DNA from: Candidatus Moraniibacteriota bacterium | Lineage (GTDB): Bacteria; Patescibacteriota; Minisyncoccia; Moranbacterales; UBA2206 | Assembly: GCA_049303795.1 (NCBI GenBank) | Contig: JBAQNM010000013.1 | Span: 2,784-66,783 of the forward strand | DNA: 64,000 nt | Direction: 5' to 3' | Part shown: positions 1 to 64,000 of the stretch, piece by piece | How the letters are laid out: each line of letters opens with the position of its first letter | Numbering within the stretch: position 1 is the stretch's first letter | Notes under the pieces: generated by a model | What the model saw: only the letters and a program-made list of their open reading frames with translations | Databases searched by the model: none | Told to the model about the DNA's origin: nothing | Translations under genes and position numbers: made by a program

Positions 1-29
1 CAAGAAAATCATCGCTCTATAAAAGCAAA

Positions 30-782
30 GTGAACTATGGTGATTACGCCATCAATCACGCTAATGGGTGCTCCCACGGATGCACCTATTGTTATGAGAT
101 GCTAGGCAAGATTAATAAAAAGAAAATTAAAGATTGTGACGAATGGGTTGAGCCTAAGATTGTCAAAAATACGCTAGAATTGTTAGACAAAGAAATTCCG
201 AAAATCAAGAACAAAATCAAAGTTGTGCATCTATGTTTTGCAACTGACCCATTTATGTATGGACAAGATGAGGTTGAAGAAATGACACTGAAAATTATAA
301 ACAGGCTAAACAAGGATGGTATCAGATGCACCGTGCTTACCAAGGGGATTCTTCCTAAAGAGTTAGCAGATAAAAGTTATAGTCTGAAGAATGAATATGG
401 AATCACTTTAGTTTCGCTTGACCCAAAGTTTCATAAAATATATGAGCCAGGAGCATCTCCAATAAATGAGAGATTTGAGGCTCTCAAATATTTGCACAAG
501 CAAGGACTGAAAACTTGGGTAAGTTTGGAACCATATCCAACACCAAGCATTATTCAGCAAGACTTTCTGGAACTGTTGGAAAAAGTAAAATTCGCGGATA
601 AAATCATATTTGGTTCTTGGAATTACAATTCGCAGGTTTCAGAGTATAAAGACCGTAAAAAGTTTTATTTGGAGTGTGTGAATACTCTCAGAAAATTTTG
701 TGAAGAGAATGGGATTAAATATCACATCAAAATCAAAGGTTTGGAATTTGAAGAATTTAAAAACACAGAGATTTTCAAGTAG
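30..782 (+). CDS. Radical SAM domain protein. GTG start in the ORF track; frame stays open to the window edge, so it may be 5'-partial.
   Basis: CxxxCxxC cluster (CSHGCTYCY) about 14 aa from the predicted N-terminus; 250 aa; sits in a phage-like gene context. Confidence 0.6.
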   Translation: MNYGDYAINHANGCSHGCTYCYEMLGKINKKKIKDCDEWVEPKIVKNTLELLDKEIPKIKNKIKVVHLCFATDPFMYGQDEVEEMTLKIINRLNKDGIRCTVLTKGILPKELADKSYSLKNEYGITLVSLDPKFHKIYEPGASPINERFEALKYLHKQGLKTWVSLEPYPTPSIIQQDFLELLEKVKFADKIIFGSWNYNSQVSEYKDRKKFYLECVNTLRKFCEENGIKYHIKIKGLEFEEFKNTEIFK

Positions 783-873
783 TTAGCTTGTCTTGAGTGA
801 TAATTTTACTGCTCAGATACAAGCTAATTATGACTTGACAATAATATAAAAGGCTTACATAAGCCAAAAAAGC

Positions 874-902
874 TTGACATCAATAAAATTATGCGATACA
901 AT
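874..902 (+). promoter_or_regulatory. Sigma70-like promoter (TTGACA - 17 nt - TACAAT)
   Basis: TTGACA at 874-879 and TACAAT at 897-902 with 17-nt spacing, inside the 320-nt intergenic gap upstream of the 1105 ORF. Confidence 0.35.
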
Positions 903-1055
903 ATAAACACAAATGAATATCGGCTGAATACAATCAGCCACTATAAAATGTCTGCAATACAATGCAAACACATGGAACCAAGTTGATTCTATTTGTTTTA
1001 GCGTATTGCAGATTTTTTTATAAAAGCAAAGAGCGAAATAATTAAGTGGAATTTT

Positions 1056-1090
1056 GAGAGATGTCAGCTCTTCCACTGCTGATATCTCTC
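1056..1090 (+). promoter_or_regulatory. 13-bp hairpin (GAGAGATGTCAGC / GCTGATATCTCTC, 9-nt loop) ending 14 nt before the ATG at 1105
   Basis: Near-perfect inverted repeat (one G-U position) with no T-run after it, overlapping the expected RBS region. Confidence 0.35.
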
Positions 1091-1104
1091 AGAAATAAAA
1101 CCAA

Positions 1105-2151
1105 ATGGAAGAAGAAAAAGGAATTTTAGATATAATCGCCGAGGACTGCAGTCTTATAACTTATCGTCCGTCGCTTAATAAAATAACGGGAAGCGTTACA
1201 TCTACGATTTTATTGCAACAAGCCTTGCATTACTGGAAAAACATCGGTAAGAAAAAGTTTTATAAATTTAAAGAGCCTTGTAATCATAAAAAATATAAAC
1301 AGGGCGATAGTTGGGTTGAGACGCTTGGCTTTACAACGAAAGAGTTTGATGGAGCTTTAAAGAGGATAGCGTTTAAAAAAGGCAAAACCAAAAATGTCAT
1401 CTCAAAAGAGAATGCTCTGATTATTTATTATAGGGACAAGGATGGTTTAACTTGGTATGAACCGCAGGAGGAAAAAATAAAAGAATTGCTTGGTAGGATT
1501 TACTCAGTAAATGACAAAAAGGAATATACCAAGAAAGAACAAAAAGGGGAAATACCAAGCAAAAGCGAAAAAGTTGCTTACCCTATTTCAGAGATTAATT
1601 CAGAGATTAAATCAAAGATAGAATGCAGTAATGAGGTCGCCAGCGACCTTACTGAATTATCTTCCTTTAAAAAAGGAAATCTAAAAGCCAATTCTTTTTC
1701 AGAGCAAAAATTTATAAAGGAAGGTGAAAAGCAGGAAAGAATTGAAAAATACAAAGAAGCAGTAGAGCTTGGTATATACTTTGAAAATTTTTTGGGAATG
1801 CCAATGCCAGATAACATTATCTACGTGTCCACAAAAAAGGAAGAACTAAAAGAAGTAGATTTGAACATACAGGCCGGAAAAAGAATGATTAAAAAATACG
1901 GAAAAGAAAAAATAGAGTTACTTATTAGATTGTTTTTTGAATTAAAGAAAGAAGTGCCAGCGGATAAGAAGAAATACATTATAGTTATTGGAAATCTGTT
2001 TGATTTTGAAAAAAAGTTAGGCAAAGTTTTTAGTTTTATTGAGAATCAAGGAGTTAATCCGCATACAGGAATAAGGTTCAAAAATGCCAAGCCAAACACG
2101 ACTTTTGATGAAATGATAAAAGGAAAAGTTATTAGGAAAGATAAATGGTAA
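1105..2151 (+). CDS. Hypothetical Lys-rich protein, phage-associated; possible replication or DNA-binding function
   Basis: 348-aa ORF with ATG start, co-directional with the phage module; no motif recognised. Confidence 0.5.
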   Translation: MEEEKGILDIIAEDCSLITYRPSLNKITGSVTSTILLQQALHYWKNIGKKKFYKFKEPCNHKKYKQGDSWVETLGFTTKEFDGALKRIAFKKGKTKNVISKENALIIYYRDKDGLTWYEPQEEKIKELLGRIYSVNDKKEYTKKEQKGEIPSKSEKVAYPISEINSEIKSKIECSNEVASDLTELSSFKKGNLKANSFSEQKFIKEGEKQERIEKYKEAVELGIYFENFLGMPMPDNIIYVSTKKEELKEVDLNIQAGKRMIKKYGKEKIELLIRLFFELKKEVPADKKKYIIVIGNLFDFEKKLGKVFSFIENQGVNPHTGIRFKNAKPNTTFDEMIKGKVIRKDKW

Positions 2152-2168
2152 AAATTTATTAAAATAAG

Positions 2169-2534
2169 ATGTTTATTAAAAAAAGAATCAGAAAACTGAG
2201 GGATGGCAAAAAATCTTTTTTCTATCAAGCAGTTCAGAGTAAAAGAATTGATGGCAAGGTTGTGAAAAAAGTTATTTCTTTGGGCGAATATCCGTCTATT
2301 GAAGAAGCGATAAAGTGGGAGTTAAAAGTTTTACGGAGAATTGAGCAAAGCGTGAATTATCCCATTACTGAATATAAGGAAGTCAGACATTCTGTCAGAT
2401 ATAATAAGCCTGTGGTTGTTACTCTACCAGTTAAAACTGCTGAAAAGAGAAGGCAATGGTGGCTTAATAAATTTGAAGAACAAAAGGAGAGAATTGCTAA
2501 ACTTAGAAAATGGGAGTCTAGATACTGTCGTTAA
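2169..2534 (+). CDS. Hypothetical basic protein
   Basis: 121-aa ORF in operon-like spacing. Confidence 0.4.
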   Translation: MFIKKRIRKLRDGKKSFFYQAVQSKRIDGKVVKKVISLGEYPSIEEAIKWELKVLRRIEQSVNYPITEYKEVRHSVRYNKPVVVTLPVKTAEKRRQWWLNKFEEQKERIAKLRKWESRYCR

Positions 2535-2600
2535 CTAGTATAAAAAAGTAACCACAAAGATTGGGAGTAAGGAGTAATTAATTAACTAATTTAAAAAATT

Positions 2601-2861
2601 ATGACGAACAATAAAAATAAAACATTCGAAGAAAAAATAAAAGAGGCTGACATTAAAGTTATAAATCGTAAACTCTCACAAGAATTCATTTCACTTTTTG
2701 AAGAGCAAAAACAATTGCTCTTAGAAGTAGAAAGAGTATTCAAGGAAAAATATAATATCTCCGGGCGTGGGAGAATAATTGCAATTTTATGTAGGTATGT
2801 TCTTTCAGAAATTGAAAGTGAATCAGAGATATTGGAGGTAAAAGAAAAAGATGGCAAGTAA
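2601..2861 (+). CDS. Hypothetical small protein
   Basis: 86-aa ORF; its stop overlaps the start of the next gene. Confidence 0.3.
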   Translation: MTNNKNKTFEEKIKEADIKVINRKLSQEFISLFEEQKQLLLEVERVFKEKYNISGRGRIIAILCRYVLSEIESESEILEVKEKDGK

Positions 2862-3909
2862 TTTAAAAATCTTTGATGCGACCCTACCATTTCTGGGAGG
2901 CAAACGCCGAATGGCGGAAGAAATTGCGAGTCATTTTCAAGGAGAAACACTGTGCGATGTTTTTATGGGTGGTGGCTCTATTTCGTTGAAAGCCAAACAG
3001 AAAGGGCTCAGAGTCTTGGCAAATGATATTGCCTACAGAAGTAAAATAGTTGGCGATTCACTCGTTGCCAATAACACCGCTAGGCTGACAGATGAAGATG
3101 TGTGCAGTTTATTTATCCCAAACGAAAATGATAACTTTATCAGCAAAAACTATGTCCCAAAAATATTCATTCCTAGTGTGGCAGAATTTCTGGATACTGC
3201 GTTTACTAACGCTAGAAAAAAGACTGGTATAAAAAAAGAGTTGTCTGTACTTCTACTTTCAAAGTTTATCTTATCCCTTCGCCAATACGGAGCGTTTCAG
3301 GTTGGCAGGCAAGATAATGAGATGCTAATCGAAAATAGGGAGATTGAACTTTTGGAATTAGCCAGTGAGTCACGGGGTAAGAAAATCAAATACAATATGG
3401 CACATCCATTGCCATCGCTTCTCAATTTGAAAGACCAAATCAATAGCGGAATTTTCAATAATGGCAAAGACAATGAAATGCATCAAATGGACTGCTTTGA
3501 TTTCCTTCAACTAATGAAGGATAGGGGCGAAGTTATAGACACGGCATATTTTGATTCTCCATATTTTAACAGCACAAAATACTCTGACCATTACAAAGTG
3601 CTGGATGAAATATTGGAAGGAAAAACTGGCATTGAAATAGCAGATAAAGCATTCAATACCAAAGATGTTATGGAAAATTTTGAAAAACTTTTCTTGTTTT
3701 CAAAATTTATTCCTAAGTGGATAATTTCGATGGGATATAATCCTTCGTCTGACGCAGGCATAAAAGGAGAAGAATTATTGCGAGTGGTTCAAAAATTTAG
3801 AGAAGCAGATTTATATTTTATGGAACACGCTTGGGCGATAAATAATATTGCATCAAAAAACGGCAAGAGGCAAAGTGAAAATGTAGAATATTTAATCGTA
3901 ACAAAATAA
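2851..3909 (+). CDS. DNA N6-adenine methyltransferase, D12/Dam-like; orphan, phage-type
   Basis: N-terminal FxGxG-like SAM motif (VFMGGGS) and DPPY-type motif (DSPY) in Dam order. Confidence 0.7.
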   Translation: MASNLKIFDATLPFLGGKRRMAEEIASHFQGETLCDVFMGGGSISLKAKQKGLRVLANDIAYRSKIVGDSLVANNTARLTDEDVCSLFIPNENDNFISKNYVPKIFIPSVAEFLDTAFTNARKKTGIKKELSVLLLSKFILSLRQYGAFQVGRQDNEMLIENREIELLELASESRGKKIKYNMAHPLPSLLNLKDQINSGIFNNGKDNEMHQMDCFDFLQLMKDRGEVIDTAYFDSPYFNSTKYSDHYKVLDEILEGKTGIEIADKAFNTKDVMENFEKLFLFSKFIPKWIISMGYNPSSDAGIKGEELLRVVQKFREADLYFMEHAWAINNIASKNGKRQSENVEYLIVTK

Positions 3910-3913
3910 CATT

Positions 3914-4534
3914 ATGAGTAAAGAAAAAATATATTCAGAAATACAAATGGTTGACCCACTGAAAGTTAACCCGAATAAATACAATCCAAATCTTATGACT
4001 GAAATTCAGTTTGCAGGCTTAGTGGCGGACTTTGAGGAAAACGGTTGGATAGGACAGCCAGTTGTGGTAAATAATAAGTTTGAAATTATAGATGGTTTCC
4101 ACAGATGGAAAGCCAGTATGAAATTAGGCTTTGAAAAAATACCAGTGGTCGTGTTCCAGCCTGAAAATGAAGAGCACCAGAAAATTGTAACGATAGCATT
4201 GAATTCTAAGCGAGGCGAAATGAATCCACTAAAACTGGCAGGACTTATCTCAGAACTCAATCAGAAATATACACTAGAAGAATTATCAACCAAACTGGGC
4301 TTTGGAGTAGCTGATTTGAAAGACAAGCTGGCTCTCACGCAAGTGACTGCGGAGTTTATAGAAAAACTAAAAAAAGATGCTGAGAATAGAGAAAAAGAAA
4401 TTCCAACAGTAATGAATTTTGCTGTATCCAAAGAGCAGGAAAAAATCATCAACGAGGCATTAGCAAGAGTGAAGGGAAAGAGTAGGGGTGAGAAATTATA
4501 TTCACTATGCTCAGTTTATCTAAAGCAAAAATAA
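3914..4534 (+). CDS. ParB-like nuclease domain protein
   Basis: ParB N-terminal-domain signature IIDGFHRWKA (GxHR box); 206 aa. Confidence 0.7.
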   Translation: MSKEKIYSEIQMVDPLKVNPNKYNPNLMTEIQFAGLVADFEENGWIGQPVVVNNKFEIIDGFHRWKASMKLGFEKIPVVVFQPENEEHQKIVTIALNSKRGEMNPLKLAGLISELNQKYTLEELSTKLGFGVADLKDKLALTQVTAEFIEKLKKDAENREKEIPTVMNFAVSKEQEKIINEALARVKGKSRGEKLYSLCSVYLKQK

Positions 4535-4538
4535 GAAA

Positions 4539-5135
4539 ATGGCAAGATATAAGTCAAAATCAAAAACTGCAGGTTATAATTTCAGCGAAGAAGGAATAGA
4601 AGCAGTAAAAAAGAATCTTAATGTGCAAAGAAAGCACGGAGCGTTTGAGTTTTTCAGAACCAATGTCGCACCAGTTCCTAGTTGCAACCAATGCGTTTTT
4701 GCATCCGATTGTGAGTATTTCAAAAAAGAGCAAAAACAGTGTCGAGCTATTTTGGAACTGCAGGAAGAAATATATAATGAAATATTTGATTTGGATTATA
4801 TTAAGCCCATCGATAAATTTATAGTGGATAGATTTGTGAAAAACTTCTGTTTCCTTGTAATCATTGAACGCTGGGTGGCGAATGTCGGTCCGTTTCACAT
4901 CAAAGACTCAGGATTGGATGTTCAGCCCATATTGGCGATGAAGACCAGCTACGAGCGTCTGGTGTTGAAACAGGCGGAAGCATTAGGCATCGGCCCACAG
5001 GCAAGAGCGAGATTAAATTTAACCAATGTGCAGTCATTTTGTTTTGCGGAAGCTCTGCAACGAGCAAGGCCAATAAACAATCAGACTGCCAAAGTTATTA
5101 TCCAAGACGATGAAGACACAATCGATAACAACTGA
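4539..5135 (+). CDS. Phage terminase small subunit (P27-family-like)
   Basis: Lies immediately upstream of and overlapping the large-terminase gene; LGIGPQARARLNL resembles the P27-family signature. Confidence 0.5.
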   Translation: MARYKSKSKTAGYNFSEEGIEAVKKNLNVQRKHGAFEFFRTNVAPVPSCNQCVFASDCEYFKKEQKQCRAILELQEEIYNEIFDLDYIKPIDKFIVDRFVKNFCFLVIIERWVANVGPFHIKDSGLDVQPILAMKTSYERLVLKQAEALGIGPQARARLNLTNVQSFCFAEALQRARPINNQTAKVIIQDDEDTIDNN

Positions 5136-6648
5136 AAAGTTAATTGAATATCAACGCGACATTTGTGTATTTTTGGAAGAGCAATATTTTTTGGATAATG
5201 GAAAAGCAATAATATTAGAGCCGATTCAAAGAAAAATTCTAAATGATATATTTCAGACCAAGGATAAAAATGGACTGAGAGTATATAATGATGCCCTCGT
5301 TGGAATGATTAAAAAATCAGGAAAATCCAGCTTAGCTTCAGGTGTGGCGTTGTATATGCTTTTTTGTGATGAAATATTTGATGAACCAAACAATGTCTAT
5401 TCGATTGCGTATTCGCAAGACCAAGCCTCTATCATTTGGGAAAAAACTAAAAAGGCTATTGAGCGAAATCCAATCCTATTAGACAGTGTTCAAATATATC
5501 GAGATAAAATTGTCGTTCCCAGCACAGGTAGTATTTATAAAGTATTAAGTGCGGAAAGTTTTTCAGCTCACGGACTTGACCCTAGTTGTGTAATAGGCGA
5601 TGAGATTTGGAATCAAAAAAATCGTGACTTGCTGGACGCCTTGCAATTCTCGCCAACCAGAAAGCAACCGCTCCGCTTTATAGTAACCTACGCTGGAACG
5701 AATACCGTGACACCATTATACGAACTTTATGAAAAAGGGCTGAATAAGGAAAATCCAAAAATGTATTTTCATTGGTCACATAAACCTGAAGTCAGTTGGA
5801 TAACAAAAGAATTTATAGAAGAGAGAAGGCGGGAATTACCGCCAGCGGTGTTTCAAAGGTTTTGGGAAAACAAATGGAGCTCTGGCGAAAATTCTTTTTT
5901 TACCAGAGAGGATGTAATGCAATGTCGGGATGAATTTTTAAAGCCAAAATTCAAAGGCGAAGAGGATGATGAATACTATTATGGATGTGACCTCGGTTTG
6001 GTTAAGGACCGCACAGTTAGCGTCATACTTCATCAGGACAAAAAATCTGGCATTGTTATTGTGGATGATATTAAGACTTGGTCGGGGAGTAAAAATGACC
6101 CAGTGAAGATTGCTGATATTGAAGAAGATATGTTGCTAGCCACCAAAAATTTTCCAAAATTGCACATCGTGGTAGACCCGTGGAATCTTAAGGGAACGAT
6201 TGAAAGACTAAAAAGATATTGCAAGATTGAGGAATTTACATTCAGCAGTTCTAATGTAGAAAAACTCAGTCGTAATTTATATTACTTCATCCACAACGGA
6301 CTGGTGAAATTTTTTCCACATAAACAACTGGAAAGAGAATTGCTTTCATTGAATCTGGAACAGAAAAGTTATGGCTATCGCTTTGACCACCCCAGTTCGC
6401 AGTATTCAGACCACGCAATGGCCTTGTCAGTGGCGTTGATGCAAATCTCGGGGGCGAGAAGAGCAGACGCAGGTTTTGTAATAACAGGAGCGCCGACATT
6501 GGAAAAATTCCAAGAGCAATTGAAAGCGGAACAGTTGCTAAGAATGGGAATAGTTGAAATTAAAGAGGAAAAGAATCAAGAGAGTATTAAACCTAAAAAC
6601 AATTTTCCCACGCTTAAAGAACTTGAAGAGTGGCGAAAGTCTCAATAA
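5110..6648 (+). CDS. Phage terminase large subunit
   Basis: Walker-A-like GMIKKSGKSS; 512 aa with ATPase-plus-nuclease layout; overlaps the upstream small-subunit gene. Confidence 0.8.
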   Translation: MKTQSITTEKLIEYQRDICVFLEEQYFLDNGKAIILEPIQRKILNDIFQTKDKNGLRVYNDALVGMIKKSGKSSLASGVALYMLFCDEIFDEPNNVYSIAYSQDQASIIWEKTKKAIERNPILLDSVQIYRDKIVVPSTGSIYKVLSAESFSAHGLDPSCVIGDEIWNQKNRDLLDALQFSPTRKQPLRFIVTYAGTNTVTPLYELYEKGLNKENPKMYFHWSHKPEVSWITKEFIEERRRELPPAVFQRFWENKWSSGENSFFTREDVMQCRDEFLKPKFKGEEDDEYYYGCDLGLVKDRTVSVILHQDKKSGIVIVDDIKTWSGSKNDPVKIADIEEDMLLATKNFPKLHIVVDPWNLKGTIERLKRYCKIEEFTFSSSNVEKLSRNLYYFIHNGLVKFFPHKQLERELLSLNLEQKSYGYRFDHPSSQYSDHAMALSVALMQISGARRADAGFVITGAPTLEKFQEQLKAEQLLRMGIVEIKEEKNQESIKPKNNFPTLKELEEWRKSQ

Positions 6649-6773
6649 TTATGAGTGAAATATTTTTTCTAATTTACAGTATATGTCTATCTATTTTAAT
6701 TTTTAATCTCATTTTTTAAATGTTCCCATAATGTATGTTTTCGGAAGTTTTTAATTTGTAATAAATCAATAAT

Positions 6774-7253
6774 ATGACAGTAAAAATTAAGTTTTTAAAT
6801 TCGGTTGGGCAGGAGAGGTTTTTGCATAATTTGGTGAATGCTAAAAAGAGAAACCTAAACTATAAACATTTGTATCATAGACTTATCAATGAAGCTAAAG
6901 ATAAAGTATCTTTTCACATCAGCGATGAAAACAATAATGCGGTTGTTTTTTGTGAGATAAATTTTTATCCCGCTGAGAATCTGGTGGACATTGAATGTCA
7001 GCCTTGCGATTTTGGTAAACTACAATCATTTCTAATATTTGATTTGTTGGAATCCATCAATGAGAAAGCCGTGGCTAGATTTATTGATGAGAAATTTTAC
7101 TTTGATGGCAGTGTGGATTTCTATATTTTGATTGATGGAAAAAAAGAGATAATCCGCAAAGTTTCTTCAGATAGGGAAAATTTATTGGAAGTGACAAATG
7201 CCAGAATTATCGGGCAAGTTATGGTTGAAATTAAGGCACTTGACTTGATTTAG
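6774..7253 (+). CDS. Hypothetical protein
   Basis: 159-aa ORF between terminase and integrase. Confidence 0.4.
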   Translation: MTVKIKFLNSVGQERFLHNLVNAKKRNLNYKHLYHRLINEAKDKVSFHISDENNNAVVFCEINFYPAENLVDIECQPCDFGKLQSFLIFDLLESINEKAVARFIDEKFYFDGSVDFYILIDGKKEIIRKVSSDRENLLEVTNARIIGQVMVEIKALDLI

Positions 7254-7267
7254 GATACGAAGGTAAT

Positions 7268-8158
7268 GTGTGTCACAATGAAGTAAAGAGGCACACAAAA
7301 ATGCATAGGTATATAAAAAAATATATAGAATATCTTCGCATCGAAAAAGGATTGAGCGAAAATACGATTGAGATTTATACTAGGGACCTTTTGGAATTCG
7401 GAAAATTTATAAAAAAGTTATCGTTTAATAAATTGGCAAGGACTCACATTCGTGAGTTTCTTTGCTTTTTAGTAGAGAAAAACAATCAGCCGATAACTAG
7501 AAGAAGAAAAATGACATCAATTAAAAACTTCTTTGAATTTTTGGAGAATGAGGATTTGATAAAAAACAGTCCAGTTAAAAATATTGCAACATTAAAAGTT
7601 AAAGAAAATGAACCAAGTTATTTGACTGAACAGGAATTGAAAAAGTTAATCAAGGTTGTCAGTGAAGACAAATCTAAACATCAAGAAAGAAACAAATTGA
7701 TGATAAAGATTTTGATTGAAACAGGCATCAGAATTTCAGAGCTAACAAATTTAAGTGTTGGAGATATCGATACTAAATCTAGGATAATAATAGTCAAAAG
7801 AAAGGGTGGTCAAAAACAAAGCATTCCAATAAATATTGAGTTGGCGAAAAATATTAAGCAGTTGGCTAAAAATAAAGAAATATCTGAACCATTGTTTATG
7901 AGCAGTTTTAAAAAGAGAATTACACAAAGAAGAGTAGGGATGCTGGTTCAAAAATATCTGAAGCTAACAAGAATAACCAAACTGAATATTTCAGTCCATA
8001 GCTTACGTCATAGTTTTTGCTCGAGGTTATTGGAAAAAGGCGTGAATCTGAAAACGATTCAAATATTGGCTGGACACAAAAATATTTCGACTACTGAAAG
8101 ATATTTGCATATAGCCAAATCACGGCTCAGAAAGGAGGTGAGGCTGGCGGAAATTTGA
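7268..8158 (+). CDS. Tyrosine recombinase/integrase (XerC/D family)
   Basis: C-terminal catalytic box HSLRHSFCSRLLEKGVNLKTIQILAGHKNISTTERYLH (R..HxxR..Y). Confidence 0.85.
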   Translation: MCHNEVKRHTKMHRYIKKYIEYLRIEKGLSENTIEIYTRDLLEFGKFIKKLSFNKLARTHIREFLCFLVEKNNQPITRRRKMTSIKNFFEFLENEDLIKNSPVKNIATLKVKENEPSYLTEQELKKLIKVVSEDKSKHQERNKLMIKILIETGIRISELTNLSVGDIDTKSRIIIVKRKGGQKQSIPINIELAKNIKQLAKNKEISEPLFMSSFKKRITQRRVGMLVQKYLKLTRITKLNISVHSLRHSFCSRLLEKGVNLKTIQILAGHKNISTTERYLHIAKSRLRKEVRLAEI

Positions 8159-8218
8159 AGCACAAATTTGAAGATTGACCAAAGTTCTTTGATAAAGTAA
8201 TATTAAGATAATAAAATA

Positions 8219-8312
8219 CCAGTCGCAAAACCAACTAAGCTCTAAAAAGCTTGGGCTGGTCGTGTATATAAAGGGGCAACTCTGAAAGGTACACGACTGG
8301 TTTTGCGACTGG
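8219..8312. repeat. Nested inverted repeats: 15-bp perfect outer stem (8219-8233 / 8298-8312) enclosing an 8-bp inner stem (8259-8266 / 8290-8297). Candidate att core or structured RNA.
   Basis: CCAGTCGCAAAACCA vs TGGTTTTGCGACTGG and GTCGTGTA vs TACACGAC read directly from the sequence, 60 nt downstream of the integrase. Confidence 0.55.
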
Positions 8313-8320
8313 ACGTCCTG

Positions 8321-8340
8321 TAAGGGGTTGTCCCTTTTTG
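8321..8340 (+). terminator. Short hairpin plus T-run (AAGGG-GTTGT-CCCTT-TTTTG)
   Basis: 5-bp stem followed by TTTTTGTT. Confidence 0.3.
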
Positions 8341-8357
8341 TTATATAAAAAAATAAT

Positions 8358-8813
8358 ATGGAAAATAATAACTGGTCAAAATTAAGTCATCTGCAATTGG
8401 GAAAATACGGCGAGTATTTTGCTAAGATGGAATTTACTAAAGCTGGCTTTGATGTTTATACTTCAGAAGTGGATGACAAAGGAATAGATTTTGTGATTAG
8501 AAAAAACGAAAGCGAGCACTATGACATCCAAGTAAAATCTGTGCGGAATTACAATTATGTCTTTATGCGAAAAGAGGTTTTTACTCTCAGAAGAAACTTT
8601 CTGTTGGCTCTGGTGCTTTTTGAGGAAGGTGAACAGCCGACACTATGTCTCGTGCCATCTTTGGAATGGGAGAAAAAACGAGAAAAATTTTTCAGTGAAA
8701 ATGATTATGAAAATAAAAAGAGCCGACCAGAGTGGGGATTGAAAATATCTAAAAATAATGCAGAAGAGTTTAAGGGTATTTACGAATTTGATAAACAAAT
8801 TGCAAATCTATAA
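8358..8813 (+). CDS. PD-(D/E)xK-like nuclease fold protein (Hjc/restriction-endonuclease-like); tentative
   Basis: GEYFAKMEF ... DDKGIDFVI ... YDIQVKS is arranged like an E...D...(E/Q)xK core; 151 aa. Confidence 0.35.
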   Translation: MENNNWSKLSHLQLGKYGEYFAKMEFTKAGFDVYTSEVDDKGIDFVIRKNESEHYDIQVKSVRNYNYVFMRKEVFTLRRNFLLALVLFEEGEQPTLCLVPSLEWEKKREKFFSENDYENKKSRPEWGLKISKNNAEEFKGIYEFDKQIANL

Positions 8814-8830
8814 TTATTAAAAATAATAAA

Positions 8831-9289
8831 ATGGTGAATCTAATCTGTACGCTCTGCGGATACGCAGGCGAAATGAACAAAAAAGCAAGGGGAAATGGTC
8901 TTGTGGAATTTATCTTATGGTGTTTCTTTCTATTCCCAGGCATCATTTATTCAATCTGGAGCCGAGGGGGCAGTGGAAAAAAAGTTTGTCCAAAATGCGG
9001 AAGCACAACGATGATTCCAACTGACACTCCAATGGGGCAAAAACTGATGGCGGAACAGCGAAACAATCCTGATATTCATATAGAACCGACAAAATCAAAG
9101 GAAACTTCCAAGACGGCATTATATGCAATGTTTGTAGTTTTGGGAATTGTATTTATTTTTGTGATTATTTCATTCTCAACCTACAAGAAAGACGCTGAAA
9201 AAGCAGAAAATGAAATCAAGGCTCAGCAAACAATTCAGCAAAACTTACCAGCAGTTCAAGATGGCTCGCAAAAAACTAAGACTAAATAG
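8831..9289 (+). CDS. LITAF-like zinc-ribbon membrane protein
   Basis: CTLCG knuckle, 20-aa hydrophobic segment, CPKCG knuckle, then a second TM helix. Confidence 0.45.
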   Translation: MVNLICTLCGYAGEMNKKARGNGLVEFILWCFFLFPGIIYSIWSRGGSGKKVCPKCGSTTMIPTDTPMGQKLMAEQRNNPDIHIEPTKSKETSKTALYAMFVVLGIVFIFVIISFSTYKKDAEKAENEIKAQQTIQQNLPAVQDGSQKTKTK

Positions 9290-9297
9290 TATTTTTA

Positions 9298-9328
9298 AAA
9301 CCAGAGCTAAAACCCTGGTTTTTTTTAT
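9298..9328 (+). terminator. Weak intrinsic terminator
   Basis: ACCAGAG..CCCTGGT imperfect stem followed by T8. Confidence 0.4.
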
Positions 9329-9459
9329 GAAGTGGTATTAGTTGCCCAGTCTCAAGGAATAATCGCACACAAGTTAAAATTTGGCTAAATATGGGTATAT
9401 TTAGCTTTACTCAGAGCTTATTTCTTGCTAGAATTGAAGTATAAATAAGGTAAAAATCA

Positions 9460-10800
9460 ATGAAACAAGCAACGGCTCTGGATATTTTGAAATTGGGACA
9501 TAATGTGTTTTTGACGGGTCCTGCAGGAAGTGGAAAAACATATCTATTAAACCAATATATTCAATATCTTAAAAACAAAAAAATAGGAGTAGCGATAACA
9601 GCTTCAACTGGGATTGCTTCGACACATATGAATGGACAAACTATTCATAGCTGGTCAGGAATGGGCATTAAGGATATATTTACCGAAGCGGATTTTTCAA
9701 AACTTAAAAAAAGACATTTCTACACACAACGTCTCAAGAAAACTAAAGTGCTGATAATAGATGAGGTGTCTATGCTTCACGCTCATCAGTTGGACATTGT
9801 GAATAGTATCTGTAAAAGATTCAAAGAACCATTTTTCCCATTTGGAGGATTGCAAGTTATTCTTTGCGGAGATTTTTTTCAATTGCCTCCTGTGGCAAGA
9901 TATGGAAGCAGGGCAAAATTTGTCATTGAATCAAGAGCGTGGGATGAAATGAATTTGAGAATTTGTTATCTAGAAGAACAGCATCGACAAGAAGACAATC
10001 AAATGCTAAAAATCCTAAACGACATCAGAAGCAGGGCTTGCGACAGCGAAACGATGGGGTTGATTCTTTCCAGAGAAAATAAAACTATAAAAAACAACAT
10101 TGCTCCCACGAGATTATATACTCACAATGCTAATGTAGATGCTATCAATGATTTCGAATTGCAAAAAATCAAAGAAGAACCAAAAGAATTTTTAATGACT
10201 TCTACTGGCATAGAAAATTTAGTGACTACGATTAAGCGAGGGTGCCTGGCTCCTGAAAAACTTATTCTCAAAAAAGGTGCAGTGGTGATGTTTGTGAAAA
10301 ATAATTTTGAAAGAGGTTTTGTTAATGGCACACTCGGGGTTGTCACTGATTTTGAGGAAAGTGGATTGCCAATAGTTCGAACACTTTCAGGCAAGATAAT
10401 TGTTGCTACTCCTGAAAAATGGTCTATTGATGAGGATGAAGTTATACTAGCTTCAGTGACACAAGTGCCACTTCGACTAGCGTGGGCAATCACAGTGCAT
10501 AAAAGTCAGGGGATGACACTAGACGCAGTGGAAATGGATTTGAGTAAATCATTTGAATATGGAATGGGTTATGTAGCTTTGTCGAGAGTTAGAAGATTGG
10601 ATGGTATAAAACTGCTAGGCATCAATGAAACTGCCTTAGAAGTTAATCCAGAAATGTGCGAAATGGACAAAGAATTGGAAAGGCTTTCAGATATAAATTC
10701 CAGTGAGATTAGCGCTATGGGATTTTTCGAAAAAAGAAAGAGACAGAAAGAATTCGTGGAAAAGAATGTTGGTAAGAAAGATTTGACTAAAAAAGTATAA
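9460..10800 (+). CDS. Pif1/RecD-like SF1B DNA helicase
   Basis: Walker A TGPAGSGKT, Walker B LIIDEVSML and C-terminal WAITVHKSQGMTLD typical of Pif1/RecD/TraA helicases. Confidence 0.8.
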   Translation: MKQATALDILKLGHNVFLTGPAGSGKTYLLNQYIQYLKNKKIGVAITASTGIASTHMNGQTIHSWSGMGIKDIFTEADFSKLKKRHFYTQRLKKTKVLIIDEVSMLHAHQLDIVNSICKRFKEPFFPFGGLQVILCGDFFQLPPVARYGSRAKFVIESRAWDEMNLRICYLEEQHRQEDNQMLKILNDIRSRACDSETMGLILSRENKTIKNNIAPTRLYTHNANVDAINDFELQKIKEEPKEFLMTSTGIENLVTTIKRGCLAPEKLILKKGAVVMFVKNNFERGFVNGTLGVVTDFEESGLPIVRTLSGKIIVATPEKWSIDEDEVILASVTQVPLRLAWAITVHKSQGMTLDAVEMDLSKSFEYGMGYVALSRVRRLDGIKLLGINETALEVNPEMCEMDKELERLSDINSSEISAMGFFEKRKRQKEFVEKNVGKKDLTKKV

Positions 10801-10857
10801 ATTCTTTACTTTATAGCTGGATGGCGGTATTATAATAATAGAAAAATATATTATCAT

Positions 10858-12354
10858 ATGGAAAAAATAACGCTTTCAGAACTGGAGCAATTTCTCTGGA
10901 AAAGTGCTGATATTCTCCGAGGAAAAATCGACTCCAGCGACTATAAAAAATACATATTTGGTCTGCTTTTCTATAAGCGGATAAATGACGTTTGGGCTGA
11001 AGAGCACGAGGCGTTTTTAAAGGAGTATAAAAATACAGGAGCGGAAGAAGAACCATTCCACCGATTTCAACTTCCTGAAGATGCTAAATGGGAAACGATT
11101 CAAAATGCTTCACAAGAAATTGGAATAAAATTAGACAAGGCTTTTGAAAAACTGACTAATGCTAATAGTCCGAAATTGGACAAGATTTTTGACGACCTTA
11201 ATTTTGCCGATTCAGATAGATTTCCAAATGATGTCATTCAAAAACTTATCAATCACTTCTCTCATTACAATTTCGGAGACACTTATGTGAATTCGGATAT
11301 TTTGGGAGACGCTTATGAATACCTGATTAAGCAATTTGCAGCCGATGCTGGAAAGAAGGGCGGAGAATTTTATACTCCACGAGAAGTTGAGCGTGTAATA
11401 GTTCAAATCTTGAAGCCTCACGAAAAAGACCATATATATGACCCAACTTGTGGCAGTGGAGGATTCCTATTGGAAGCATATCATTACGTTAAGGAAAAAT
11501 ATGGCGACAAGGCGATAAGAAAACTTTATCTCTATGGTCAGGAACTAAACATCGGAACTTATGCCATCGCCAAAATAAATATGTTTTTGCACGGATTGGA
11601 CGGAGCAGACATTAGAAGAGAGGACACATTAAAAGAGCCGTTATTTAAGGATGAGCTGGGAAACTTAAAAACGTTCGACATCGTGGTAGCAAATCCTCCG
11701 TATTCCATCAAAGAGTGGGCGTTTGAAACTTTTGAGGCAGACAAATATGGAAGACGAAATGGCTTCGATATGCCACCCACAAGAAACGCTGATTATGCAT
11801 TTATTTTGCATATGATTGCTTCGCTTAACCAAAACGGCAGGGCAGGTATTGTTCTTCCACACGGAGTGTTGTTTAGAGGCGGAACCGAAGGAAAGATTAG
11901 AAAACAAATAATCGAAAGAGATTTATTAGAGGCGGTAGTGGCATTACCAGTCAAACTTTTCTATGGCACTGGAATTCCAGCGTGCATATTGATTCTTAAT
12001 AAAAACAAGCTAAAAGAACATAAGGATAAGATTTTACTTATTGATGCCGAGAAGGATTATCTGGAGGGTAAAAATCAGAACAGTTTGCGAGAACAGGATA
12101 TTAAAAAAATAGTTAAAGCATTTGATAATTATCAGGACATTGAAAAATATGCAAGAATTATTGGACTGGATGAACTGAAGGAGAATGCTTTTAATCTCAA
12201 TGTTAGGCGGTATATTAAAAATGACGAAGATGAGGAAAAGATTGATGTAAACAAAGTTTGGAAAGAGCTAACAGAATTAGAAGATGAGAAAGATAAGATA
12301 AATAAAGATGTTGCTGGATATATTAAGAACCTTGGCTATCGAAATAATGATTAA
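10858..12354 (+). CDS. hsdM: Type I restriction-modification methyltransferase subunit
   Basis: HsdM N-terminal LWKSADILRG motif and catalytic NPPY (VVANPPYSIK). Confidence 0.9.
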   Translation: MEKITLSELEQFLWKSADILRGKIDSSDYKKYIFGLLFYKRINDVWAEEHEAFLKEYKNTGAEEEPFHRFQLPEDAKWETIQNASQEIGIKLDKAFEKLTNANSPKLDKIFDDLNFADSDRFPNDVIQKLINHFSHYNFGDTYVNSDILGDAYEYLIKQFAADAGKKGGEFYTPREVERVIVQILKPHEKDHIYDPTCGSGGFLLEAYHYVKEKYGDKAIRKLYLYGQELNIGTYAIAKINMFLHGLDGADIRREDTLKEPLFKDELGNLKTFDIVVANPPYSIKEWAFETFEADKYGRRNGFDMPPTRNADYAFILHMIASLNQNGRAGIVLPHGVLFRGGTEGKIRKQIIERDLLEAVVALPVKLFYGTGIPACILILNKNKLKEHKDKILLIDAEKDYLEGKNQNSLREQDIKKIVKAFDNYQDIEKYARIIGLDELKENAFNLNVRRYIKNDEDEEKIDVNKVWKELTELEDEKDKINKDVAGYIKNLGYRNND

Positions 12355-12359
12355 AAGTA

Positions 12360-13601
12360 ATGCAACAAATAAGAGAAAAGTTAAAAAAGGAATGGAAGAA
12401 ATACAAAGTGAAAGAACTTGGGTGTTTGTATGGTGGATTGACTGGCAAAAATAAAGACGATTTTGGTGAGGGTAAAAAGTTTATTCCGTATATGAATGTC
12501 TTTAGAAATAGCAGGATTGATGTTGAGAATATGAGTCTGGTCAAGATAGACGGAAAGGAGAGGCAGAATAAAGCTGTTTATGGTGATATATTTTTCACTG
12601 GGTCATCAGAAACGCCAGAAGATGTTGGAATGAGTTCCGTTCTTTTAGATGAATCTGAGGAGGATGTTTTTTTAAATAGTTTTTGTTTTGGATTGCGATT
12701 GAATAGTTTTGATGTGTTGATGCCAGAGTTTGCTAGATTTTTGTTTCGTTCCCCTGATTTGAGAAAAAAAATATCGCTACTTGCCCAAGGCTCAACCAGG
12801 TTCAATTTATCAAAAAAACACTTTTTAGATATAAATCTGAGTTTACCATCACTAAATGAACAGAAAAAGATTGCTAAAATTTTATTAAGAGTAGATGAGG
12901 ATATTGAAAATGTCGGTAAGACCATAAAGCAAACAATTAAATTGAAAAATGGATTGATGCAGGGGCTATTAACGAAGGGGATAGGACATAAAAAATTTAA
13001 GAAGACAAAATTGGGGATAATTCCAGAAGAATGGGATATCGCTTTGCTCGATTCCGTTGCGAAACGAGGCAGTGGACATACTCCAAGCAAATCAAAACCA
13101 AATTATTGGAACGGAGGTATCAAGTGGGTTTCTTTAGCTGATTCTTCTGAACTGGACAATAGATACATTTGTTCTACCGATAAGGAGATAAGTGAGGATG
13201 GGATAAAAAATTCATCGGCTGTGTTGCATCCAGCAGGAACTGTAATTTTATCTCGTGATGCAGGAGTAGGAAAGAGTGCGGTGTTATCTTGCGAGATGGC
13301 AGTAAGCCAGCATTTTATTGGTTGGCAGTGCGGTGACAGTCTAAGTAATTTCTATTTATATTATTTATTTCAAAATTGGAAGAGCGAGTTTGAAAGGATA
13401 GCCACAGGCACAACTATAAAAACAATAGGGTTGCAGTTTTTCAAAGACTTAAAGGTGCCATTGCCAAGCTATAAAGAGCAAAAAAAAATCGCAGATATTT
13501 TAACAAGAGTTGATGACAAAATCGATGTTTATAAAAGTATTAAATCAAAACTTGAAATTTTGAAAAAGGGATTGATGCAGGATTTATTTGTTAGTGATTA
13601 A
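12360..13601 (+). CDS. hsdS: Type I restriction-modification specificity subunit
   Basis: Two target-recognition domains separated by conserved LPxL.EQKKIA repeats (LPSLNEQKKIAKIL / LPSYKEQKKIADIL). Confidence 0.85.
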   Translation: MQQIREKLKKEWKKYKVKELGCLYGGLTGKNKDDFGEGKKFIPYMNVFRNSRIDVENMSLVKIDGKERQNKAVYGDIFFTGSSETPEDVGMSSVLLDESEEDVFLNSFCFGLRLNSFDVLMPEFARFLFRSPDLRKKISLLAQGSTRFNLSKKHFLDINLSLPSLNEQKKIAKILLRVDEDIENVGKTIKQTIKLKNGLMQGLLTKGIGHKKFKKTKLGIIPEEWDIALLDSVAKRGSGHTPSKSKPNYWNGGIKWVSLADSSELDNRYICSTDKEISEDGIKNSSAVLHPAGTVILSRDAGVGKSAVLSCEMAVSQHFIGWQCGDSLSNFYLYYLFQNWKSEFERIATGTTIKTIGLQFFKDLKVPLPSYKEQKKIADILTRVDDKIDVYKSIKSKLEILKKGLMQDLFVSD

Positions 13602-13606
13602 AAAAT

Positions 13607-14500
13607 ATGTCCATATTGGAAGAACAAATGAATATATGGGCAAAGGCTCCAAGTGAAACGGAGGAAACTAAATGCCAAAATGCGGTTAGTAGGATTACCG
13701 ATACTATAAGAAAGAAATTTGGTAATGATGTTTCTATTTTATTACAGGGTTCTTATAAAAATAGGACTAATGTTAGATTGGATAGTGACGTAGATATAGT
13801 GGTTTCTCATCAAGGACATTTCTTCCCTGGTCTCAGTAATTTATCACCTGCTGATAAGGAAGTTTATCATAGTATATATAAAAACTCAGACTACACATTT
13901 TCCCAGTTCAAGAATGACATTCATATAATTTTACAGGACGAGTTTGATGCTGGAGAGGTTGAGCGAAAAAATAAATGCATAAAAATAAAGGGTAATTCAT
14001 ATAGAGTTAACGCAGATGTTGTTCCTTGCTATCCTCATCGCAGATATAGAAGTGTGAGTGATGTGGAAGTGGAAGGATTTGGGTTCGTTGGTGATGATGG
14101 CGTGACAGTTTATAGTTTTCCAGAACAACATTATGATAATGGAGTGGGCAAAAACAAAGAAACCGAGCAGATGTATAAGTCATTGGTGAGGATATTAAAA
14201 AATGTAAGAAATGATTTGGTAGATAAAGGCATAATCACGCTAGACGATATGCCTTCTTTCTGCTTAGAGTGTCTAGTGTGGAATGTTCCCTCGGAGCATT
14301 TTATAAGGAATAGATATCACGATGCAACACGAATTGTCCTAGCGACTATTTGGAATGAGATGAGGGAATTTGAGAAGTCGAATAATTATGCGGAAGTTAG
14401 TGACTTAAAATGGTTATTTAGGGGGAGCAGTAAAATAACACCCAAGCAAGCTGAAAATTTTATGCAACACGCTTGGGATTACATAGGATATGAAAATTAA
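13607..14500 (+). CDS. cGAS/DncV-like nucleotidyltransferase (CD-NTase, SMODS-type); CBASS cyclase candidate
   Basis: Pol-beta nucleotidyltransferase signature GS-x10-DSDVD (LLQGSYKNRTNVRLDSDVDIVV) plus third acidic residue in the cGAS/OAS-like hDhhP strand (NADVVPCY); 297 aa, typical CD-NTase size. Confidence 0.65.
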   Translation: MSILEEQMNIWAKAPSETEETKCQNAVSRITDTIRKKFGNDVSILLQGSYKNRTNVRLDSDVDIVVSHQGHFFPGLSNLSPADKEVYHSIYKNSDYTFSQFKNDIHIILQDEFDAGEVERKNKCIKIKGNSYRVNADVVPCYPHRRYRSVSDVEVEGFGFVGDDGVTVYSFPEQHYDNGVGKNKETEQMYKSLVRILKNVRNDLVDKGIITLDDMPSFCLECLVWNVPSEHFIRNRYHDATRIVLATIWNEMREFEKSNNYAEVSDLKWLFRGSSKITPKQAENFMQHAWDYIGYEN

Positions 14501-15089
14501 CTCAAACAACTATAAAAAATTTACTTACTTTATTCTAGTTCTTATTGGAATAAGTTCCTTTGTCGTTTACAAAATGTTTGATTTGATAGAAGCAAATAAC
14601 ATAAAAATTCCATTTTATTTTTCCATTCCTTCTATTCCAGCGGTTTATGGTTTACTTTTCTTGGCGTTCGACAGGGTGCTGTGGAAATGGAAAATTTTTA
14701 GGATGCTTGGAATTATTACCGCTGATGATTTGAATGGAGAATGGGAGGGGACTGCCAAATCTTCTTTTGAAGAATTCAAAGAGGAAATAAAGGTTAAACT
14801 AAAAATAAAGCAAACCGCTACAGAAATGACAGTTTATGGTTGTTTTGATAATTCAAAATCAATTAGTCTGAATGCAAATTTTGAGAAAAATGATGTTGAT
14901 GATGGAGTGGCATTATTTTATTTTTATAGAAATCAGCCAGACTATGATGCCAAGGAAACAATGGCAATACACGAAGGTGCTACCAAGTTAATTTATAATA
15001 AACAAGATAATTCCCTGACAGGATTCTACTTCTCTGGAAGAAATAGAAATAATCACGGAACAATCAAGGTGTTTAAGGATAAGAAATAA
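14490..15089 (+). CDS. 2TM beta-rich effector, Cap15/S-2TMbeta-like; CBASS effector candidate
   Basis: Two N-terminal TM helices (FTYFILVLIGISSFVVY, IPAVYGLLFLAF) then a ~120-aa beta-rich soluble domain; start overlaps the cyclase stop by 11 nt. Confidence 0.5.
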   Translation: MKINSNNYKKFTYFILVLIGISSFVVYKMFDLIEANNIKIPFYFSIPSIPAVYGLLFLAFDRVLWKWKIFRMLGIITADDLNGEWEGTAKSSFEEFKEEIKVKLKIKQTATEMTVYGCFDNSKSISLNANFEKNDVDDGVALFYFYRNQPDYDAKETMAIHEGATKLIYNKQDNSLTGFYFSGRNRNNHGTIKVFKDKK

Positions 15090-15093
15090 CATT

Positions 15094-18012
15094 ATGAAAT
15101 TTAACGAACAGCACACCATAGAAAATCACATAATCAAATACTTCAAAAATGACTTGAAGTATGAATACATCAAACCTGAAGAGTTTGCTAAATTCAGGGA
15201 GTTTGAAAATGAATATCTGATTACTCCGCTTCTTCAGGAATCAATCAAAAAACTGAATGGCATTGATGACGATAATCTTGTCCAGCTTCTAACCAAGGAA
15301 CTTAAGAAGATAGACAATAACGAGGAATTTTTGATGGCTCTGCGGAACGGCATAAACTATAAAGACCCAGCGACTGGCAAAAAGACAGACTATAAGGTGG
15401 TTGATTTTGAAAATATAGACAATAACCGTTTTGTCGTTACCAATCAGTTCTATTTTGAAGGCAACGCTGAAAACATCAGACCAGATGTGATGGTATTCGT
15501 TAACGGCATTCCAGTATCTGATATTGAAGCCAAGAGTCCAACAGCATCTATTACAGTCAGCTGGGAGAACGCAGTCGGACAAATCAAGCGGTATGAGAAT
15601 GTTGCTCCAAGGATGTTTATCGCTAACTGTTTCAATGTGGTGACTGACGGAACGGAAAGTGGAACTCGCTATGCTTCTACTCATTCACCGATTCAATACT
15701 TTTTCCAGTGGAAAGACGAAGAGAATAAAGACAAGTTTGAGGGCAATCTGGAGCTGACACTTTGGAATCTATTTAACAAGAAGCAACTTTTGGATATTAT
15801 TCAAAACTTTATTGTCTTTGAGAAAGAAGGTGGAAAAGTAGTTAAGAAAGTTTGTCGCTACCAGCAGTATAGAGCATCCAATAAGATTTTAGACAGAGTT
15901 ATTAAAAACGAGAGCAAGAAAGGACTCGTTTGGCATACTCAAGGCTCTGGAAAATCAATGACGATGTTTTTCACGGCTTGGAAATTGCGTTATGCGAAGG
16001 AGCTGAAGAATCCGAAAGTCTTTATTTTGGTTGACCGCATTGATTTGGATGACCAACTGCACGACACATTCACGGCTTGCGGTGGTAAGAATGTGATGCG
16101 AGTCACTTCCAGAAAAGTTCTGGAAGATAAAATAACCAGCGATGAACGAGGGATATTTATCACAACCATCCAGAAGTTTTCCGAACTTGGGAAAAATATC
16201 GAAAATGAAGATAGTAACATTGTCGTCTTGACTGACGAGGCTCATCGCACCAATGAGGGAATATCAGGAATCAACGCTCGGTCATCACTCAAGAACGCTT
16301 TTTGGTTTGGCTTTACTGGAACACCGATTGATAGGACTACTCTGAACACGCATCGCAATTTTGGCGAGGAAGGGGAGCGGTATTTAGATTATTATTCTAT
16401 CCAGCAAGCGATTGACGATGGGGCGACTTTGCCAGTGTATTTTGAGACTCGCCTGTCCAAGTATTTCATAAACGAGGAAGGGCTGGATGAACAATTCGAT
16501 GAATTAACCAAAGGACTCACTGACAAGCAAAAGGAAGAACTGAAAAAGGCGTATGGCAAAAAAGAAGCGATTGTAAAATTGATTAAAAGGGTAGAAGCCG
16601 TTGCTGTCGATATTGCCGAGCATTACAAGATTTATATTTTGCCGAATAACTTTAAGGCTCAAGTGGTTTGCTATGATAAGGAGGCTTGTTTAATGTATAA
16701 AAAAGCGTTAGACAAGGTTATCCCAGAAAACTGGTCTAAGATAATTTATTCGACTGGGGATTTGAATGTTGAAGCGGATGAAATAAAGAAATACTACACG
16801 ACTAAGGATGAGAGAAAGAAATTCATCGAAGCCTTCAAAGACAAAAATCAAGACCCAAAGATTTTGATTGTCTGCGATATGTTGCTTACTGGATTTGACG
16901 CTCCGATTGAGCAGGTGATGTATTTAGATAAACCGCTTCTTGACCACAGCTTACTTCAAGCTATTGCCAGAACTAACCGAGTTTATCCGAACAAGGGTTG
17001 TGGTAAGGTTATCGACTATTACGGCATAACGAGAAGTTTGGAGAAAGCGTTAGATTTTGACGAGAGCATTATCAATTCCGCAATGATTGATATTGATAGG
17101 CTCAAAGAGCAGTTCCAAGAGAAATTGAAGGATTGTCTAGATATATTTGCTGGAATCAATATCGAAGACCCATCAATGGAGAATCTGCGAAGAAGCCTCC
17201 GCATCTTTGCCGATAACAGGGATAAGCAGAAAATGTTTGAAAATCTGTTCAGCAAAATCAAGCTGATATTTGAAATAATTTCTCCAGACCCATTCTTGAA
17301 GCCGTATGTAAGACAAGTAGAATGGCTCGCCAGTTTTTACATTGCTTATACCAGAGAATTCAAGGCACAAACTGATGAGGAAATCCGAATGGAAGAATAC
17401 GGTGAGAAAATCAAGAAACTTATTCAGGAGAAAATAGACTTGCAGGGAATCATCAGAACTTTCAGAGAAATAAATATAGGAGATTTATATCAAATCAAGC
17501 AATTGGAGAAGATGGAGGATGAAGACAAAGCAAGAGCATTGGAAAAGATGCTTAAGAGTGAAATCTCCATAAATCTGGATACGAATCCGACTTATGACAA
17601 ATTCAGCGAAAGGTTGATGAAAATCAAAAAGGACTTTGAGGATAATCAGATAGATTTGGATAAGAAAATCAAAGAACTTCAGAAATTGAGAGAGGACTTG
17701 GTGGACAAGAGGGATGAAGCCAAAAAACTCGGCTATAACTTGCAGGAATACGGCATTTACGTTATTTCACAGGAATTCATTGAGAATATAGATAGCAAAG
17801 AAACTAAGCCATTTATTCAGGATATGGTTGAGGCGATAACTGATACACTGGACACTGGTTGGCAAGAGTCGTCTAAAAAAGAAGAATTTATCAAGGAAAT
17901 TAGACGTAAATTAACCAAGCTGATTCTCAAGGATTATCAAGAAAAGATTAAGATTAAGGATTTTGCCAAATATCTTAATAGAATTATTGACGTAATCCAA
18001 AGGAAATTTTAA
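15094..18012 (+). CDS. hsdR: Type I restriction enzyme R subunit (SF2 helicase/endonuclease)
   Basis: 972 aa; DEAH-box-like LTDEAHRT and the other helicase motifs; typical HsdR N-terminal region. Confidence 0.9.
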   Translation: MKFNEQHTIENHIIKYFKNDLKYEYIKPEEFAKFREFENEYLITPLLQESIKKLNGIDDDNLVQLLTKELKKIDNNEEFLMALRNGINYKDPATGKKTDYKVVDFENIDNNRFVVTNQFYFEGNAENIRPDVMVFVNGIPVSDIEAKSPTASITVSWENAVGQIKRYENVAPRMFIANCFNVVTDGTESGTRYASTHSPIQYFFQWKDEENKDKFEGNLELTLWNLFNKKQLLDIIQNFIVFEKEGGKVVKKVCRYQQYRASNKILDRVIKNESKKGLVWHTQGSGKSMTMFFTAWKLRYAKELKNPKVFILVDRIDLDDQLHDTFTACGGKNVMRVTSRKVLEDKITSDERGIFITTIQKFSELGKNIENEDSNIVVLTDEAHRTNEGISGINARSSLKNAFWFGFTGTPIDRTTLNTHRNFGEEGERYLDYYSIQQAIDDGATLPVYFETRLSKYFINEEGLDEQFDELTKGLTDKQKEELKKAYGKKEAIVKLIKRVEAVAVDIAEHYKIYILPNNFKAQVVCYDKEACLMYKKALDKVIPENWSKIIYSTGDLNVEADEIKKYYTTKDERKKFIEAFKDKNQDPKILIVCDMLLTGFDAPIEQVMYLDKPLLDHSLLQAIARTNRVYPNKGCGKVIDYYGITRSLEKALDFDESIINSAMIDIDRLKEQFQEKLKDCLDIFAGINIEDPSMENLRRSLRIFADNRDKQKMFENLFSKIKLIFEIISPDPFLKPYVRQVEWLASFYIAYTREFKAQTDEEIRMEEYGEKIKKLIQEKIDLQGIIRTFREINIGDLYQIKQLEKMEDEDKARALEKMLKSEISINLDTNPTYDKFSERLMKIKKDFEDNQIDLDKKIKELQKLREDLVDKRDEAKKLGYNLQEYGIYVISQEFIENIDSKETKPFIQDMVEAITDTLDTGWQESSKKEEFIKEIRRKLTKLILKDYQEKIKIKDFAKYLNRIIDVIQRKF

Positions 18013-18569
18013 TGAAGAAGCAAATCAAACTACAAAACAAAAAAGTAGATTACATCGTGAAGAAAAGCAAGCGAGCCAAGAGGCTTCGGTTGGCAATCTA
18101 TTGCGATGGAAGTTTTGTGGTTACTGCTCCAAATGGATTGGATACAATCAAGATAGAAAATTATATTTTACAAAAAGCGGAATGGGTTTTGGAAAAACTG
18201 AGGATAATGAAGAAGCGAAGCCATAATCCTGTATTTACGAAACGAAGCGATAAGGAATATCTGGAACTGCGAGACGAGGCACTGGTGATGGCTCAGAGGA
18301 AAGTGAGTAAATTCAATAAGGTTTACGGATTCAAGTTTAATAAGATTGCAATCAAAAATCAAAAGACCAGATGGGGAAGCTGTTCTAAAAAGGGAAATTT
18401 GAATTATAACTACAAGATTGCACTGCTTCCAGAAAAATCAGCCGATTACATCATTGTTCACGAGCTGTGCCATCTCAAAGAATTCAATCACAGCAGAAAG
18501 TTTTGGAACTTAGTAGAAAGGGTGTTGCCTGATTACAAGGAGCGAATAGAGAAAATAAAGAAATTATAA
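18012..18569 (+). CDS. DUF45/YgjP-family metal-dependent hydrolase (WLM-like HExxH), the hsdR-associated type
   Basis: HELCHLKEFNHS HExxH motif; ATGA stop/start overlap with hsdR. Confidence 0.7.
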   Translation: MKKQIKLQNKKVDYIVKKSKRAKRLRLAIYCDGSFVVTAPNGLDTIKIENYILQKAEWVLEKLRIMKKRSHNPVFTKRSDKEYLELRDEALVMAQRKVSKFNKVYGFKFNKIAIKNQKTRWGSCSKKGNLNYNYKIALLPEKSADYIIVHELCHLKEFNHSRKFWNLVERVLPDYKERIEKIKKL

Positions 18570-18573
18570 AAAG

Positions 18574-19335
18574 ATGTCTGAATACTACAAAGCAAAAAGA
18601 ACACGAAACATTTTTGACCCAAAGTCAAAAGAACCATTCAAATTGAGTCGCTCAAAAATTGACTTGTTTTTGAATTGTCCTCGTTGTTTTTATATGGACA
18701 GAAGATTGGGAGTTGGGCGTCCACCCGGATTTCCTTTTAATCTTAATTCAGCTGTTGACGCTTTGCTCAAAAAAGAATTTGATATTTATCGAGCCAAGAA
18801 AACCACACATCCCTTGATGGAAGAATATGGAATTGATGCTGTGCCATATCAAAGCGAAAAAATGGACGAGTGGCGAGATTCGTTGCGAAGAGGAATCCAA
18901 CACCTTCACGAAAAAACAAACCTGTTGCTTACTGGTGGGGTGGATGATGTTTGGGTAAATCCTAACGGCGAATTGATAATAGTGGATTATAAGGCTACTT
19001 CAAAGAATGGAGAAGTTAGTCTGGATGCTGATTGGCAGATTGGATACAAAAGGCAGATGGAGATGTATCAATGGCTGTTTAGAAAAAATGGATTTAAGGT
19101 TGCTGAGACTGGCTATTTTGTCTATTGCAACGGAGATGCGGACAAAGAAGCCTTTGATGGCAAGTTAGAGTTTGATATAAAGGTTATTCCGTATAAAGGG
19201 GATGACAGCTGGGTAGAAAACACATTGGCAGATGTAAAAAAGTGCCTAATGAGTTCTGAAATACCAAAAGCATCAAATGATTGTGATTATTGCAATTATG
19301 TTATGGCAGTGAATAGCGTGGAAAAACGTAAATAA
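18574..19335 (+). CDS. Cas4-like / RecB-family PD-(D/E)xK nuclease with Fe-S cysteines; standalone
   Basis: IIVDYKAT core motif; N-terminal CPRCF and C-terminal C..CDYC cysteines match the Cas4 1+3 Cys pattern. Confidence 0.6.
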   Translation: MSEYYKAKRTRNIFDPKSKEPFKLSRSKIDLFLNCPRCFYMDRRLGVGRPPGFPFNLNSAVDALLKKEFDIYRAKKTTHPLMEEYGIDAVPYQSEKMDEWRDSLRRGIQHLHEKTNLLLTGGVDDVWVNPNGELIIVDYKATSKNGEVSLDADWQIGYKRQMEMYQWLFRKNGFKVAETGYFVYCNGDADKEAFDGKLEFDIKVIPYKGDDSWVENTLADVKKCLMSSEIPKASNDCDYCNYVMAVNSVEKRK

Positions 19336-19363
19336 TTTAGAGTAGTCATTTAAGGAGGTTTAA

Positions 19364-19387
19364 AACGGGGAATACCCTGTTTTTTTG
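19364..19387 (+). terminator. Intrinsic terminator
   Basis: CGGGG-AATA-CCCTG hairpin followed by T7. Confidence 0.4.
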
Positions 19388-19436
19388 TTGACAATCAGTG
19401 TGGTTATGTTAGAATTAGGTAAGTTAATACCATAAC
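19388..19436 (+). promoter_or_regulatory. Sigma70-like promoter (TTGACA-16 nt-TAGAAT) with an operator-like 7-bp inverted repeat (GGTTATG / CATAACC) flanking the -10
   Basis: TTGACA 19388-19393 and TAGAAT 19410-19415; inverted-repeat arms at 19402-19408 and 19430-19436; lies just upstream of the repressor gene. Confidence 0.5.
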
Positions 19437-19448
19437 CTAACAATAAAA

Positions 19449-20084
19449 ATGAATAATAACGAACTTTTAACGCTTAAAGAAGCTTGCAAATTGCTCAATT
19501 GCCATCCTAACACACTTCGTAAGTGGGCTGATGATGGCAAAGTTCAGGCAATTAGATTCGGAAAAAGAGGCGACAGACGCTTCAGGGCACAGGATATTGT
19601 AAAAAGTATGCAGAAGCCAATCGCAGAAAAAGAACAAGAGATTCGTTACGAGAAAGAGAATGAAGTTCTAATACCATTACGTGGTATAGCCTCGTGCGGA
19701 ACCCCAGAATTTTATGCTCAGGACAATATTGATGATTATATAAGTGTTAGTAGGAGTCTTATTAAGGATGAGCGAGATAGATATTATTTTCTCCGTGCTT
19801 CGGGAACGTCAATGCTTCAGGCTGGGATAAGCGATTCATCCCTTGTTTTAGTTTTTCAAAAAGATTATTACGAAAATGGCGATGATGTTGTTGCGGTGCT
19901 TGATGGAACTGCTTGTATTAAAAGATTTTATAAGGGTAAATCCGCTCTAATGCTAATGCCCGTGACAAATGACGAATCTCATAAACCTATTGTAACTAAT
20001 GAGAATGTCCACATAGCCGGGAAAGTAGTTTGCTCAATTCCAGTTCCGAATAGTGATGAAATTCAATATATCCCTGTTTTTTAA
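19449..20084 (+). CDS. HTH plus S24 peptidase repressor (LexA/phage CI-like)
   Basis: N-terminal MerR/excisionase-type HTH (LTLKEACKLLNCHPNTLRKWA); C-terminal S24 catalytic Ser (ASGTSM) and Lys (CIKRFYKGK). Confidence 0.75.
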   Translation: MNNNELLTLKEACKLLNCHPNTLRKWADDGKVQAIRFGKRGDRRFRAQDIVKSMQKPIAEKEQEIRYEKENEVLIPLRGIASCGTPEFYAQDNIDDYISVSRSLIKDERDRYYFLRASGTSMLQAGISDSSLVLVFQKDYYENGDDVVAVLDGTACIKRFYKGKSALMLMPVTNDESHKPIVTNENVHIAGKVVCSIPVPNSDEIQYIPVF

Positions 20085-20136
20085 ATATCTTCCAGCTGGG
20101 CTGGCTTGATATATATAATCATTAAAGAAAAACCAA

Positions 20137-20259
20137 ATGGCAAAGATAAAAACGGTTCACCGTAGTTCTGTCAGTGGTAGGTTTGTCAAAAAAGGACAAG
20201 TAAAAAAAAGTCCTCGCACAACCGAGACTGAACGCATTCGCACAAGGCGATGTAAATAA
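20137..20259 (+). CDS. Small basic ORF (40 aa, MAKIKTVHRSSVSGRFVKKGQVKKSPRTTETERIRTRRCK); speculative
   Basis: ATG 22 nt after a TATAAT at 20114-20119 and followed by an 8-bp perfect hairpin (20267-20298). It competes with minus-strand ORF 20122-20400. Confidence 0.25.
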   Translation: MAKIKTVHRSSVSGRFVKKGQVKKSPRTTETERIRTRRCK

Positions 20260-20332
20260 AAAGAGCGACCGAGATTGCTTTGGAAGGTGGTCTCGGTCAC
20301 CCTCTCTAACTAACCTAACTATATCACAAAAA

Positions 20333-20743
20333 ATGGAAAGCGAAAAACATAATTCTCTAGTAAGAGAATTGGCAAGTATTTTTGGGAAAAATGGATTCAA
20401 TGTTTATGCAGTTGATGGAGTAACAGTGAAATGTCCTAGTGCTGTAGAAAATAACAATAATATAGGAGATTGCCAAAACAAAATTCCTGATATTGAGGCT
20501 TATGATGAACTTAATAAAAGAGTAATTAGAGGAGAAGCAAAGATAGGCAATGGGGATATTGAGTCTGAACATTCAATAACTCAATATAAATTATTTTCAA
20601 GCTTGAATAAAAATGGCGTTGATTCTTGGGTATATATTATTATCCCGCAAGGAGAAAAAATGTTTCTTGAAAAAGTCTTAGCTGAAAATGTGTTACAGAA
20701 GTTTCTAGATAATATTGGAATCATTGAATCTGCTAATTATTAG
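20333..20743 (+). CDS. Hypothetical protein
   Basis: 136-aa ORF, co-directional. Confidence 0.4.
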   Translation: MESEKHNSLVRELASIFGKNGFNVYAVDGVTVKCPSAVENNNNIGDCQNKIPDIEAYDELNKRVIRGEAKIGNGDIESEHSITQYKLFSSLNKNGVDSWVYIIIPQGEKMFLEKVLAENVLQKFLDNIGIIESANY

Positions 20744-21040
20744 AACTCAAAGATGAAACTTATAAGTTACAGCTTAATAAACTCTATAAAAAAAATTATT
20801 CTTTCAATTTTTCCTATTAAAGTTACCAACAGTAATAATAGGAAAATTATTAACAAAAAAATATATGACAAAAGTAACAAAACCGAACAAAGAATTTTGG
20901 GAAACGGAGAAAAGACCATCGTATATGAAAATTTCTAAAATAAAAAATGATAAAAGTGAAGATGGTTATATCATCAGATTTAAAACTGAAAAATCAAAAA
21001 AGAAGAAATTAAAAAGCTAGGGATAAAGATATAAAATCTA

Positions 21041-21388
21041 ATGAAAGAAATTGTATGCAAAAAGTGTGAAACTAAACTGCCTGATGAAAAATCAGTTTGT
21101 CTAAAATGTGGAAATAAGAGCAAATTGTATAAAGTTGCTATTACTGACGTCGTCACTTTTACTGAAAACTTTGGAATAAAACAAAAAGCTAAAGGCTTCA
21201 AAAATTTTATGGTTGAATTTATTTCAAGGCATAAGAGCAGTGGCGATATACAGAAGTATCCTGAAGGGGTCATTGAAGAAAGAAGGATTGATAAGGGAAA
21301 CAAAACTTATTATCAGAAAGTGATTGATAAGAAAACAGGAAAAGTTACTCATTTTGAAAACGAGTCATTATTAAAACATAAGGATTAA
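21041..21388 (+). CDS. Zinc-ribbon hypothetical protein
   Basis: N-terminal CKKCETK...CLKCG knuckles; 115 aa. Confidence 0.4.
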   Translation: MKEIVCKKCETKLPDEKSVCLKCGNKSKLYKVAITDVVTFTENFGIKQKAKGFKNFMVEFISRHKSSGDIQKYPEGVIEERRIDKGNKTYYQKVIDKKTGKVTHFENESLLKHKD

Positions 21389-21394
21389 TCTAAA

Positions 21395-22666
21395 ATGGAT
21401 ATACTAAACAAACCAATTGAATATTTTAAATTTGAAGATGTAGTCGCGTTTTGCGAAAAAGGATATAGAGAAGGATTTCAAATTGATTATAAGCGGGATT
21501 ATTCTTCAAAAGGATTATCAAAACATATAGTGGCTTTATCCAATAGTAGGGGTGGAGTAATTATAATTGGAGTGGAGGAAGATATTAAAACGGGATTTCC
21601 GAAAAGCTGGGATGGCATAGATACTGATGCGAAGCAAATAGAAAAATTACATCAAGAAATAGCAAATATTGAGCCATTTCCTTCTTGCATTGTTCACGCT
21701 ACAGATTCAAAAAATGATAAGTTTTTTATTTTAGTCAGGGTTTTTGCAGGATACAACACTCCTTATTATGTGCAAAATGATTCAAATGTCTATGTCAGAA
21801 CAGGGAATATTACAAAGCAAATAGACATTGCTTCTCCAGATGGACTGGAACTTATGTTTGGAAAGAAAGAGAAAGCTGAAAAATCTAGAAAAATATATCT
21901 GTCAATGGCTGATGAAATTTTTGACGCAAAGATATTAAAGAAAGAAGATGAAATAATAAGAGAGAGTAGAAAGGTGGGCGAGGAAGTTATTTTTAAAAGC
22001 AGAAGGTTTCTTATTGCAGATGTCTCTATATGTGAGATAACTATCCAGCCATTTTTTCCAGAAAAATCATTTGCTAATCCAAAAGAAATAAAAGATGGAA
22101 TTGATGAGATTAGATTTGGGAATGGAAATTTTACATTTCCTGAATTAAATTTATCACCTTCGCCAAAAGGAATTATGTTTTTTACCTTTCTGAAGCACAA
22201 TAGTTTAATTGAGTTTCAGCAAATTTTTGGTCAAGGACTAATTCAAAATAAATTTACTATTTCGGTATTAAACGAAGATACTGGATTTAAAATAGTGAGC
22301 CTTTGGAGAATGGCTGTTAGAATTTTCGGTGTATTTCAATTTGCCAAGAAATTTTATAACAAATATGGTTACAGCGGAGTGTTAATAGGAAGAATAAATT
22401 TGGCTGGCTTAGATGGTGCATTTGCAAGGCAATTAACGCCCGCTGGTCGTGATTTTTGGGAAAAAGATAGGGAGTGTTTGCTTACTGAATGTAACTGGGA
22501 CATAAGAATTGATACTAATATTTTAAATAATGAAGAGGATTTAAAAAAATACTTTATAAATTTATTGAGAGAAATTTATTGGGATTTAGGATTTGAAAAT
22601 ATTATGGAAGATGTTGTTGACGATTTCTTGAAACAAAGTGGCCTATCTTTTGAAGTGGATAACTAA
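21395..22666 (+). CDS. AlbA_2 (Schlafen-like) domain protein
   Basis: HIVALSNSRGGVIIIGVEED matches the AlbA_2 core (AfaN..GG.lliGV.D); 423 aa with an uncharacterised C-terminal half. Confidence 0.55.
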   Translation: MDILNKPIEYFKFEDVVAFCEKGYREGFQIDYKRDYSSKGLSKHIVALSNSRGGVIIIGVEEDIKTGFPKSWDGIDTDAKQIEKLHQEIANIEPFPSCIVHATDSKNDKFFILVRVFAGYNTPYYVQNDSNVYVRTGNITKQIDIASPDGLELMFGKKEKAEKSRKIYLSMADEIFDAKILKKEDEIIRESRKVGEEVIFKSRRFLIADVSICEITIQPFFPEKSFANPKEIKDGIDEIRFGNGNFTFPELNLSPSPKGIMFFTFLKHNSLIEFQQIFGQGLIQNKFTISVLNEDTGFKIVSLWRMAVRIFGVFQFAKKFYNKYGYSGVLIGRINLAGLDGAFARQLTPAGRDFWEKDRECLLTECNWDIRIDTNILNNEEDLKKYFINLLREIYWDLGFENIMEDVVDDFLKQSGLSFEVDN

Positions 22667-23618
22667 TTTGACTTATTTTCTCACGAAGGTAACATCGAAC
22701 AAATCGATGTTATTTTTTAAAAAACAAAATTCAATAAAAATTAGTGAAGCTGGAAAGAAATATCTGGATTATTGTGAATTGGAAAAAGAGATGAGTCCTG
22801 CTTCAATTTATGAATACAGTAAAGTTATAAAATGGACGGTGGAAATATTAGGTAACCTTGAGGCTGGGAAAATAAAGGAAGAGCATATTGCAGAACTTAA
22901 GAAAGAATATAACAGAAGAGAATTGATGCCAACCACAAGAGCTCATAACTTATCTGTTATCAGAGAACTATTGAGATTTTGTCAGGATGAATTGCATATC
23001 AAAGTAATGGATTTTGAAAAAATAAAAAGACCAAAGATTCCAAAAAGAAGAGTTGATTATCTCACAGAAGAAGAATTGAAAAGGTTTTTTGATTCAATCG
23101 GAAAACGCAGTATCAGAGATTCTAGATTTAGAGCGTTTATTTCAGTTCTTATTTCCACGGGCTGTCGAATAAGTGAAGCATTGAATCTGAAAATTCAAGA
23201 TATGGATTGGGAGAGAAAAGAAGTGACCATTGTTGGTAAAGGCAACAAACAAAGAAAATTATATTTTACTGAATGGTCATTGAAATGTATCAGGGAATAT
23301 ATTGAAAAAAGAGGCTATGAAGGAAAATTTATTTTTGTAGCTGAAAGCAAGACAAATCGCTGGGATAGAAATGATGCTCAGCGGAATTTCAGAAATTATC
23401 GCAGGAAGCTAGGATTATCTGCAAACTTCACTGCTCACACAATTCGTCACAGCTTCGCTACGCTTCTTATGAAAAAAGGTGTCAGTCTCGGACATATTCA
23501 AGTTTTGCTCGGGCATTCAGACATCCAAACCACCAGCAAACACTATCTGGGAATTTTGAGTGATGACGAAGCTAAGCAGGCACACGAAAAGGGGATGAAT
23601 ATGAATAATTGGGTATAA
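22638..23618 (+). CDS. Tyrosine recombinase/integrase (XerC/D family). GTG start in the ORF track; an ATG at 22707 is an alternative.
   Basis: HTIRHSFATLLMKKGVSLGHIQVLLGHSDIQTTSKHYL catalytic box; RISEALNL arginine box. Confidence 0.85.
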   Translation: MAYLLKWITNLTYFLTKVTSNKSMLFFKKQNSIKISEAGKKYLDYCELEKEMSPASIYEYSKVIKWTVEILGNLEAGKIKEEHIAELKKEYNRRELMPTTRAHNLSVIRELLRFCQDELHIKVMDFEKIKRPKIPKRRVDYLTEEELKRFFDSIGKRSIRDSRFRAFISVLISTGCRISEALNLKIQDMDWERKEVTIVGKGNKQRKLYFTEWSLKCIREYIEKRGYEGKFIFVAESKTNRWDRNDAQRNFRNYRRKLGLSANFTAHTIRHSFATLLMKKGVSLGHIQVLLGHSDIQTTSKHYLGILSDDEAKQAHEKGMNMNNWV

Positions 23619-23661
23619 TTAGAGCATAAAAACGTTATAATTGGCTGAAAAATAAGATAAG

Positions 23662-23770
23662 AATGATATAAAAATAATGGCTTATTATAGCCATTTATAT
23701 AAAAAAATAGACCCTGCTATTGATTTATTATATCAAAAATGATATAATAAAAGCATAAAAATGATATAAA
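23662..23770 (+). repeat. Three direct copies of AAAATGATATAA (23662, 23738, 23760) plus a 7-bp hairpin (AATGGCT / AGCCATT, 23676-23698)
   Basis: Read directly; between the integrase 3' end and the Fic gene. Confidence 0.45.
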
Positions 23771-23774
23771 ACTT

Positions 23775-24842
23775 ATGTTAAAAATTATAAGCAACAAACT
23801 AAATGAACGACAAAACACCACATTAGCTTTTATTGAGGCTAATAAATCTGTTTCAATTGGACAGATTTTTGAGCATATCCAGAAAGATTTTGAAAAAATT
23901 ACTAGAATTACTGTTTCTAGAGATTTGGAAAAACTGTTAAAACTGAGTCTAATTGAAAAACAAGGAGAATCAAAAAGAACGATTGTTTATCAAATATCAT
24001 CCCAATACTCAATACTAAAAAAGATTGATGTCGAAAAGTATTTTTCTGTAGACACTGACCAGAGAGAAAGCAAAGAAAAATTCAACTTTGAAATTTTCAG
24101 TCAACTGAGAGGTATCTTTACTGATGCTGAAAAAAAGAAACTCATCGAGCTGAATGAAATTTACAGAGAGAAGATAAAAGATATTGCACTAGACGCTCTC
24201 CGAAAAGAAATCGAAAGACTGAATATAGATTTCAGCTGGAAGTCTTCTAAAATCGAAGGTAACACTTATAGTCTTTTAGAAACGGAGCAACTAATTAAGA
24301 ATCAGCAGGAAGCGTCAGGTCATACTAAGGAAGAAGCAATTATGATTCTGAATCATAAAAAGACGCTAGATTACATTAGAGGCAATAAGAATGACTTTCA
24401 ATCAGTGTCTGTGGCTAAAATTGAAAATATCCACTCTCTGTTAGTAGATGGCTTAAACGTGACTAAAAATTTGAGAAAAAGTTTGGTCGGAATAACCGGA
24501 ACAAATTACAGACCATTAGACAACGAATTCCAAATTAGAGAGGCTTTGGAAAAAGCCTGTAAATTAGTGAACGAAACCAAGGATGTTTTTGAAAAAGCAG
24601 TTATTTTGATGTTGCTTATTGCATATATTCAACCATTTGTAGATGGCAATAAGAGAACAAGCCGTTTGAGCGGTAATGCCATTTTACAATCCTTTGATTC
24701 TTGTCCGTTATCTTACCGCAGTATGGATGAAATAGAATATAAAAAAGCGATTTTACTGTTTTATGAGCAGAACAACATTTCATATTTCAAGGAGCTGTTT
24801 TTAAAACAGTTTGAATTTGCTGTGGAAAATTATTTCGGATAA
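23775..24842 (+). CDS. Fic/Doc family protein with non-canonical active-site motif
   Basis: Fic motif position reads QPFVDGNKRTSR instead of HPFx(D/E)GNGRxxR; N-terminal wHTH-like region. Confidence 0.65.
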   Translation: MLKIISNKLNERQNTTLAFIEANKSVSIGQIFEHIQKDFEKITRITVSRDLEKLLKLSLIEKQGESKRTIVYQISSQYSILKKIDVEKYFSVDTDQRESKEKFNFEIFSQLRGIFTDAEKKKLIELNEIYREKIKDIALDALRKEIERLNIDFSWKSSKIEGNTYSLLETEQLIKNQQEASGHTKEEAIMILNHKKTLDYIRGNKNDFQSVSVAKIENIHSLLVDGLNVTKNLRKSLVGITGTNYRPLDNEFQIREALEKACKLVNETKDVFEKAVILMLLIAYIQPFVDGNKRTSRLSGNAILQSFDSCPLSYRSMDEIEYKKAILLFYEQNNISYFKELFLKQFEFAVENYFG

Positions 24843-24850
24843 TCAATTTT

Positions 24851-25441
24851 ATGAAACTACTATTAACATCAACAGGATTAACCAATAAAAATATAAAAAA
24901 GTTTTTCATCTCTCAATTTGATAGATTGGACGATAAAACGGCTTGCCTCGTGACTTCAGGCAGAAATAAAGAAGAACAATTCTATATAGATGAGTCAATT
25001 AAAGAGTTAGAAGACTTTGGCATTAAAGTTATTGAGTTTAATATTGCCAAGCACGAGAGTTTTGTTAATTTTCCATTATATGATATTTATTATGTTTGCG
25101 GAGGCAATACTTTCTATATCCTAGACCGAATGCGAAAAACAGGCGTGGATAAAATTCTGATTAACGCTGTCAAAAAAGGAAAATTTTATCTTGGTGTTAG
25201 CGCTGGAAGCATTATCTCAGGACCTGATATTGAAGTGGCAAATCTGGGAGACCCAAATGATATAAATCTTAAGGACTTAACGGGCTTGAAACTTGTTTCA
25301 TATATTACTATCCCGCACTATAACCAAAAGGATAAAAATGCTATTGATAAATTTAAAGAAAAACGTAAAGATGCACAAGTAATCGCACTAACTGACGACC
25401 AAGCTATTTTTGTTGAAGATGGCAAAATGGTCTTGATATAA
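24851..25441 (+). CDS. Peptidase S51 (dipeptidase E-like)
   Basis: VCGGNTFYIL and LGVSAGSII (Ser nucleophile) motifs of S51/PepE. Confidence 0.65.
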   Translation: MKLLLTSTGLTNKNIKKFFISQFDRLDDKTACLVTSGRNKEEQFYIDESIKELEDFGIKVIEFNIAKHESFVNFPLYDIYYVCGGNTFYILDRMRKTGVDKILINAVKKGKFYLGVSAGSIISGPDIEVANLGDPNDINLKDLTGLKLVSYITIPHYNQKDKNAIDKFKEKRKDAQVIALTDDQAIFVEDGKMVLI

Positions 25442-25464
25442 TTATATAGAATTGGTCAAATTTC

Positions 25465-25493
25465 TTGACAAGAGGAACTATTAGAGCTAGAAT
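25465..25493 (+). promoter_or_regulatory. Strong sigma70-like promoter (TTGACA-17 nt-TAGAAT) facing a region with no ORF
   Basis: TTGACA 25465-25470, TAGAAT 25488-25493. Confidence 0.5.
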
Positions 25494-25499
25494 ATTCCA

Positions 25500-25850
25500 G
25501 TGATGAAATTGATAGTATTTTGAAATTTATCCTTGTTTTTTGCGATTCTTCCCACGAATCACCTCCTTTCTAGGGAGAAAAGATGGAATTCCAGAGCATT
25601 ACACATTAAAGGTATTTAGTGTCAAAACAAAATATCGTGTAGTGTGGATTTCATCCGGCGGTCGAATCCCGAGCAATCGGGAGAACGCCTAAGCCCACGA
25701 GAGCTATAATCTCCAGTGTGTTTTGTACAGCACGCGATTGATTCAGTAATGAATCTCTCAAATCGGACTCTTCTATAGGACTAATCGCAAAAAATTGGGA
25801 TACGAAAAACAGAAAATACTCGAATAGAGTGTTTTTTGTTTTTTGTAATT
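25500..25850 (+). ncRNA. Candidate structured ncRNA or long leader; class unknown
   Basis: A ~350-nt stretch without a credible ORF, downstream of a consensus promoter. It contains a GC-rich island with a GNRA-tetraloop hairpin (CCCGA-GCAA-TCGGG, 25667-25680) closed by GGCG/CGCC, and ends in a weak ACTC-GAAT-AGAGT hairpin plus T-run (~25820-25848). Confidence 0.3.
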
Positions 25851-25920
25851 CAGTTTTTGATTTAGCTCGGTCCGCAATGCCGGACCTTTGACAATAAAAA
25901 ATAGTATTGGAGATGGCAAA

Positions 25921-26034
25921 ATGAAGGATGTTCGTGGGAAAAAAGAGACTGATTTTATTTCGACGATAATTGTGAAAGTGTATTGTTCGCCAGCTTTCTT
26001 TCGCATTATTTTAATCGCGAAGGCATTTTTATAA
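25921..26034 (+). CDS. Small hydrophobic peptide (37 aa)
   Basis: GGAG 8 nt upstream of the ATG; MKDVRGKKETDFISTIIVKVYCSPAFFRIILIAKAFL. Confidence 0.3.
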   Translation: MKDVRGKKETDFISTIIVKVYCSPAFFRIILIAKAFL

Positions 26035-26067
26035 AAAATTTCAAAAGGAAAAGGAGGTAAATCAATA

Positions 26068-26196
26068 ATGCCGGATTTGATAGATGATGGCAGTGAAAAA
26101 AAACTTAAGGTTTCTTTTGTGAAATTGCAAAAAAGGCTTTTTATAGCCATCGGAGCATATGGCTTTCTTGTATTGTTTGTAATTCTTAAATCATAA
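26068..26196 (+). CDS. Small membrane peptide (42 aa, C-terminal TM)
   Basis: Strong RBS AAGGAGGT 8 nt upstream; MPDLIDDGSEKKLKVSFVKLQKRLFIAIGAYGFLVLFVILKS. Confidence 0.45.
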   Translation: MPDLIDDGSEKKLKVSFVKLQKRLFIAIGAYGFLVLFVILKS

Positions 26197-26212
26197 GTAA
26201 AAAATGGAGGAG

Positions 26213-26335
26213 ATGATGGCAATAAAAATCAAAAAAGTGGCCACTTTTTTTGTTCTCTTTGGCTACGCTATTGGAATTCTTGAAGATCTGTATTTGGCAG
26301 AGCTTTTAAAAGAAGAAGTCAAAGAAGAAGCTTGA
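26213..26335 (+). CDS. Small membrane peptide (40 aa, central TM)
   Basis: RBS GGAGGAG; MMAIKIKKVATFFVLFGYAIGILEDLYLAELLKEEVKEEA; followed by a strong terminator. Confidence 0.4.
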   Translation: MMAIKIKKVATFFVLFGYAIGILEDLYLAELLKEEVKEEA

Positions 26336-26394
26336 ATAAATTCAGGCAACAACCTTAAAACAACAAAGCCTGATTAATATTTTTCAGGCGAATA

Positions 26395-26432
26395 CCTCGG
26401 AAACTAGAATTTTAGTTTACCGAGGTTTTTTA
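26395..26432 (+). terminator. Intrinsic terminator
   Basis: CCTCGGAAACT...AGTTTACCGAGG stem followed by TTTTTTATT. Confidence 0.6.
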
Positions 26433-26674
26433 TTAGCTAGTATTATTTTTAAAACCGATATTGACACAAATCTATTTTTGAGCAATAATAAATAAACAAC
26501 AATATTGCAAGGTAGTAGTTAATTTTGGAAAGTGTTAGTGAAAACTTCGAAAACTACTTAACGAATTGCAAAAAATCGCTTCTATTTTAAGAGAAAAGAT
26601 TTAAATAAGCAGGAACAAATTGTATCTAAAAAGCAATTATCTCGCTTATAATTTAAATCTTTTTTTAATTTTAT

Positions 26675-28504
26675 ATGAACAAAGAAAAAAGCTTAGCCCA
26701 GGCTAGAAAACATTTAACTTATATTTGTGAAAGCATAGTCAACGAACTTCAAAAGACAAAAGATTCACTGAAGCGAAGTAAAGAAAGATTTAGCTCGCTT
26801 TCGTATGCTGATCAAATGGTGGAAAGTAGAGTTATCAATTTCGGAGAAAAAAGGATCCAAGAATTGAAATATCTTGAAGGTTCACCATATTTCGTGCGTT
26901 GCGACGTGCTGTTTAATGAAGCAGAAAAAGAAGAAATTATTTATTTCGGAAAATTCGGCTTTGATAAAAAGGACATTTATTCGTGGATAGCTCCAGCTTC
27001 TGTTATTCGCTTTGAGAAACCAGGAGAAGTGAGCTATAGGCGTCCCGATGGAGCAATGCAGAAAATAAAGCTTTTGCGAAAAGACCAATATATGATCGTT
27101 GATGGTAAAATTAAATTTCTGTCATCAGAAGTATTGGGAATGCCACAAGAATTGATATATGAAGAATATTTTTCTACCAAGAAAAAAGATTTTATTCTTC
27201 CGGAAATTGTCGCCCAAATGGAAAAAGCTCAGGATCAGGTGATCAGAGCTTTCCATAAAGGTTCATTTCTTATTTCTGGTCCAGCTGGAAGTGGCAAAAC
27301 GACTCTAGCTTTGCACCGCGTGGCATATCTCACGCAATCTCCCGATTTGGCGGATATATATAAAAGTAAAACAGTGGTGGTTTTTGTTCAAGATGAAGGA
27401 ACAAGAGGCTATTTTTCGCATCTTCTTCCAGAGCTGGGAATTGATGATGTAAAAATTGTCACTTTTTCGCAGTGGGCTTTTGAGATATTAGATATTAAAG
27501 GAGTTTTCTTGGATAGATTTGGAAAATCAGAAGATGAAAGAGATCTATATGAATTTCAAAAATTAAAAGCATTGAAAAAAGTATCCAAATATTCAGGCAT
27601 GAAAAATGATAATTTTTCAATACTCGAAAAAATATATGAAAAATATTTCAATCAAGAACAAAAAAGATTATTTCAGAAGCAAAAGGAAGGTAAATTCTAT
27701 GACAGAATAGATTTAACTTTGCTTTTGAAAATATTCTATCGAAATAATAAAGGACTGAGCGTTATAAGGGATTCCTATATCGAACAAAAAAACGGATTAG
27801 TGAAAAAGAAACGCGGACCGGTATTTTTGGAATATTCTTTGGCTGTGATTGATGAATTTCAGAATTACTTACCTGATCAGTTGGAACTTATGAAGTCTTG
27901 TATTAATAAAAAAAATCAAGCACTTGTTTATGTTGGAGATATGGCTCAGCAAGTGAAGTTAGGAACAATTCGCCGATGGGAAGATATTGGAGAAAAAATG
28001 GAAGGTGATCGCAAAGTGATTTTGCAAAAAGTCTATAGAAATACGAAAAACATACTGTTATTTATAAAAAAATTAGGCTATCAAGTTGAAATACTTCCGC
28101 AATTAAAGGAAGGAGTGGAAGTGAGAGAGTATCTTTTTCAAACTAAAGATCAGGAAATAGAGAAAATTAAAAATATTATCAAAAACAGTAATTTTTCCAG
28201 TATTGGAATATTGGCAAAAGAGGATCAGTATTTGGTTGAATTTAGAAACGCTTTTTCTCAAAATAATAAAATTCATATAATGACGATGAGTGAATCGCAA
28301 GGAGTGGAATTTGACTGGGTAATTCTGGTGGGGATTAGTCAGGAAGCATTTTTCGTTTCTGATGAAAAAAATCACTCAGAACTGGCGCAAGAGAAAAAAA
28401 GAATTAACAAGGACTTACTATATGTGGCACTTACTCGAGCTATTTCTCAGTTGTATGTTATGGGCAAGGAAAAGTTGCAAGACATTATTCATAGGGATAT
28501 CTAA
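26675..28504 (+). CDS. UvrD/Rep-type SF1A DNA helicase (HelD-like, with ~190-aa N-terminal extension)
   Basis: Walker A ISGPAGSGKT, Walker B VIDEFQN, C-terminal SQGVEFDWVILVG and LYVALTRA motifs. Confidence 0.75.
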   Translation: MNKEKSLAQARKHLTYICESIVNELQKTKDSLKRSKERFSSLSYADQMVESRVINFGEKRIQELKYLEGSPYFVRCDVLFNEAEKEEIIYFGKFGFDKKDIYSWIAPASVIRFEKPGEVSYRRPDGAMQKIKLLRKDQYMIVDGKIKFLSSEVLGMPQELIYEEYFSTKKKDFILPEIVAQMEKAQDQVIRAFHKGSFLISGPAGSGKTTLALHRVAYLTQSPDLADIYKSKTVVVFVQDEGTRGYFSHLLPELGIDDVKIVTFSQWAFEILDIKGVFLDRFGKSEDERDLYEFQKLKALKKVSKYSGMKNDNFSILEKIYEKYFNQEQKRLFQKQKEGKFYDRIDLTLLLKIFYRNNKGLSVIRDSYIEQKNGLVKKKRGPVFLEYSLAVIDEFQNYLPDQLELMKSCINKKNQALVYVGDMAQQVKLGTIRRWEDIGEKMEGDRKVILQKVYRNTKNILLFIKKLGYQVEILPQLKEGVEVREYLFQTKDQEIEKIKNIIKNSNFSSIGILAKEDQYLVEFRNAFSQNNKIHIMTMSESQGVEFDWVILVGISQEAFFVSDEKNHSELAQEKKRINKDLLYVALTRAISQLYVMGKEKLQDIIHRDI

Positions 28505-28696
28505 AAAATAGCTGATTTTTGGTTGTATTTAAGCTCGTAAAGTTTTTTCATTTGACTAAAATCTAAATAAAATGTAGATTATATTATTAAATCAATAAAA
28601 TAGATAATGAATTTTGGAACCTTTAAAATTGAATAGGGTGAGAAAAAGGAAAAAAACCGAAATAATTAACGGTAAAAATAAGGAGAGGAGTGAACT

Positions 28697-28864
28697 ATGA
28701 GTACAGAATCTTGTGGATGCGGTGGAGCGCCAGCATGCCAAATTACAGAGGGCGACGAAGTATTTGATGTAAAAAAGTTTGTCGCAGAAAAAATGAAAAA
28801 AATGAGAGCATTATCCCCAGCTAAAAGGGGGAGGAAGGGAAAAGAGAAAATAAAAAAGAAGTAA
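28697..28864 (+). CDS. Small Cys-motif peptide (55 aa: MSTESCGCGGAPACQ... with Lys-rich tail)
   Basis: Strong RBS AAGGAGAGGAG 7 nt upstream; CGCGGAPAC motif; not in the ORF track (<60 aa). Confidence 0.4.
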   Translation: MSTESCGCGGAPACQITEGDEVFDVKKFVAEKMKKMRALSPAKRGRKGKEKIKKK

Positions 28865-28897
28865 TCAATCAATGCAAAAATGCAATGAAAGGAGATA

Positions 28898-29194
28898 TTG
28901 ATGAGCGAAAGAAAACCTGCACACGAAGCAGTTATTGACATGATAGATAAAATTATCGAGGGTGTCCTGGAAGATTTGAATGATTTACATGAAACTCACA
29001 AAGGTCTTTTGATTTTAATTAAAAGGGAAATCATTAGTACTCTCCTGGAAGTGCTTAGGCGTATGATTATCCCAAAAGAGGCTGTGCTTCAAGTAGCTGA
29101 TGCAATTAGAGATCTTAAGGCAAAATTGCCTGCTATGGAAGCAGAAATGCTTTTTCCGGAAAAAGTTATTCGCCAGATTATTCCACTTAGCTGA
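28898..29194 (+). CDS. Hypothetical helical protein
   Basis: RBS AAAGGAGA; 98 aa. Confidence 0.4.
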   Translation: MMSERKPAHEAVIDMIDKIIEGVLEDLNDLHETHKGLLILIKREIISTLLEVLRRMIIPKEAVLQVADAIRDLKAKLPAMEAEMLFPEKVIRQIIPLS

Positions 29195-29243
29195 AGACAT
29201 TAACCAAAAAATAAAATATTATAAGCGAGAGGAGGGTCGAATC

Positions 29244-29645
29244 ATGGCATGGTTAGTAAAAAGAAGAGACGGGATCGTGTTTAATCATGATTCAGGTGAA
29301 TTAAGCACAAATAATGGCGCTTTTATCGCATCCATCAGAGAAAACGAACATGGCCTACTTGAAATTGATCTTGGAATGGATACAGATTTCCGTTCTGATG
29401 ATGAAAAAATTCATGGATGTGGCTGGAAATGCGAAGAACATATGGGCTGCACAGTTTACTTGAATCAACAAGGCGGGACAATTGAGTATGAAGGAAGTCG
29501 ATGCGATCTTTCCAAAAAATCAGGAGAAGTTATCCAGATTAAAATTGTTAAAGTGAAAAATGCCGTTCCCATAACGCCTTATATTAAACCGAAAGTCAGG
29601 CCTGAATTTGCCAGGGGGATATTTAAGGCGGTCAGTTGGATCTGA
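29244..29645 (+). CDS. Hypothetical Cys/His-motif protein (133 aa; HGCGWKCEEHMGC). Internal start chosen over the 29100 ORF-track start.
   Basis: RBS GAGGAGGG 6 nt before the ATG at 29244; the upstream extension overlaps the previous gene and lacks an RBS. Confidence 0.4.
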   Translation: MAWLVKRRDGIVFNHDSGELSTNNGAFIASIRENEHGLLEIDLGMDTDFRSDDEKIHGCGWKCEEHMGCTVYLNQQGGTIEYEGSRCDLSKKSGEVIQIKIVKVKNAVPITPYIKPKVRPEFARGIFKAVSWI

Positions 29646-29688
29646 TGTGATAATGGTCTGTTGTTCGGTTTTTTAAAAATATTAACTT

Positions 29689-29724
29689 AGCGGTTCGAGA
29701 GTAAACTCTTGGCCGCTTTTTTTA
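29689..29724 (+). terminator. Intrinsic terminator
   Basis: GCGGTTCGAGAG...CTCTTGGCCGC stem followed by T7. Confidence 0.45.
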
Positions 29725-29949
29725 TTTAAAAAAATTATATTTAAAAAGACGCGTTGTGATTAAAGAATTAAAGATGAATTCAAGAATTCAAAGCCCCCTT
29801 TTTAAGTTCTAGAGCAATAACTTCATTTGGCTTGACAAAAGCCTTTTTTTCTGCTAGTGTTTCTTGATAAATTTGGAAATATTTTTTCTTATTTATTAAA
29901 GGAAATTACTGTTTTTTTACAATTAAATACAAAAGGAAAGGAACGCATC

Positions 29950-31350
29950 ATGTTATATTTTCTTATAACCATGTCCGTTGTCACCTCGGCGGTTACTGGG
30001 ATTGCTATTAAATTAATCTTAGATAGAACCCAGAATCCTTATGAGATAACTTGGAAGGAATACGCAATCGTGTTGGTTGTGATTTCTTTTTTGGCTGCTC
30101 CTGGTTCGGTTAAGTTAGGATGGGAGTTTGCCAAAGCAAACAAGTTAACTTATGGGGAGTATTGGAATGGCTGGGAAGTGGAAGCGATCAAAAAGCAAAT
30201 TGAATGTGAACGGGATGGTGATTGTGAATGTGAATACAATTGTGATCCCTATATTGTGATGGTGTCTTATTCTTGCAATTGCAACAATAAGGGGAATTGC
30301 AGTACTTGTTACAGGCCGGAAACTCGCTATCATTCTTGTCCCTATGTTGATGTTGAAACTGACTATATCGTCAGGACGACCATAGGCGAATATTTGATAG
30401 GAAATAACCGGCTTCCAGATGATCCTCAAAAACATCGATGGAGAAAAAATGAATCAATTCCGGAAAGTGTTATTAGGGAAGCTGGAACTGGTCCGCATCC
30501 GTTTTGGGTGGCGGCAAAAAAGCGACTCGATGAAAACCTGCCCGGGCCTGTTACCAAGCGTGTTGATTATGAAAATTATATATATGCGAGTGACAGGACG
30601 ATTCTGAAGCAGTATTCCGGAGAAATTAAAAAGTTTTCAAGTAATAATCTTTTGCCTAACGTTCAATCAGGCATATCTCAGTTCTACTATGCCAATAAAG
30701 TTTATTTTGTGGGCTTTCGCCCCAAAGAAGCTGACGAATGGCAACGTAAATTGAGTTATTTCAATGCTGCGCTCGGAAGGCGTCTTCAGGGGGATTTGCA
30801 TTTGGTGATTATTCAAAATGAGCTTATTTTAAATAATCCCGATGAATATGCGATAGCCCTCAAGGCTCATTGGCAAGACAATGAAAGATTTGAAAAAAAC
30901 GCTTTCAGCAAAAATGCCATTGCTATATTGATCGGCACTATAGATGGAAAAACAATTTCTTGGGCCAGAGCTTTTACCGGCATGCCAATGGGAAATGAAG
31001 AATTAAGCACGGCCGTAGTCGGAAAACTTAAGGGCCTTGCATTGGATCCGGGAATTGTGATTGGCGATGTCCAAGGAGTGCTTTCTAAAAAAGCAATTTC
31101 GGAAAAACATGGAAAGGGGGTATTGGAAGATATTGTATTTGGCATAAGTGAAGAAGAAACAAAATTTCGCAGGGTTAGCATGACAGCAAAAGATAGAAGT
31201 GATAATGGTGGTGGTTTTCTATATTTAATGACAGAAATAAAACCAACACCAAATCAACAAATCTTAATTGTCATTTTAACTTTCGTGTTTTGTTGCTTCG
31301 GTTGGATAGCTGCAGTTTTCATTGGCGATCGGGCCTATCATCGATATTAA
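29950..31350 (+). CDS. Membrane protein with Cys-rich domain and C-terminal TPM (DUF477)-like region
   Basis: N- and C-terminal TM helices; 15-Cys segment (ECERDGDCECEYNCDPY...CNCNNKGNCSTCY); the C-terminal half loosely resembles the TPM phosphatase fold; RBS AAAGGAAAGGAA before the ATG at 29950. Confidence 0.45.
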   Translation: MLYFLITMSVVTSAVTGIAIKLILDRTQNPYEITWKEYAIVLVVISFLAAPGSVKLGWEFAKANKLTYGEYWNGWEVEAIKKQIECERDGDCECEYNCDPYIVMVSYSCNCNNKGNCSTCYRPETRYHSCPYVDVETDYIVRTTIGEYLIGNNRLPDDPQKHRWRKNESIPESVIREAGTGPHPFWVAAKKRLDENLPGPVTKRVDYENYIYASDRTILKQYSGEIKKFSSNNLLPNVQSGISQFYYANKVYFVGFRPKEADEWQRKLSYFNAALGRRLQGDLHLVIIQNELILNNPDEYAIALKAHWQDNERFEKNAFSKNAIAILIGTIDGKTISWARAFTGMPMGNEELSTAVVGKLKGLALDPGIVIGDVQGVLSKKAISEKHGKGVLEDIVFGISEEETKFRRVSMTAKDRSDNGGGFLYLMTEIKPTPNQQILIVILTFVFCCFGWIAAVFIGDRAYHRY

Positions 31351-31375
31351 AAAAATAAAATAGGGAGAAAATAGC

Positions 31376-32029
31376 ATGAAAAAAAATGAGACAGGAAGTG
31401 CGAAAATCGTTTTGATTTCACTGGCTTGTGTTTTTGGTTTTATTCTTTTTGCAGTTCTGGGCGTATACGGATATGTGAATGGACTCCGATCGACGAGCAT
31501 CAGCTATGAAACACAGCTGAACGCCCAGTACCTGGCAAATCAGAATTATCTCTCGGCCTACATCAGTGGATTTTATGAGCAGATCGGCGTCGGGAATTTG
31601 AAGAGTGACAAGCTCGACAAGATTCTGCTGGATGCCGTGAAGGGTCGTTATGAGAAAGAGGGCTTCTCGAGTAACGGAGCTCTCTTTTCTGCCATTGCCG
31701 AAGCCTATCCCGATCTTTCTGGCTTAAATATTTTCGACAAAATCGTTGATTATATTGCCAGCAAAAGGGAAGGCTATCGAGCCATTCAGGATAAGCTTCT
31801 GGATATGCTTCGCAGTTATGATGCGTGGCGACAAGATGGTTTTGTCCAAAGTCAGATTGTGGCATCATTCCTTGGTGTGCCAAGCCAAAGGCTGGAAGCT
31901 CGTATCGGCGATTCTGTGTTGCGTGGGTCAGAAGCGCGAGAAAAGATGTGGCAGATCGTGCTGACTCAAGAAGCGAAAGATGCTTATCAGTCAGGCACGA
32001 TGGCACCACTTTCGGTAAATCCGAAATAA
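31376..32029 (+). CDS. LemA-family membrane protein
   Basis: N-terminal TM then LemA-like helical region (QLNAQY.., LDAVKGRYEKEGF); RBS AGGGAGAAAA; GC-rich, so spurious ORFs appear on both strands. Confidence 0.5.
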   Translation: MKKNETGSAKIVLISLACVFGFILFAVLGVYGYVNGLRSTSISYETQLNAQYLANQNYLSAYISGFYEQIGVGNLKSDKLDKILLDAVKGRYEKEGFSSNGALFSAIAEAYPDLSGLNIFDKIVDYIASKREGYRAIQDKLLDMLRSYDAWRQDGFVQSQIVASFLGVPSQRLEARIGDSVLRGSEAREKMWQIVLTQEAKDAYQSGTMAPLSVNPK

Positions 32030-32056
32030 TGTTGGTGTGTGTTTGAATTTATAGTG

Positions 32057-32098
32057 GAGGAGGTATCTCAGAGAAATCTGAGGTACCTCTTTTTTTAT
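32057..32098 (+). terminator. Strong intrinsic terminator (13-bp stem, GAAA loop, T8)
   Basis: GAGGTATCTCAGA-GAAA-TCTGAGGTACCTC then TTTTTTTT. Confidence 0.65.
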
Positions 32099-32387
32099 CA
32101 TTAAAATTCCGAAAGGGATTTGATGAAAAGAAAACGAATTATCTATAATAGGGATGATAATATTAATTATGTTATTTCCATTTTTCATGGAATTAAAAAA
32201 TATTACAATTTTACAATTTCAGTTGAGTGATGTTTTAAAGCTAGAATTAATATCGCGACAGCTGATAATTGAAAAGTATTTTATAAATCATCTTATATTT
32301 TGTAGCAATTTAACATTGTTTTAAAAGTTGGTTAACTTTAGCTGATAATGCTATAATATAAAAAGTAATTAGTATATATTAAATCAA

Positions 32388-32915
32388 ATGAAAATAGAAA
32401 ATATCTCCGAAGAATGGTTAAAAAAACAAGAATTTGAAATTAAAAATGGCATAACGATTGATGGTGTTTTCTTGAAGGATCTGACAACTCATCTTGATGA
32501 TCGAGGTGATGTGATTGAGCTTTGGAGTGAGGGTTGGGATGAATATAAAGAAGGTTTTGTTCGACCAACAACTCATGTCTATCAAAGCGCAACTGATCCT
32601 GGTGTGGTGAAATGTTGGCATCTTCATGCAATTCACACCGATCAATTTACTGTCACAAGAGGAAAATTGCAAGTTTCTATGATTGACGTTAGAGTGGATT
32701 CGCCAACTTTTGGCCAGGCCAATAAAGTTATCTTGGGAATTCAAAAACCCAGATTTCTGAAGATTCCACCGGGAATAATGCATGGCTGGAAAGCTTTGGG
32801 AGAAGTTGAGAGTATCGTGGTTAATTTCCAGTCTCACCTGTTTGATTCGAAAGACGAATATAAATTCACTTGGGATTGTGTGCTGAAAGAAATTTGGGGA
32901 CCTAAGAATGGATAA
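32388..32915 (+). CDS. rmlC: dTDP-4-dehydrorhamnose 3,5-epimerase
   Basis: Cupin epimerase motifs (VVKCWHLHAIHTDQ, RGKLQVSMIDVR); 175 aa. Confidence 0.75.
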   Translation: MKIENISEEWLKKQEFEIKNGITIDGVFLKDLTTHLDDRGDVIELWSEGWDEYKEGFVRPTTHVYQSATDPGVVKCWHLHAIHTDQFTVTRGKLQVSMIDVRVDSPTFGQANKVILGIQKPRFLKIPPGIMHGWKALGEVESIVVNFQSHLFDSKDEYKFTWDCVLKEIWGPKNG

Positions 32916-33094
32916 TTCTAAAAAATCATAATTTACGCACTTACCGAGCAAAACTTTTCGTCTAGCCTAAATTTTTTAAAGATAGCATTCGATTTTTTTA
33001 TTACCAAGCTAGATCGCTTTAAATAAAAAATAATCACGCGCTTAAAAGTTTCGAGAGGTAAGTGCGTAAGTCTTAAAAATAATTTTTTAAAAAT

Positions 33095-34063
33095 ATGAAA
33101 CTATTAGTTACGGGTGGAGCCGGATTTATCGGTTCAAATTTTATTCTTTATTGGCTGAAAAAATATCCCAACGATCAAGTTGTTAATTTGGACGCGCTGA
33201 CTTATGCCGGAAACTTGGAAAACTTGAAGTCAGTGGAAATATTAGAAAATTATAAATTTATTCAAGGTGACATTGCCGACGAAAAAATAATCTCAGAACT
33301 TTTCGAAAAAGAAAAACCTGAATTGGTGGTGCATTTTGCGGCAGAAAGTCATGTTGATCGTTCGATTAATGATCCAGATATTTTCATCAAGACGAATGTC
33401 CTTGGAACACACAATTTATTGCGGTCAGCCTTGAAAAATAAGGTGCGCTTTCATCATGTTTCGACTGATGAAGTTTTTGGCTCGCTAAAAAAAGATGACC
33501 CGGCTTTTAATGAAAGCACTCCCTATGATCCGCGTAGTCCCTATTCCGCATCGAAAGCAGCTTCTGATCATTTGGTTCGCGCTTATTTCCATACTTTTGG
33601 CTTGCCAATTACCATTTCCAATTGTTCCAATAATTATGGAGCGTTTCAATTTCCCGAAAAACTAATCCCGCTTTTTATTACTAATTTAATGGAAGGCAAA
33701 AAGATTCCACTTTATGGTGATGGAATGAATATTCGCGATTGGCTCTATGTTGAAGATCATTGTTGGGCGATTGATACTGTCATTCAAAAAGGAAAAATTG
33801 GAGAAACTTATTGTGTTGGCGGAAATGTTGAAAAAACTAATAAAGAAATTGCTTATAAAATTTTGGAATTATTAGGCAAGGACGAAGAGGCGATTGAATT
33901 TGTAGCTGATCGATTGGGACATGATTTACGCTATGCGATTTCGGCTACTAAAATTAAAAATGAATTAGGTTGGGAGCCGACGGTTTCTTTTGAAGAAGGT
34001 ATGCGAGCGACAGTTCAGTGGTACCAAAACAATGAAGAGTGGTGGAAGAAATTAAAAAAATAA
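33095..34063 (+). CDS. rmlB: dTDP-glucose 4,6-dehydratase
   Basis: MKLLVTGGAGFIGS Rossmann motif and YSASKAASD catalytic YxxxK. Confidence 0.9.
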   Translation: MKLLVTGGAGFIGSNFILYWLKKYPNDQVVNLDALTYAGNLENLKSVEILENYKFIQGDIADEKIISELFEKEKPELVVHFAAESHVDRSINDPDIFIKTNVLGTHNLLRSALKNKVRFHHVSTDEVFGSLKKDDPAFNESTPYDPRSPYSASKAASDHLVRAYFHTFGLPITISNCSNNYGAFQFPEKLIPLFITNLMEGKKIPLYGDGMNIRDWLYVEDHCWAIDTVIQKGKIGETYCVGGNVEKTNKEIAYKILELLGKDEEAIEFVADRLGHDLRYAISATKIKNELGWEPTVSFEEGMRATVQWYQNNEEWWKKLKK

Positions 34064-34068
34064 ATCCA

Positions 34069-34950
34069 ATGGAAAAGCTAAAAATTATTATTATCGGTGC
34101 AAATGGAATGTTGGGTCAGGCGCTGGTAAAAAGTTTCAAAAAAGGTTCTCAATATTTGATTCTTGCTTGGGGCAAGGAAGATATTGATATTGCGGATGAA
34201 AAATTAGCCAAAGAAAAAATTCTTCGTGAGAATCCTTTTTTAATTATTAATGCCGCAGCTTATAACGCTGTGGATAAGATTGAAGAAGACGCCGAGGCTT
34301 ATGCTCTGGCAAAAAAAATCAACAGCGATGGGCCAAAATATTTAGCATTAATTGCTAAGCAATCGGGAATAGTTTTAGTGCATTATGTTTCTGATTATGT
34401 TTTTGACGGAGAAAAAAAAGAATATCTCGAAAGCGATTTGCCGAAACCAATCTCTCGCTATGGCGAAACAAAATTAGCAGGAGAGGAGAATGTGCGAAAA
34501 ATTCTTAAAAAATATTATTTAATTCGCATCTCGAAATTATTCGGAAAGCCAGGTGCATCTGAAGGGGCGAAAAAAAGTTTTTTTGCTGTGATGCTCGATT
34601 TGGCAAAGAAAAATAATACGCTTAAAGCTGTGGACGGCGAAATTTCTTGTTTCACATATGTTGATGATCTAGCTGATGCAACAAGAAAATTGGTGGAAAA
34701 AAGATTTCCTTTTGGCATCTATCATCTAGTCAATGAAGGTGAAGAAACATGGTATAGCGCTTTGGAGAAGTTTTTTAAACTTATTAAGATTGAGGGAGTA
34801 AAAATTTTACCTGTTTCATCTTCCGAGTTTCCTCGGCCGGCCAAAAGACCGAAACGATCAGTTTTGAAAAATACTAAATTTCCCCGTCTACGTTCTTGGC
34901 AGGAAGCAGTTAAGGATTGGCTTGAAAAAGATGGCTTATTAGAAAAATAA
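34069..34950 (+). CDS. rmlD: dTDP-4-dehydrorhamnose reductase. Internal ATG chosen; the ORF-track start at 34039 overlaps rmlB.
   Basis: KIIIIGANGMLGQ NAD(P)-binding motif; RmlD-like length. Confidence 0.8.
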   Translation: MEKLKIIIIGANGMLGQALVKSFKKGSQYLILAWGKEDIDIADEKLAKEKILRENPFLIINAAAYNAVDKIEEDAEAYALAKKINSDGPKYLALIAKQSGIVLVHYVSDYVFDGEKKEYLESDLPKPISRYGETKLAGEENVRKILKKYYLIRISKLFGKPGASEGAKKSFFAVMLDLAKKNNTLKAVDGEISCFTYVDDLADATRKLVEKRFPFGIYHLVNEGEETWYSALEKFFKLIKIEGVKILPVSSSEFPRPAKRPKRSVLKNTKFPRLRSWQEAVKDWLEKDGLLEK

Positions 34951-34985
34951 ATTAATCTAAATTATAAAATAAGAAAATTAAAAAA

Positions 34986-37685
34986 ATGCTGAAAGTAAAT
35001 AACGAAAATTATTATAAAAAAAGTGTCAAAGATATTTTAGAAGAATTAAATTCAAGTGAGCATGGACTTAATAGCGCTGAGGTTAGCAAGCGTTTTTTAA
35101 AGTATGGGCCGAATAAGCTCAAAGAGGTTAAAACTGAAAATTTATTTTTTATCTTTTTACGCCAATTTCAAAGCCCGCTTATTTTTATTTTGCTTTTTGC
35201 TGCAGTGGTTGTTTTTTTGACTGGTGAAAGTATTGATGGATTCGTGATTTTATTTGTACTTTTTTTTAATGCCATAATTGGTACTATTCAAGAAGGAAAA
35301 GCCCAGAATATTTTTTTAGCTTTGAAAAAGTTTATTAAAACATCCGCTTCGGTTATTCGAGAAGGAAAAGAATATATTATTTCGGATGAAGAAATAGTTC
35401 CTGGGGATATTATTATTCTTCGAGATGGTGAGAAAATACCAGCTGATGCAAGACTGATTAGCGTCGAATCATTACAAGTGGAGGAAGCTGCGCTTACCGG
35501 AGAATCAAGTTCTAAATTTAAAATAGTTTCTTCTATAGAAAAAGATAGTGTGCAAGTTTCCGATCAGGACAATATGGTTTTTAAAGGAACGCATGTTATT
35601 TCCGGAAGGGGGCTTGCGGTTGTTATTGCAACAGGCGGTGATACTGTTATTGGAGATATCGCTAAAAAAATAATTGGTATTGATGAGGAGCTTCCACTTA
35701 AGGTTGAAATTAGGCGTTTTTCCAGGTTTATAATTTATTTGGTTTTTGTTATTGATATTTTGCTTTTGGTAACAGGAATTTTTTATGGGCATTCCATTAA
35801 AGAATTGCTTACTACAATCGTAGCGCTTTCTGTGTCGGTAATTCCAGAAGGCCTGCCAATCGTAGTGACTTTAGTTTTGGCTACTGGAGTTTGGCGAATG
35901 GGAAAAAGAAACGTGCTAGTTAAAAAATTACAAGCAGTAGAGGCATTAGGCCAAACCAGTATAATTGCTGTAGATAAAACCGGAACGGTAACTAAAAATG
36001 AATTAACTGTAAAAGAGATTTATATTGATGGAAAAATTTTCAAAGTAAAAGGCGTTGGTTATGAATCAGTTGGAGAAGTAGAATTCAATGATGAGGTTAT
36101 AGAACCACTTAATCACCCGGAACTTTTAATGGCCGGTAAGATTGCTGCTCTTTGCAGTAGTGCGAATGTGGCTTTTGATGAAAATTTAAAAATATGGAAA
36201 ATTTCTGGCGATCCGACCGAAGCCGCGACTTTAATTTTGGCAGAAAAAATAGGTTTTAGAAGAGATGATTTAGAAAAAGAATTTTTAAAATTTGAAGAGA
36301 AGCCATTTGATTATGAATTAAAATATCACTCAATTGTTCACCACGATGGTAGTGATTATTTGTTGTCATTAATTGGTGCGCCTGAGGAGATATTAAAAAT
36401 TTCTGAAAAAATTTGGAGTCCATTAGAAAATAAAATTCTAAACAAAAAAGAAAGAGAAAAATTAGAAAAAGTTTTTTTGGAGATGTCTGCTAAAGGACTT
36501 CGTGTAGTGGCATTTGCGATGAAAAAATATGAAAAGAAAACTAATTTTTTCAAAAATATTAGTCCTGTTTTTGTGGGTTTTTTTGGTATTGAAGATTCTC
36601 TCAGAGAAGAGGTCAGAGAAGCGGTGGATCATGTTGAATCTTCCGGAATAAAACCAGTAATGATAACGGGGGATCATAAAATAACTGCTCAAAAAATTGC
36701 CGAAGAAGCTGGTATTTTCAAGCAGGGTGATATAATTTTAGAAGGACCTGAAATAGAATCGATGACCGAATTGAAATTAGCAGAACAGCTTGAGAAAGTA
36801 AGTGTTTTTGCTCGAGTTAGCCCACTGCATAAGTTAAAAATAATTAATGCCTATAAACTTGCAGGAAAAACTATCGCAATGACTGGAGATGGAATTAATG
36901 ATGCGTTATCACTAACATCTGCTGATGTTGGTGTGGCAATGGGTAAGATTGGTACTGAAGTTGCCAAGGAAGCTTCGGATATTATTCTTCTGGATGATAA
37001 TTTTGGAAGTATCGTTAACGGTGTTGAGGAAGGTCGAAACATACATGTAACAATAAAAAGAGTTATTCTTTATTTATTTTCAACTGCATTAGGAGAGACG
37101 TTAATTATCGTCCTAGCTATGTTTTTGGGTCTTCCTATTCCGCTACTAGCCACTCAATTATTATGGCTCAATCTTGTGACGGATGGTTTTTTGGATGTAG
37201 CCTTGGCTATGGAGCCGAAAGGCGAAGGTCTTTTAGATAAGAAATATACACAAAAACAAACTAGCCTTATTGATAGATTGATGTTAATTAGAATGTTTTC
37301 TATGGCGATCCCTATGGCAATTGGAACGCTGATTGTTTTTAATCAATACTTTCAAAATGATTTGCAAAAAGCCTGGACAATTTCTCTTACACTTATGGCG
37401 GTTTTCCAATGGTTTAATGTCTGGAATTGTCGTTCACACACGAAGTCTATTTTTAATTCTAACCCGTTTTCTAATAAATTTTTAATCGGAGCAACTAGCT
37501 TAGTTATGGTGCTTCAAATCTTTGCTGTTTATAATCCTTTTTTCCAAAAATTTTTGCGAACAGTTCCTTTGGAATTTAAGGAATGGGTATATATTATTTT
37601 AATTTCATTCTCAATAATCGTTATTGAAGAAATTAGAAAGTTAATATATCGAAAAAATAATAAAAACAAGATTGTTATAAGCTAA
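34986..37685 (+). CDS. P-type cation-transporting ATPase (type II, Ca2+/Mg2+-like)
   Basis: Phosphorylation site DKTGTVT, hinge MTGDGINDA, TGES motif; 899 aa with 10 TM. Confidence 0.9.
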   Translation: MLKVNNENYYKKSVKDILEELNSSEHGLNSAEVSKRFLKYGPNKLKEVKTENLFFIFLRQFQSPLIFILLFAAVVVFLTGESIDGFVILFVLFFNAIIGTIQEGKAQNIFLALKKFIKTSASVIREGKEYIISDEEIVPGDIIILRDGEKIPADARLISVESLQVEEAALTGESSSKFKIVSSIEKDSVQVSDQDNMVFKGTHVISGRGLAVVIATGGDTVIGDIAKKIIGIDEELPLKVEIRRFSRFIIYLVFVIDILLLVTGIFYGHSIKELLTTIVALSVSVIPEGLPIVVTLVLATGVWRMGKRNVLVKKLQAVEALGQTSIIAVDKTGTVTKNELTVKEIYIDGKIFKVKGVGYESVGEVEFNDEVIEPLNHPELLMAGKIAALCSSANVAFDENLKIWKISGDPTEAATLILAEKIGFRRDDLEKEFLKFEEKPFDYELKYHSIVHHDGSDYLLSLIGAPEEILKISEKIWSPLENKILNKKEREKLEKVFLEMSAKGLRVVAFAMKKYEKKTNFFKNISPVFVGFFGIEDSLREEVREAVDHVESSGIKPVMITGDHKITAQKIAEEAGIFKQGDIILEGPEIESMTELKLAEQLEKVSVFARVSPLHKLKIINAYKLAGKTIAMTGDGINDALSLTSADVGVAMGKIGTEVAKEASDIILLDDNFGSIVNGVEEGRNIHVTIKRVILYLFSTALGETLIIVLAMFLGLPIPLLATQLLWLNLVTDGFLDVALAMEPKGEGLLDKKYTQKQTSLIDRLMLIRMFSMAIPMAIGTLIVFNQYFQNDLQKAWTISLTLMAVFQWFNVWNCRSHTKSIFNSNPFSNKFLIGATSLVMVLQIFAVYNPFFQKFLRTVPLEFKEWVYIILISFSIIVIEEIRKLIYRKNNKNKIVIS

Positions 37686-37874
37686 AATTAAAAAATATGG
37701 AAATAAAAAGTAAGCAGATACTTAACACTTGATTCATTGGAAAAATTTGGTATTATAATCTTTGAGAATGGTTTGTGTGACGTTAGTTTAAAATTTAAAT
37801 ATAGAATAGAAAGAGCAGAGGAATTAGCGGGATTACATTTGGGATAAGTAATAAATTATATTAAGAAAACAATA

Positions 37875-38441
37875 ATGGATATAAAATCAGTTAAATTTAT
37901 CAAAGGAATTGTTGGGCCGGATGAATCTTTAGAAAAAGATATTCCGCAGGTGGCTTTTATTGGTCGGTCTAATGTGGGAAAATCAAGTGTTATCAATTCT
38001 CTGACAGGGCAAAAAAGCCTAGCTAGAACAAGTGCTCAACCTGGACGCACAAAAGAAATTAATTTATTTCTAGTCAATAATTCTTTCTATCTTCTTGATT
38101 TGCCTGGATATGGATATGCCAAGGCTTCCAAAGAAAATCAGCTTGAACTTAAAAAGGTCATTCAGGGCTATTTATTTAAATCGAACTATGAACAGAAAAA
38201 AGTGGTTTTAATAATTGATGCAAATGTTGGTCCAAAAGACCTTGATTTGGAAATACTTCAACTTTTGGAAGAATATAAAAAAGACGTTGTGGTTGTTGCT
38301 AATAAAATTGATAAAATCAGACCTTCCGTTTATAAAAATCAACTTGCCACTATTCAAAAAGAAATCGGACCATATCTAATAATTCCTTATTCTGCTTTAA
38401 AGAAAATTGGCCGAGCACAGTTGCTTCATGAAATTTTATAG
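37875..38441 (+). CDS. engB: Ribosome biogenesis GTPase YsxC/EngB
   Basis: G1 GRSNVGKSS, G3 DLPGYG and G4 NKID motifs. Confidence 0.85.
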   Translation: MDIKSVKFIKGIVGPDESLEKDIPQVAFIGRSNVGKSSVINSLTGQKSLARTSAQPGRTKEINLFLVNNSFYLLDLPGYGYAKASKENQLELKKVIQGYLFKSNYEQKKVVLIIDANVGPKDLDLEILQLLEEYKKDVVVVANKIDKIRPSVYKNQLATIQKEIGPYLIIPYSALKKIGRAQLLHEIL

Positions 38442-38471
38442 TGCACTAAAAAGTAGCTCAAGTAATAGAAA

Positions 38472-38502
38472 ACTCCAAAATATCAATGCTGGAGTTTTTT
38501 AA
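38472..38502 (+). terminator. Intrinsic terminator
   Basis: AACTCCA...TGGAGTT stem followed by T6. Confidence 0.55.
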
Positions 38503-38781
38503 TTTTACTAATAGAATTTAGCGTTTAGTTATTTGACGAAAATGGCTAAGCGTGCTACTTTAGAGTGTCTTAGTTGTTTAATAACCGAATATTAACAATA
38601 AACGAAAGGAGCCAATAAATCGAGATTTGAGTATTTTCTCGATGACTATTCCTGGCTCTTGAAGTCAGTAATAGTCATCGCGCTCATTTTATGGGCGATG
38701 CAAGGACATTTCATTGTAGAGAGTATAGGATTTTCGTAAATTAATGGCCGGGGAAGATTCTTCACTGGCAAAACAGGAGGG

Positions 38782-39474
38782 GTGATTATGAAAAAATTGG
38801 CGAGTATTATATCGGTGTGTTTTATCGTTGTTGTTTTTTCTTGCCCAAATCTTTGGGCAGAACATCAGGAAACAAAAACTGAAAAGGGGCAGGAAATTTC
38901 CACCCTTGTTCTTATGCGGAATGACTGGATCAAGACCGAAGACAAGGAGAGCGTTCAATCTCAAGAATTTTTGGGGTATTGGCTTTGGGAAAAAAAGATC
39001 GGTGGAGGGATTGATGTTGTGACTACTCCTAAAAGTGACTGCATCACCGTCAAGGCCTTTGGCACATTGAACCTCACGGACTCAGTGCGTTTCGTCGGCG
39101 GGACAATGACCACCAGTTACGGTTCCGATTTTTTGTATTGTGGCGTCTGGATTTTACAGAATATCGGCCAGTGGAGGCTTTATCTGGATCTGCGGGAGTA
39201 TACGGAGATTTCTGGCAAAAGGAGTGATTTCACTGATGATTTAATTGAAATCACTTATCCTGTTACCGATAAGCTTTCCTTGGGCGCGGTCGGAATGTAT
39301 GACCGCTGGTGGCAAGATAATGACCATAATTGGTTCTTCATTGGACCAATTGGTTATTATCAGTTGTCCAAAAGCATGAAAGTGTTCTGCCGGCCATCTC
39401 TTGATTGGGAACGAGTAAACGATACTACGATTCGGACGGCAAAGGTGAGGTTTGGGGTAAAACTCGCTTTTTAA
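38782..39474 (+). CDS. Secreted beta-rich protein with OMP-like C-terminal aromatic residue
   Basis: Signal peptide (MIMKKLASIISVCFIVVVFSCPNLWA); alternating beta pattern; ends ...KLAF. Confidence 0.45.
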   Translation: MIMKKLASIISVCFIVVVFSCPNLWAEHQETKTEKGQEISTLVLMRNDWIKTEDKESVQSQEFLGYWLWEKKIGGGIDVVTTPKSDCITVKAFGTLNLTDSVRFVGGTMTTSYGSDFLYCGVWILQNIGQWRLYLDLREYTEISGKRSDFTDDLIEITYPVTDKLSLGAVGMYDRWWQDNDHNWFFIGPIGYYQLSKSMKVFCRPSLDWERVNDTTIRTAKVRFGVKLAF

Positions 39475-39503
39475 CTTTTACCTCATCGCAGTAGATTGAA
39501 TTG

Positions 39504-39540
39504 AGTGGGTAGTCCTAAACGGGATTACCCACTTTTTATT
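39504..39540 (+). terminator. Intrinsic terminator
   Basis: GAGTGGGTA...TACCCACT 8-bp stem followed by TTTTTATTTT. Confidence 0.55.
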
Positions 39541-39610
39541 TTGACCACGAAGCAATTTTAGCGTAAAATCAATATAAAGGTTGTAAATGAAATATTGAAA
39601 AAATAATCTT

Positions 39611-39868
39611 ATGAATATTGAAAAAGAGATTGAAATAATAAAAAAGCGTAATATGAAAGTGGAAAGTGATAAGGCTTGGGAAATAAGCTGGACGCGACGA
39701 ATATTCATTGCTGTTGCTACATATTTAATAGCTACAATTTGGCTTATTTTGATAAATGAGAGCATCCCACTTCTCAAGGCTTGTGTGCCAACTGGAGGAT
39801 ATGTTTTATCCACACTTTCTTTGTTATTTGTGAAGAGGTGGTGGGAGAATAAAAATAGAAAGAATTAG
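39611..39868 (+). CDS. Small membrane protein, hypothetical
   Basis: 85 aa with 2 TM; competes with minus-strand ORF 39478-39813. Confidence 0.3.
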   Translation: MNIEKEIEIIKKRNMKVESDKAWEISWTRRIFIAVATYLIATIWLILINESIPLLKACVPTGGYVLSTLSLLFVKRWWENKNRKN

Positions 39869-39913
39869 ATAGTGATTAGACAGTAATAGTTTAATTTTTT
39901 AAAAAATAAACAT

Positions 39914-40894
39914 ATGTCAAAAGTATATTTTTCCAAAGAGATAGAAGGCATTATTAATCAGATTGACTTTTCTGTGCTTGGTCAAAATGTTGCCATCAAA
40001 GTTCATTTTGGCGAAGAAGGTTGTGATACTTTCATTAATCCAGATTTGGTTAGAAAAGTTTATCAAAAAATTGAGAGTTTGAGTAGGGATGTAACACTCA
40101 TTGAGTGTAACGTTTTATATAAGGGGAGCCGAACGAATAGTACGGATCATATTGAAACAGCTAAGCATCATGGCTTTACGGATATGAAAATAGACATCCT
40201 GGATGGTGAAAAAGGCGATGAATTTGTTGAAATTGACGGATGTAAAATAGGCAAGGGAATTGAGAAGTATGATTCGCTTGTAGTCATTTCTCATTTTAAG
40301 GGGCATATGGAAACTGGTTTTGGAGGTGCAATAAAAAATATTGGCATGGGCCTTGCCAGTCGTGCTGGAAAATTGGCAATTCATGCTGGCGTACATCCAA
40401 TTGTTTCTGATAAATGTATTGGTTGTAGCATTTGTGCCGAACATTGCGATGTAAATGCAATTATGATTGATGATAATAAAGCCCATATTGATGAAAAGAA
40501 ATGTATCGGTTGTGCGATGTGCATTGCTGTTTGTCCGATTAATGCGATGGATATTCCTTGGGAGGGAAAATCTGCTAGTGAAGTTCAGGTAGGAATTTCT
40601 GAGTATTCCAAAGCAATTTTGGAAAAATTTCCAAAGCCGATTTTTATAAATGTTTTGCAGAATATTACGAAGCTTTGTGATTGTATGGATGTGAGACAAG
40701 AGCCAATAATGGAAGATGTTGGGATTGTTTATTCTGATGATATTGTTGCAGTGGAAAAAGCTTCTCTGGATTTGGTAAATGAAAAATCAGCTGGTGAGTT
40801 TAGAAAAATTAATGGCATAGATCATGACAATCAGCTGAAAGTGGCAGAAGAGTTTGGGCTGGGAAATCAGGGATATGAATTAGTTGAGATTTAA
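39914..40894 (+). CDS. DUF362-family protein with two 4Fe-4S ferredoxin motifs
   Basis: CIGCSICAEHC and CIGCAMCIAVCP clusters; 326 aa. Confidence 0.7.
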   Translation: MSKVYFSKEIEGIINQIDFSVLGQNVAIKVHFGEEGCDTFINPDLVRKVYQKIESLSRDVTLIECNVLYKGSRTNSTDHIETAKHHGFTDMKIDILDGEKGDEFVEIDGCKIGKGIEKYDSLVVISHFKGHMETGFGGAIKNIGMGLASRAGKLAIHAGVHPIVSDKCIGCSICAEHCDVNAIMIDDNKAHIDEKKCIGCAMCIAVCPINAMDIPWEGKSASEVQVGISEYSKAILEKFPKPIFINVLQNITKLCDCMDVRQEPIMEDVGIVYSDDIVAVEKASLDLVNEKSAGEFRKINGIDHDNQLKVAEEFGLGNQGYELVEI

Positions 40895-40903
40895 TGGAAA
40901 ATA

Positions 40904-40933
40904 AAAAAGCAGACCATCGAAGGTCTGTTTTTC
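40904..40933. terminator. Bidirectional terminator between convergent genes
   Basis: A6-GCAGACC-ATCGAA-GGTCTG-T5. Confidence 0.55.
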
Positions 40934-40955
40934 TATCCATGTTATTAGCTTGAAA

Positions 40956-41906
40956 TTATTTTAATTTAAAGCTTTGCATGATCTTTAATAAAACATCAAG
41001 ATCGGAGAGCTGCTTCGCGTAGGCTGTTATATAAAAAGTCTTTTTATTAGAGATAAAATTGTAAGTGATTTCAAAAATTTTACTATCATTTTGTTCAATA
41101 TTAATTCCATACTCACAACCAGTTAAGCCTTCGAGAGTAAGTGTTTTAGCATAACGAAGCTCTCCATTTTTGAAGCCAGTCAAAATGTTTTTGGCTAATT
41201 GTTCGCAATCTTTTGAGACAGGAATGTCGCCGTCTACCATCGAATATGTAATATGATAATCATAATCCTTAGATTTATCAACGAAAACTAGAGTCGAAGT
41301 GCCACTTTCTTCAACTAGATATGACTTAGGATAACGAAAAGTAAAGGCGGATGATTTTTCACCAGCATAATCAATCCATTCAGATTCATTTTCAACTTTA
41401 GCTGAATAATCATTTTTTGTTGATTTATTTTTATTGGCTAGTCCGGAGGAAACACTGGCTGGTTGATCTTTATTTGGAATTGCGACGAAAAGAATAATAA
41501 TTGAAATAATCAGGTAAACGACAAAAAATGTCCAAATAAATTTTATTGAATATAATCCTTTTTTGTAACCATATAATTTAAAAAAGAAAACTATCAAAAT
41601 ACCTAAAAGGGCAATAATCCAAAAATTAAAACTAATTATTAGACTGAAAAAAAATGTGATTATTGCCGATATGATCATTAAGGCAAAAAATAATAAACTG
41701 GAGTTTTTGCTAGTATGCTTTTCATCCTTACTTTTCAGGAGACCCTTTACTTTTTTGCGGTCATCTTTGTCTACGAGATCGGTTTTTTTATTATAGACAT
41801 TATCAAACATCAATTCATCCGGCATGTCCTTGTAACTTTTGTATGTCCCACCCTTTGAGCCAAAACGTAATATCCCAAGTTTATGCAAAACGTCTAATAT
41901 TTTCAT
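40956..41906 (-). CDS. Membrane protein, hypothetical (multi-TM N-terminus, extracellular C-terminal domain)
   Basis: 316-aa minus-strand ORF with 3-4 TM helices. Confidence 0.5.
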   Translation of the reverse strand: MKILDVLHKLGILRFGSKGGTYKSYKDMPDELMFDNVYNKKTDLVDKDDRKKVKGLLKSKDEKHTSKNSSLLFFALMIISAIITFFFSLIISFNFWIIALLGILIVFFFKLYGYKKGLYSIKFIWTFFVVYLIISIIILFVAIPNKDQPASVSSGLANKNKSTKNDYSAKVENESEWIDYAGEKSSAFTFRYPKSYLVEESGTSTLVFVDKSKDYDYHITYSMVDGDIPVSKDCEQLAKNILTGFKNGELRYAKTLTLEGLTGCEYGINIEQNDSKIFEITYNFISNKKTFYITAYAKQLSDLDVLLKIMQSFKLK

Positions 41907-42100
41907 GATTTAAAAAATTTAATATTTATTTCAAATACATTCTATCAGATATTAATAAATACACAAAGATATTTGGCAATTAGATTTTTTGGTTTCTCAG
42001 CGCATTGACTTAAATTATCCAAAATGCTATGCTTTTTTATCAAACAAGTTATTTAAAAATCAAATAAACTTAAAACATTGAAAATAATAAGGGGGGCGCC

Positions 42101-42799
42101 ATGTTTTGTGATTTTTGCAGAGAAGTGAAAGAAAGTTCTGAAAAGCGGCCATTTGTTTCCAGGGATATTCGAATTATTGGAGACAGGGCTATTTACCAAT
42201 GCATCTACTGTAAACAACGCTGGTTTCGGCATGATAATGAGAATCAGCTTTGGGCAGAAATCAATGACGATTTGGCCTGGAAAGTTTTAAAGGATATGCC
42301 AATGGAATATTTTAATGGTTATGTTAATCCTGTGGAAACTTGTGCAATTAAAGTAGTCTATCCGAAATTGTGCATTAGTTTGGATGGCAAGAAACGAGAA
42401 AAAACGGTTGCCTTGCAGTGGTTTGGGGAATATAAAAAGAGTGTCATATTCAATCATCAATTTTTATTCCCAATCATGCTTTCCCCGGACGAGTTTGGTG
42501 GCGATTTTTCATCCTTCGGGATTCCTTTGATTTGCCAATTGAAAGACTGGCCACATAAAAAGCAACGAGATGAAATGATTCGACTTTTCAATGATCCTGG
42601 TGGCAAAAATTTTATTGCTAATTTAGTGTCTTCCGCTTATGCTCACGACAGTGAAGATGGGGAAATCATTCCATTTAGCTTCATGGTTTTGATTGCGTCA
42701 ATCAAGGACAGAAATGTCGGCCTAATCAAGCCGCGAAAGTTTAGGGATTTAGATATGGCGGAAAGGATTTTGAATGAATTTAATAAAAGAAAGAGGTGA
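42101..42799 (+). CDS. Zinc-ribbon hypothetical protein
   Basis: CDFC...CIYCKQRW at the N-terminus; RBS AAGGGGGG; 232 aa. Confidence 0.5.
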   Translation: MFCDFCREVKESSEKRPFVSRDIRIIGDRAIYQCIYCKQRWFRHDNENQLWAEINDDLAWKVLKDMPMEYFNGYVNPVETCAIKVVYPKLCISLDGKKREKTVALQWFGEYKKSVIFNHQFLFPIMLSPDEFGGDFSSFGIPLICQLKDWPHKKQRDEMIRLFNDPGGKNFIANLVSSAYAHDSEDGEIIPFSFMVLIASIKDRNVGLIKPRKFRDLDMAERILNEFNKRKR

Positions 42800-42803
42800 T
42801 CGA

Positions 42804-43061
42804 ATGATAAATATTAGTACCAATGCAATCCAAAGGTTTATGAAAAACTGGTTGTCATGGTTAATGATTTTTTTATCCGATTTAACTGGATATCCAATCG
42901 AACGGGTTAATCGGGTCGGTGCCTTGTTCTTTTTCGGGATTATCATCCCGATTGCCTGCTTTTTTCTTTGTTGGCTGGTGCTGGACTTGTCTTTTATCGC
43001 AAGCTTGTTGCTGGCATTTTCGATTTATTTTGCGGTGGTTTTCTTGCCTATGTTGCTGTAG
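42804..43061 (+). CDS. Small 2-TM membrane protein, hypothetical
   Basis: RBS AGAGGTGA before the internal ATG; start abuts the upstream stop. Confidence 0.4.
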   Translation: MINISTNAIQRFMKNWLSWLMIFLSDLTGYPIERVNRVGALFFFGIIIPIACFFLCWLVLDLSFIASLLLAFSIYFAVVFLPMLL

Positions 43062-43102
43062 GCAATTAACTTTAAAATTAAGGGTCAAGGGAGGCAACTG
43101 CG

Positions 43103-43546
43103 ATGGCTGAAAATATTTTCAAGAAGGGCGATAAAGTTCGCTTCGATCCAAAAAAATGTGAAGAGGCGAAACAAAAAAACTTGCCCATCTGGCAGTATAT
43201 CAAAAAGATGAGCAGGAATAAGACGCACAGCATTTTTAAAGTTTTAGTTGATGGCAACATTTATCTCGAAGATTATCCGGGAGTCCTTATTCATAGCAGT
43301 CTTTTTTACCACTACATATGCATAGCATGTAGGAAAAAGAAAGTGTACATGGAGAATAAACGATTTAACATGTGCTATGGCTGTGCGGTTATTCATAAAG
43401 ATCAGATGCGCGATGCGTTTTCCAAAACCCTATCCGATGAGCAGCTCATGCTTTTTCAGAACTACGAAAGGGCGGCATATGTCGTCACGGCTATGTTGAT
43501 TTTGAATGATGACATGGAATCGCTCGAGCTCGATAATGCAGACTAA
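43103..43546 (+). CDS. Hypothetical protein
   Basis: RBS AGGGAGG; 147 aa; last gene before a strong terminator. Confidence 0.45.
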   Translation: MAENIFKKGDKVRFDPKKCEEAKQKNLPIWQYIKKMSRNKTHSIFKVLVDGNIYLEDYPGVLIHSSLFYHYICIACRKKKVYMENKRFNMCYGCAVIHKDQMRDAFSKTLSDEQLMLFQNYERAAYVVTAMLILNDDMESLELDNAD

Positions 43547-43586
43547 AAATTAAAAACAATCCTAGTCCGAAAGGAGAAAAAATATA

Positions 43587-43626
43587 ACCGTCCGAATTTG
43601 TAGTTACAAAATCGGACGGTTTTTCA
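43587..43626 (+). terminator. Intrinsic terminator (9-bp perfect stem)
   Basis: ACCGTCCGA...TCGGACGGT followed by TTTTT. Confidence 0.6.
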
Positions 43627-43696
43627 TTAGTAAAATTTTGATTTATTAACATAAAAGTATTATAATATATTTATAATAAATATTAATTATAAAAAT

Positions 43697-44635
43697 ATGG
43701 AACAAGAAGATCAAGAGCTAGAAATACATCCTGAGCCAGAAAAAGATCCTGGTTCAAAAAAATTTCTGATCATCATCATAGCGATGTTGTCCGTTGCGCT
43801 TGTAGTATTGGGTGCTTTTTATTTTTATGATCTTTCAAAAAAATCACAAGTTGAAGATGATAATACGAAGAATCTGCCCACTCCAAGTGTAAGCGCTAGT
43901 CCTTTAGTTAGTCCTTCGCCTGCTACGATAACTCCAACACCCATCACAACTCCTAGTCCGACAGCTCCAGCGGTGGTTAAGAAATCCGATCTCTATGTCA
44001 AGAGCTACACCTTAAGTGAAGATCCTAAGGTAGGTTCTGAGTTTACAGCTACAATAGTAATTGGCAATAAAGGACAAGCTGCTTCAACTGAAACTTACTG
44101 GGAATGGTGGGCAACTGCTTCAAAGCAAATCTGCAAGAAAAAGGTAGCCGCTATTGCGGCCGGTGGGATTAGCACAGTTCAATGCCCTTATACTTATTCA
44201 GATTGGTCAGATTACACTACTAAGGCTATTGTCGATTCACAAAATGACTTGGATGAAAGTGATGAAAATAATAATATTATCACAAAACAAGTAAAGCCTA
44301 TTCACGGAAAACCAGATTTAACTGTTACTGATTATGATTTCAATCATGATCCGGCAATGGGAGAAGAATTTAAGGTTGAAATTACGATTAAAAATAAAGG
44401 AGAAATAGATGCTAAATCATTCAAATGGGAATGGTGGTCAACTGCTTATTCAGCATCTTGTGATGGAGAGGTTGACGAACTTGAAGCTGGAGCTAGCACG
44501 ACTGTTTCTTGCAAATATACTTATGCTGGCTGGTCGACATATGCAACGAAAGCAGTCGTTGATGTTAAGGATGATATTAATGAAGGTAATGAAGGAAATA
44601 ATACTTCAACCAAAACTGTAATTCCAACCCATTAG
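43697..44635 (+). CDS. Membrane-anchored protein with Pro/Thr/Ser linker and two tandem CARDB domains
   Basis: TM near the N-terminus, PTPSVSASPLVSPSP linker, two ~95-aa repeats (SDLYVKSY...WEWWATAS / PDLTVTDY...WEWWSTAY) with the CARDB pattern. Confidence 0.55.
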   Translation: MEQEDQELEIHPEPEKDPGSKKFLIIIIAMLSVALVVLGAFYFYDLSKKSQVEDDNTKNLPTPSVSASPLVSPSPATITPTPITTPSPTAPAVVKKSDLYVKSYTLSEDPKVGSEFTATIVIGNKGQAASTETYWEWWATASKQICKKKVAAIAAGGISTVQCPYTYSDWSDYTTKAIVDSQNDLDESDENNNIITKQVKPIHGKPDLTVTDYDFNHDPAMGEEFKVEITIKNKGEIDAKSFKWEWWSTAYSASCDGEVDELEAGASTTVSCKYTYAGWSTYATKAVVDVKDDINEGNEGNNTSTKTVIPTH

Positions 44636-44891
44636 TTTTTACAAGAAGCATATTAAAGGCCGGTGATTAAACCGGTCTTTTGTTTATAAAATCTTTGCGT
44701 TGATAAAAAGAATTAATCAAGAACAATTTTTCTTAGAGATTGTGAGATAGTATTTTTTGAAAAATAATTTGACCAGTTTTTTTAAGCACATTTGCTTTTT
44801 TAGCGCTTTTGCGTTATTTTTTAGTATTAATAGGTTTGATAAGAGGAGAGAACTGAACTTTAACAGTAAAATAGAGGTGGAGGAAAGGACT

Positions 44892-46427
44892 ATGATTAAA
44901 CCAGAAATACTTGTTATTGATTTAAGCTCACAGGTGGCCGACCTTATTAGTCGAACGCTTCGCGAGCTCGGCTATCGCTCAGTTATTTATGGTCCGGATG
45001 GATCAAGAAAATGGCTGGAAAAAAATAAACCCAAATGCATCATTCTTTCAGGTGGAGAGCAGAGCGTTCATGATGTGGATGCACAAGTGCCACCAAAAGA
45101 AATCTTGGATCTCGGCGTTCCCATTTTTGGAATTTGTTATGGCATGCAATGGTTGGCGCATGTGTTGGGCGGTCAGGTTGTTACCAACCGTGATGTTAAC
45201 GATTTTGGTAACAAAAACTATGGCGAAGCACAGGTTGCTTTTAATCCAGTGCATGTGTTTTCTGGTGATTTTGGTGACCATGAACACACAGTTTGGGCCA
45301 GTCATGGGGACAGTGTGAAAGTTGTTCCGCCTGGTTTTCATAAAATAGCCCAGTTCAAACCATCCGGAGTTATCGCTTCAATGTATAACGCGGAGAAAAA
45401 AATTTTGGCAGTGCAGTTCCATCCGGAGGTGAAACAAACTTTAATCGGTCCAGCGATTCTGGAAAAATTTGTTGATCTTTGTGGTTGTGAAAAAAACTGG
45501 TCCAGCGAAAATCTGATTGAAAAAAAGCGATCAGAAATGGTCGATGTTATCGGAGACAAAAAAGCCATCTTGGGTTATAGTGGGGGCGTTGATTCCTCGG
45601 TGACTTGTATGCTGGCTGCTCCAATTCTCAAAGATCGTATGCTTGCAGTTGTTATTGATACTGGGGCTTTGCGGCAAAATGAGTTGGAGGAGATACTGTC
45701 CAATGGTCTGGCATCAAGGGCAAATATTAAATGTGTTGATGATAGTGTCCGATTTTTTGACGCCATCGGGCACACAATTGATGCAGAAGAGAAAAGATTG
45801 GCTTTTCGGGGAGTCTACTTTTCTCGTCTGGATTCCGAAGGGGATGCTTTCGGAGCAAGTTTTTTGCTCCAAGGAACAAACAAGGCGGACAAGGTTGAAT
45901 CCGGCGATGGAGGCTCATCGCATATTAAAAGTCATCACAATACCGGAGAATCAAAACTGCCGAAATATAATCCCCTGGGAGATCTTTACAAATATGAGAT
46001 CCGTGACCTTGCTTTGAAACTGGGACTTCCAGAAAGCATTGCTTTTCGGGAACCTTTTCCTGGGCCAGGATTATTTCTGCGAGTTAACGGTATTCTGGTG
46101 ACAAGAAAAAATACTGCTACGGTTCGTTGGGCGGATTATATTGCACGGGGTATTTTGAGAAAGCATAACATTCATAAAGAAATTTCACAATGTCCCGTGA
46201 GTCTCAATGGTGTTCCGACGGTTGGTATTAAGGGTGATGGACGCGTCTACAAATACTCAATTGTTTTGCATCCCGTTGTTACGTCTGATTTCATGACATC
46301 TGTCGGGTATCAAATAAACCCAAAAGTCAGAAAAGAAATCACACGGGAATTACAGAAGCACCCGGAGATCGTTCGTGTTCTCTATGACGAAGGCGATAAA
46401 CCCCCGGCATCAACCGAATGGGAATAG
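44892..46427 (+). CDS. guaA: GMP synthase (glutamine-hydrolysing). Internal ATG with RBS chosen over the ORF-track start at 44757.
   Basis: GATase GICYGMQ, HGD, HPE; ATP-PPase SGGVDSS; conserved C-terminal dimerisation region. Confidence 0.9.
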   Translation: MIKPEILVIDLSSQVADLISRTLRELGYRSVIYGPDGSRKWLEKNKPKCIILSGGEQSVHDVDAQVPPKEILDLGVPIFGICYGMQWLAHVLGGQVVTNRDVNDFGNKNYGEAQVAFNPVHVFSGDFGDHEHTVWASHGDSVKVVPPGFHKIAQFKPSGVIASMYNAEKKILAVQFHPEVKQTLIGPAILEKFVDLCGCEKNWSSENLIEKKRSEMVDVIGDKKAILGYSGGVDSSVTCMLAAPILKDRMLAVVIDTGALRQNELEEILSNGLASRANIKCVDDSVRFFDAIGHTIDAEEKRLAFRGVYFSRLDSEGDAFGASFLLQGTNKADKVESGDGGSSHIKSHHNTGESKLPKYNPLGDLYKYEIRDLALKLGLPESIAFREPFPGPGLFLRVNGILVTRKNTATVRWADYIARGILRKHNIHKEISQCPVSLNGVPTVGIKGDGRVYKYSIVLHPVVTSDFMTSVGYQINPKVRKEITRELQKHPEIVRVLYDEGDKPPASTEWE

Positions 46428-46568
46428 CCTGAACCTTCCAAAAACAACAACAACTTTAAGAGAGAGGGGTTAATCGTTAATATGATTAGCTCCTTTTATT
46501 TTTGCTAAAGAAAGGTTTTTGGGGTAAGATGAGAATGAGATGGAAAAGATAATTAACTTAATAAATAT

Positions 46569-46814
46569 ATGAAAAAAGAAAATAATAAAGAGGAATTTAG
46601 AGTTTCCGGTGACAGGCTTATTGAAAAGATTAAAAAGATAATAAAAGGGGGGAATGCGCGTCGCGTCATAATCCAAAATGAAAAAGGAAAAACTTTAATT
46701 GAAATTCCTTTGACAATAACTGTTATCGGAGCTGCTCTTGCTCCAGTTTTAGCAGCGGTTGGAGCGATTGCTGCTCTTGTTACAAAATGCACAATTATTG
46801 TCGAGCGAAAGTAA
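46569..46814 (+). CDS. DUF4342-family small protein
   Basis: VSGDRLIEKIKKIIKGGNARRVIIQNEKGKTLIEIPLT...LAPVLAAVGAIAALVTKC matches the DUF4342 consensus from memory. Confidence 0.55.
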   Translation: MKKENNKEEFRVSGDRLIEKIKKIIKGGNARRVIIQNEKGKTLIEIPLTITVIGAALAPVLAAVGAIAALVTKCTIIVERK

Positions 46815-46844
46815 TATCAGCTAATAATTTTTAATTTAAAAAAT

Positions 46845-47009
46845 ATGGAAAAAATTAAAATTGAACAACATGGTTTTACGGCTTTTTCGTGGTTTGCTGG
46901 CTGGCTTTTTACGATTGGATTTCTAAATCTAACATTTATGAAAGCTATAATAGCCATTCTTCTTTGGCCATATTTTATTGGTCAAACAGTCGCTACTTTC
47001 GCTAAATAA
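46845..47009 (+). CDS. Small membrane protein (54 aa), hypothetical
   Basis: Two hydrophobic segments; not in the ORF track (<60 aa). Confidence 0.3.
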   Translation: MEKIKIEQHGFTAFSWFAGWLFTIGFLNLTFMKAIIAILLWPYFIGQTVATFAK

Positions 47010-47015
47010 AAAATT

Positions 47016-47531
47016 ATGAAAGAACTTGAATTGACTTATCTTGCAAAATATATTCCCAAAGGACTTTTCGATTGTTCTTCAAAGAGGATTGTTGATCGCT
47101 ATATTCCTGCTGAAATTTCTCATCCAGTCATTCGACTTAGAAAAGCAGGGAAGAAAATAGAACTCACTAAAAAAGAGCCAATCAAAGGCACTAATTCGTC
47201 ATATCAATTAGAACAAACAATTATTCTCACAGAGAAAGAATGCGCTGTGTTTGAAAAAATTCCTGCCAAAGTTGTTGCCAAGACTCGCTATGATTATCCC
47301 TATCAAAACAGGATAGTCGAAATTGACGTTTTTGAAGAAGATTTATCAGGCTTGGTTTTGGTTGATGTGGAATTTGAGAGTTGCGAAGAAAAAGATAAAT
47401 TTTTGATGCCGGAGTTTTGTTTAGTTGAAGTGACGCAAGAGAAATTTACTGCCGGCGGAATGTTAGCTGGAAAAAAGTTTGATGATATTCGGGAAGAACT
47501 TTCTAGTTTTGGATACGCAGGGCTTAAATAA
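47016..47531 (+). CDS. CYTH-domain protein (triphosphate tunnel metalloenzyme)
   Basis: N-terminal ExExK-like ELELTYL; acidic residues later (EIDVFEED, VDVEFE). Confidence 0.5.
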   Translation: MKELELTYLAKYIPKGLFDCSSKRIVDRYIPAEISHPVIRLRKAGKKIELTKKEPIKGTNSSYQLEQTIILTEKECAVFEKIPAKVVAKTRYDYPYQNRIVEIDVFEEDLSGLVLVDVEFESCEEKDKFLMPEFCLVEVTQEKFTAGGMLAGKKFDDIREELSSFGYAGLK

Positions 47532-47713
47532 ACAAAAAAGCCCTCAATTCAGGCATGAGCGTGTGGGTCCCTTGAAAAAATTATCGGAAAAAAATATTTT
47601 TCCCATGAATCCAGGTGGGTCCCAATTTTTCACTCTACTTTCATGAAGGCTTCTTTCTCAAGTATAATATAGTTTAAGAAATAGTTCAAAATTAATTTAT
47701 TTATTTTTGTAAT

Positions 47714-48040
47714 ATGAGAAAAGTACGAATTGTGATTTCTGTTTTGTTGGTAGTATTGGTTATTTTTGGAGTTATAGTTTATAGCTCAAGAAAAAAAGAA
47801 AATTCACAATCAAATGAAAAGATAATAAAATTAACAGAGACTCAGGCACGAGTGATTGCTGAAAAGGCCTGCATTAAAGGAGGAGAGGCGCTTGGTGCGG
47901 GAACATATAATGAAAATGCAAAAGTATGGTTATTTAGCGCTAATTTAAATGCTACTCGCGAAGGCTGTAAATCTGTATGTGCGGTAAGCGAAAAAACGGA
48001 AACCGCTATAATTAATTGGCAGTGTGCTGGTTCAAAATAA
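47714..48040 (+). CDS. Small secreted Cys-containing protein
   Basis: Signal/TM at the N-terminus; 4 Cys. Confidence 0.4.
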   Translation: MRKVRIVISVLLVVLVIFGVIVYSSRKKENSQSNEKIIKLTETQARVIAEKACIKGGEALGAGTYNENAKVWLFSANLNATREGCKSVCAVSEKTETAIINWQCAGSK

Positions 48041-48048
48041 TAATAAAA

Positions 48049-48345
48049 ATGAACTTATCCAATCAATTAATTGGCGTTATAATTTTTTTCTTAGCAATGA
48101 ATTTGCTAGCTTTTTTTGTAATGATGTTTGATAAAATTAAATCACGAAAAAATAATACGGAGAGGATTTCGGAAGGGATATTGTTTTTTATGGCCGCAGC
48201 TTTTGGCAGTCTTGGTGTTTATGCTGGAATGTTTACTTTCAGACATAAAACTAGAAAGTGGTATTTTTTTATTGGAATTCCACTGCTTATCATTCAAAAT
48301 TGTGCCTTTTTGTATCTGGTATATATTTTTTTAAATAAGGAATAA
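48049..48345 (+). CDS. DUF1294 membrane protein
   Basis: ILFFMAAAFGSLGVYAGMFTFRHKTRKWYF matches the DUF1294 core. Confidence 0.55.
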   Translation: MNLSNQLIGVIIFFLAMNLLAFFVMMFDKIKSRKNNTERISEGILFFMAAAFGSLGVYAGMFTFRHKTRKWYFFIGIPLLIIQNCAFLYLVYIFLNKE

Positions 48346-48404
48346 TTTAGCTAAAAATCTATCGCGATTATCTTTTTTACTAGAATTTGAATAAAAATTA
48401 AGTT

Positions 48405-48656
48405 ATGACTTATTATCTTTATATCCTAAGATGCGTCGACAAAACTCTCTACACGGGAATCACTACTGATTTGGAGCGTCGGATTTTAGAGCATAATGAA
48501 AAAAAGCTTGGAGCGAAATATACCGCCTCGCGCCGCCCGGTGAGGTTGGTATATTCCAAGGAATTTAAAAGTCGTTCAGCGGCTTCCAAGGAAGAAATGC
48601 GTATTAAAAAGTTAAAAAGAGTGCAAAAATTAGATTTGATTAAAAAATTTAAATAA
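48405..48656 (+). CDS. GIY-YIG nuclease-family protein (YhbQ/UPF0213-like)
   Basis: YLYILRCVDKTLYTGITTDLERRILEHN ... KYTASRRPVRLVY. Confidence 0.75.
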   Translation: MTYYLYILRCVDKTLYTGITTDLERRILEHNEKKLGAKYTASRRPVRLVYSKEFKSRSAASKEEMRIKKLKRVQKLDLIKKFK

Positions 48657-48662
48657 AAAATT

Positions 48663-49058
48663 ATGAACAATTACAACTGGTATTCACAATTAATCAAGCC
48701 GTCCTGGTCTCCGCCAGCTTGGGTTTTTGGTCCTGTTTGGACATTTCTCTATGTTTTGATTGCTATTTCATTCAGCAAGGTTTTCTGGATGTTTTTTAAA
48801 AAACAGATTCCATTTTTAGTTGTTTTGCCATTTATCCTAAATCTCATTTTCAATTTTTCTTTTACCCCAATTCAGTTTGGGCTTAAGAGTAATATTTTGG
48901 CAGCAGTTGATATTCTGCTGGTTCTCGGTACGCTTATTTGGTTAATGATAGCGATTTATCCGCATTCACGCTGGATAACTTATATTCAAATCCCATATCT
49001 TATCTGGGTAACATTTGCAACAGTTTTGCAACTCATAATTACATATTTAAATAGATAA
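48663..49058 (+). CDS. tspO: TspO/MBR tryptophan-rich sensory protein
   Basis: LIKPSWSPPAWVFGPVWTFLY signature; 5 TM. Confidence 0.8.
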   Translation: MNNYNWYSQLIKPSWSPPAWVFGPVWTFLYVLIAISFSKVFWMFFKKQIPFLVVLPFILNLIFNFSFTPIQFGLKSNILAAVDILLVLGTLIWLMIAIYPHSRWITYIQIPYLIWVTFATVLQLIITYLNR

Positions 49059-49132
49059 TTAAATAAAAATATATTTATTTAAGGTATGATTAGTTGCTCT
49101 TCCAGTATGTTTTATTAGAGAAAAATAAGTCT

Positions 49133-49546
49133 TTAATGCAGACCATTCTTTTTGAAACAGTCTATATATTTTCTGTCTTGATTTGCGAGATGATCTACTA
49201 ACCAATTTTCCAAAAAATCAAAAAGCTCTGCAAGGATATCATAAATTTTTTCTGGATGGTTTTGGTAGTGTTTTTTAAATTCCCTTGCTTTTTTAAGTAA
49301 TTTTTTATGTTCTTTTTTGTGCTCATCAGCTAGCTCATAATGAAACAAATCAAAGTATTCTTCTTCAGTTTTGAAATGTAAAACAGCATAATCATCAAGT
49401 TTTACAAATAGCTCCTGAATTTCACTTGCTGATTTTTTATGAAGTATTGTATCATAAAGCTCATTCAAGAGTTCAATGAAATATTTATGTTGATTATCAA
49501 TTTCTTCTACTTGAACACCGTATTCTTCATTCCATGGAATTGGCAT
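49133..49546 (-). CDS. Hemerythrin-like (bacteriohemerythrin)
   Basis: W.EEYGVQVEEIDNQHKYF and later H/E ligand pairs (HFKTEEEYF, EHKKEH). Confidence 0.7.
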   Translation of the reverse strand: MPIPWNEEYGVQVEEIDNQHKYFIELLNELYDTILHKKSASEIQELFVKLDDYAVLHFKTEEEYFDLFHYELADEHKKEHKKLLKKAREFKKHYQNHPEKIYDILAELFDFLENWLVDHLANQDRKYIDCFKKNGLH

Positions 49547-49669
49547 ATATTTTTTTTACTTTTTAATTATTACTAACTTATTCTAGCATAAATTTATAAT
49601 TAAAGATAAAATTTTTTGACTGTAGTCTAAAATTAACATAGAATAAAATTTGATTGGAATGAAGTAAAA

Positions 49670-50101
49670 TTGATTAGAACTATGTATAATTTAAAATCGA
49701 ACAAGCTATTTAAGATTAGCAAAGAAGAATTTGAAAGAATTGTAGCAGAAGGCATTGATGCTATTCCGGAAATATTTTTAAAAAAGTTGGATAATGTGGC
49801 GGTTTTTATTGAGAGTGAACCTAATTTAGCACAAAGAAAAAAACTAAAACTACGAAAAAATTGGACACTCCTAGGGTTATATGAAGGTGTGCCACAGACA
49901 GCTCGCGGAGCTCATTATACAAATATAGTACCGGATAAAATAACAATTTTTCAAAAACCAATTGAAGAAAGTGCGCATGATATTGATGATGTTAGGGAAA
50001 TTGTAAAAAACACAGTTTGGCATGAAATTGCACATCATTTTGGCATGGATGAAGGTCAAGTTCGAAGTGCTGAGGCAAGAAGGAAGTCAAAGAAATTTTA
50101 G
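49670..50101 (+). CDS. Zincin-like metallopeptidase (DUF1025/MMP-like minimal domain)
   Basis: C-terminal HEIAHHFGMDE HExxH motif. Confidence 0.6.
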   Translation: MIRTMYNLKSNKLFKISKEEFERIVAEGIDAIPEIFLKKLDNVAVFIESEPNLAQRKKLKLRKNWTLLGLYEGVPQTARGAHYTNIVPDKITIFQKPIEESAHDIDDVREIVKNTVWHEIAHHFGMDEGQVRSAEARRKSKKF

Positions 50102-50186
50102 TAGATTTTTTATAATTGAATGTATGAGCAAAATTATTTTATTAGCGGTACTTACGGGGTAGGGAAATCTATTAAAAAAATGTTTC

Positions 50187-50241
50187 AAGAAAAAAATAGT
50201 GCTATAATAGATATATCAAACTTGATACCGGAGGAGGTGGC
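50187..50241 (+). repeat. Repeated promoter/leader cassette, copy A (extended -10 TGCTATAAT; GGAGGAGGTGG box)
   Basis: 55 nt, ~90% identical to 52145-52199; TATAAT at 50204-50209. Confidence 0.55.
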
Positions 50242-50278
50242 TGACAAGTTGGCTGATTAATTACTAAATAGTGAATTA

Positions 50279-50935
50279 TTGATTTTTATGAGAGCATACA
50301 AAGAAATTCCATTTTTTTCAAATACTGCTGATGATAAACATTGTTTTCAAGCATCTTTGAAGATGATTATGAAATATTTTTGGCCGAGCGAGGATTATTC
50401 TTGGAAAGAGCTTGAAAAAATAACTGCAAAAATTCCCAGACTTTGGACTTGGCAAATGGCGGGATTGATTTGGCTTCAAGAAAAAGGCGTAGAAGTGAAA
50501 AACATTGAAATGTTTGATTATGAAAAGTTTATTCAATTGGGCGGAAAATATTTAATAGAAGAATATGGGGAAGAAGTTGGCAAAAGGCAAATAGAAAATA
50601 GCGACATTGAGCAAGAAAAGAAGTTGTCGAAAAAATTTATTGAAATAATTAATACTGAGAGAAGAATTCCAAATATAGATGATATAAAGCAATTGTTGTT
50701 GGATGATTACTTGATTATTACAAATATAAATTCCAGGATATTAAATAATAGGTATGGATATACTGGGCATTCTGTGGTTCTGAAAGGTTTTAGTGGGGAA
50801 GAATTTATTATAAATGATCCAGGTGGAGCTCCTGGGATAGAAAATCGCAAAGTTGATTTTGAATTATTTGAAAAGGCCTGGGGTTATCCGAATGAAAAGG
50901 CAAAAAATATAATGGCGTTTAAATTAAAAAAATAG
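50279..50935 (+). CDS. Papain-like (C39-like/BtrH-like) cysteine peptidase; tentative
   Basis: Candidate catalytic Cys (DDKHCFQASLKM) and His (GHSVVLKG). Confidence 0.35.
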   Translation: MIFMRAYKEIPFFSNTADDKHCFQASLKMIMKYFWPSEDYSWKELEKITAKIPRLWTWQMAGLIWLQEKGVEVKNIEMFDYEKFIQLGGKYLIEEYGEEVGKRQIENSDIEQEKKLSKKFIEIINTERRIPNIDDIKQLLLDDYLIITNINSRILNNRYGYTGHSVVLKGFSGEEFIINDPGGAPGIENRKVDFELFEKAWGYPNEKAKNIMAFKLKK

Positions 50936-50952
50936 CTTAACTATGTAATAAT

Positions 50953-51549
50953 ATGAACATCCAAGAATTTAAAAATTATTTAAATGAAAAAGACAAAAAA
51001 TATGTCATTTTTGATTTTGACCAAACACTGGCTACTTTGCTTATTGATTGGTCCACTTGGGGAGAAAAAATGAAAGAAATTTTTTCGTCTTATGGTATTG
51101 ATTTCGATTCTAGGAAAAGTGAATACAGCAAATACGCCGAAATTCAAAATTATTGCATTGAAAAATATGGAGATGAAGCGGAAAAAATATTTTTAGAAAT
51201 GAATCATAGACATGAGAAAGAATATTATCGTGGATATGATTTATTGCCGGCTACTCTGCCTATTTTGGATTCAATTAAAAATAATGCGAAGCTTTATCTC
51301 TGGACATCTAATAGCGCAAGAACGATTGCGCCAATACTTGAAGAATTAAAAATCGATAAGTTATTTAGCGGAATTATCACTCGCAATGATGTGAGATATA
51401 TCAAACCCAATCCAGAAGGTTTTTTTTTGATCTATGATAAAAATATTCCAAAATCACAGTATCTTTTTATTGGAGACAGCCTTGCGGATATTGGTGCCGG
51501 AATAAATTCCGGGATTGATTTTATAAATATAGCGGAATTTAAATTATGA
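50953..51549 (+). CDS. HAD-superfamily hydrolase
   Basis: Motif I FDFDQTL (DxDxT); later KPNPE and GDSLADIGAG. Confidence 0.7.
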   Translation: MNIQEFKNYLNEKDKKYVIFDFDQTLATLLIDWSTWGEKMKEIFSSYGIDFDSRKSEYSKYAEIQNYCIEKYGDEAEKIFLEMNHRHEKEYYRGYDLLPATLPILDSIKNNAKLYLWTSNSARTIAPILEELKIDKLFSGIITRNDVRYIKPNPEGFFLIYDKNIPKSQYLFIGDSLADIGAGINSGIDFINIAEFKL

Positions 51550-51557
51550 AAAATTAA

Positions 51558-52157
51558 ATGAACAAAAAAGATCAAACAATTGATACTTACAATAAAAGCG
51601 CCTCATCTTTAGCTGATAGATTTAATAAATTTGGCGTAAGAATCAATGATGTTAAAGAGGGTTTTTCGTATATTTCGAAGAAAAATCCATTTGTTTTAGA
51701 AATTGGTTGCGCCAATGGAAGGGATGCGAAAGAAATATTAAAATATACCAATAATTATTTAGGGATTGATATTTCAGAAGAGTTGATTAAAATTGCCAAA
51801 CAAAATATATCAAAAGGAAAATTCAAAGTAGCTGATGTTGAAGATTATATTTTTCCTAAGAATATCGACATGATATTTTCTTTTGCTTCACTCATACATT
51901 CAAATAGAAATAATCTCCAAAAAATATTAAACGAAGCGCATGAATCCTTGAATGTGGGAGGGATTTTTTATATTTCAATGAAGTATGGCGAATATCAAGA
52001 ATCAACCAAGGAAGACGAATTTGGAATAAGAACTTATTATTTTTATACTTCAGAAGATATTAGGAAAATTATTGGCAGTAGTTATGAAATTATTAGGGAA
52101 AATGTTTATGATTTACGAGGGCAAGACTTGATATCAATAATATTAAGAAAAAAATAG
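51558..52157 (+). CDS. Class I SAM-dependent methyltransferase
   Basis: Motif I VLEIGCANGRD, acidic motif II, NVGG. Confidence 0.7.
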   Translation: MNKKDQTIDTYNKSASSLADRFNKFGVRINDVKEGFSYISKKNPFVLEIGCANGRDAKEILKYTNNYLGIDISEELIKIAKQNISKGKFKVADVEDYIFPKNIDMIFSFASLIHSNRNNLQKILNEAHESLNVGGIFYISMKYGEYQESTKEDEFGIRTYYFYTSEDIRKIIGSSYEIIRENVYDLRGQDLISIILRKK

Positions 52158-52199
52158 TGCTATAATAGATACATCGCACTTGACGCCGGAGGAGGTGGC
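52145..52199 (+). repeat. Repeated promoter/leader cassette, copy B
   Basis: ~90% identical to 50187-50241; TATAAT at 52161-52166. Confidence 0.55.
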
Positions 52200-52240
52200 G
52201 GGGGAAGTTGTTAATTTAATTATTAAGTAAAAATAAGCTC

Positions 52241-52909
52241 ATGCATAAATTTCATGAAGATCCGTATTTAAAAGAAATTAAAACTACTATCACTGGAATA
52301 TTTAACGAAAATGAAAAAAATTGTGTTCAGGTCGCAGAGAATATTTTCTATCCTCAGGGTGGTGGGCAAAAAGGTGATAGAGGTAAATTGATTATTGACG
52401 GTATGAGTTATGATGTTGTGGATACTATAAAAGACGCATATAATGAAGATGGAATTTTGCTTATAACGGCTGAAAAAATTCCAGATGATGCGAAAGGAAA
52501 AACAATTGATTGTAAGCTTGATTGGGAATTTCGCAATAAACAAATGAAATTGCATACAGCAGTTCATTTACATCATTGTTTATTGGAAAAAACTACTGGC
52601 AAATCATTGCCATTTCCTAAAGTTTCTGCTATTCAGGATGGTTTTGCCTTTAATCGATATGAAAGCGATGAAATTACGCCTGAGCTTGTTGAAAAAACTA
52701 ATCAAGTTTTTTGTGAGATGATTGCCTCAGGAGCGGAGGTAAAAACCTATCCAGATACTAAAAAGAAAGAGTTTCGCTTTTGGGAATGTTTAGGATATAA
52801 AATTCCTTGCGGTGGAACACATGTCAAAAATATTTCTGAAATAGGTAATGTTGAAATCGCATATAATAAAAAGAAAGGTATGCCGACTGTGAATATTAAA
52901 TTAAAATAA
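52241..52909 (+). CDS. AlaX-like alanyl-tRNA editing protein (tRNA_SAD domain)
   Basis: HxxxH (HTAVHLHHC) and CGGTHV zinc motifs. Confidence 0.7.
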   Translation: MHKFHEDPYLKEIKTTITGIFNENEKNCVQVAENIFYPQGGGQKGDRGKLIIDGMSYDVVDTIKDAYNEDGILLITAEKIPDDAKGKTIDCKLDWEFRNKQMKLHTAVHLHHCLLEKTTGKSLPFPKVSAIQDGFAFNRYESDEITPELVEKTNQVFCEMIASGAEVKTYPDTKKKEFRFWECLGYKIPCGGTHVKNISEIGNVEIAYNKKKGMPTVNIKLK

Positions 52910-52923
52910 AAAATAACCTAATT

Positions 52924-53625
52924 ATGAAAATAGGATTTTCGACTGGGGATTTATTTGAAACTGATTTTCCCTTACAAAAAGCATTAGATAATCTGCGGTC
53001 TATTGGAGCTAACGCAATAGAGCTTAAGGTTGGTTTTGAATATGAAAAATTTTTAAGAGAAATAGACAATTTAGATTTTTCTGGTTTTGAGATCATTTCT
53101 ATTCATGGCCCGAAATTTTCAAGAGATAGAAACGTTATTCCGAAAGATGTAATTGATGCAATTAGTAGGATTAATGAAAAAATTTCTTTGGATTGGGTGG
53201 TTTTCCATCCGGATGAAATTTCAGACTGGGAAATGTTGAAAGATTGCAATTTTAATGTAGCAATTGAAAATAACGATTGGCGAAAAAAAATTGGGAAAAA
53301 TGTTGAAGATTTGGAGGAAATTTTTTCAAAAAATGATATTAAATTTATTTTAGACGTAAATCATTGTTTTACCAATGACAAATCAATGCAATTGGCAGAA
53401 AAAATGGCAACAAGTTTCCATAGTAGATTGTGCGGAGTTCACTTGAGCGGTTTTGAAACGGAAGCTCGTGATCATGAGCCAATGTATCTAACTAAGCAAA
53501 AAGAAATACTAGCCGCTGTTCCAAAAAATTTGCCAATCATAATCGAAAGTTTCAGGAGCGCCTATAAAGATTTAAATGAGGCAAAAAAAGAATTGCAATA
53601 TATATTAGAAAATTTAAATAAATAA
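52924..53625 (+). CDS. Sugar phosphate isomerase/epimerase-like TIM-barrel protein
   Basis: Xylose-isomerase-like pattern (AIELK..., HPDE, acidic/His ligands); 233 aa. Confidence 0.45.
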   Translation: MKIGFSTGDLFETDFPLQKALDNLRSIGANAIELKVGFEYEKFLREIDNLDFSGFEIISIHGPKFSRDRNVIPKDVIDAISRINEKISLDWVVFHPDEISDWEMLKDCNFNVAIENNDWRKKIGKNVEDLEEIFSKNDIKFILDVNHCFTNDKSMQLAEKMATSFHSRLCGVHLSGFETEARDHEPMYLTKQKEILAAVPKNLPIIIESFRSAYKDLNEAKKELQYILENLNK

Positions 53626-53643
53626 TAATTAAAAAAATATTTT

Positions 53644-54564
53644 ATGGATTGGATATCAATCATCCTCGCGATTGGTGGTTTAAGTTTATTTGAAATTATT
53701 TGCAGTATTGATAATGCGATTATCAATGCGGAAGTTTTGTCCACGATGGGTAAGAAGGCGCGTCGGTGGTTTTTGCTTTGGGGATTATTTTTTGCAGTTT
53801 TTGTGGTGCGGGGACTTCTGCCATGGATGATTGTTTGGGGCGCCACGCCGAAATTAGGATTTTTTGGATCACTCACAGCAACATTTAGCAATGATCCGAA
53901 AGTTATTGAGGCGATTGAAATGTCTGCCCCAATTCTTTTGGCAGGTGGCGGAACTTTTCTCGTTTTCCTATTTTTCCATTGGCTTTTTATTGAACCGAAA
54001 AACTATGGCCTGAAAGGTGAGAGATTTTTCCATTCGCAGGGAATTTGGTTTTATGCGGTTGTGTCAATTCTGCTTACGACAATAGTTTGGTTTTCGATGA
54101 AAGTTAATCCGATGATGGCTTTTGGTGCAGTGGTTGGTTCGACAGCTTTTTTCATCACTCATGGTTTCAAGCAAAATGCTGAACAGCGAGAGAAGCAGTT
54201 AATGGATAATAAGCAAAATTTGTCTGATATAAGCAAGATTTTATATCTGGAAGTGATTGATGCGACTTTTTCCATCGATGGCGTGTTAGGGGCTTTTGCT
54301 TTCACATTATCTGTACCGCTTATTATCATAGGAAACGGATTGGGCGCCTTAGTGCTTCGCCAACTTACAGTCGGAAATATTGATCGAATCAAAAAATACG
54401 CCTACCTTAAAAATGGAGCGATGTATTCAATTTTATTTCTAGGCACGATTATGCTTATGGATAGTTTTGGAGCGCATATTCCTAGCTGGGTTTCTCCTTT
54501 GATGACTTTTACGGTAGTGGGATATTTTTTTTGGAAATCGAAATTAGAATTAAGCAAGGTGTAA
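53644..54564 (+). CDS. DUF475/TerC-like integral membrane protein
   Basis: Repeated membrane modules; SIDNAIINAEVL matches the DUF475 start. Confidence 0.55.
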   Translation: MDWISIILAIGGLSLFEIICSIDNAIINAEVLSTMGKKARRWFLLWGLFFAVFVVRGLLPWMIVWGATPKLGFFGSLTATFSNDPKVIEAIEMSAPILLAGGGTFLVFLFFHWLFIEPKNYGLKGERFFHSQGIWFYAVVSILLTTIVWFSMKVNPMMAFGAVVGSTAFFITHGFKQNAEQREKQLMDNKQNLSDISKILYLEVIDATFSIDGVLGAFAFTLSVPLIIIGNGLGALVLRQLTVGNIDRIKKYAYLKNGAMYSILFLGTIMLMDSFGAHIPSWVSPLMTFTVVGYFFWKSKLELSKV

Positions 54565-54569
54565 AATAA

Positions 54570-54600
54570 AAAAACACTCGCAGACGCGAGTGTTTTTTTA
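54570..54600. terminator. Bidirectional intrinsic terminator
   Basis: A7-CACTCGC-AGAC-GCGAGTG-T7. Confidence 0.65.
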
Positions 54601-54608
54601 TTAGTTTG

Positions 54609-55487
54609 TTATTCGTTCGTAGTAGTAGGAAATGCAGCATGGAGTTCAGCTTTGGCATCTTCGACGGTTTTTTTGAAGGTTTCAATGATAGCTTTTACTT
54701 CATTTTTCTTAGCATTTCTTAGCGCTTCTATTTCGTTGCGAAATTCTTCGGTTTTTCTTTCTCTATTTTGAAACGTATCACGTGCTTGTTTAATTTGGGT
54801 TTTGTAATATTCACGGATTTCTTTGACATCTTTGCCAGCAGCGCAATCAGATTTAACTTGATTTGCGATAGAAGTAATAGCATTTTTGTATTCAGCTATT
54901 TGTGCATCAATTTCTGATTTTCTTTCGTTATTTTTACTTTGAATGGTGGCATGAAGTTCAGTTATGATTTTATCAATTGCATCATTTTTTGTTTTCACCG
55001 CTGTTTGTACTATTTCGATAAATTTAGCCACGGCAGCTTTTTGTTCATCAGTTTGAGCTTTATTTTGGAGTTTTTCCCAATTAGTTGCTCTTTTTTCTTC
55101 CCAAGTAGATCTTCTTTCCGTTCTTTTTGTAGTTCTTTCTTGAAGACGTTGTTCAATATTGGCTTGAGTCTCAGTTCTTTTTTGGGTTAGTTTTTCAATT
55201 CTTTCGGTTAATCTACTTTGAATTTGTTCAATTTGATTTGTAATCATCGTACATGTTTTCTCTGTTTTTTGAGTTTGGATATCCTCTTTTTTAGCATCTC
55301 TTTGCGCCTCAATGTCTGCTCTTTTAGCATCACGATCAGCTTGAACTGAATCATCTCCGATTGCTGCTAGTGAAAAAGAAGGAAAAGCAAATGTCAAAAC
55401 AAGAAATGTAGCGAGTGATATTTTTGAAATTTTTTTATAATTCATTGTCGTTAAATAAATTGTTAATTTGATTAATATCGGTCTCAT
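54609..55487 (-). CDS. Secreted coiled-coil protein (Lys/Glu/Gln-rich); the true start may be the internal Met at 55443
   Basis: Signal peptide MNYKKISKISLATFLVLTFAFPSFSLAA; heptad-like charged repeats. Confidence 0.5.
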   Translation of the reverse strand: MRPILIKLTIYLTTMNYKKISKISLATFLVLTFAFPSFSLAAIGDDSVQADRDAKRADIEAQRDAKKEDIQTQKTEKTCTMITNQIEQIQSRLTERIEKLTQKRTETQANIEQRLQERTTKRTERRSTWEEKRATNWEKLQNKAQTDEQKAAVAKFIEIVQTAVKTKNDAIDKIITELHATIQSKNNERKSEIDAQIAEYKNAITSIANQVKSDCAAGKDVKEIREYYKTQIKQARDTFQNRERKTEEFRNEIEALRNAKKNEVKAIIETFKKTVEDAKAELHAAFPTTTNE

Positions 55488-56052
55488 CCGAAAGTGCCAA
55501 ATCGATGTCGGAAAATTCTGCGTTTAAATCGTCATCAGACATAATATCATTCAGTGTCGCATTTATAGCTGCATCTGTTTCTTTATCTCCAGTTGCAGTG
55601 GTAGTTGTGACAATTGCAGTTTCAGGTATTTTTTTGTCTTTAGTTGCTATTTTTTTGATTGAATTATCCGCGAGCTTTTCGTTTGTGTTTTTGGAAGAGT
55701 TGAAGATGGCAACTCCAATAACTAAAAACACGAAAATTGCAACAGCTGGTATTATTAGGTTTGTTTTTTTATTCATTATGATTAAATTATTAATTAAATT
55801 ATTTAGAGTTTCAAACATAGATAATCGACCGGTTTTCTTGTTTGACAACTCATTTTTCTCAAATATTTTTTCTAAAATTTTCTTTGGCGCACAAATTTTT
55901 TCTTTTTTTTCATGCAGTAAATTCATTAACTCTGCAATCTCTTGAATTTCCTCCTTCTCGCTAGGAAACATTGCAAAAACTTTTTCTAGTTTAACTCTGG
56001 ATTCTAATAGCTCAAAAGCTTTTTCTGTATTGGATTGTTTTTGATTAGTCAT
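55435..56052 (-). CDS. Anti-sigma-factor-like single-pass membrane protein
   Basis: Directly downstream of the ECF sigma gene with overlapping stop/start; one TM (IIPAVAIFVFLVIGVAIF). Confidence 0.4.
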   Translation of the reverse strand: MTNQKQSNTEKAFELLESRVKLEKVFAMFPSEKEEIQEIAELMNLLHEKKEKICAPKKILEKIFEKNELSNKKTGRLSMFETLNNLINNLIIMNKKTNLIIPAVAIFVFLVIGVAIFNSSKNTNEKLADNSIKKIATKDKKIPETAIVTTTTATGDKETDAAINATLNDIMSDDDLNAEFSDIDLALSDETDINQINNLFNDNEL

Positions 56053-56602
56053 AGTTTTTGATTATTTCTCGTAATTTTTTAATGGCTCGGTATTGAATCT
56101 GTCTGATCGCTTCTTCTGTTTTATTGAGTATGATAGAAATTTCTTTATTAGAGGCATCACTTATAAAACGAAGAGTTAATACTTCTTTTTGCTCATAAGT
56201 TAGATTTTCTAATGCTCTTTGTATTTTTTCCGAATCAGAGTTTTTTTCTAGTCTTTCTTGTGGGGTTTCTCGTTCGTCAATCAGAGAAGAAAAGGTTATT
56301 CCGGAAATATCCATCACAATTTCTTTTTTCTTTTTCCAATGATCAATAATGGTATTTCTGGCTATGGTAAAAAAATAATAAATCGGAGGAAAATTTTCAG
56401 AACCAGACTTTTCTTTTTGCTTAAGAGCTTTTAAGAAAACTGTTTGTGCGATATCTTCGGCCATTTCTTTATTTTTTGTTTGACAGATAATATAGCGAAA
56501 AAGGGGAGTGAAGTATTGATTATAAACATAATCAAACTCAGACTGATTGATTTTTTGCCCATTTGTGTTCATTTTTAACTTTGCTTTATATTTCCCTGTC
56601 AT
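56045..56602 (-). CDS. ECF-type sigma-70 family RNA polymerase sigma factor
   Basis: Region 2 (FTPLFRYIICQTKNKEMAEDIAQTVFLKALK) and region 4 HTH (LTYEQKEVLTLRFISDASNKEISIIL). Confidence 0.7.
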   Translation of the reverse strand: MTGKYKAKLKMNTNGQKINQSEFDYVYNQYFTPLFRYIICQTKNKEMAEDIAQTVFLKALKQKEKSGSENFPPIYYFFTIARNTIIDHWKKKKEIVMDISGITFSSLIDERETPQERLEKNSDSEKIQRALENLTYEQKEVLTLRFISDASNKEISIILNKTEEAIRQIQYRAIKKLREIIKNYD

Positions 56603-56789
56603 AAATAAAACGATTTAAAGTTGGTTTCATAACGCTTATTTTATTATACACCAAAAATCAATCAATAAATAATTAGATACTTTGAGAGATTAAGATATTT
56701 TGTCAAAAAAATAAAATAGCTTGTAAAATCTATATCTACCATACGGAGGTAGTGATTTTTATTAGGGCTAGCAGTACTTATAAATTAGC

Positions 56790-56818
56790 TTGACAAAGCT
56801 ATTATTCTAGTATATACT
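56790..56818 (+). promoter_or_regulatory. Sigma70-like promoter (TTGACA-17 nt-TATACT)
   Basis: Read directly; ~150 nt upstream of the DEAD-box helicase gene. Confidence 0.45.
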
Positions 56819-56968
56819 CAATAAACGTGACTGTAATCTCTTTGGTTTTACTTTTTTAAATACTTAATTTAAAAAACTTCAAAGTCTTCTGGCTTTATCT
56901 AAAACTTTCGAGACAATTCGCCATATTTTTTTTATTTCTAACGGCGAGAAAGTTATGTAGATAAACAT

Positions 56969-58180
56969 ATGCAAAAAAGACAATCAAGCAGGGGTGGTCA
57001 ACAAAGACCAGCTAGTAGGACTTCGAATTCTCGTGGAGGTGGTGGAAGGCGTTTTGCGCCAAGAAAAAAACATGGTGAGCAAATCAGCATGGCTCGTTTT
57101 ATTAATAAGGCAGTCATAACTGAAGAAGTGGAGCATTTTATTCCGGAGCATGCATTTTCGGATTTTGCGATTGATGCTCAATTGAAAAAGGCTGTTATTG
57201 AGCATGGATACGTTGATCCAACTCCAATTCAAGATCGTTCAATCCCACATATACTCAAAGGAGTTGATTTGGTTGGTGTTGCCAACACCGGAACAGGAAA
57301 AACGGCTGCTTTTCTTATCCCACTTATCCATAAGGTAAAGTTGAATAAAAACGAGCTAGTTTTAATTATTGTGCCAACACGAGAACTTGCGATTCAAATT
57401 GATCAAGAATTAAAAGCTTTTGTCAGAGGCATGCGTATATTTTCAGTTTGTTGCGTAGGCGGAATGAACATTGGACCACAAATCAATGGTCTTCGTCTTG
57501 AGCATAATTTTATTATTGGGACTCCAGGTAGATTGAAGGATTTAATCGAACGTCGAAGAATTAGCTTAGGACAAATCAACACCGTTGTTTTAGACGAAGC
57601 TGATCGAATGTTAGACATGGGCTTTATTAATGATATGCGTTATGTTATGTCGGGTATGCCAAAAACCAGGCAAACACTTTTCTTTTCAGCTACGATTTCA
57701 CCGGATATCGAAAGAATTATTAAGGAGTTTCTCAAAGATCCAGTTAAAATTTCTGTTAAAACGCGAGATACTGCTAAAAATGTTGATCAAGATGTTGTAA
57801 AGGTTGAAAGAGGAAAAGATAAACTTGATGTTCTACATGATCTTTTAAATCAAAAAGAATTGAGTAAAGTTTTGATTTTTGGACGCACTAAACATGGAGT
57901 GGAAAAGCTTTCAAGGTTACTTCTTGAAAGAGGCTTTAAGGCTGAATCTATCCATGGCAATAAAAACCATGCACAAAGACAAAGAGCGCTGGGATTGTTT
58001 AAAGATGATCGTGTTCAGATTCTCGTAGCAACCGATGTGGCAGCGCGTGGACTTGATATTGCTGACGTGTCTCATGTTATCAACTATGACCTTCCTGAAA
58101 CCTATGACGACTATGTACATCGTATTGGACGAACAGGAAGAGGCAGTAAGAAGGGGAAAGCGTTGACATTTGTAGAATAA
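56969..58180 (+). CDS. DEAD-box ATP-dependent RNA helicase with N-terminal Arg/Gly-rich extension
   Basis: Q-motif, AxTGTGKT, PTRELA, DEAD (VLDEAD), SAT, HRIGRTGR. Confidence 0.9.
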   Translation: MQKRQSSRGGQQRPASRTSNSRGGGGRRFAPRKKHGEQISMARFINKAVITEEVEHFIPEHAFSDFAIDAQLKKAVIEHGYVDPTPIQDRSIPHILKGVDLVGVANTGTGKTAAFLIPLIHKVKLNKNELVLIIVPTRELAIQIDQELKAFVRGMRIFSVCCVGGMNIGPQINGLRLEHNFIIGTPGRLKDLIERRRISLGQINTVVLDEADRMLDMGFINDMRYVMSGMPKTRQTLFFSATISPDIERIIKEFLKDPVKISVKTRDTAKNVDQDVVKVERGKDKLDVLHDLLNQKELSKVLIFGRTKHGVEKLSRLLLERGFKAESIHGNKNHAQRQRALGLFKDDRVQILVATDVAARGLDIADVSHVINYDLPETYDDYVHRIGRTGRGSKKGKALTFVE

Positions 58181-58193
58181 ACATATAAATAAA

Positions 58194-58222
58194 GAAGACT
58201 GCTGTAAGGCAGTCTTTTTTTT
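58194..58222 (+). terminator. Intrinsic terminator
   Basis: GACTGC-TGTAAG-GCAGTC followed by T8. Confidence 0.6.
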
Positions 58223-58282
58223 GTGATAAGTTCTGTGCTATATTTAAAACAATAAGAATTAAAATAAATAAAATTAAGTTAT

Positions 58283-58912
58283 ATGAAAAAGACATCGAAT
58301 TTTTTGTACTGGCTATTAGGTATATATGGAGTCGAATTTTTAATATTTTCGTTTAATCCAATTGATCGTGCGACTTGGTTTGTTGAGAATCTTACAGTTT
58401 GGATTATTCTAGTGTTTATTATTGGACTTTATGTTAGGGGAGTTCGTTTTTCAAAGGTAGCTTATGTTTTTGCCTTTGTGTTGATATATCTACACACCAT
58501 TGGAGGGCATTATACTTTTGCTTTAGTTCCATTTGATTGGGTGACAGATCTTTTTGGTTTTCACCGAAATCATTTTGACCGACTGGCGCATTTTTCAGTT
58601 GGCTTCTATGCATTTGCAATTACAGAATGGCTCTGGAGTAAAAAAATGATTACTAATAAATTCCTTCTTTTTACTTATCCAGTTTTTGCTATTGCAACAA
58701 TCGCCATGAGTTACGAGTTAATCGAGTGGATTTATGCGGCGCTGGCTAATCCTGAAGCGGGGATTGCTTATCTTGGAAGTCAGGGTGATATTTGGGATGC
58801 TCAAAAAGATATGCTAGCTGACACATTAGGAGCAGTTTTTGCAACAATGACTTTTTTCTTTATATATAGGAATAAAAATAAGGCCTCTTCTGGCAATGGA
58901 ATCGAGAAATAA
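58283..58912 (+). CDS. DUF2238 (YjdF-like) membrane protein
   Basis: HFSVGF, YELIEW and LGSQGDIWDAQKDM conserved blocks. Confidence 0.55.
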   Translation: MKKTSNFLYWLLGIYGVEFLIFSFNPIDRATWFVENLTVWIILVFIIGLYVRGVRFSKVAYVFAFVLIYLHTIGGHYTFALVPFDWVTDLFGFHRNHFDRLAHFSVGFYAFAITEWLWSKKMITNKFLLFTYPVFAIATIAMSYELIEWIYAALANPEAGIAYLGSQGDIWDAQKDMLADTLGAVFATMTFFFIYRNKNKASSGNGIEK

Positions 58913-59205
58913 ATATTATTAAAATCTATGGAAATAAAGAATAAACCAATATTTAAACTTGAGTTAAAGAAAAAAGTTTAAAATCATACTAAACCCTTTC
59001 TGATTTATTTTTATGGAAGTATTATTTTTTAGTAATATTTTTTTTATTTAATCTAGTTTTAATAAAGCGTATCTTTTTTTAATTTTTTTAATAAATATTT
59101 TTAAAAAATAAAACGAATTATTTTATTCTAATAGCTAATATTTAAAATTATTTTTTTATTTTCAAAAAAAATTTTAAAAAAAACAACTGTGGATAACTTT
59201 TTCTC

Positions 59206-59233
59206 TTGCATAAAAAAATAGATGTTGTATAAT
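59206..59233 (+). promoter_or_regulatory. Sigma70-like promoter (TTGCAT-16 nt-TATAAT)
   Basis: Read directly, within the AT-rich intergenic region. Confidence 0.4.
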
Positions 59234-59374
59234 TTAAGTGCAAGAATTATTTTATAAAATTTTATGAAATATTTTTTGAAAACAAAAGGTCGAAATAAAA
59301 ATATTAAAAAATATAAAAAGGAGAGTTTCAAATAAGAAACTCTAAAAATAAAATAGAAAGGATGGTGAAGTAAA

Positions 59375-59473
59375 ATGGCAACAAAGAAAAAAGTTGTAAA
59401 AAAAGCTGTTAAGAAGACTGTAAAAAAAGCTGCTCCAAAAAAGAAAGCTGCTGCAAAGAAAAAGAAAAAATAG
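59375..59473 (+). CDS. Lys/Ala-rich 32-aa peptide (histone H1 tail-like: MATKKKVVKKAVKKTVKKAAPKKKAAAKKKKK)
   Basis: RBS AAAGGATGGTGA; followed by a bidirectional terminator; not in the ORF track. Confidence 0.3.
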   Translation: MATKKKVVKKAVKKTVKKAAPKKKAAAKKKKK

Positions 59474-59549
59474 TCTTTTAACGAGACGAATTTTACTTGA
59501 GTATTTCATTCAAGTAGTTGGTATATACAAACGTCGTTATGTATAAAAC

Positions 59550-59580
59550 AAAAAACCGCTAACATGCGGTTTTTTGTTTT
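59550..59580. terminator. Bidirectional intrinsic terminator
   Basis: A6-CCGC-TAACAT-GCGG-T6GT4. Confidence 0.55.
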
Positions 59581-59600
59581 GTCTGTAGCTTAGTATTGGC

Positions 59601-60464
59601 TCATTTTTCCAGATTAATCGCGCAAATACGCCATTTTTTGGCTAAATCTTTTTTGAAACGTATCTGTGCCAAGGGTAATATTTTTTTAATTAAAATTTCA
59701 AGTGCATTTTTTTGTTCCGGACTAAACTCAATAAAAATAAATTTTATTTTATTGCGCAGGGGCGGTAGTTTTATTTGTTCAAATAATTTTTTATAGTGTG
59801 CTAATCCATTTTGTGAGCTGTAGAGTGCTGATTTTGGTTCATAGCTTTTTACATCCGGTTTTGTTGCTTGGTAAATTTCTTTTGAGAGATAAGGCAGGTT
59901 TGCAATAATAATGGCATTTGAAAATTTAGAGGAAGTTTTCTTTATAAGAGGCGATAGTAAATCTCCTTTGATAAATTTTATTTTTTTGTCTAGATTATAT
60001 TTTTTAGCATTGTGTCTTGCAATATTCAATGCTTCTTTTGAAATATCAATTCCAAAATAATTTATTTTTTCATTTCTTAATTTATGGGCTATTGAAATAA
60101 TAATATTTCCACTACCAGTTCCAATATCAATTATAGCGTTTATATTTTTTTGATTCACTGTATAATTCAAAGCTTCATCTATTAGTAGTTCTGTCTCTGG
60201 GCGAGGAATCAGTGTGTGCTTGTTAACTTTAAAAGTTAAATAATAGAAATCTTTTTCTCCTACGATATGCGCAATTGATTCATGTTTTTGTCTCCTATGA
60301 ATCATTTTCAGAGTGTTTATTTTTTGGTTGTGAGAAAAAGGAGTTTCTGGATATGTTAAAATATACTCCCTTGATTTTTTTAGAGCATGAGAAAGGATTA
60401 ATTCCAGATCAACTCGATCTATAAGGGATGAATAGCTGGTTAATAAGTCTTTAACGGAGGACAT
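59601..60464 (-). CDS. prmC: Release factor glutamine N5-methyltransferase
   Basis: IPRPETE, DIGTGSG and NLPY (NPPY variant) motifs; immediately downstream of prfA. Confidence 0.85.
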   Translation of the reverse strand: MSSVKDLLTSYSSLIDRVDLELILSHALKKSREYILTYPETPFSHNQKINTLKMIHRRQKHESIAHIVGEKDFYYLTFKVNKHTLIPRPETELLIDEALNYTVNQKNINAIIDIGTGSGNIIISIAHKLRNEKINYFGIDISKEALNIARHNAKKYNLDKKIKFIKGDLLSPLIKKTSSKFSNAIIIANLPYLSKEIYQATKPDVKSYEPKSALYSSQNGLAHYKKLFEQIKLPPLRNKIKFIFIEFSPEQKNALEILIKKILPLAQIRFKKDLAKKWRICAINLEK

Positions 60465-60466
60465 TT

Positions 60467-61531
60467 TTAGAGATTAGCTAGTTTTATTTTAATATCCTCT
60501 TCTTCCAAGGCGTTGATTATTGGTTCAAGATTTCCATCCAGAATACCTGGTAAATTGCTCCAATTTAATTTTACGCGGTGATCTGTGATGCGATCTTGGG
60601 GGAAATTGTAAGTTCTGATTTTTTCGCTGCGATCGCCAGTTCCGATTTGAGATTTTCTTTGACTATCTAATGCTTTAGTTCTTTTCTCTTCCTCTTCTTG
60701 CAAGAGTCGTGAACGCAAAACAGTCATAGCCTTCTCTTTGTTTTTAATTTGCGATTTCTCATCTTGGCAGGAAACAATCATTCCAGTTGGTAGATATGTG
60801 ATGCGGATGGCTGATTTTGTAGTGTTAACTGATTGACCGCCAGGCCCAGATGAACAAAAAGTATCTATACGAATATCCTTTTCTTCAATTTTAAAATCAA
60901 ATTCTTCCGCTTCAGGAAGTACGGCAACAGTTGCTGTTGATGTATGAACACGGCCGTTTTTTTCTGTTTCCGGAATGCGTTGAACACGATGGACTCCCGA
61001 TTCGTATTTCATTTTAGCATAAACATTAGAACCATTAATTTCAAAAACAGCTTCCTTGAAGCCACCAATGCCATTTTGGTTAGAGTTAAGAAGAGCTATG
61101 TGCCAGTGATTTTTTTCAGCGTAGCGGGAATACATGCGAAAAAGGTTGGCAGCAAATAATGCTGATTCGTCACCACCTGCTCCAGCGCGAATTTCAACAA
61201 TAACATTTTTTTTGTCATTAGGATTTTTAGGTAGCAGCATAGCTTCCAATTGCTTCTCTAGCTCAGCTTTTCTTTGAGATAGGGAAATATTTTCTTCCAT
61301 AGCCATTTGTTTCATTTCCTCGTCTATATCGGTATTGATTATCTCAGCATTTTCTTCCATGCTTTGCTCTGTTTTTTCCAGTTCTTCGATTTTATTCATT
61401 ATTTCGGTTAATTCTGCTTGTTTTTTTGATAAACTGGTCATTTTTTGCATGTCACGAACCACCTCAGGAGAACTTAGTTCCTGGGCGATACTTGCATATT
61501 CAGCTTTAATCTGTTCAATTTGATCTTTCAT
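60467..61531 (-). CDS. prfA: Peptide chain release factor 1
   Basis: GGQ motif ([10 protein letters not shown]); PxT-type tripeptide (PET); RF-1 domain layout. Confidence 0.9.
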
Positions 61532-61607
61532 AATTGTTTTATTACTCTTTGTATTGTATAATCAAATTATAGAATAAGCAATAAGCGAGAAGTGGAAAAT
61601 AAAAATC

Positions 61608-62318
61608 GTGTATAATGTTAAATTAGAAAAATTCGAAGGACCATTGGATTTGCTATTAGAATTGATTGAGAAGGAAAAATTGAGTATTACTGAGCTAAAT
61701 CTGGCTAAAGTTACAGATCAATATCTAGAGCATATTCGAGATAATAAAAATATCCACTTAGAGAATCTGGCTGATTTTTTGTCTGTTGCCGCTAAATTAA
61801 TTTTGATCAAATCGCGTGCACTTCTGCCAGTAATAAAGTTTAGCGACGATGAAGAAGAAGAAATAAGGGATTTATCAAGACAATTAGAGGAATATAAGAA
61901 GTTCAAAGAAATATCAATCAGAATTGGCAAGTTGGCAAGCGTGGGTCATATTTGCTACTCGAGACCATCTTTTTTTGGGATAAAATCAGTTTTTTATCCA
62001 CCAGAAAATATCAATGCAATGGATTTGAAGAAGTATTTTCAAAAAGTTTTAGTAGAAATACCATCGGCAGAAAAATTACAGGAAGAGATTGTGACTGAGG
62101 TGGTTACGCTAGAGGAAAGAATTAGTGATCTGGAAATTACTTTGAGAAACAAGATTGAAACTTGTTTTTCCGAAGTTATAAATAAAGCTAAAGACAAAAT
62201 TGATGTAATTATTTCTTTTTTGGCAATGCTAGAAATGGTTAAGCAGAGAATGATTCACGTTGAGCAAGCGGAATTGTTTCAGGAAATTAAATTGAGCATG
62301 CGTAGTAATAATGAATAA
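61608..62318 (+). CDS. scpA: Segregation and condensation protein A
   Basis: N-terminal FEGPLDLLLELIEKEKLSI... ScpA signature. Confidence 0.85.
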   Translation: MYNVKLEKFEGPLDLLLELIEKEKLSITELNLAKVTDQYLEHIRDNKNIHLENLADFLSVAAKLILIKSRALLPVIKFSDDEEEEIRDLSRQLEEYKKFKEISIRIGKLASVGHICYSRPSFFGIKSVFYPPENINAMDLKKYFQKVLVEIPSAEKLQEEIVTEVVTLEERISDLEITLRNKIETCFSEVINKAKDKIDVIISFLAMLEMVKQRMIHVEQAELFQEIKLSMRSNNE

Positions 62319-62326
62319 ACAAAAAT

Positions 62327-62899
62327 ATGGAATTGGAAAAAATAAAATCAATCATTGAAAGTCTGTTGTTTGCTAGCGGGGAGTCAATAAAAATCTCCAA
62401 ATTAGCTAAGATTTGTGGTGTGAATGAAGAGGACGTCGAAAACGCACTGGAGGCACTTATGGGTGATTATGCTAATGGTCGTGGATTATCTATGATTAGA
62501 ATTGGAGATTCTGTTCAATTAGTGACCAACTCTGTTAATGCTGGATTTGTTGCTGAGATGATGAAAAGTGAAATTCAAGAAAATTTAAGCCAAGCTTCGC
62601 TGGAGGTTTTATCTATTGTTGCTTATCGTGGTCCGATTTCTCGTGCTGAAATAGAAGCAATTAGGGGGGTAAATTGCAGTTTTACTTTGCGGGCATTGTC
62701 TATTCGCGGTTTAGTTGATAAGATTGAAAATGTAAAAGATAATCGACGCTATCTGTATAATATTTCTTTTGATTTCCTGAAAAAAATAGGTATGGAAAAG
62801 GTAGAAAAGCTTCCTGATTGGGAAACTTTAAGTAAAAGGCCTGAGAGTGAGGAAGTTATTGAAATTAAAAAAGCAGAACCAGTAGATACTCCAGTTTAA
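62327..62899 (+). CDS. scpB: Segregation and condensation protein B
   Basis: IESLLFASGESI and the tandem wHTH pattern of ScpB. Confidence 0.85.
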   Translation: MELEKIKSIIESLLFASGESIKISKLAKICGVNEEDVENALEALMGDYANGRGLSMIRIGDSVQLVTNSVNAGFVAEMMKSEIQENLSQASLEVLSIVAYRGPISRAEIEAIRGVNCSFTLRALSIRGLVDKIENVKDNRRYLYNISFDFLKKIGMEKVEKLPDWETLSKRPESEEVIEIKKAEPVDTPV

Positions 62900-62913
62900 T
62901 TTTTTATTGTTTT

Positions 62914-63945
62914 ATGTTTAGTATAATTTTAACTTTTATTTTTTTTCTGCTACTTCCAGGTTTTAACAAGGAAGATTTTAAACTTGCATTCGATAATTTA
63001 AAAAATGAAATAACCATTTCAGGTGAGCAGAAAGTATTAGGAGAGCAAGATGAGAAAAAACAAGTGGGAGAAAATGGAACAGAAAAAGAATACTCGCAAG
63101 ATATCGCAGTTAGTAATATCGGTTTGGTTCCAATAAGGAAAAAGGATTGTTCTGATCTTAAGGTCTGGGCTGGGGCATCTGTCTCAATTGATGTTTCCAG
63201 TGGAACGATTTTGCATTATGAAAATGGAAGAAAGCAAACTCAAATTGCATCACTTACTAAAATTATGACGGCGATTTTAGCAATGGAAAATATAAAGGAC
63301 TTCAATGAAGAAGTTACCATCCCTAAAGAAGCACTTCAAGTTTATGGTACCGTAGTTGGCTGCCCAACAAGTGTTTTTTGCAATGGTAATAGGTTGTTTG
63401 CTGGAGAGAAAGTTAGGGCAATTGATCTTTTAAAGGCAATGCTACTTAACAGTGCTAATGATGCGGCAACAGCATTGAGCATTCATATCGCCGGATCAGC
63501 TGATAATTTTGTTACAATGATGAATCAAAGAGCTAAAGATTTGGGTTTAATTGATACGCATTTTTGCACGCCTTCTGGCCTGGAGATTGATGGAAAAGAA
63601 AATGAATGCTACTCATCTGCCTATGATATTGCGAGAATTGGCGCTGAATCAATGAAATATGAATTAATTTGGGAAACAATGAAGATATCAGAGGGACAAT
63701 TTTTTTCCACTGATGGAAAAAGAATGCATCTCCTAAAAAATACAGATTTACTTTTAGGCAATATTTCAAATTGTTTGGGTGGAAAAACTGGATTTACACC
63801 TTTGGCGGGGAAGTCACTCCTTCTAGGTTCGACAGATTCAACAGGAAAGCATAAAATAATTTCTGTTCTATTGAATGATGAACAACGTTGGGATGATATG
63901 AAAACTTTGGTAAACTGGGTAAATTCCAGTTATGAGTGGAAATAA
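62914..63945 (+). CDS. D-alanyl-D-alanine carboxypeptidase (S11, PBP5/DacB-like)
   Basis: SxxK (ASLTK), SxN (SAN) and KTG (KTGFT) motifs; signal peptide. Confidence 0.85.
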   Translation: MFSIILTFIFFLLLPGFNKEDFKLAFDNLKNEITISGEQKVLGEQDEKKQVGENGTEKEYSQDIAVSNIGLVPIRKKDCSDLKVWAGASVSIDVSSGTILHYENGRKQTQIASLTKIMTAILAMENIKDFNEEVTIPKEALQVYGTVVGCPTSVFCNGNRLFAGEKVRAIDLLKAMLLNSANDAATALSIHIAGSADNFVTMMNQRAKDLGLIDTHFCTPSGLEIDGKENECYSSAYDIARIGAESMKYELIWETMKISEGQFFSTDGKRMHLLKNTDLLLGNISNCLGGKTGFTPLAGKSLLLGSTDSTGKHKIISVLLNDEQRWDDMKTLVNWVNSSYEWK

Positions 63946-63957
63946 TTAAAAATAATT

Positions 63958-64000
63958 ATGGATATTTCTCAAATTCAAACTATTCCGGAAGTTATAAATA
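63958..64000 (+). CDS. 5' end of a further ORF, truncated by the window
   Basis: ATG at 63958, open to the window end. Confidence 0.2.
   Translation, partial: MDISQIQTIPEVIN

Follow-up and report, generated by a model that had tools for sequence, protein, structure and literature searches.

An orphan copy of the 16S rRNA 3′ tail and trailer at the edge of a mobile-element and defence-gene array in Moranbacteria: a probable integration junction

The locus considered here lies in a 64-kb window (the whole stretch of DNA that was analyzed, 64,000 nucleotides) and occupies the 480-nt interval between an S51 peptidase gene (24851-25441) and a small open reading frame (ORF) starting at 25921. The initial annotation reported a near-consensus promoter firing into an ORF-free region, and both observations hold. 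The sigma-70-like promoter TTGACA-17-TAGAAT (25465-25493, plus strand) agrees with the consensus at 11 of 12 positions and is the joint best within 24500-27000. Downstream of it, no credible ORF is found over approximately 400 nt (25465-25850) or in the interval as a whole: the plus strand contains a single 50-aa ORF with a TTG start (25540-25692), and the minus strand a 22-aa GTG ORF behind a reverse-complemented Shine-Dalgarno (SD) sequence. The interval was left empty by gene callers in seven independent assemblies, all of which are 100% identical across it. The GC-rich island described in the same annotation is also present (GC content of 0.46-0.51 at 25600-25750 vs. about 0.30 on either side), as are the GNRA hairpin CCCGA-GCAA-TCGGG inside a GGCG/CGCC helix (25657-25689) and an anti-SD-like segment, CACCTCCTTTCT, at 25560-25571. 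The region ends with an intrinsic terminator (25802-25858, plus strand) formed by a 20-bp AU-rich hairpin (25802-25846) and a subsequent T-run; since three G-U pairs are found in this hairpin, the terminator is specific to the plus strand. The small ORF at 25921 does exist (37 aa, plus strand), but nothing was found to support its status as a gene.

No second copy of the region, either as a MITE or as another repeat, is present within the 64-kb window, and no tRNA or tmRNA was detected by ARAGORN. Plasmid and phage collections gave no blastn match for 25442-25925. An exact 30-mer from the GC-rich core was also absent from viral and genome contigs; such a pattern is too specific, because the hairpin covaries among relatives.

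The left part of the window (1-25441) is made up of mobile-element and defence genes. These include genes for a D12-class DNA methyltransferase, ParB, and the large terminase subunit TerL; an integrase (7268-8158) accompanied by a Pif1-like helicase; a type I restriction-modification system, with a type I CBASS (cyclase and 2TM effector) sitting between hsdS and hsdR; as well as a PD-(D/E)XK nuclease, an S24/HTH repressor, and a Schlafen/AlbA (SLFN) protein. Two more integrases are located just upstream of the window. The three plus-strand genes closest to the locus encode an Xer-like tyrosine recombinase (22638-23618; Pfam Phage_integrase, 1.9e-38, plus a SAM-like N-terminal domain), a Fic/SoFic-like protein (23775-24842; assigned by Pfam, and as SoFic by PADLOC), and the S51 peptidase mentioned above (assigned by Pfam). 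The last of these marks the DNA as coming from a metagenome-assembled genome of Candidatus Moranbacteria (Moraniibacteriota, CPR/Patescibacteria). The integrase-Fic(-S51) gene order recurs in three related loci (L017, L134, and L066). To the right of the locus, a HelD-like helicase (26675-28504, plus strand; NCBIfam HelD_BACSU, 4e-40, below the cut-off) was taken as the chromosomal flank.

Comparison loci were obtained from the surroundings of S51 homologs, one genome per species, which were searched with the candidate region. In two of these loci (L010 and L012), blastn and nhmmer matched 25540-25800 to the sequence directly after genuine 16S 3′ ends, which read ...GTAACAAGG...GGATCACCTCCTTTCT. 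Since the homolog directly follows genuine 16S 3′ ends, the anti-SD-like CACCTCCTTTCT is the actual 16S 3′ tail, and the structured, GC-rich core downstream of it is the trailer of 16S. The initial annotation had proposed a novel ncRNA family or a riboswitch-like leader; the region is instead a paralogous copy of the 16S 3′ tail and 16S 3′ trailer, and the homology of 25558-25800 to these parts of the Moranbacteria (CPR) rRNA transcript is close to certain. The first 14 nt of the copy (ATCACCTCCTTTCT, 25558-25571, plus strand) correspond to the 3′ terminus of 16S rRNA. Together with the following AGGGAG (25558-25577), they are identical to Rfam-confirmed 16S ends in five loci, with complete 16S genes ending inside this core in L134 (582-2070) and L117, and 3′-terminal 16S parts doing so in L098, L110, and L066. 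The entire segment 25558-25800 matches the profile of the trailer, i.e., the 3′ external transcribed spacer (ETS), on the plus strand with an nhmmer E-value of 2.5e-46. The scan against Rfam, which had been suggested as a check, matched no family, neither for the whole window at gathering thresholds nor for 25300-26700 at E ≤ 10, where Rfam 15 produced chance-level matches only; this outcome is expected for a lineage-specific rRNA spacer.

The 3′ part of the trailer contains the trailer box GGACTAATCGCAAAAAATTGGGATA (25778-25802, plus strand), the 3′ strand of the pre-16S processing stem, in which GGACTAA-C-CA is invariant across the alignment. The trailer box is complementary to a leader box located approximately 150-200 nt upstream of true 16S genes, and the two therefore form the pre-16S processing stem. 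In the true 16S operons of the group, the leader box reads ATCACAATTTTTTGTGGTTAGTCCT, and a boxA-like GCACTTTAACAA is found further upstream. The trailer box of the window copy is followed by the terminator hairpin (25802-25846); a terminator ends every trailer examined, and the one in L110 is homologous. The copy shares with the 3′ ETS its full-length homology, the same covarying helices, the trailer box, and the terminator. It differs from the 3′ ETS in the absence of a 16S body: 16S sequence does not continue upstream of 25558, so that 25558-25800 stands without a 16S body, and the final 14 nt of 16S are linked directly to a leader-box-like strand by about 10 nt of non-rRNA sequence (CTTCCCACGA). 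No SSU rRNA was detected by Rfam in the entire 64-kb window. All available assemblies break within another integrase gene, approximately 2.8 kb before the window begins, and the host 16S gene was not recovered. Copies of the 16S tail and trailer lacking the 16S body are referred to below as orphans.

The predicted plus-strand RNA fold of 25500-25850 has an energy of -116.4 kcal/mol (z = -7.4, with no shuffle as good; z = -5.1 for the minus strand) and includes a long-range helix between 25535-25549 and 25783-25800. Covariation was analyzed in an alignment of 24 long-type trailers (20 orphans and 4 16S-linked copies), which yielded a consensus of nine helices. Compensatory changes were observed in 35 of 48 pairs. 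The fraction of pairing cells is 92.6%, compared with 39-44% when the partners are slid by 1-3 columns, and the covariation score is 0.589 vs. 0.08-0.13 in the slid controls; none of 500 shuffles matched the observed covariation values. This support holds in the orphans and 16S-linked copies alike, and the shared trailer helices contain an invariant GGTCG motif and a UUUGUACA loop. Mapped to the plus strand of the window by alignment columns, the consensus includes an anti-SD hairpin (25563-68 with 25572-77), a long hairpin (25582-25655), the GGCG/CGCC helix with the GNRA hairpin (25657-25689), two further trailer helices (25698-25714 and 25716-25735), and an optional hairpin (25739-25755). 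The RNA secondary structure of the region is under selection. The initial proposal is thus borne out with respect to structural conservation in homologous regions, and to the presence of a promoter-like site and a terminator in the lineage of the window, but not with respect to a novel ncRNA or a riboswitch leader. As a by-product, the alignment yields a structural model, supported by covariation, for the 3′ trailer of Moranbacteria pre-16S and its processing stem.

Orphans also occur in relatives. A metagenome scan for AATCACCTCCTTTCTAGGGAG retrieved at least 120 loci. Among the matches listed, 83 of 137 are true 16S ends, and 54 are classified as orphans, about 45-50 of which are real once a few minus-strand ribosome-binding sites are subtracted. 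The 20-nt core of the orphan copy also forms the end of complete 16S genes in related contigs. Nine loci (L010, L012, L066, L082, L098, L110, L134, and L151, as well as L091-type tandem copies) combine a 16S end with one or two orphans located 1.6-9.5 kb downstream on the same strand, with unrelated cargo in between; in these loci the core forms a direct repeat at both ends of the insert, one of its copies lying in the target gene. The second copy in L010 and L012, which has no 16S body, is found 4.6-4.9 kb downstream of the first one. A complete, 6.7-kb example of this architecture is L134, where the 16S gene is followed by the core, trailer A, a terminator, an inverted pair of TTTCNGGGGG-like motifs, three ORFs, an integrase, two Fic proteins, one ORF, a half-site CCTCCCACGA, the core, trailer B, and a terminator. 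The smallest example, L110, has a 2-kb insert with two ORFs, which, judged by eye, look like an AbiE-type pair, followed by the promoter and leader-like block also seen in the window; among the matches listed, it is the closest relative of the window's orphan. Tandem arrays of copies were observed in L082, L129, L091, L071, and L054.

The genes downstream of the orphans are unrelated to each other and include those for an ArsR regulator (L017), membrane proteins (L010 and L012), and a helicase (L120). This observation bears on the possibility that the region is a riboswitch-like or attenuator leader controlling the small ORFs at 25921, 26068, and 26204 together with the helicase. Such a leader would account for the order of promoter, structured RNA, terminator, and ORFs with good SD sequences, and known riboswitches likewise combine a promoter, a highly structured RNA with a GNRA hairpin, and an intrinsic terminator. 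Unlike riboswitches, the region matches no ligand-binding family, with no Rfam family found even at E ≤ 10, and has no conserved class of downstream genes. Moreover, the same RNA follows 16S genes, as reflected in its homology to the rRNA spacer, and a conserved alternative pairing was looked for and not found. The leader explanation is accordingly given very little credence.

The left junction of the repeat is sharp and conserved. Its left edge is always exactly ATCACC, whereas the extent of identity shared to the right varies from the 20-nt core alone (L134, L110, and L098) to approximately 195 nt (L010). Immediately to the left of the edge, the sequence is GTGGATGG or GGCTGA in 16S genes; in orphans it is TCTCCCACGA, conserved in most of the 52 distinct ones among the matches listed. 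The seven identical assemblies and more than 45 independent orphans with the same non-16S left flank rule out an assembly chimera. On the minus strand, the same stretch includes a perfect SD sequence, AGAAAGGAGGTGAT, located 6 nt upstream of the GTG start of the 22-aa ORF (MGRIAKNKDKFQNTINFITGIF). A strong ribosome-binding site with a start codon, embedded in 30 nt of highly conserved sequence, could suggest a gene for a small protein. Nonetheless, the length of this ORF varies between 5 and 71 aa across the 52 orphans among the matches listed, with no common frame or sequence beyond MG, and the conservation around the minus-strand SD is explained by the 16S tail and the adjacent half-site, leaving a minus-strand gene with a negligible likelihood.

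The integrase of the window is located 1.9 kb upstream of the orphan. Its best NCBIfam matches are XerA/XerD/XerC and the integron integrase, all below the equivalog cut-offs. At least 12 other contigs carry homologs with 58-81% identity 0.2-5 kb upstream of orphans and on the same strand. Of the 33 orphan loci among the matches listed that offer enough sequence, approximately 16 have an integrase homolog upstream and co-oriented; none was found in the 34 16S-only loci whose downstream sequence extends to 2.5 kb or more. Just 200-280 nt separate the core from the stop codon of the integrase in L060, L079, and L162; L162, which ends 68 nt after the core, is the only viral contig among the matches listed. 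No integrase is found between the 16S gene and the orphan in L010, L012, and L110, although cargo is present there. In L017, the housekeeping gene xseA is located only 1 kb upstream of the integrase, and there is no 16S gene within 5 kb; either the elements also sit elsewhere, or this locus has been rearranged.

The association with one integrase family and the fixed position of the junction are relevant to the possibility that the orphans are relics of a tandemly duplicated 16S unit whose second copy lost its 16S body, with no role for the integrase and with mobile elements merely gathering in the gap. A promoter and a leader-box-like strand, as expected of a deleted rrn copy, do persist in the orphans of the window and of L110; L074 has a 140-nt 3′ fragment of 16S before its trailer; and the paired trailers in L010, L012, and L082 are near-identical. 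However, more than 45 orphans, which come from many lineages, have the junction at the identical nucleotide, and independent deletions would not produce a single fixed junction. The same non-16S heptamer CCCACGA precedes it, extra TTCTAGGGAG repeats occur nearby, the trailers within one locus often share the 20-nt core alone, and the integrases, all of one family, are co-oriented with the orphans and sometimes immediately adjacent to them. Duplication followed by deletion is therefore considered improbable. The near-identity of the two trailers, which extends over 60-195 nt in several loci, does require gene conversion or a recent common origin, since it would not arise from site-specific recombination alone.

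The sequence at the core suggests two inverted arms as putative recombinase-binding sites. The left half-site TCTCCCACGA and the core form an imperfect inverted repeat around CACCTCC; CCCACGA, the central CACCTCC, and TCTAGGGAG are parts of the putative 33-bp site. In the window, the putative site spans 25547-25579 and consists of the left arm TCTTCCCACGAA, the central region TCACCTCCT, and the right arm TTCTAGGGAGAA, with the anti-SD CCTCC (25562-25566) inside the central region. As read from the sequence, TCTCCCACGAA, TCACCTCCT, and TTCTAGGGAGAT constitute an imperfect inverted repeat of 12+9+12 nt (about 33 bp) with the anti-SD at its centre, and the crossover would be expected inside it. 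The central region of tyrosine-recombinase sites is classically 6-8 nt long, vs. 9 nt here. Additional copies of TTCTAGGGAG are located 53-95 nt upstream in 8 of 33 orphans among the matches listed, whereas about 0.7 would be expected (approximately 11-fold excess); the window has no such copies besides the core. Neither an excised circle nor a free attP was seen among the loci examined.

In L120, the orphan is followed by a HelD-like helicase (65% aa identity), and in L117 a complete 16S gene is followed by the trailer, one ORF, and a helicase homolog (54%), an arrangement that looks like an unoccupied site. The left flanks differ among the orphans with the window's trailer type (L120, L140, and L122). 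The right flank, which is syntenic with the site in L117, behaves as chromosome, the comparison genomes being distant (54-65% aa identity).

Taken together, we consider it likely (a probability of roughly 0.75) that the orphan is the right, attR-like junction of an array of mobile and defence elements integrated at the 3′ end of the 16S gene. Points against it are the unrecovered host 16S gene, the context of L017, the inserts with no integrase, the near-identical paired trailers, the failure to see an excised form, and the 9-nt central region. Most likely, the orphan tail and trailer were split from the 16S gene by the insertion of integrase-carrying mobile DNA. The displaced segment comprises the last 14 nt of 16S, including the anti-SD CCUCC, a structured trailer of approximately 230 nt, one strand of the processing stem, and the terminator. 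In the proposed mechanism, the element's Xer-like tyrosine integrase would act on a site of the element that consists of TCTCCCACGAA as left arm, TCACCTCCT in the centre, and TTCTAGGGAGAT as right arm, and would recombine it with the identical core that terminates the host 16S gene. A replacement trailer and terminator would come with the element, as suggested by the two complete covarying trailers at each occupied locus, and the 16S gene would thereby stay functional. The original tail and trailer of the host, which on this scheme would be the distal, native copy, would be pushed to the far end of the element, in agreement with the synteny of the flanks. The displaced trailer may still be under selection because excision would return it to the 16S gene. 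Further elements would pile up at the same site, and the 25 kb to the left of the orphan may represent such a pile. Gene conversion between copies could explain the near-identical trailers in some genomes and the mosaic pattern of L110.

Under this scheme, the host 16S gene is predicted to lie upstream of the window on the same strand and to end with ...GGATCACCTCCTTTCTAGGGAG, followed by a different, element-borne trailer. Excision would give two products: an attB, in which the 16S body is joined to the trailer from 25578 onward, and an attP, in which ...TTCTTCCCACGA-ATCACCTCC... is joined to the element-borne trailer. No description of the 16S 3′ end as an integration target was found in the full-text literature, the coverage of which is incomplete, so that this is absence of evidence only.

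The promoter at 25465-25493 points into the orphan, and between the two lies the leader-box-like 5′ strand TATCCTTGTTTTTTGCGATTCTTCC (25528-25552, plus strand). It was identified as an inverted repeat and in the minimum free energy fold, pairs with the trailer box, and resembles the true 16S leader box of L134, ATCGCAATTTTTTGCGATTAGTCC. In a targeted duplex test, this closing helix is a duplex of about 25 nt with -27 kcal/mol (z = -5.6). L110 has a promoter with the sequence TTGACA-17-TATGAT, likewise at a distance of 64 nt. The two loci have kept the hexamers and 60 nt of transcribed sequence, whereas the promoter spacer has diverged; thus, in the lineage of the window the orphan is plausibly transcribed as a closed "mini pre-16S" RNA. 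Under the integration scheme, this promoter and a copy of the 16S leader box would belong to the end of the element in that lineage. Among the matches listed, the promoter and leader-box-like strand are common to the window and L110 only, and the closing helix is significant only in these two (z = -5.6 and -4.7), the median z being +0.4 over 27 orphans. Other promoters are located upstream of the orphan in L120 and L077. Overall, promoters with at least 10 of 12 consensus positions are not enriched upstream of orphans among the matches listed (4/51, compared with 5.4% of control windows).

These observations might be taken to indicate a functional stand-alone RNA, in which the orphan, transcribed as a 16S-less "mini pre-16S", would be a sensor or a decoy that, for example, titrates RNase III or 3′-end maturation factors, presents the anti-SD, or keeps the trailer box off the real 16S leader in trans. 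An origin as an att junction is compatible with such a role. The hexamers and the 64-nt distance kept in spite of the diverged spacer, the pairing of the leader-like strand with the trailer box over about 25 nt, the terminator, and the conserved fold all favor it. We nonetheless regard it as unlikely, since the promoter frequency across orphans equals the background, 23 of 27 orphans show no significant closing helix, and the role of the segment as a 16S trailer before insertion and after excision explains the conserved fold equally well. Similarly doubtful is a broader combination, in which CPR elements use the anti-SD tail of the usually single 16S gene as attB and supply a replacement 3′ trailer, and in which, in addition, the displaced trailer in the lineage of the window is actively transcribed from an element-borne promoter into a closed, body-less RNA entering rRNA maturation. 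Such an RNA could buffer processing factors or divert them as a decoy, or it could be a safeguard that masks the orphan trailer box; if this were true, it would tie a mobile element directly to ribosome biogenesis.

Among known systems, the closest are genomic islands and prophages inserted at the 3′ end of a tRNA or tmRNA gene, with P4-type integrases as one example. For example, ssrA-targeting genomic islands of Dehalococcoides integrate at the tmRNA 3′ end and restore the gene with their own copy (PMC3146451). Shared features are a tyrosine recombinase, the 3′ end of a stable-RNA gene as the target, a replacement 3′ segment, flanking direct repeats, tandem accumulation, and variable defence and accessory cargo. 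Unlike in tRNA/tmRNA islands, the target at the orphan sites would be the 16S tail with its anti-SD plus the external spacer, the duplicated segment may comprise a whole structured trailer (140-260 nt) together with its terminator, and a small Xer-like enzyme would act on a dif-like-looking site in CPR hosts. CPR bacteria usually have a single rrn copy. The recombinase is also similar to Xer/dif, IMEX, and integron integrases in being a short XerC/XerD/XerA/IntI-type enzyme with a putative site of two inverted arms of about 12 bp around a short central region. Differences from these systems are that the elements encode their own recombinase instead of using the host Xer, that no second recombinase is evident, and that the site is located in an rRNA gene, rather than at dif or attI/attC, and has a central region of about 9 nt.

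The 16S anti-SD tail is among the most conserved sequences of any bacterial genome. If the integration reading is correct, CPR mobile elements insert precisely there and compensate for the insertion with a working copy of the rRNA 3′ spacer, which would extend the paradigm of tRNA/tmRNA islands to ribosomal RNA; the recombinase and its site of about 33 bp could then serve as a nearly universal bacterial landing pad. For metagenomics, such insertions may help explain why 16S genes of CPR bacteria are found at contig ends beside integrases and defence islands. In screens for ncRNAs, orphan 16S tails and trailers will recur as "novel structured ncRNAs".

Two smaller features of the interval were also considered. 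The S51 peptidase gene does not contain an insertion scar: its C-terminus, VEDGKMVLI, is kept in 32 homologs, and the gene is thus intact. A 17-nt direct repeat (25413-25429 and 25907-25923, 16/17 identical, blast E = 0.31) is probably due to chance.

A 140-nt fragment of the 16S rRNA 3′ end was found at positions 1165–1305 of the related locus L074, where it runs from GCCCGTCACACC through the tail, is devoid of the upstream 16S body, and lies between an orphan trailer (the structured 16S 3′ spacer ending in a terminator) and another trailer. Hence, the stretch of the 16S 3′ end that is duplicated at some junctions is much longer than 14 nt. Tandem trailer copies were observed in L071 (3146 and 4008), L054 (1805 and 2684), and L091 (1433 and 5771), with a spacing of merely 0.9–4.3 kb; in every pair, the second copy lacks the exact 20-nt core that is common to 16S genes and orphans.

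Directly past the trailer terminators, the TTTCNAGGGAGAT motif occurs in inverted pairs with approximately 7 nt between the members, e.g., TCTCCCTGGAAA-TGGTTCG-TTTCTGGGGGCA. Such pairs are present in L134 (2326–2358) and L012 (~6790–6825), as well as past trailer terminators in L149, L140, L147, and L128. They resemble complete Xer-type sites in which the central region is a different one. No inverted TTTCNAGGGAGAT pair was found in the window.

Immediately past the trailer terminator of the window orphan lies a second short GC-rich hairpin, GGTCCG-CAATGC-CGGACC (25862–25886), which is directly followed by TTGACA at 25889; a similar hairpin is located past the terminator in L110. The entire intergenic region holding the orphan is flanked by a 17-nt direct repeat, TTGRAGATGGCAAAATG (25413–25429 and 25907–25923, 16/17 match), one copy of which constitutes the terminal part of the S51 peptidase gene and the other the start of a 37-aa ORF. 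This repeat is probably a chance occurrence, given its Blast E-value of 0.31 and the native C-terminus of the S51 peptidase. Three small ORFs are located 3′ of the trailer (25921–26335), and no family match was found for them. The second and third of these (42 and 43 aa), predicted by gene callers, are preceded by strong SD sequences and encode one hydrophobic helix each; comparable small hydrophobic ORFs lie downstream of the L110 orphan.

The left end of the window (1–8158) and L163 (1–2800) represent a prophage- or satellite-like block, which encodes a radical SAM protein, a D12-class DNA methyltransferase, ParB, TerL (5110–6648), and a Xer-like integrase (7268–8158). Two further integrases are located immediately upstream of the window, bringing the number of co-oriented integrases to at least four within approximately 28 kb. 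In each of four assemblies, the contig terminates within the first of these integrases.

A type I restriction-modification system (10858–18012) consists of HsdM (10858–12354), HsdS (12360–13601), and HsdR (15094–18012). A two-gene type I CBASS is embedded between hsdS and hsdR, comprising an oligonucleotide cyclase (13607–14500; PADLOC, 1.8e-99) and a 2TM/Cap15-like effector (14490–15089).

Related Moranbacteria have 16S rRNA genes in which an insertion close to the 3′ end matches domains D1–D4 of group II introns (Rfam RF01998; L012, 885–1960; L151, 3060–3134), and the L012 insertion encodes a LAGLIDADG-like ORF of 170 aa (1301–1813). In a Parcubacteria genome (L019), a LOOT RNA (Rfam RF03000, 80 bits; 4367–4490) is located approximately 500 nt upstream of an S51 peptidase gene.

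What the first reader, a model, noticed from the sequence alone, without database searches (positions are those of the whole stretch)
50187..52199. Promoter/leader cassette of about 55 nt (TGCTATAAT extended -10 plus GGAGGAGGTGG box) duplicated upstream of two unrelated genes 2 kb apart
AAGAAAAAAATAGTGCTATAATAGATA.ATC..ACTTGA..CCGGAGGAGGTGGC occurs at 50187-50241 (before a C39-like peptidase gene) and at 52145-52199 (before an AlaX-like gene) with about 90% identity. The SD-like box lies about 40 nt upstream of each annotated start and is followed by a GTG-initiated mini-ORF (7 and 11 codons). This points to a shared regulatory module with a leader peptide or standby site, or a small repeat element that carries its own promoter. 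The 5' palindrome TATCAAACTTGATA is present in copy A only.
Basis: seen in the sequence. Interest (0 to 1): 0.55.

Follow-up and report, generated by a model that had tools for sequence, protein, structure and literature searches.

The report
Two leftover tails of a dead kinase gene
The 55-base repeat is real, but it is the leftover 3' coding end of a decayed small kinase-like gene present twice, so the "ribosome-binding box" is old Pro-Glu-Glu-Val-Ala codons, and at most the remnants may still act as promoters.

Summary
Bases 50187-50241 and 52145-52199 match at 50 of 55 positions, occur only twice in the window, and are far beyond chance.

The interpretation mostly fails. In one shared reading frame, copy A lies in a 46-codon ORF (50120-50260) and copy B in a 27-codon open frame (52147-52230). 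Both align colinearly with the C-terminal tail of a ~180-aa P-loop (Pfam AAA_18) kinase-like family, consensus ...N..IIDTSNLTPEEVA..VV.I.... TGCTATAAT is the codons Ser-Ala-Ile-Ile(-Asp). CCGGAGGAGGTGGC is Pro-Glu-Glu-Val-Ala. The "GTG mini-ORFs" are the ends of that frame.

Copy B has orthologues upstream of AlaX in three related Candidatus Moraniibacteriota contigs. One carries an in-frame stop, and the GGAGG box varies at 5 of 14 columns. The genome hardly uses Shine-Dalgarno sites (6 of 69 crude genes). I found no RNA family, fold or covariation, and no dispersed copies.

Still possible but untested: TGYTATAAT is intact in all five copies and may act as a promoter. The last 24 nt before the AlaX ATG are invariant and probably form its A/U-rich initiation region.

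Ordinary gene-decay relics; low interest.

The parts
50187..50241 (+). Repeat copy A (55 nt)
   Evidence: 50 of 55 positions identical to copy B. It lies wholly inside the 46-codon remnant ORF.
52145..52199 (+). Repeat copy B (55 nt)
   Evidence: Its first 13 nt overlap the last codons and the TAG stop of the methyltransferase gene (51558-52157).
50120..50260 (+). Remnant A: a 46-codon ORF (MYEQNYFISGTYGVGKSIKKMFQEKNSAIIDISNLIPEEVADKLAD*). It is the C-terminal tail of a decayed AAA_18-type P-loop kinase-like gene. NCBI annotates it as hypothetical protein WAV31_02280.
   Evidence: Residues 5-46 align ungapped with the C-terminal ~42 residues of family members P0004, P0005, P0006 and P0009. tblastn of P0004 against the window gave E = 2.5e-7. 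The ORF lacks the N-terminal P-loop core. The 'GVGKS' inside it aligns to the tail region, not to the Walker A motif.
52147..52230 (+). Remnant B: a 27-codon open frame with no start codon (EKNSAIIDTSHLTPEEVAGEVVNLIIK*), preceded by an in-frame TAA. It is the last 27 codons of the same gene family, cut off on its 5' side by the methyltransferase gene.
   Evidence: tblastn E = 3e-6 for P0004 and 6e-5 for P0005. Orthologous fragments lie upstream of AlaX in L018, L019 and L009/L014; L018 carries an in-frame TAA.
50200..50208 (+). TGCTATAAT in copy A: an extended -10 look-alike that is also the codons (A)GT GCT ATA AT(A) of Ser-Ala-Ile-Ile
   Evidence: No -35 match was listed by the promoter scan.
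52158..52166 (+). TGCTATAAT in copy B, with the same dual reading
   Evidence: It is conserved as TGYTATAAT in all four AlaX-upstream orthologues.
50228..50241 (+). CCGGAGGAGGTGGC in copy A: codons Pro-Glu-Glu-Val-Ala, not an SD site
   Evidence: The family consensus is TPEEVA / TPKEV.
52186..52199 (+). CCGGAGGAGGTGGC in copy B: codons Pro-Glu-Glu-Val-Ala
   Evidence: It reads CTAGGAGAAGTGGT in L009 and CCGGAGGAAGTGGT in L018; 5 of 14 columns vary among the orthologues.
52213..52236 (+). AATTTAATTATTAAGTAAAAATAA: the last codons and stop of remnant B plus the spacer, ending 4 nt before the AlaX ATG. Probably the A/U-rich translation-initiation region of AlaX.
   Evidence: It is a 24-nt run invariant in all four species. 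In the same species only 66% of A/T third-codon positions of AlaX are invariant, and the longest invariant run of third positions is 8. Its A-rich composition is typical of the sequence before start codons in this window.
50214..50227 (+). Palindrome TATCAAACTTGATA, in copy A only
   Evidence: It arises from GC-to-AT substitutions specific to copy A and is absent from copy B and from L019 and L009. No function is indicated.

Best explanation
Both copies are remnants of the 3' coding end of a small (~180 aa) P-loop kinase-like gene of Pfam AAA_18 type. That gene has decayed in this Candidatus Moraniibacteriota lineage.

Remnant B (27 codons) sits between the methyltransferase gene and AlaX and is old. 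The same fragment lies in front of AlaX in at least three related species. Remnant A (46 codons, still called as an ORF) sits between the Zincin-like and C39-like genes and is known only from this species. Because A retains more of the gene than B does, it must come from a second, paralogous copy, or from a duplication older than the truncation of B. It cannot be a recent copy of present-day B.

The two 'regulatory' boxes are coding relics. TGCTATAAT is Ser-Ala-Ile-Ile(-Asp). CCGGAGGAGGTGGC is Pro-Glu-Glu-Val-Ala, a motif kept in intact family members.

Inferred, not shown: the tails persist because the ancestral kinase stop lay only ~10 nt before the downstream start codon. The tail would then carry the downstream gene's A/U-rich translation-initiation region and possibly an extended -10 promoter. 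The GGAGG box itself has no present role.
For: 1. Protein homology. A profile of the two in-frame translations was searched against 1.84 billion representative proteins. It recovered full-length 179-189 aa AAA_18 P-loop proteins (P0009, P0007) and shorter fragments of the same family (P0004, P0005, P0006), E = 2e-6 to 7e-4. All matched through their C-terminal tails.
2. Reciprocal search. tblastn of P0004 against the window and fetched loci hit the window only at 50138-50272 (E = 2.5e-7) and 52153-52224 (E = 3e-6).
3. Colinearity. The alignment is colinear and ungapped up to the family's natural C-terminus.
4. Orthologues of B. Copies lie upstream of AlaX in L018 and L019 (AlaX 91% identical) and in L009/L014 (87%). 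L018 has an in-frame TAA and a 3-nt insertion. L009 has Pro-Glu changed to Leu-Gly. This is pseudogene behaviour.
5. Near-neutral decay overall. 60 of 87 remnant columns are invariant across the four species. The AlaX comparison values are 0.59 at third codon positions and 0.90 at second positions.
6. Local constraint. Two runs are invariant: a 24-nt block just before the AlaX ATG and the 11-nt TATAATAGATA.
7. SD usage is rare: 6 of 69 crude genes. The anti-SD motif is detected in only 48% of Parcubacteria 16S rRNAs (PMC9297842).
8. The genes between the repeats are not one cassette. HAD is orthologous to the HAD gene in L009, and the methyltransferase to that in L018, each in a different arrangement.
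Against: The 55-nt core is better conserved than neutral sites: 9% difference between A and B, and 5% between B and L019. Fourfold-degenerate sites of AlaX differ by about 21-31% between these species. That suggests either selection on the core, for example as a promoter and initial transcribed region, or gene conversion between A and B. Plain neutral decay does not fully explain it.

No genome with an intact kinase directly upstream of AlaX was found, so the ancestral arrangement is inferred.

The peptides are short and the E-values modest (1e-4 to 1e-7).

Only 64 kb of this genome plus the fetched loci could be searched for further copies.
Confidence: 0.8

Rival explanations
1. Shared regulatory cassette. 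An extended -10 promoter is followed by a leader in which the GGAGGAGGTGG box acts as an SD, standby or ribosome-loading site. A short leader peptide would then control the C39-like and AlaX-like operons in the same way.
For: TGYTATAAT is intact in all five copies. The box is identical in A, B and L019. A TTG lies 10-11 nt after GGAGGTG in A and B, followed by two codons and TAA. The 55-nt core is more conserved than fourfold-degenerate sites.
Against: The box varies at 5 of 14 columns among the orthologues (CTAGGAGAAGTGGT in L009, GGAAGTGGT in L018), and the mini-ORFs are not conserved: TTG TGA in L018 and L019, no TTG in L009. The GTG 'start' lies inside the box. Only 6 of 69 crude genes in the window have an SD-like core. 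Many Parcubacteria lack the anti-SD motif. The box is fully explained as the conserved PEEVA codons of the kinase family.
Confidence: 0.1
2. Recent local duplication or gene conversion with no function at all. The similarity of A and B reflects only recent sequence exchange between two pseudogene fragments.
For: There are only two copies. The boundaries are sharp and the flanks are not significantly similar. A and B share the box exactly, while the orthologues L018 and L009 have diverged.
Against: A carries 23 more family-homologous codons than B, so it cannot be a copy of present-day B. L019, a different species, is as close to A (3 differences in 42 nt) and to B (2 in 42) as A and B are to each other. 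Exchange within this genome alone therefore does not explain the conservation.
Confidence: 0.2
3. Small mobile or dispersed repeat (REP- or MITE-like) that carries an outward promoter.
For: It is a short direct repeat in intergenic gaps, with a palindrome in copy A.
Against: There are two copies in 64 kb and one per related locus. A JGI metagenome-wide pattern scan returned one locus, from the L009 organism. There are no terminal inverted repeats or target duplications. The palindrome is in A only. The sequence has coding ancestry.
Confidence: 0.02
4. Structured cis-regulatory RNA, such as a riboswitch, T-box-like element or attenuator, shared by the two operons.
For: AlaX is a tRNA-related gene, and the repeat lies in a putative 5' leader.
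Against: There are no Rfam matches at gathering threshold in the window, and none overlapping the repeats at E up to 10. Single-sequence fold z-scores range from +0.59 to -0.62. RNAalifold found 7 pairs at -5.3 kcal/mol with one compensatory case.
Confidence: 0.02
5. ORF46 (50120-50260) encodes a functional micro-protein derived from the kinase tail.
For: The frame is open for 46 codons with an ATG. Gene callers predict it. Short tail-only ORFs of the same family are called in L015 and L017.
Against: The tails are truncated at different points and are preceded by in-frame stops. Copy A's own changes are mostly non-synonymous GC-to-AT changes away from the family consensus (Thr to Ile twice). 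Its end (DKLAD*) departs from the family pattern VV.I. No homologues at 90% clustering other than itself were found.
Confidence: 0.05

Closest known systems
Pseudogene remnants left by reductive genome evolution in small bacterial genomes
   Same: These are short, truncated fragments of a recognisable protein family. They sit in the only two long gaps (186 and 83 nt) of an otherwise tightly packed same-strand gene array. They lack the catalytic core, and one orthologue carries an in-frame stop.
   Different: The tail is kept in two places in one genome, and kept upstream of AlaX across at least four species. Local conservation there exceeds the neutral proxy, which hints at secondary use.
Small P-loop nucleoside/nucleotide-kinase-like proteins (Pfam AAA_18; distant to NCBIfam PRK03839 'putative kinase' and to the gluconokinase and adenylate kinase group)
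   Same: The remnants align with the C-terminal tail ...N..(I/V)(I/V)DTS.LTP(E/K)EV...V..I of 179-189 aa members P0009 and P0007.
   Different: Only the last 27-46 codons remain, with no Walker A motif and no core. The family itself is uncharacterised: PDB sequence matches are marginal, E = 0.06 or worse.
Extended -10 (TGnTATAAT) sigma-70 promoters embedded in the 3' end of an upstream gene
   Same: There is a perfect TGYTATAAT with no recognisable -35, conserved in all five copies. Comparable sites lie 35-39 nt before other start codons in the window.
   Different: Activity is untested. The leader would be ~70-75 nt, longer than at the other candidate sites. The conservation run (11 nt) is not significant on its own.
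Leader-peptide attenuators and ribosome standby sites
   Same: There is a G-rich SD-like sequence about 40 nt upstream of the start codon, followed by very short ORFs.
   Different: The box and the mini-ORFs are not conserved in the orthologues. The genome rarely uses SD sites. No terminator or antiterminator structure is present.

Membership tests
Remnant (pseudogene fragment) of an AAA_18-type P-loop kinase-like gene | Significant protein-level similarity to intact family members | tested here: met
   The profile search hit P0004-P0007 and P0009 at E = 2e-6 to 7e-4 against 1.84 billion proteins. Reciprocal tblastn gave E = 2.5e-7 for copy A and 3e-6 for copy B, with no other hit in the window for P0004.
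Remnant (pseudogene fragment) of an AAA_18-type P-loop kinase-like gene | Colinear alignment in one frame, ending at the family's natural C-terminus | tested here: met
   Ungapped alignment to P0009 residues 133-174 and P0005 residues 7-53. The stop of B falls where family members end.
Remnant (pseudogene fragment) of an AAA_18-type P-loop kinase-like gene | Loss of the essential parts (Walker A motif and core), or disabling mutations | tested here: met
   Only 46 and 27 codons remain, with in-frame stops just upstream. The L018 orthologue has an internal TAA.
Remnant (pseudogene fragment) of an AAA_18-type P-loop kinase-like gene | An intact gene at the same position in a related genome | tested here: not met
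   None of the AlaX-linked loci L009-L013, L018-L020 or L024 carries an intact kinase upstream of AlaX. The sampling is small.
Sigma-70 extended -10 promoter | TGnTATAAT motif | tested here: met
   50200-50208 and 52158-52166. It reads TGYTATAAT in all five copies.
Sigma-70 extended -10 promoter | Transcription start about 7 nt downstream, with activity dependent on the motif | not testable with these tools
   No transcriptome or reporter data are available. The promoter scan did not list either site because neither has a -35 match.
Shine-Dalgarno / standby site with leader peptide | Box conserved in orthologous leaders | tested here: not met
   5 of 14 columns vary among the four AlaX-upstream copies.
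Shine-Dalgarno / standby site with leader peptide | Conserved short ORF correctly spaced from the SD | tested here: not met
   The GTG lies inside the box. The TTG-initiated 3-codon frames of A and B become TTG TGA in L018 and L019 and are absent in L009.
Shine-Dalgarno / standby site with leader peptide | The organism uses SD-led initiation | tested here: not met
   6 of 69 crude genes have an SD-like core, and the typical upstream sequence is A-rich. The 16S rRNA 3' end is not in the window. The literature reports the anti-SD motif in only 48% of Parcubacteria.
Dispersed repeat element (REP / MITE-like) | Many copies per genome in varied contexts | tested here: not met
   Two copies in 64 kb, one per related locus, and one locus in the JGI metagenome scan. 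The rest of this genome could not be searched.
Structured cis-regulatory RNA (riboswitch / T-box) | Match to a known family, or a stable covarying structure | tested here: not met
   No Rfam match. Fold z-scores are near zero. The consensus structure has 7 pairs at -5.3 kcal/mol with one compensatory pair.

The most novel reading that the evidence does not exclude
The kinase tail has been exapted as a portable expression module. When the gene was lost, its last ~90 nt survived twice in this genome, and upstream of AlaX in several species, because it carries an internal extended -10 promoter and the A/U-rich initiation region of whatever gene lies downstream. Tail-only fragments of the same family in front of a HAD hydrolase gene (L015) and an Orn/Arg decarboxylase gene (L017) would then be further instances. 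This would be a general route by which SD-poor, highly reduced CPR genomes keep expression signals embedded in the 3' ends of dead genes.
Probability: 0.25. Interest if true: 0.4.

Novelty: new member of a known kind. Interest (0 to 1): 0.18.

Why it matters
This is mainly a caution for sequence-only scanning. In an AT-rich genome, a G-rich island that looks like a strong ribosome-binding site, next to a perfect extended -10, can be nothing more than old codons (Pro-Glu-Glu-Val-Ala and Ser-Ala-Ile-Ile).

Biologically, it documents gene decay and rapid gene turnover at one locus of Candidatus Moraniibacteriota. It also gives a small, testable example of how the 3' end of a lost gene may be kept because the downstream gene's start signals, and perhaps its promoter, lie inside it. 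If transcriptomes confirmed promoter activity, it would be a tidy case of exaptation. It would not be a new kind of system.

Tried and rejected
- **N-terminus/C-terminus fusion.** I first read ORF46 as an internally deleted kinase, with a Walker A 'GVGKS' N-terminus fused to the C-terminus. MAFFT and tblastn showed the whole ORF aligns ungapped to the C-terminal tail only, so I dropped this.
- **Curated family scans of the short peptides.** Pfam and NCBIfam gave only sub-threshold hints: Cytidylate_kin E = 0.17, PRK03839 E = 0.1.
- **Word-indexed protein search.** A hybrid peptide found only ORF46 itself.
- **Known RNA families.** Rfam at gathering threshold and at E up to 10 gave nothing on the repeats.
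- **RNA structure.** Single-sequence folds and the consensus fold showed no structure above background.
- **Mobile cassette between the repeats.** I rejected the idea that the repeats flank an inserted three-gene cassette. HAD and the methyltransferase are orthologous to genes at the same locus in L009 and L018. The C39-like relatives (69% identity or less) in L021-L023 have no remnant.
- **Homology extending into the methyltransferase 3' end.** The 'GKT*YQ*Y*' versus 'GKSIKKMFQ' resemblance is not significant: p = 0.07, about 47% identity in AT-rich DNA.
- **Polymorphism within the species.** Same-species contigs L001-L008 are identical in both copies and gave no information.
- **More distant AlaX relatives.** Those at 72-77% identity (L010, L013, L020, L024) have no remnant.
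Full report
**1.

Bases 50187-50241 and 52145-52199 are direct repeats on the + strand, 55 nt long, with 50 of 55 positions identical. The first 27 nt (AAGAAAAAAATAGTGCTATAATAGATA) and the last 14 nt (CCGGAGGAGGTGGC) are identical. Each occurs exactly twice in the 64-kb window, even allowing 3 and 2 mismatches, against 0.00 and 0.05 expected from shuffles.

Pfam gives Peptidase_C39_2 for 50288-50935 and tRNA_SAD / AlaX-like for 52241-52909.

The genes here form a same-strand array:

| Gene | Coordinates |
|---|---|
| Zincin_1 | 49670-50101 |
| C39-like | 50288-50935 |
| HAD | 50953-51549 |
| Methyltransferase | 51558-52157 |
| AlaX-like | 52241-52909 |

Spacers within this array are otherwise 8-18 nt. 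The two repeats sit in the only two long gaps, 186 and 83 nt. The methyltransferase stop codon lies inside copy B.

**2. What it is**

Gene callers place a 46-codon ORF at 50120-50260, and it contains copy A in frame:

- ORF46: MYEQNYFISGTYGVGKSIKKMFQEKNSAIIDISNLIPEEVADKLAD*

Read in the same frame, copy B is also open, bounded by stops:

- Copy B: *EKNSAIIDTSHLTPEEVAGEVVNLIIK*

I built a profile from these two translations (alignment A3) and searched it against 1.84 billion representative proteins. Besides ORF46 itself and three long proteins matched at many stretches (P0002, P0003, P0008; not examined), it returned five proteins:

| Protein | Length | E-value | Description |
|---|---|---|---|
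| P0009 | 179 aa | 6.7e-4 | full-length P-loop protein |
| P0007 | 189 aa | 2.0e-4 | full-length P-loop protein |
| P0006 | 116 aa | 1.9e-4 | shorter member |
| P0005 | 69 aa | 3.6e-5 | shorter member |
| P0004 | 51 aa | 2.4e-6 | shorter member |

P0009 reaches the Pfam AAA_18 gathering score (31.4 bits against 29.4). P0007 matches AAA_18 just below it (24.9 bits). P0007 also has weak similarity to NCBIfam PRK03839 'putative kinase' and to gluconokinase.

All five match through their C-terminal tail. For example, P0009 ends ...NFIDDSVNFAKQMKNIFVKNNCPVVDTSKLTPKEVSKVVADIITTGTD. The multiple alignment is colinear and ungapped. The reciprocal test also holds: tblastn of P0004 against the window and all fetched loci hits the window only at 50138-50272 (E = 2.5e-7) and 52153-52224 (E = 3e-6).

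The 'regulatory' motifs therefore have a coding origin:

- TGCTATAAT is (A)GT GCT ATA AT(A), the codons of Ser-Ala-Ile-Ile that precede Asp.
- CCGGAGGAGGTGGC is CCG GAG GAG GTG GC(N), which is Pro-Glu-Glu-Val-Ala. This is the most conserved motif of the family tail (TPEEVA).

I first took 'GVGKS' in ORF46 for a Walker A motif and assumed an internal deletion. The alignments show that it belongs to the tail region, so I withdrew that reading.

**3. Relatives**

The organism is a Candidatus Moraniibacteriota (Parcubacteria, CPR). Same-species contigs from several samples are identical in both copies.

Copy B has orthologues directly upstream of AlaX in three related species:

| Locus | AlaX identity | Gene order |
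|---|---|---|
| L018 | 91% | LigT - Cupin - methyltransferase - remnant - AlaX |
| L019 | 91% | remnant - AlaX (contig starts in the remnant) |
| L009 / L014 | 87% | LigT - HAD - EamA - ATPase - remnant - AlaX |

Their translations show decay:

- L019: SAIIDTSNLTPEEVAEGVVNLIIK*, closest to the family consensus.
- L009: ...TSNLTLGEVVEGVV..., with Pro-Glu changed to Leu-Gly.
- L018: ...SVIIDI*SLMPEEVVKEVVVNLIIK*, with an in-frame stop and a 3-nt insertion.

AlaX relatives at 72-77% identity (L010, L013, L020, L024) have no remnant. C39-like relatives are at most 69% identical, lie in other contexts, and have no remnant. A scan of the JGI metagenome collection for TGCTATAATAGATANATCNNACTTGA found a single locus, from the L009 organism. 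The element is therefore confined to a narrow clade and is not a dispersed repeat.

The window's HAD gene is orthologous to the HAD gene of L009 (83% amino-acid identity). Its methyltransferase is orthologous to that of L018 (86.5%). The three genes between the repeats are thus not one inserted or duplicated cassette. Only remnant A plus the C39-like gene is peculiar to this species.

Remnant A keeps 23 more family-homologous codons than B. The junction between B and the methyltransferase is shared with L018. So A cannot be a recent copy of present-day B. It must derive from a second gene copy or from an older duplication.

**4. Constraint**

Across the four AlaX-upstream copies, 60 of 87 columns are invariant (0.69). 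The comparison values from AlaX in the same four species are:

| Site class in AlaX | Fraction invariant |
|---|---|
| Third codon positions, all | 0.59 |
| Third positions, A/T | 0.66 |
| Third positions, G/C | 0.33 |
| Fourfold-degenerate sites | 0.50 |
| Second codon positions | 0.90 |

Decay of the remnant is therefore close to neutral overall, but it is uneven:

- The PEEVA box varies at 5 of 14 columns.
- TATAATAGATA is an 11-nt invariant run, and TGYTATAAT is intact in all five copies. This is suggestive but not significant on its own.
- The 24 nt AATTTAATTATTAAGTAAAAATAA (52213-52236) are invariant. They comprise the last codons, the stop and the spacer just before the AlaX ATG. With 0.66 invariance per site I estimate the chance of such a run at about 5e-5 per position. 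The longest invariant run of third codon positions is 8.
- That block is A/U-rich, like the sequence before most start codons in this window. I read it as AlaX's translation-initiation region, which originally overlapped the 3' end of the kinase gene.

The 55-nt core also differs less than fourfold-degenerate sites do: A and B differ at 5 of 55 positions, and B and L019 at 2 of 42, against about 21-31% at fourfold sites. Some selection, for example for promoter function, or gene conversion is therefore likely. The flanks of A and B are not significantly similar.

**5. Why the SD, leader, standby, riboswitch and mobile-repeat readings fail**

- Only 6 of 69 crude gene calls have an SD-like core. 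The anti-SD motif is reported in only 48% of Parcubacteria 16S rRNAs (PMC9297842).
- The box and the mini-ORFs are not conserved in the orthologues.
- There is no Rfam match.
- Fold z-scores range from +0.59 to -0.62. The consensus fold has 7 pairs at -5.3 kcal/mol with one compensatory pair.
- No terminator-like hairpin lies in either leader.
- Copy number is two.

**6. Mechanism I commit to**

Shown:
- The repeats are two homologous remnants of the C-terminal coding end of a decayed AAA_18-type kinase-like gene.
- The box is a codon relic.
- Remnant B is old and decaying.

Inferred, at roughly even odds:
- The tails persist because they hold the downstream gene's A/U-rich initiation region.
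- They also hold an extended -10 promoter. TGNTATAAT sites 35-39 nt upstream of two other start codons in the window suggest that this promoter type is used here.

Not resolved:
- Whether the close A-B similarity reflects selection or gene conversion.
- Where remnant A came from.

**7. Verdict**

This is a real repeat with an ordinary origin: gene-decay relics that were misread as a regulatory cassette. It is a new member of a known kind and of low interest. The modest open question is whether the tail has been exapted as a promoter.

Noticed in passing
window 1-64000: Shine-Dalgarno-like cores precede only 6 of 69 crude ATG-started ORFs. Most starts follow A-rich stretches such as AAATAAAAAATT. 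This fits SD-independent initiation in this Parcubacteria genome.
   Followed up: partly
L018:965-2646; L009:443-4255; window 49670-52240: The region upstream of AlaX turns over genes rapidly among close relatives. L018 has LigT-Cupin-methyltransferase, L009 has LigT-HAD-EamA-ATPase(DUF234-like), and the window has Zincin-remnant-C39-HAD-methyltransferase. In every case the same kinase-tail remnant abuts AlaX.
   Followed up: partly
L015:398-553 and L017:158-397: Tail-only fragments of the same kinase-like family, 51 and 69 aa as called, preceded by in-frame stops, occur in unrelated contigs. One lies directly before a HAD hydrolase gene that is followed by a nucleoside phosphorylase gene (L015). 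The other lies before an Orn/Arg decarboxylase gene (L017). Survival of only the 3' tail seems to recur.
   Followed up: partly
L019:1 and L002:1: Two assemblies break at or next to the repeat. The L019 contig starts exactly at GTGCTATAAT, and the NCBI MAG contig (L002/L006) starts about 30 nt before copy A. This may reflect strain-level variation in upstream gene content, or further repeat copies in those genomes.
   Followed up: no
window 50120-50935: ORF46 and the C39-like gene are in the same reading frame, separated by a single TAA (50258-50260) and nine sense codons. This is probably coincidence (1 in 3).
   Followed up: no
window 23727-23748: Two TGATATAAT extended -10-like sites lie on opposite strands 13 nt apart, in the 156-nt gap before the gene starting at 23775. 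Another TGCTATAAT at 32349 lies 39 nt before the start at 32388. These are candidate genuine promoters.
   Followed up: no
window 1-64000: No Rfam family reached its gathering score anywhere in the 64 kb. That means no tRNA, rRNA, riboswitch or other known RNA.
   Followed up: no
L018:1-808: About 800 nt upstream of the LigT-like gene contain only short ORFs of 81 aa or less. This could be a decayed or non-coding stretch; I did not examine it.
   Followed up: no
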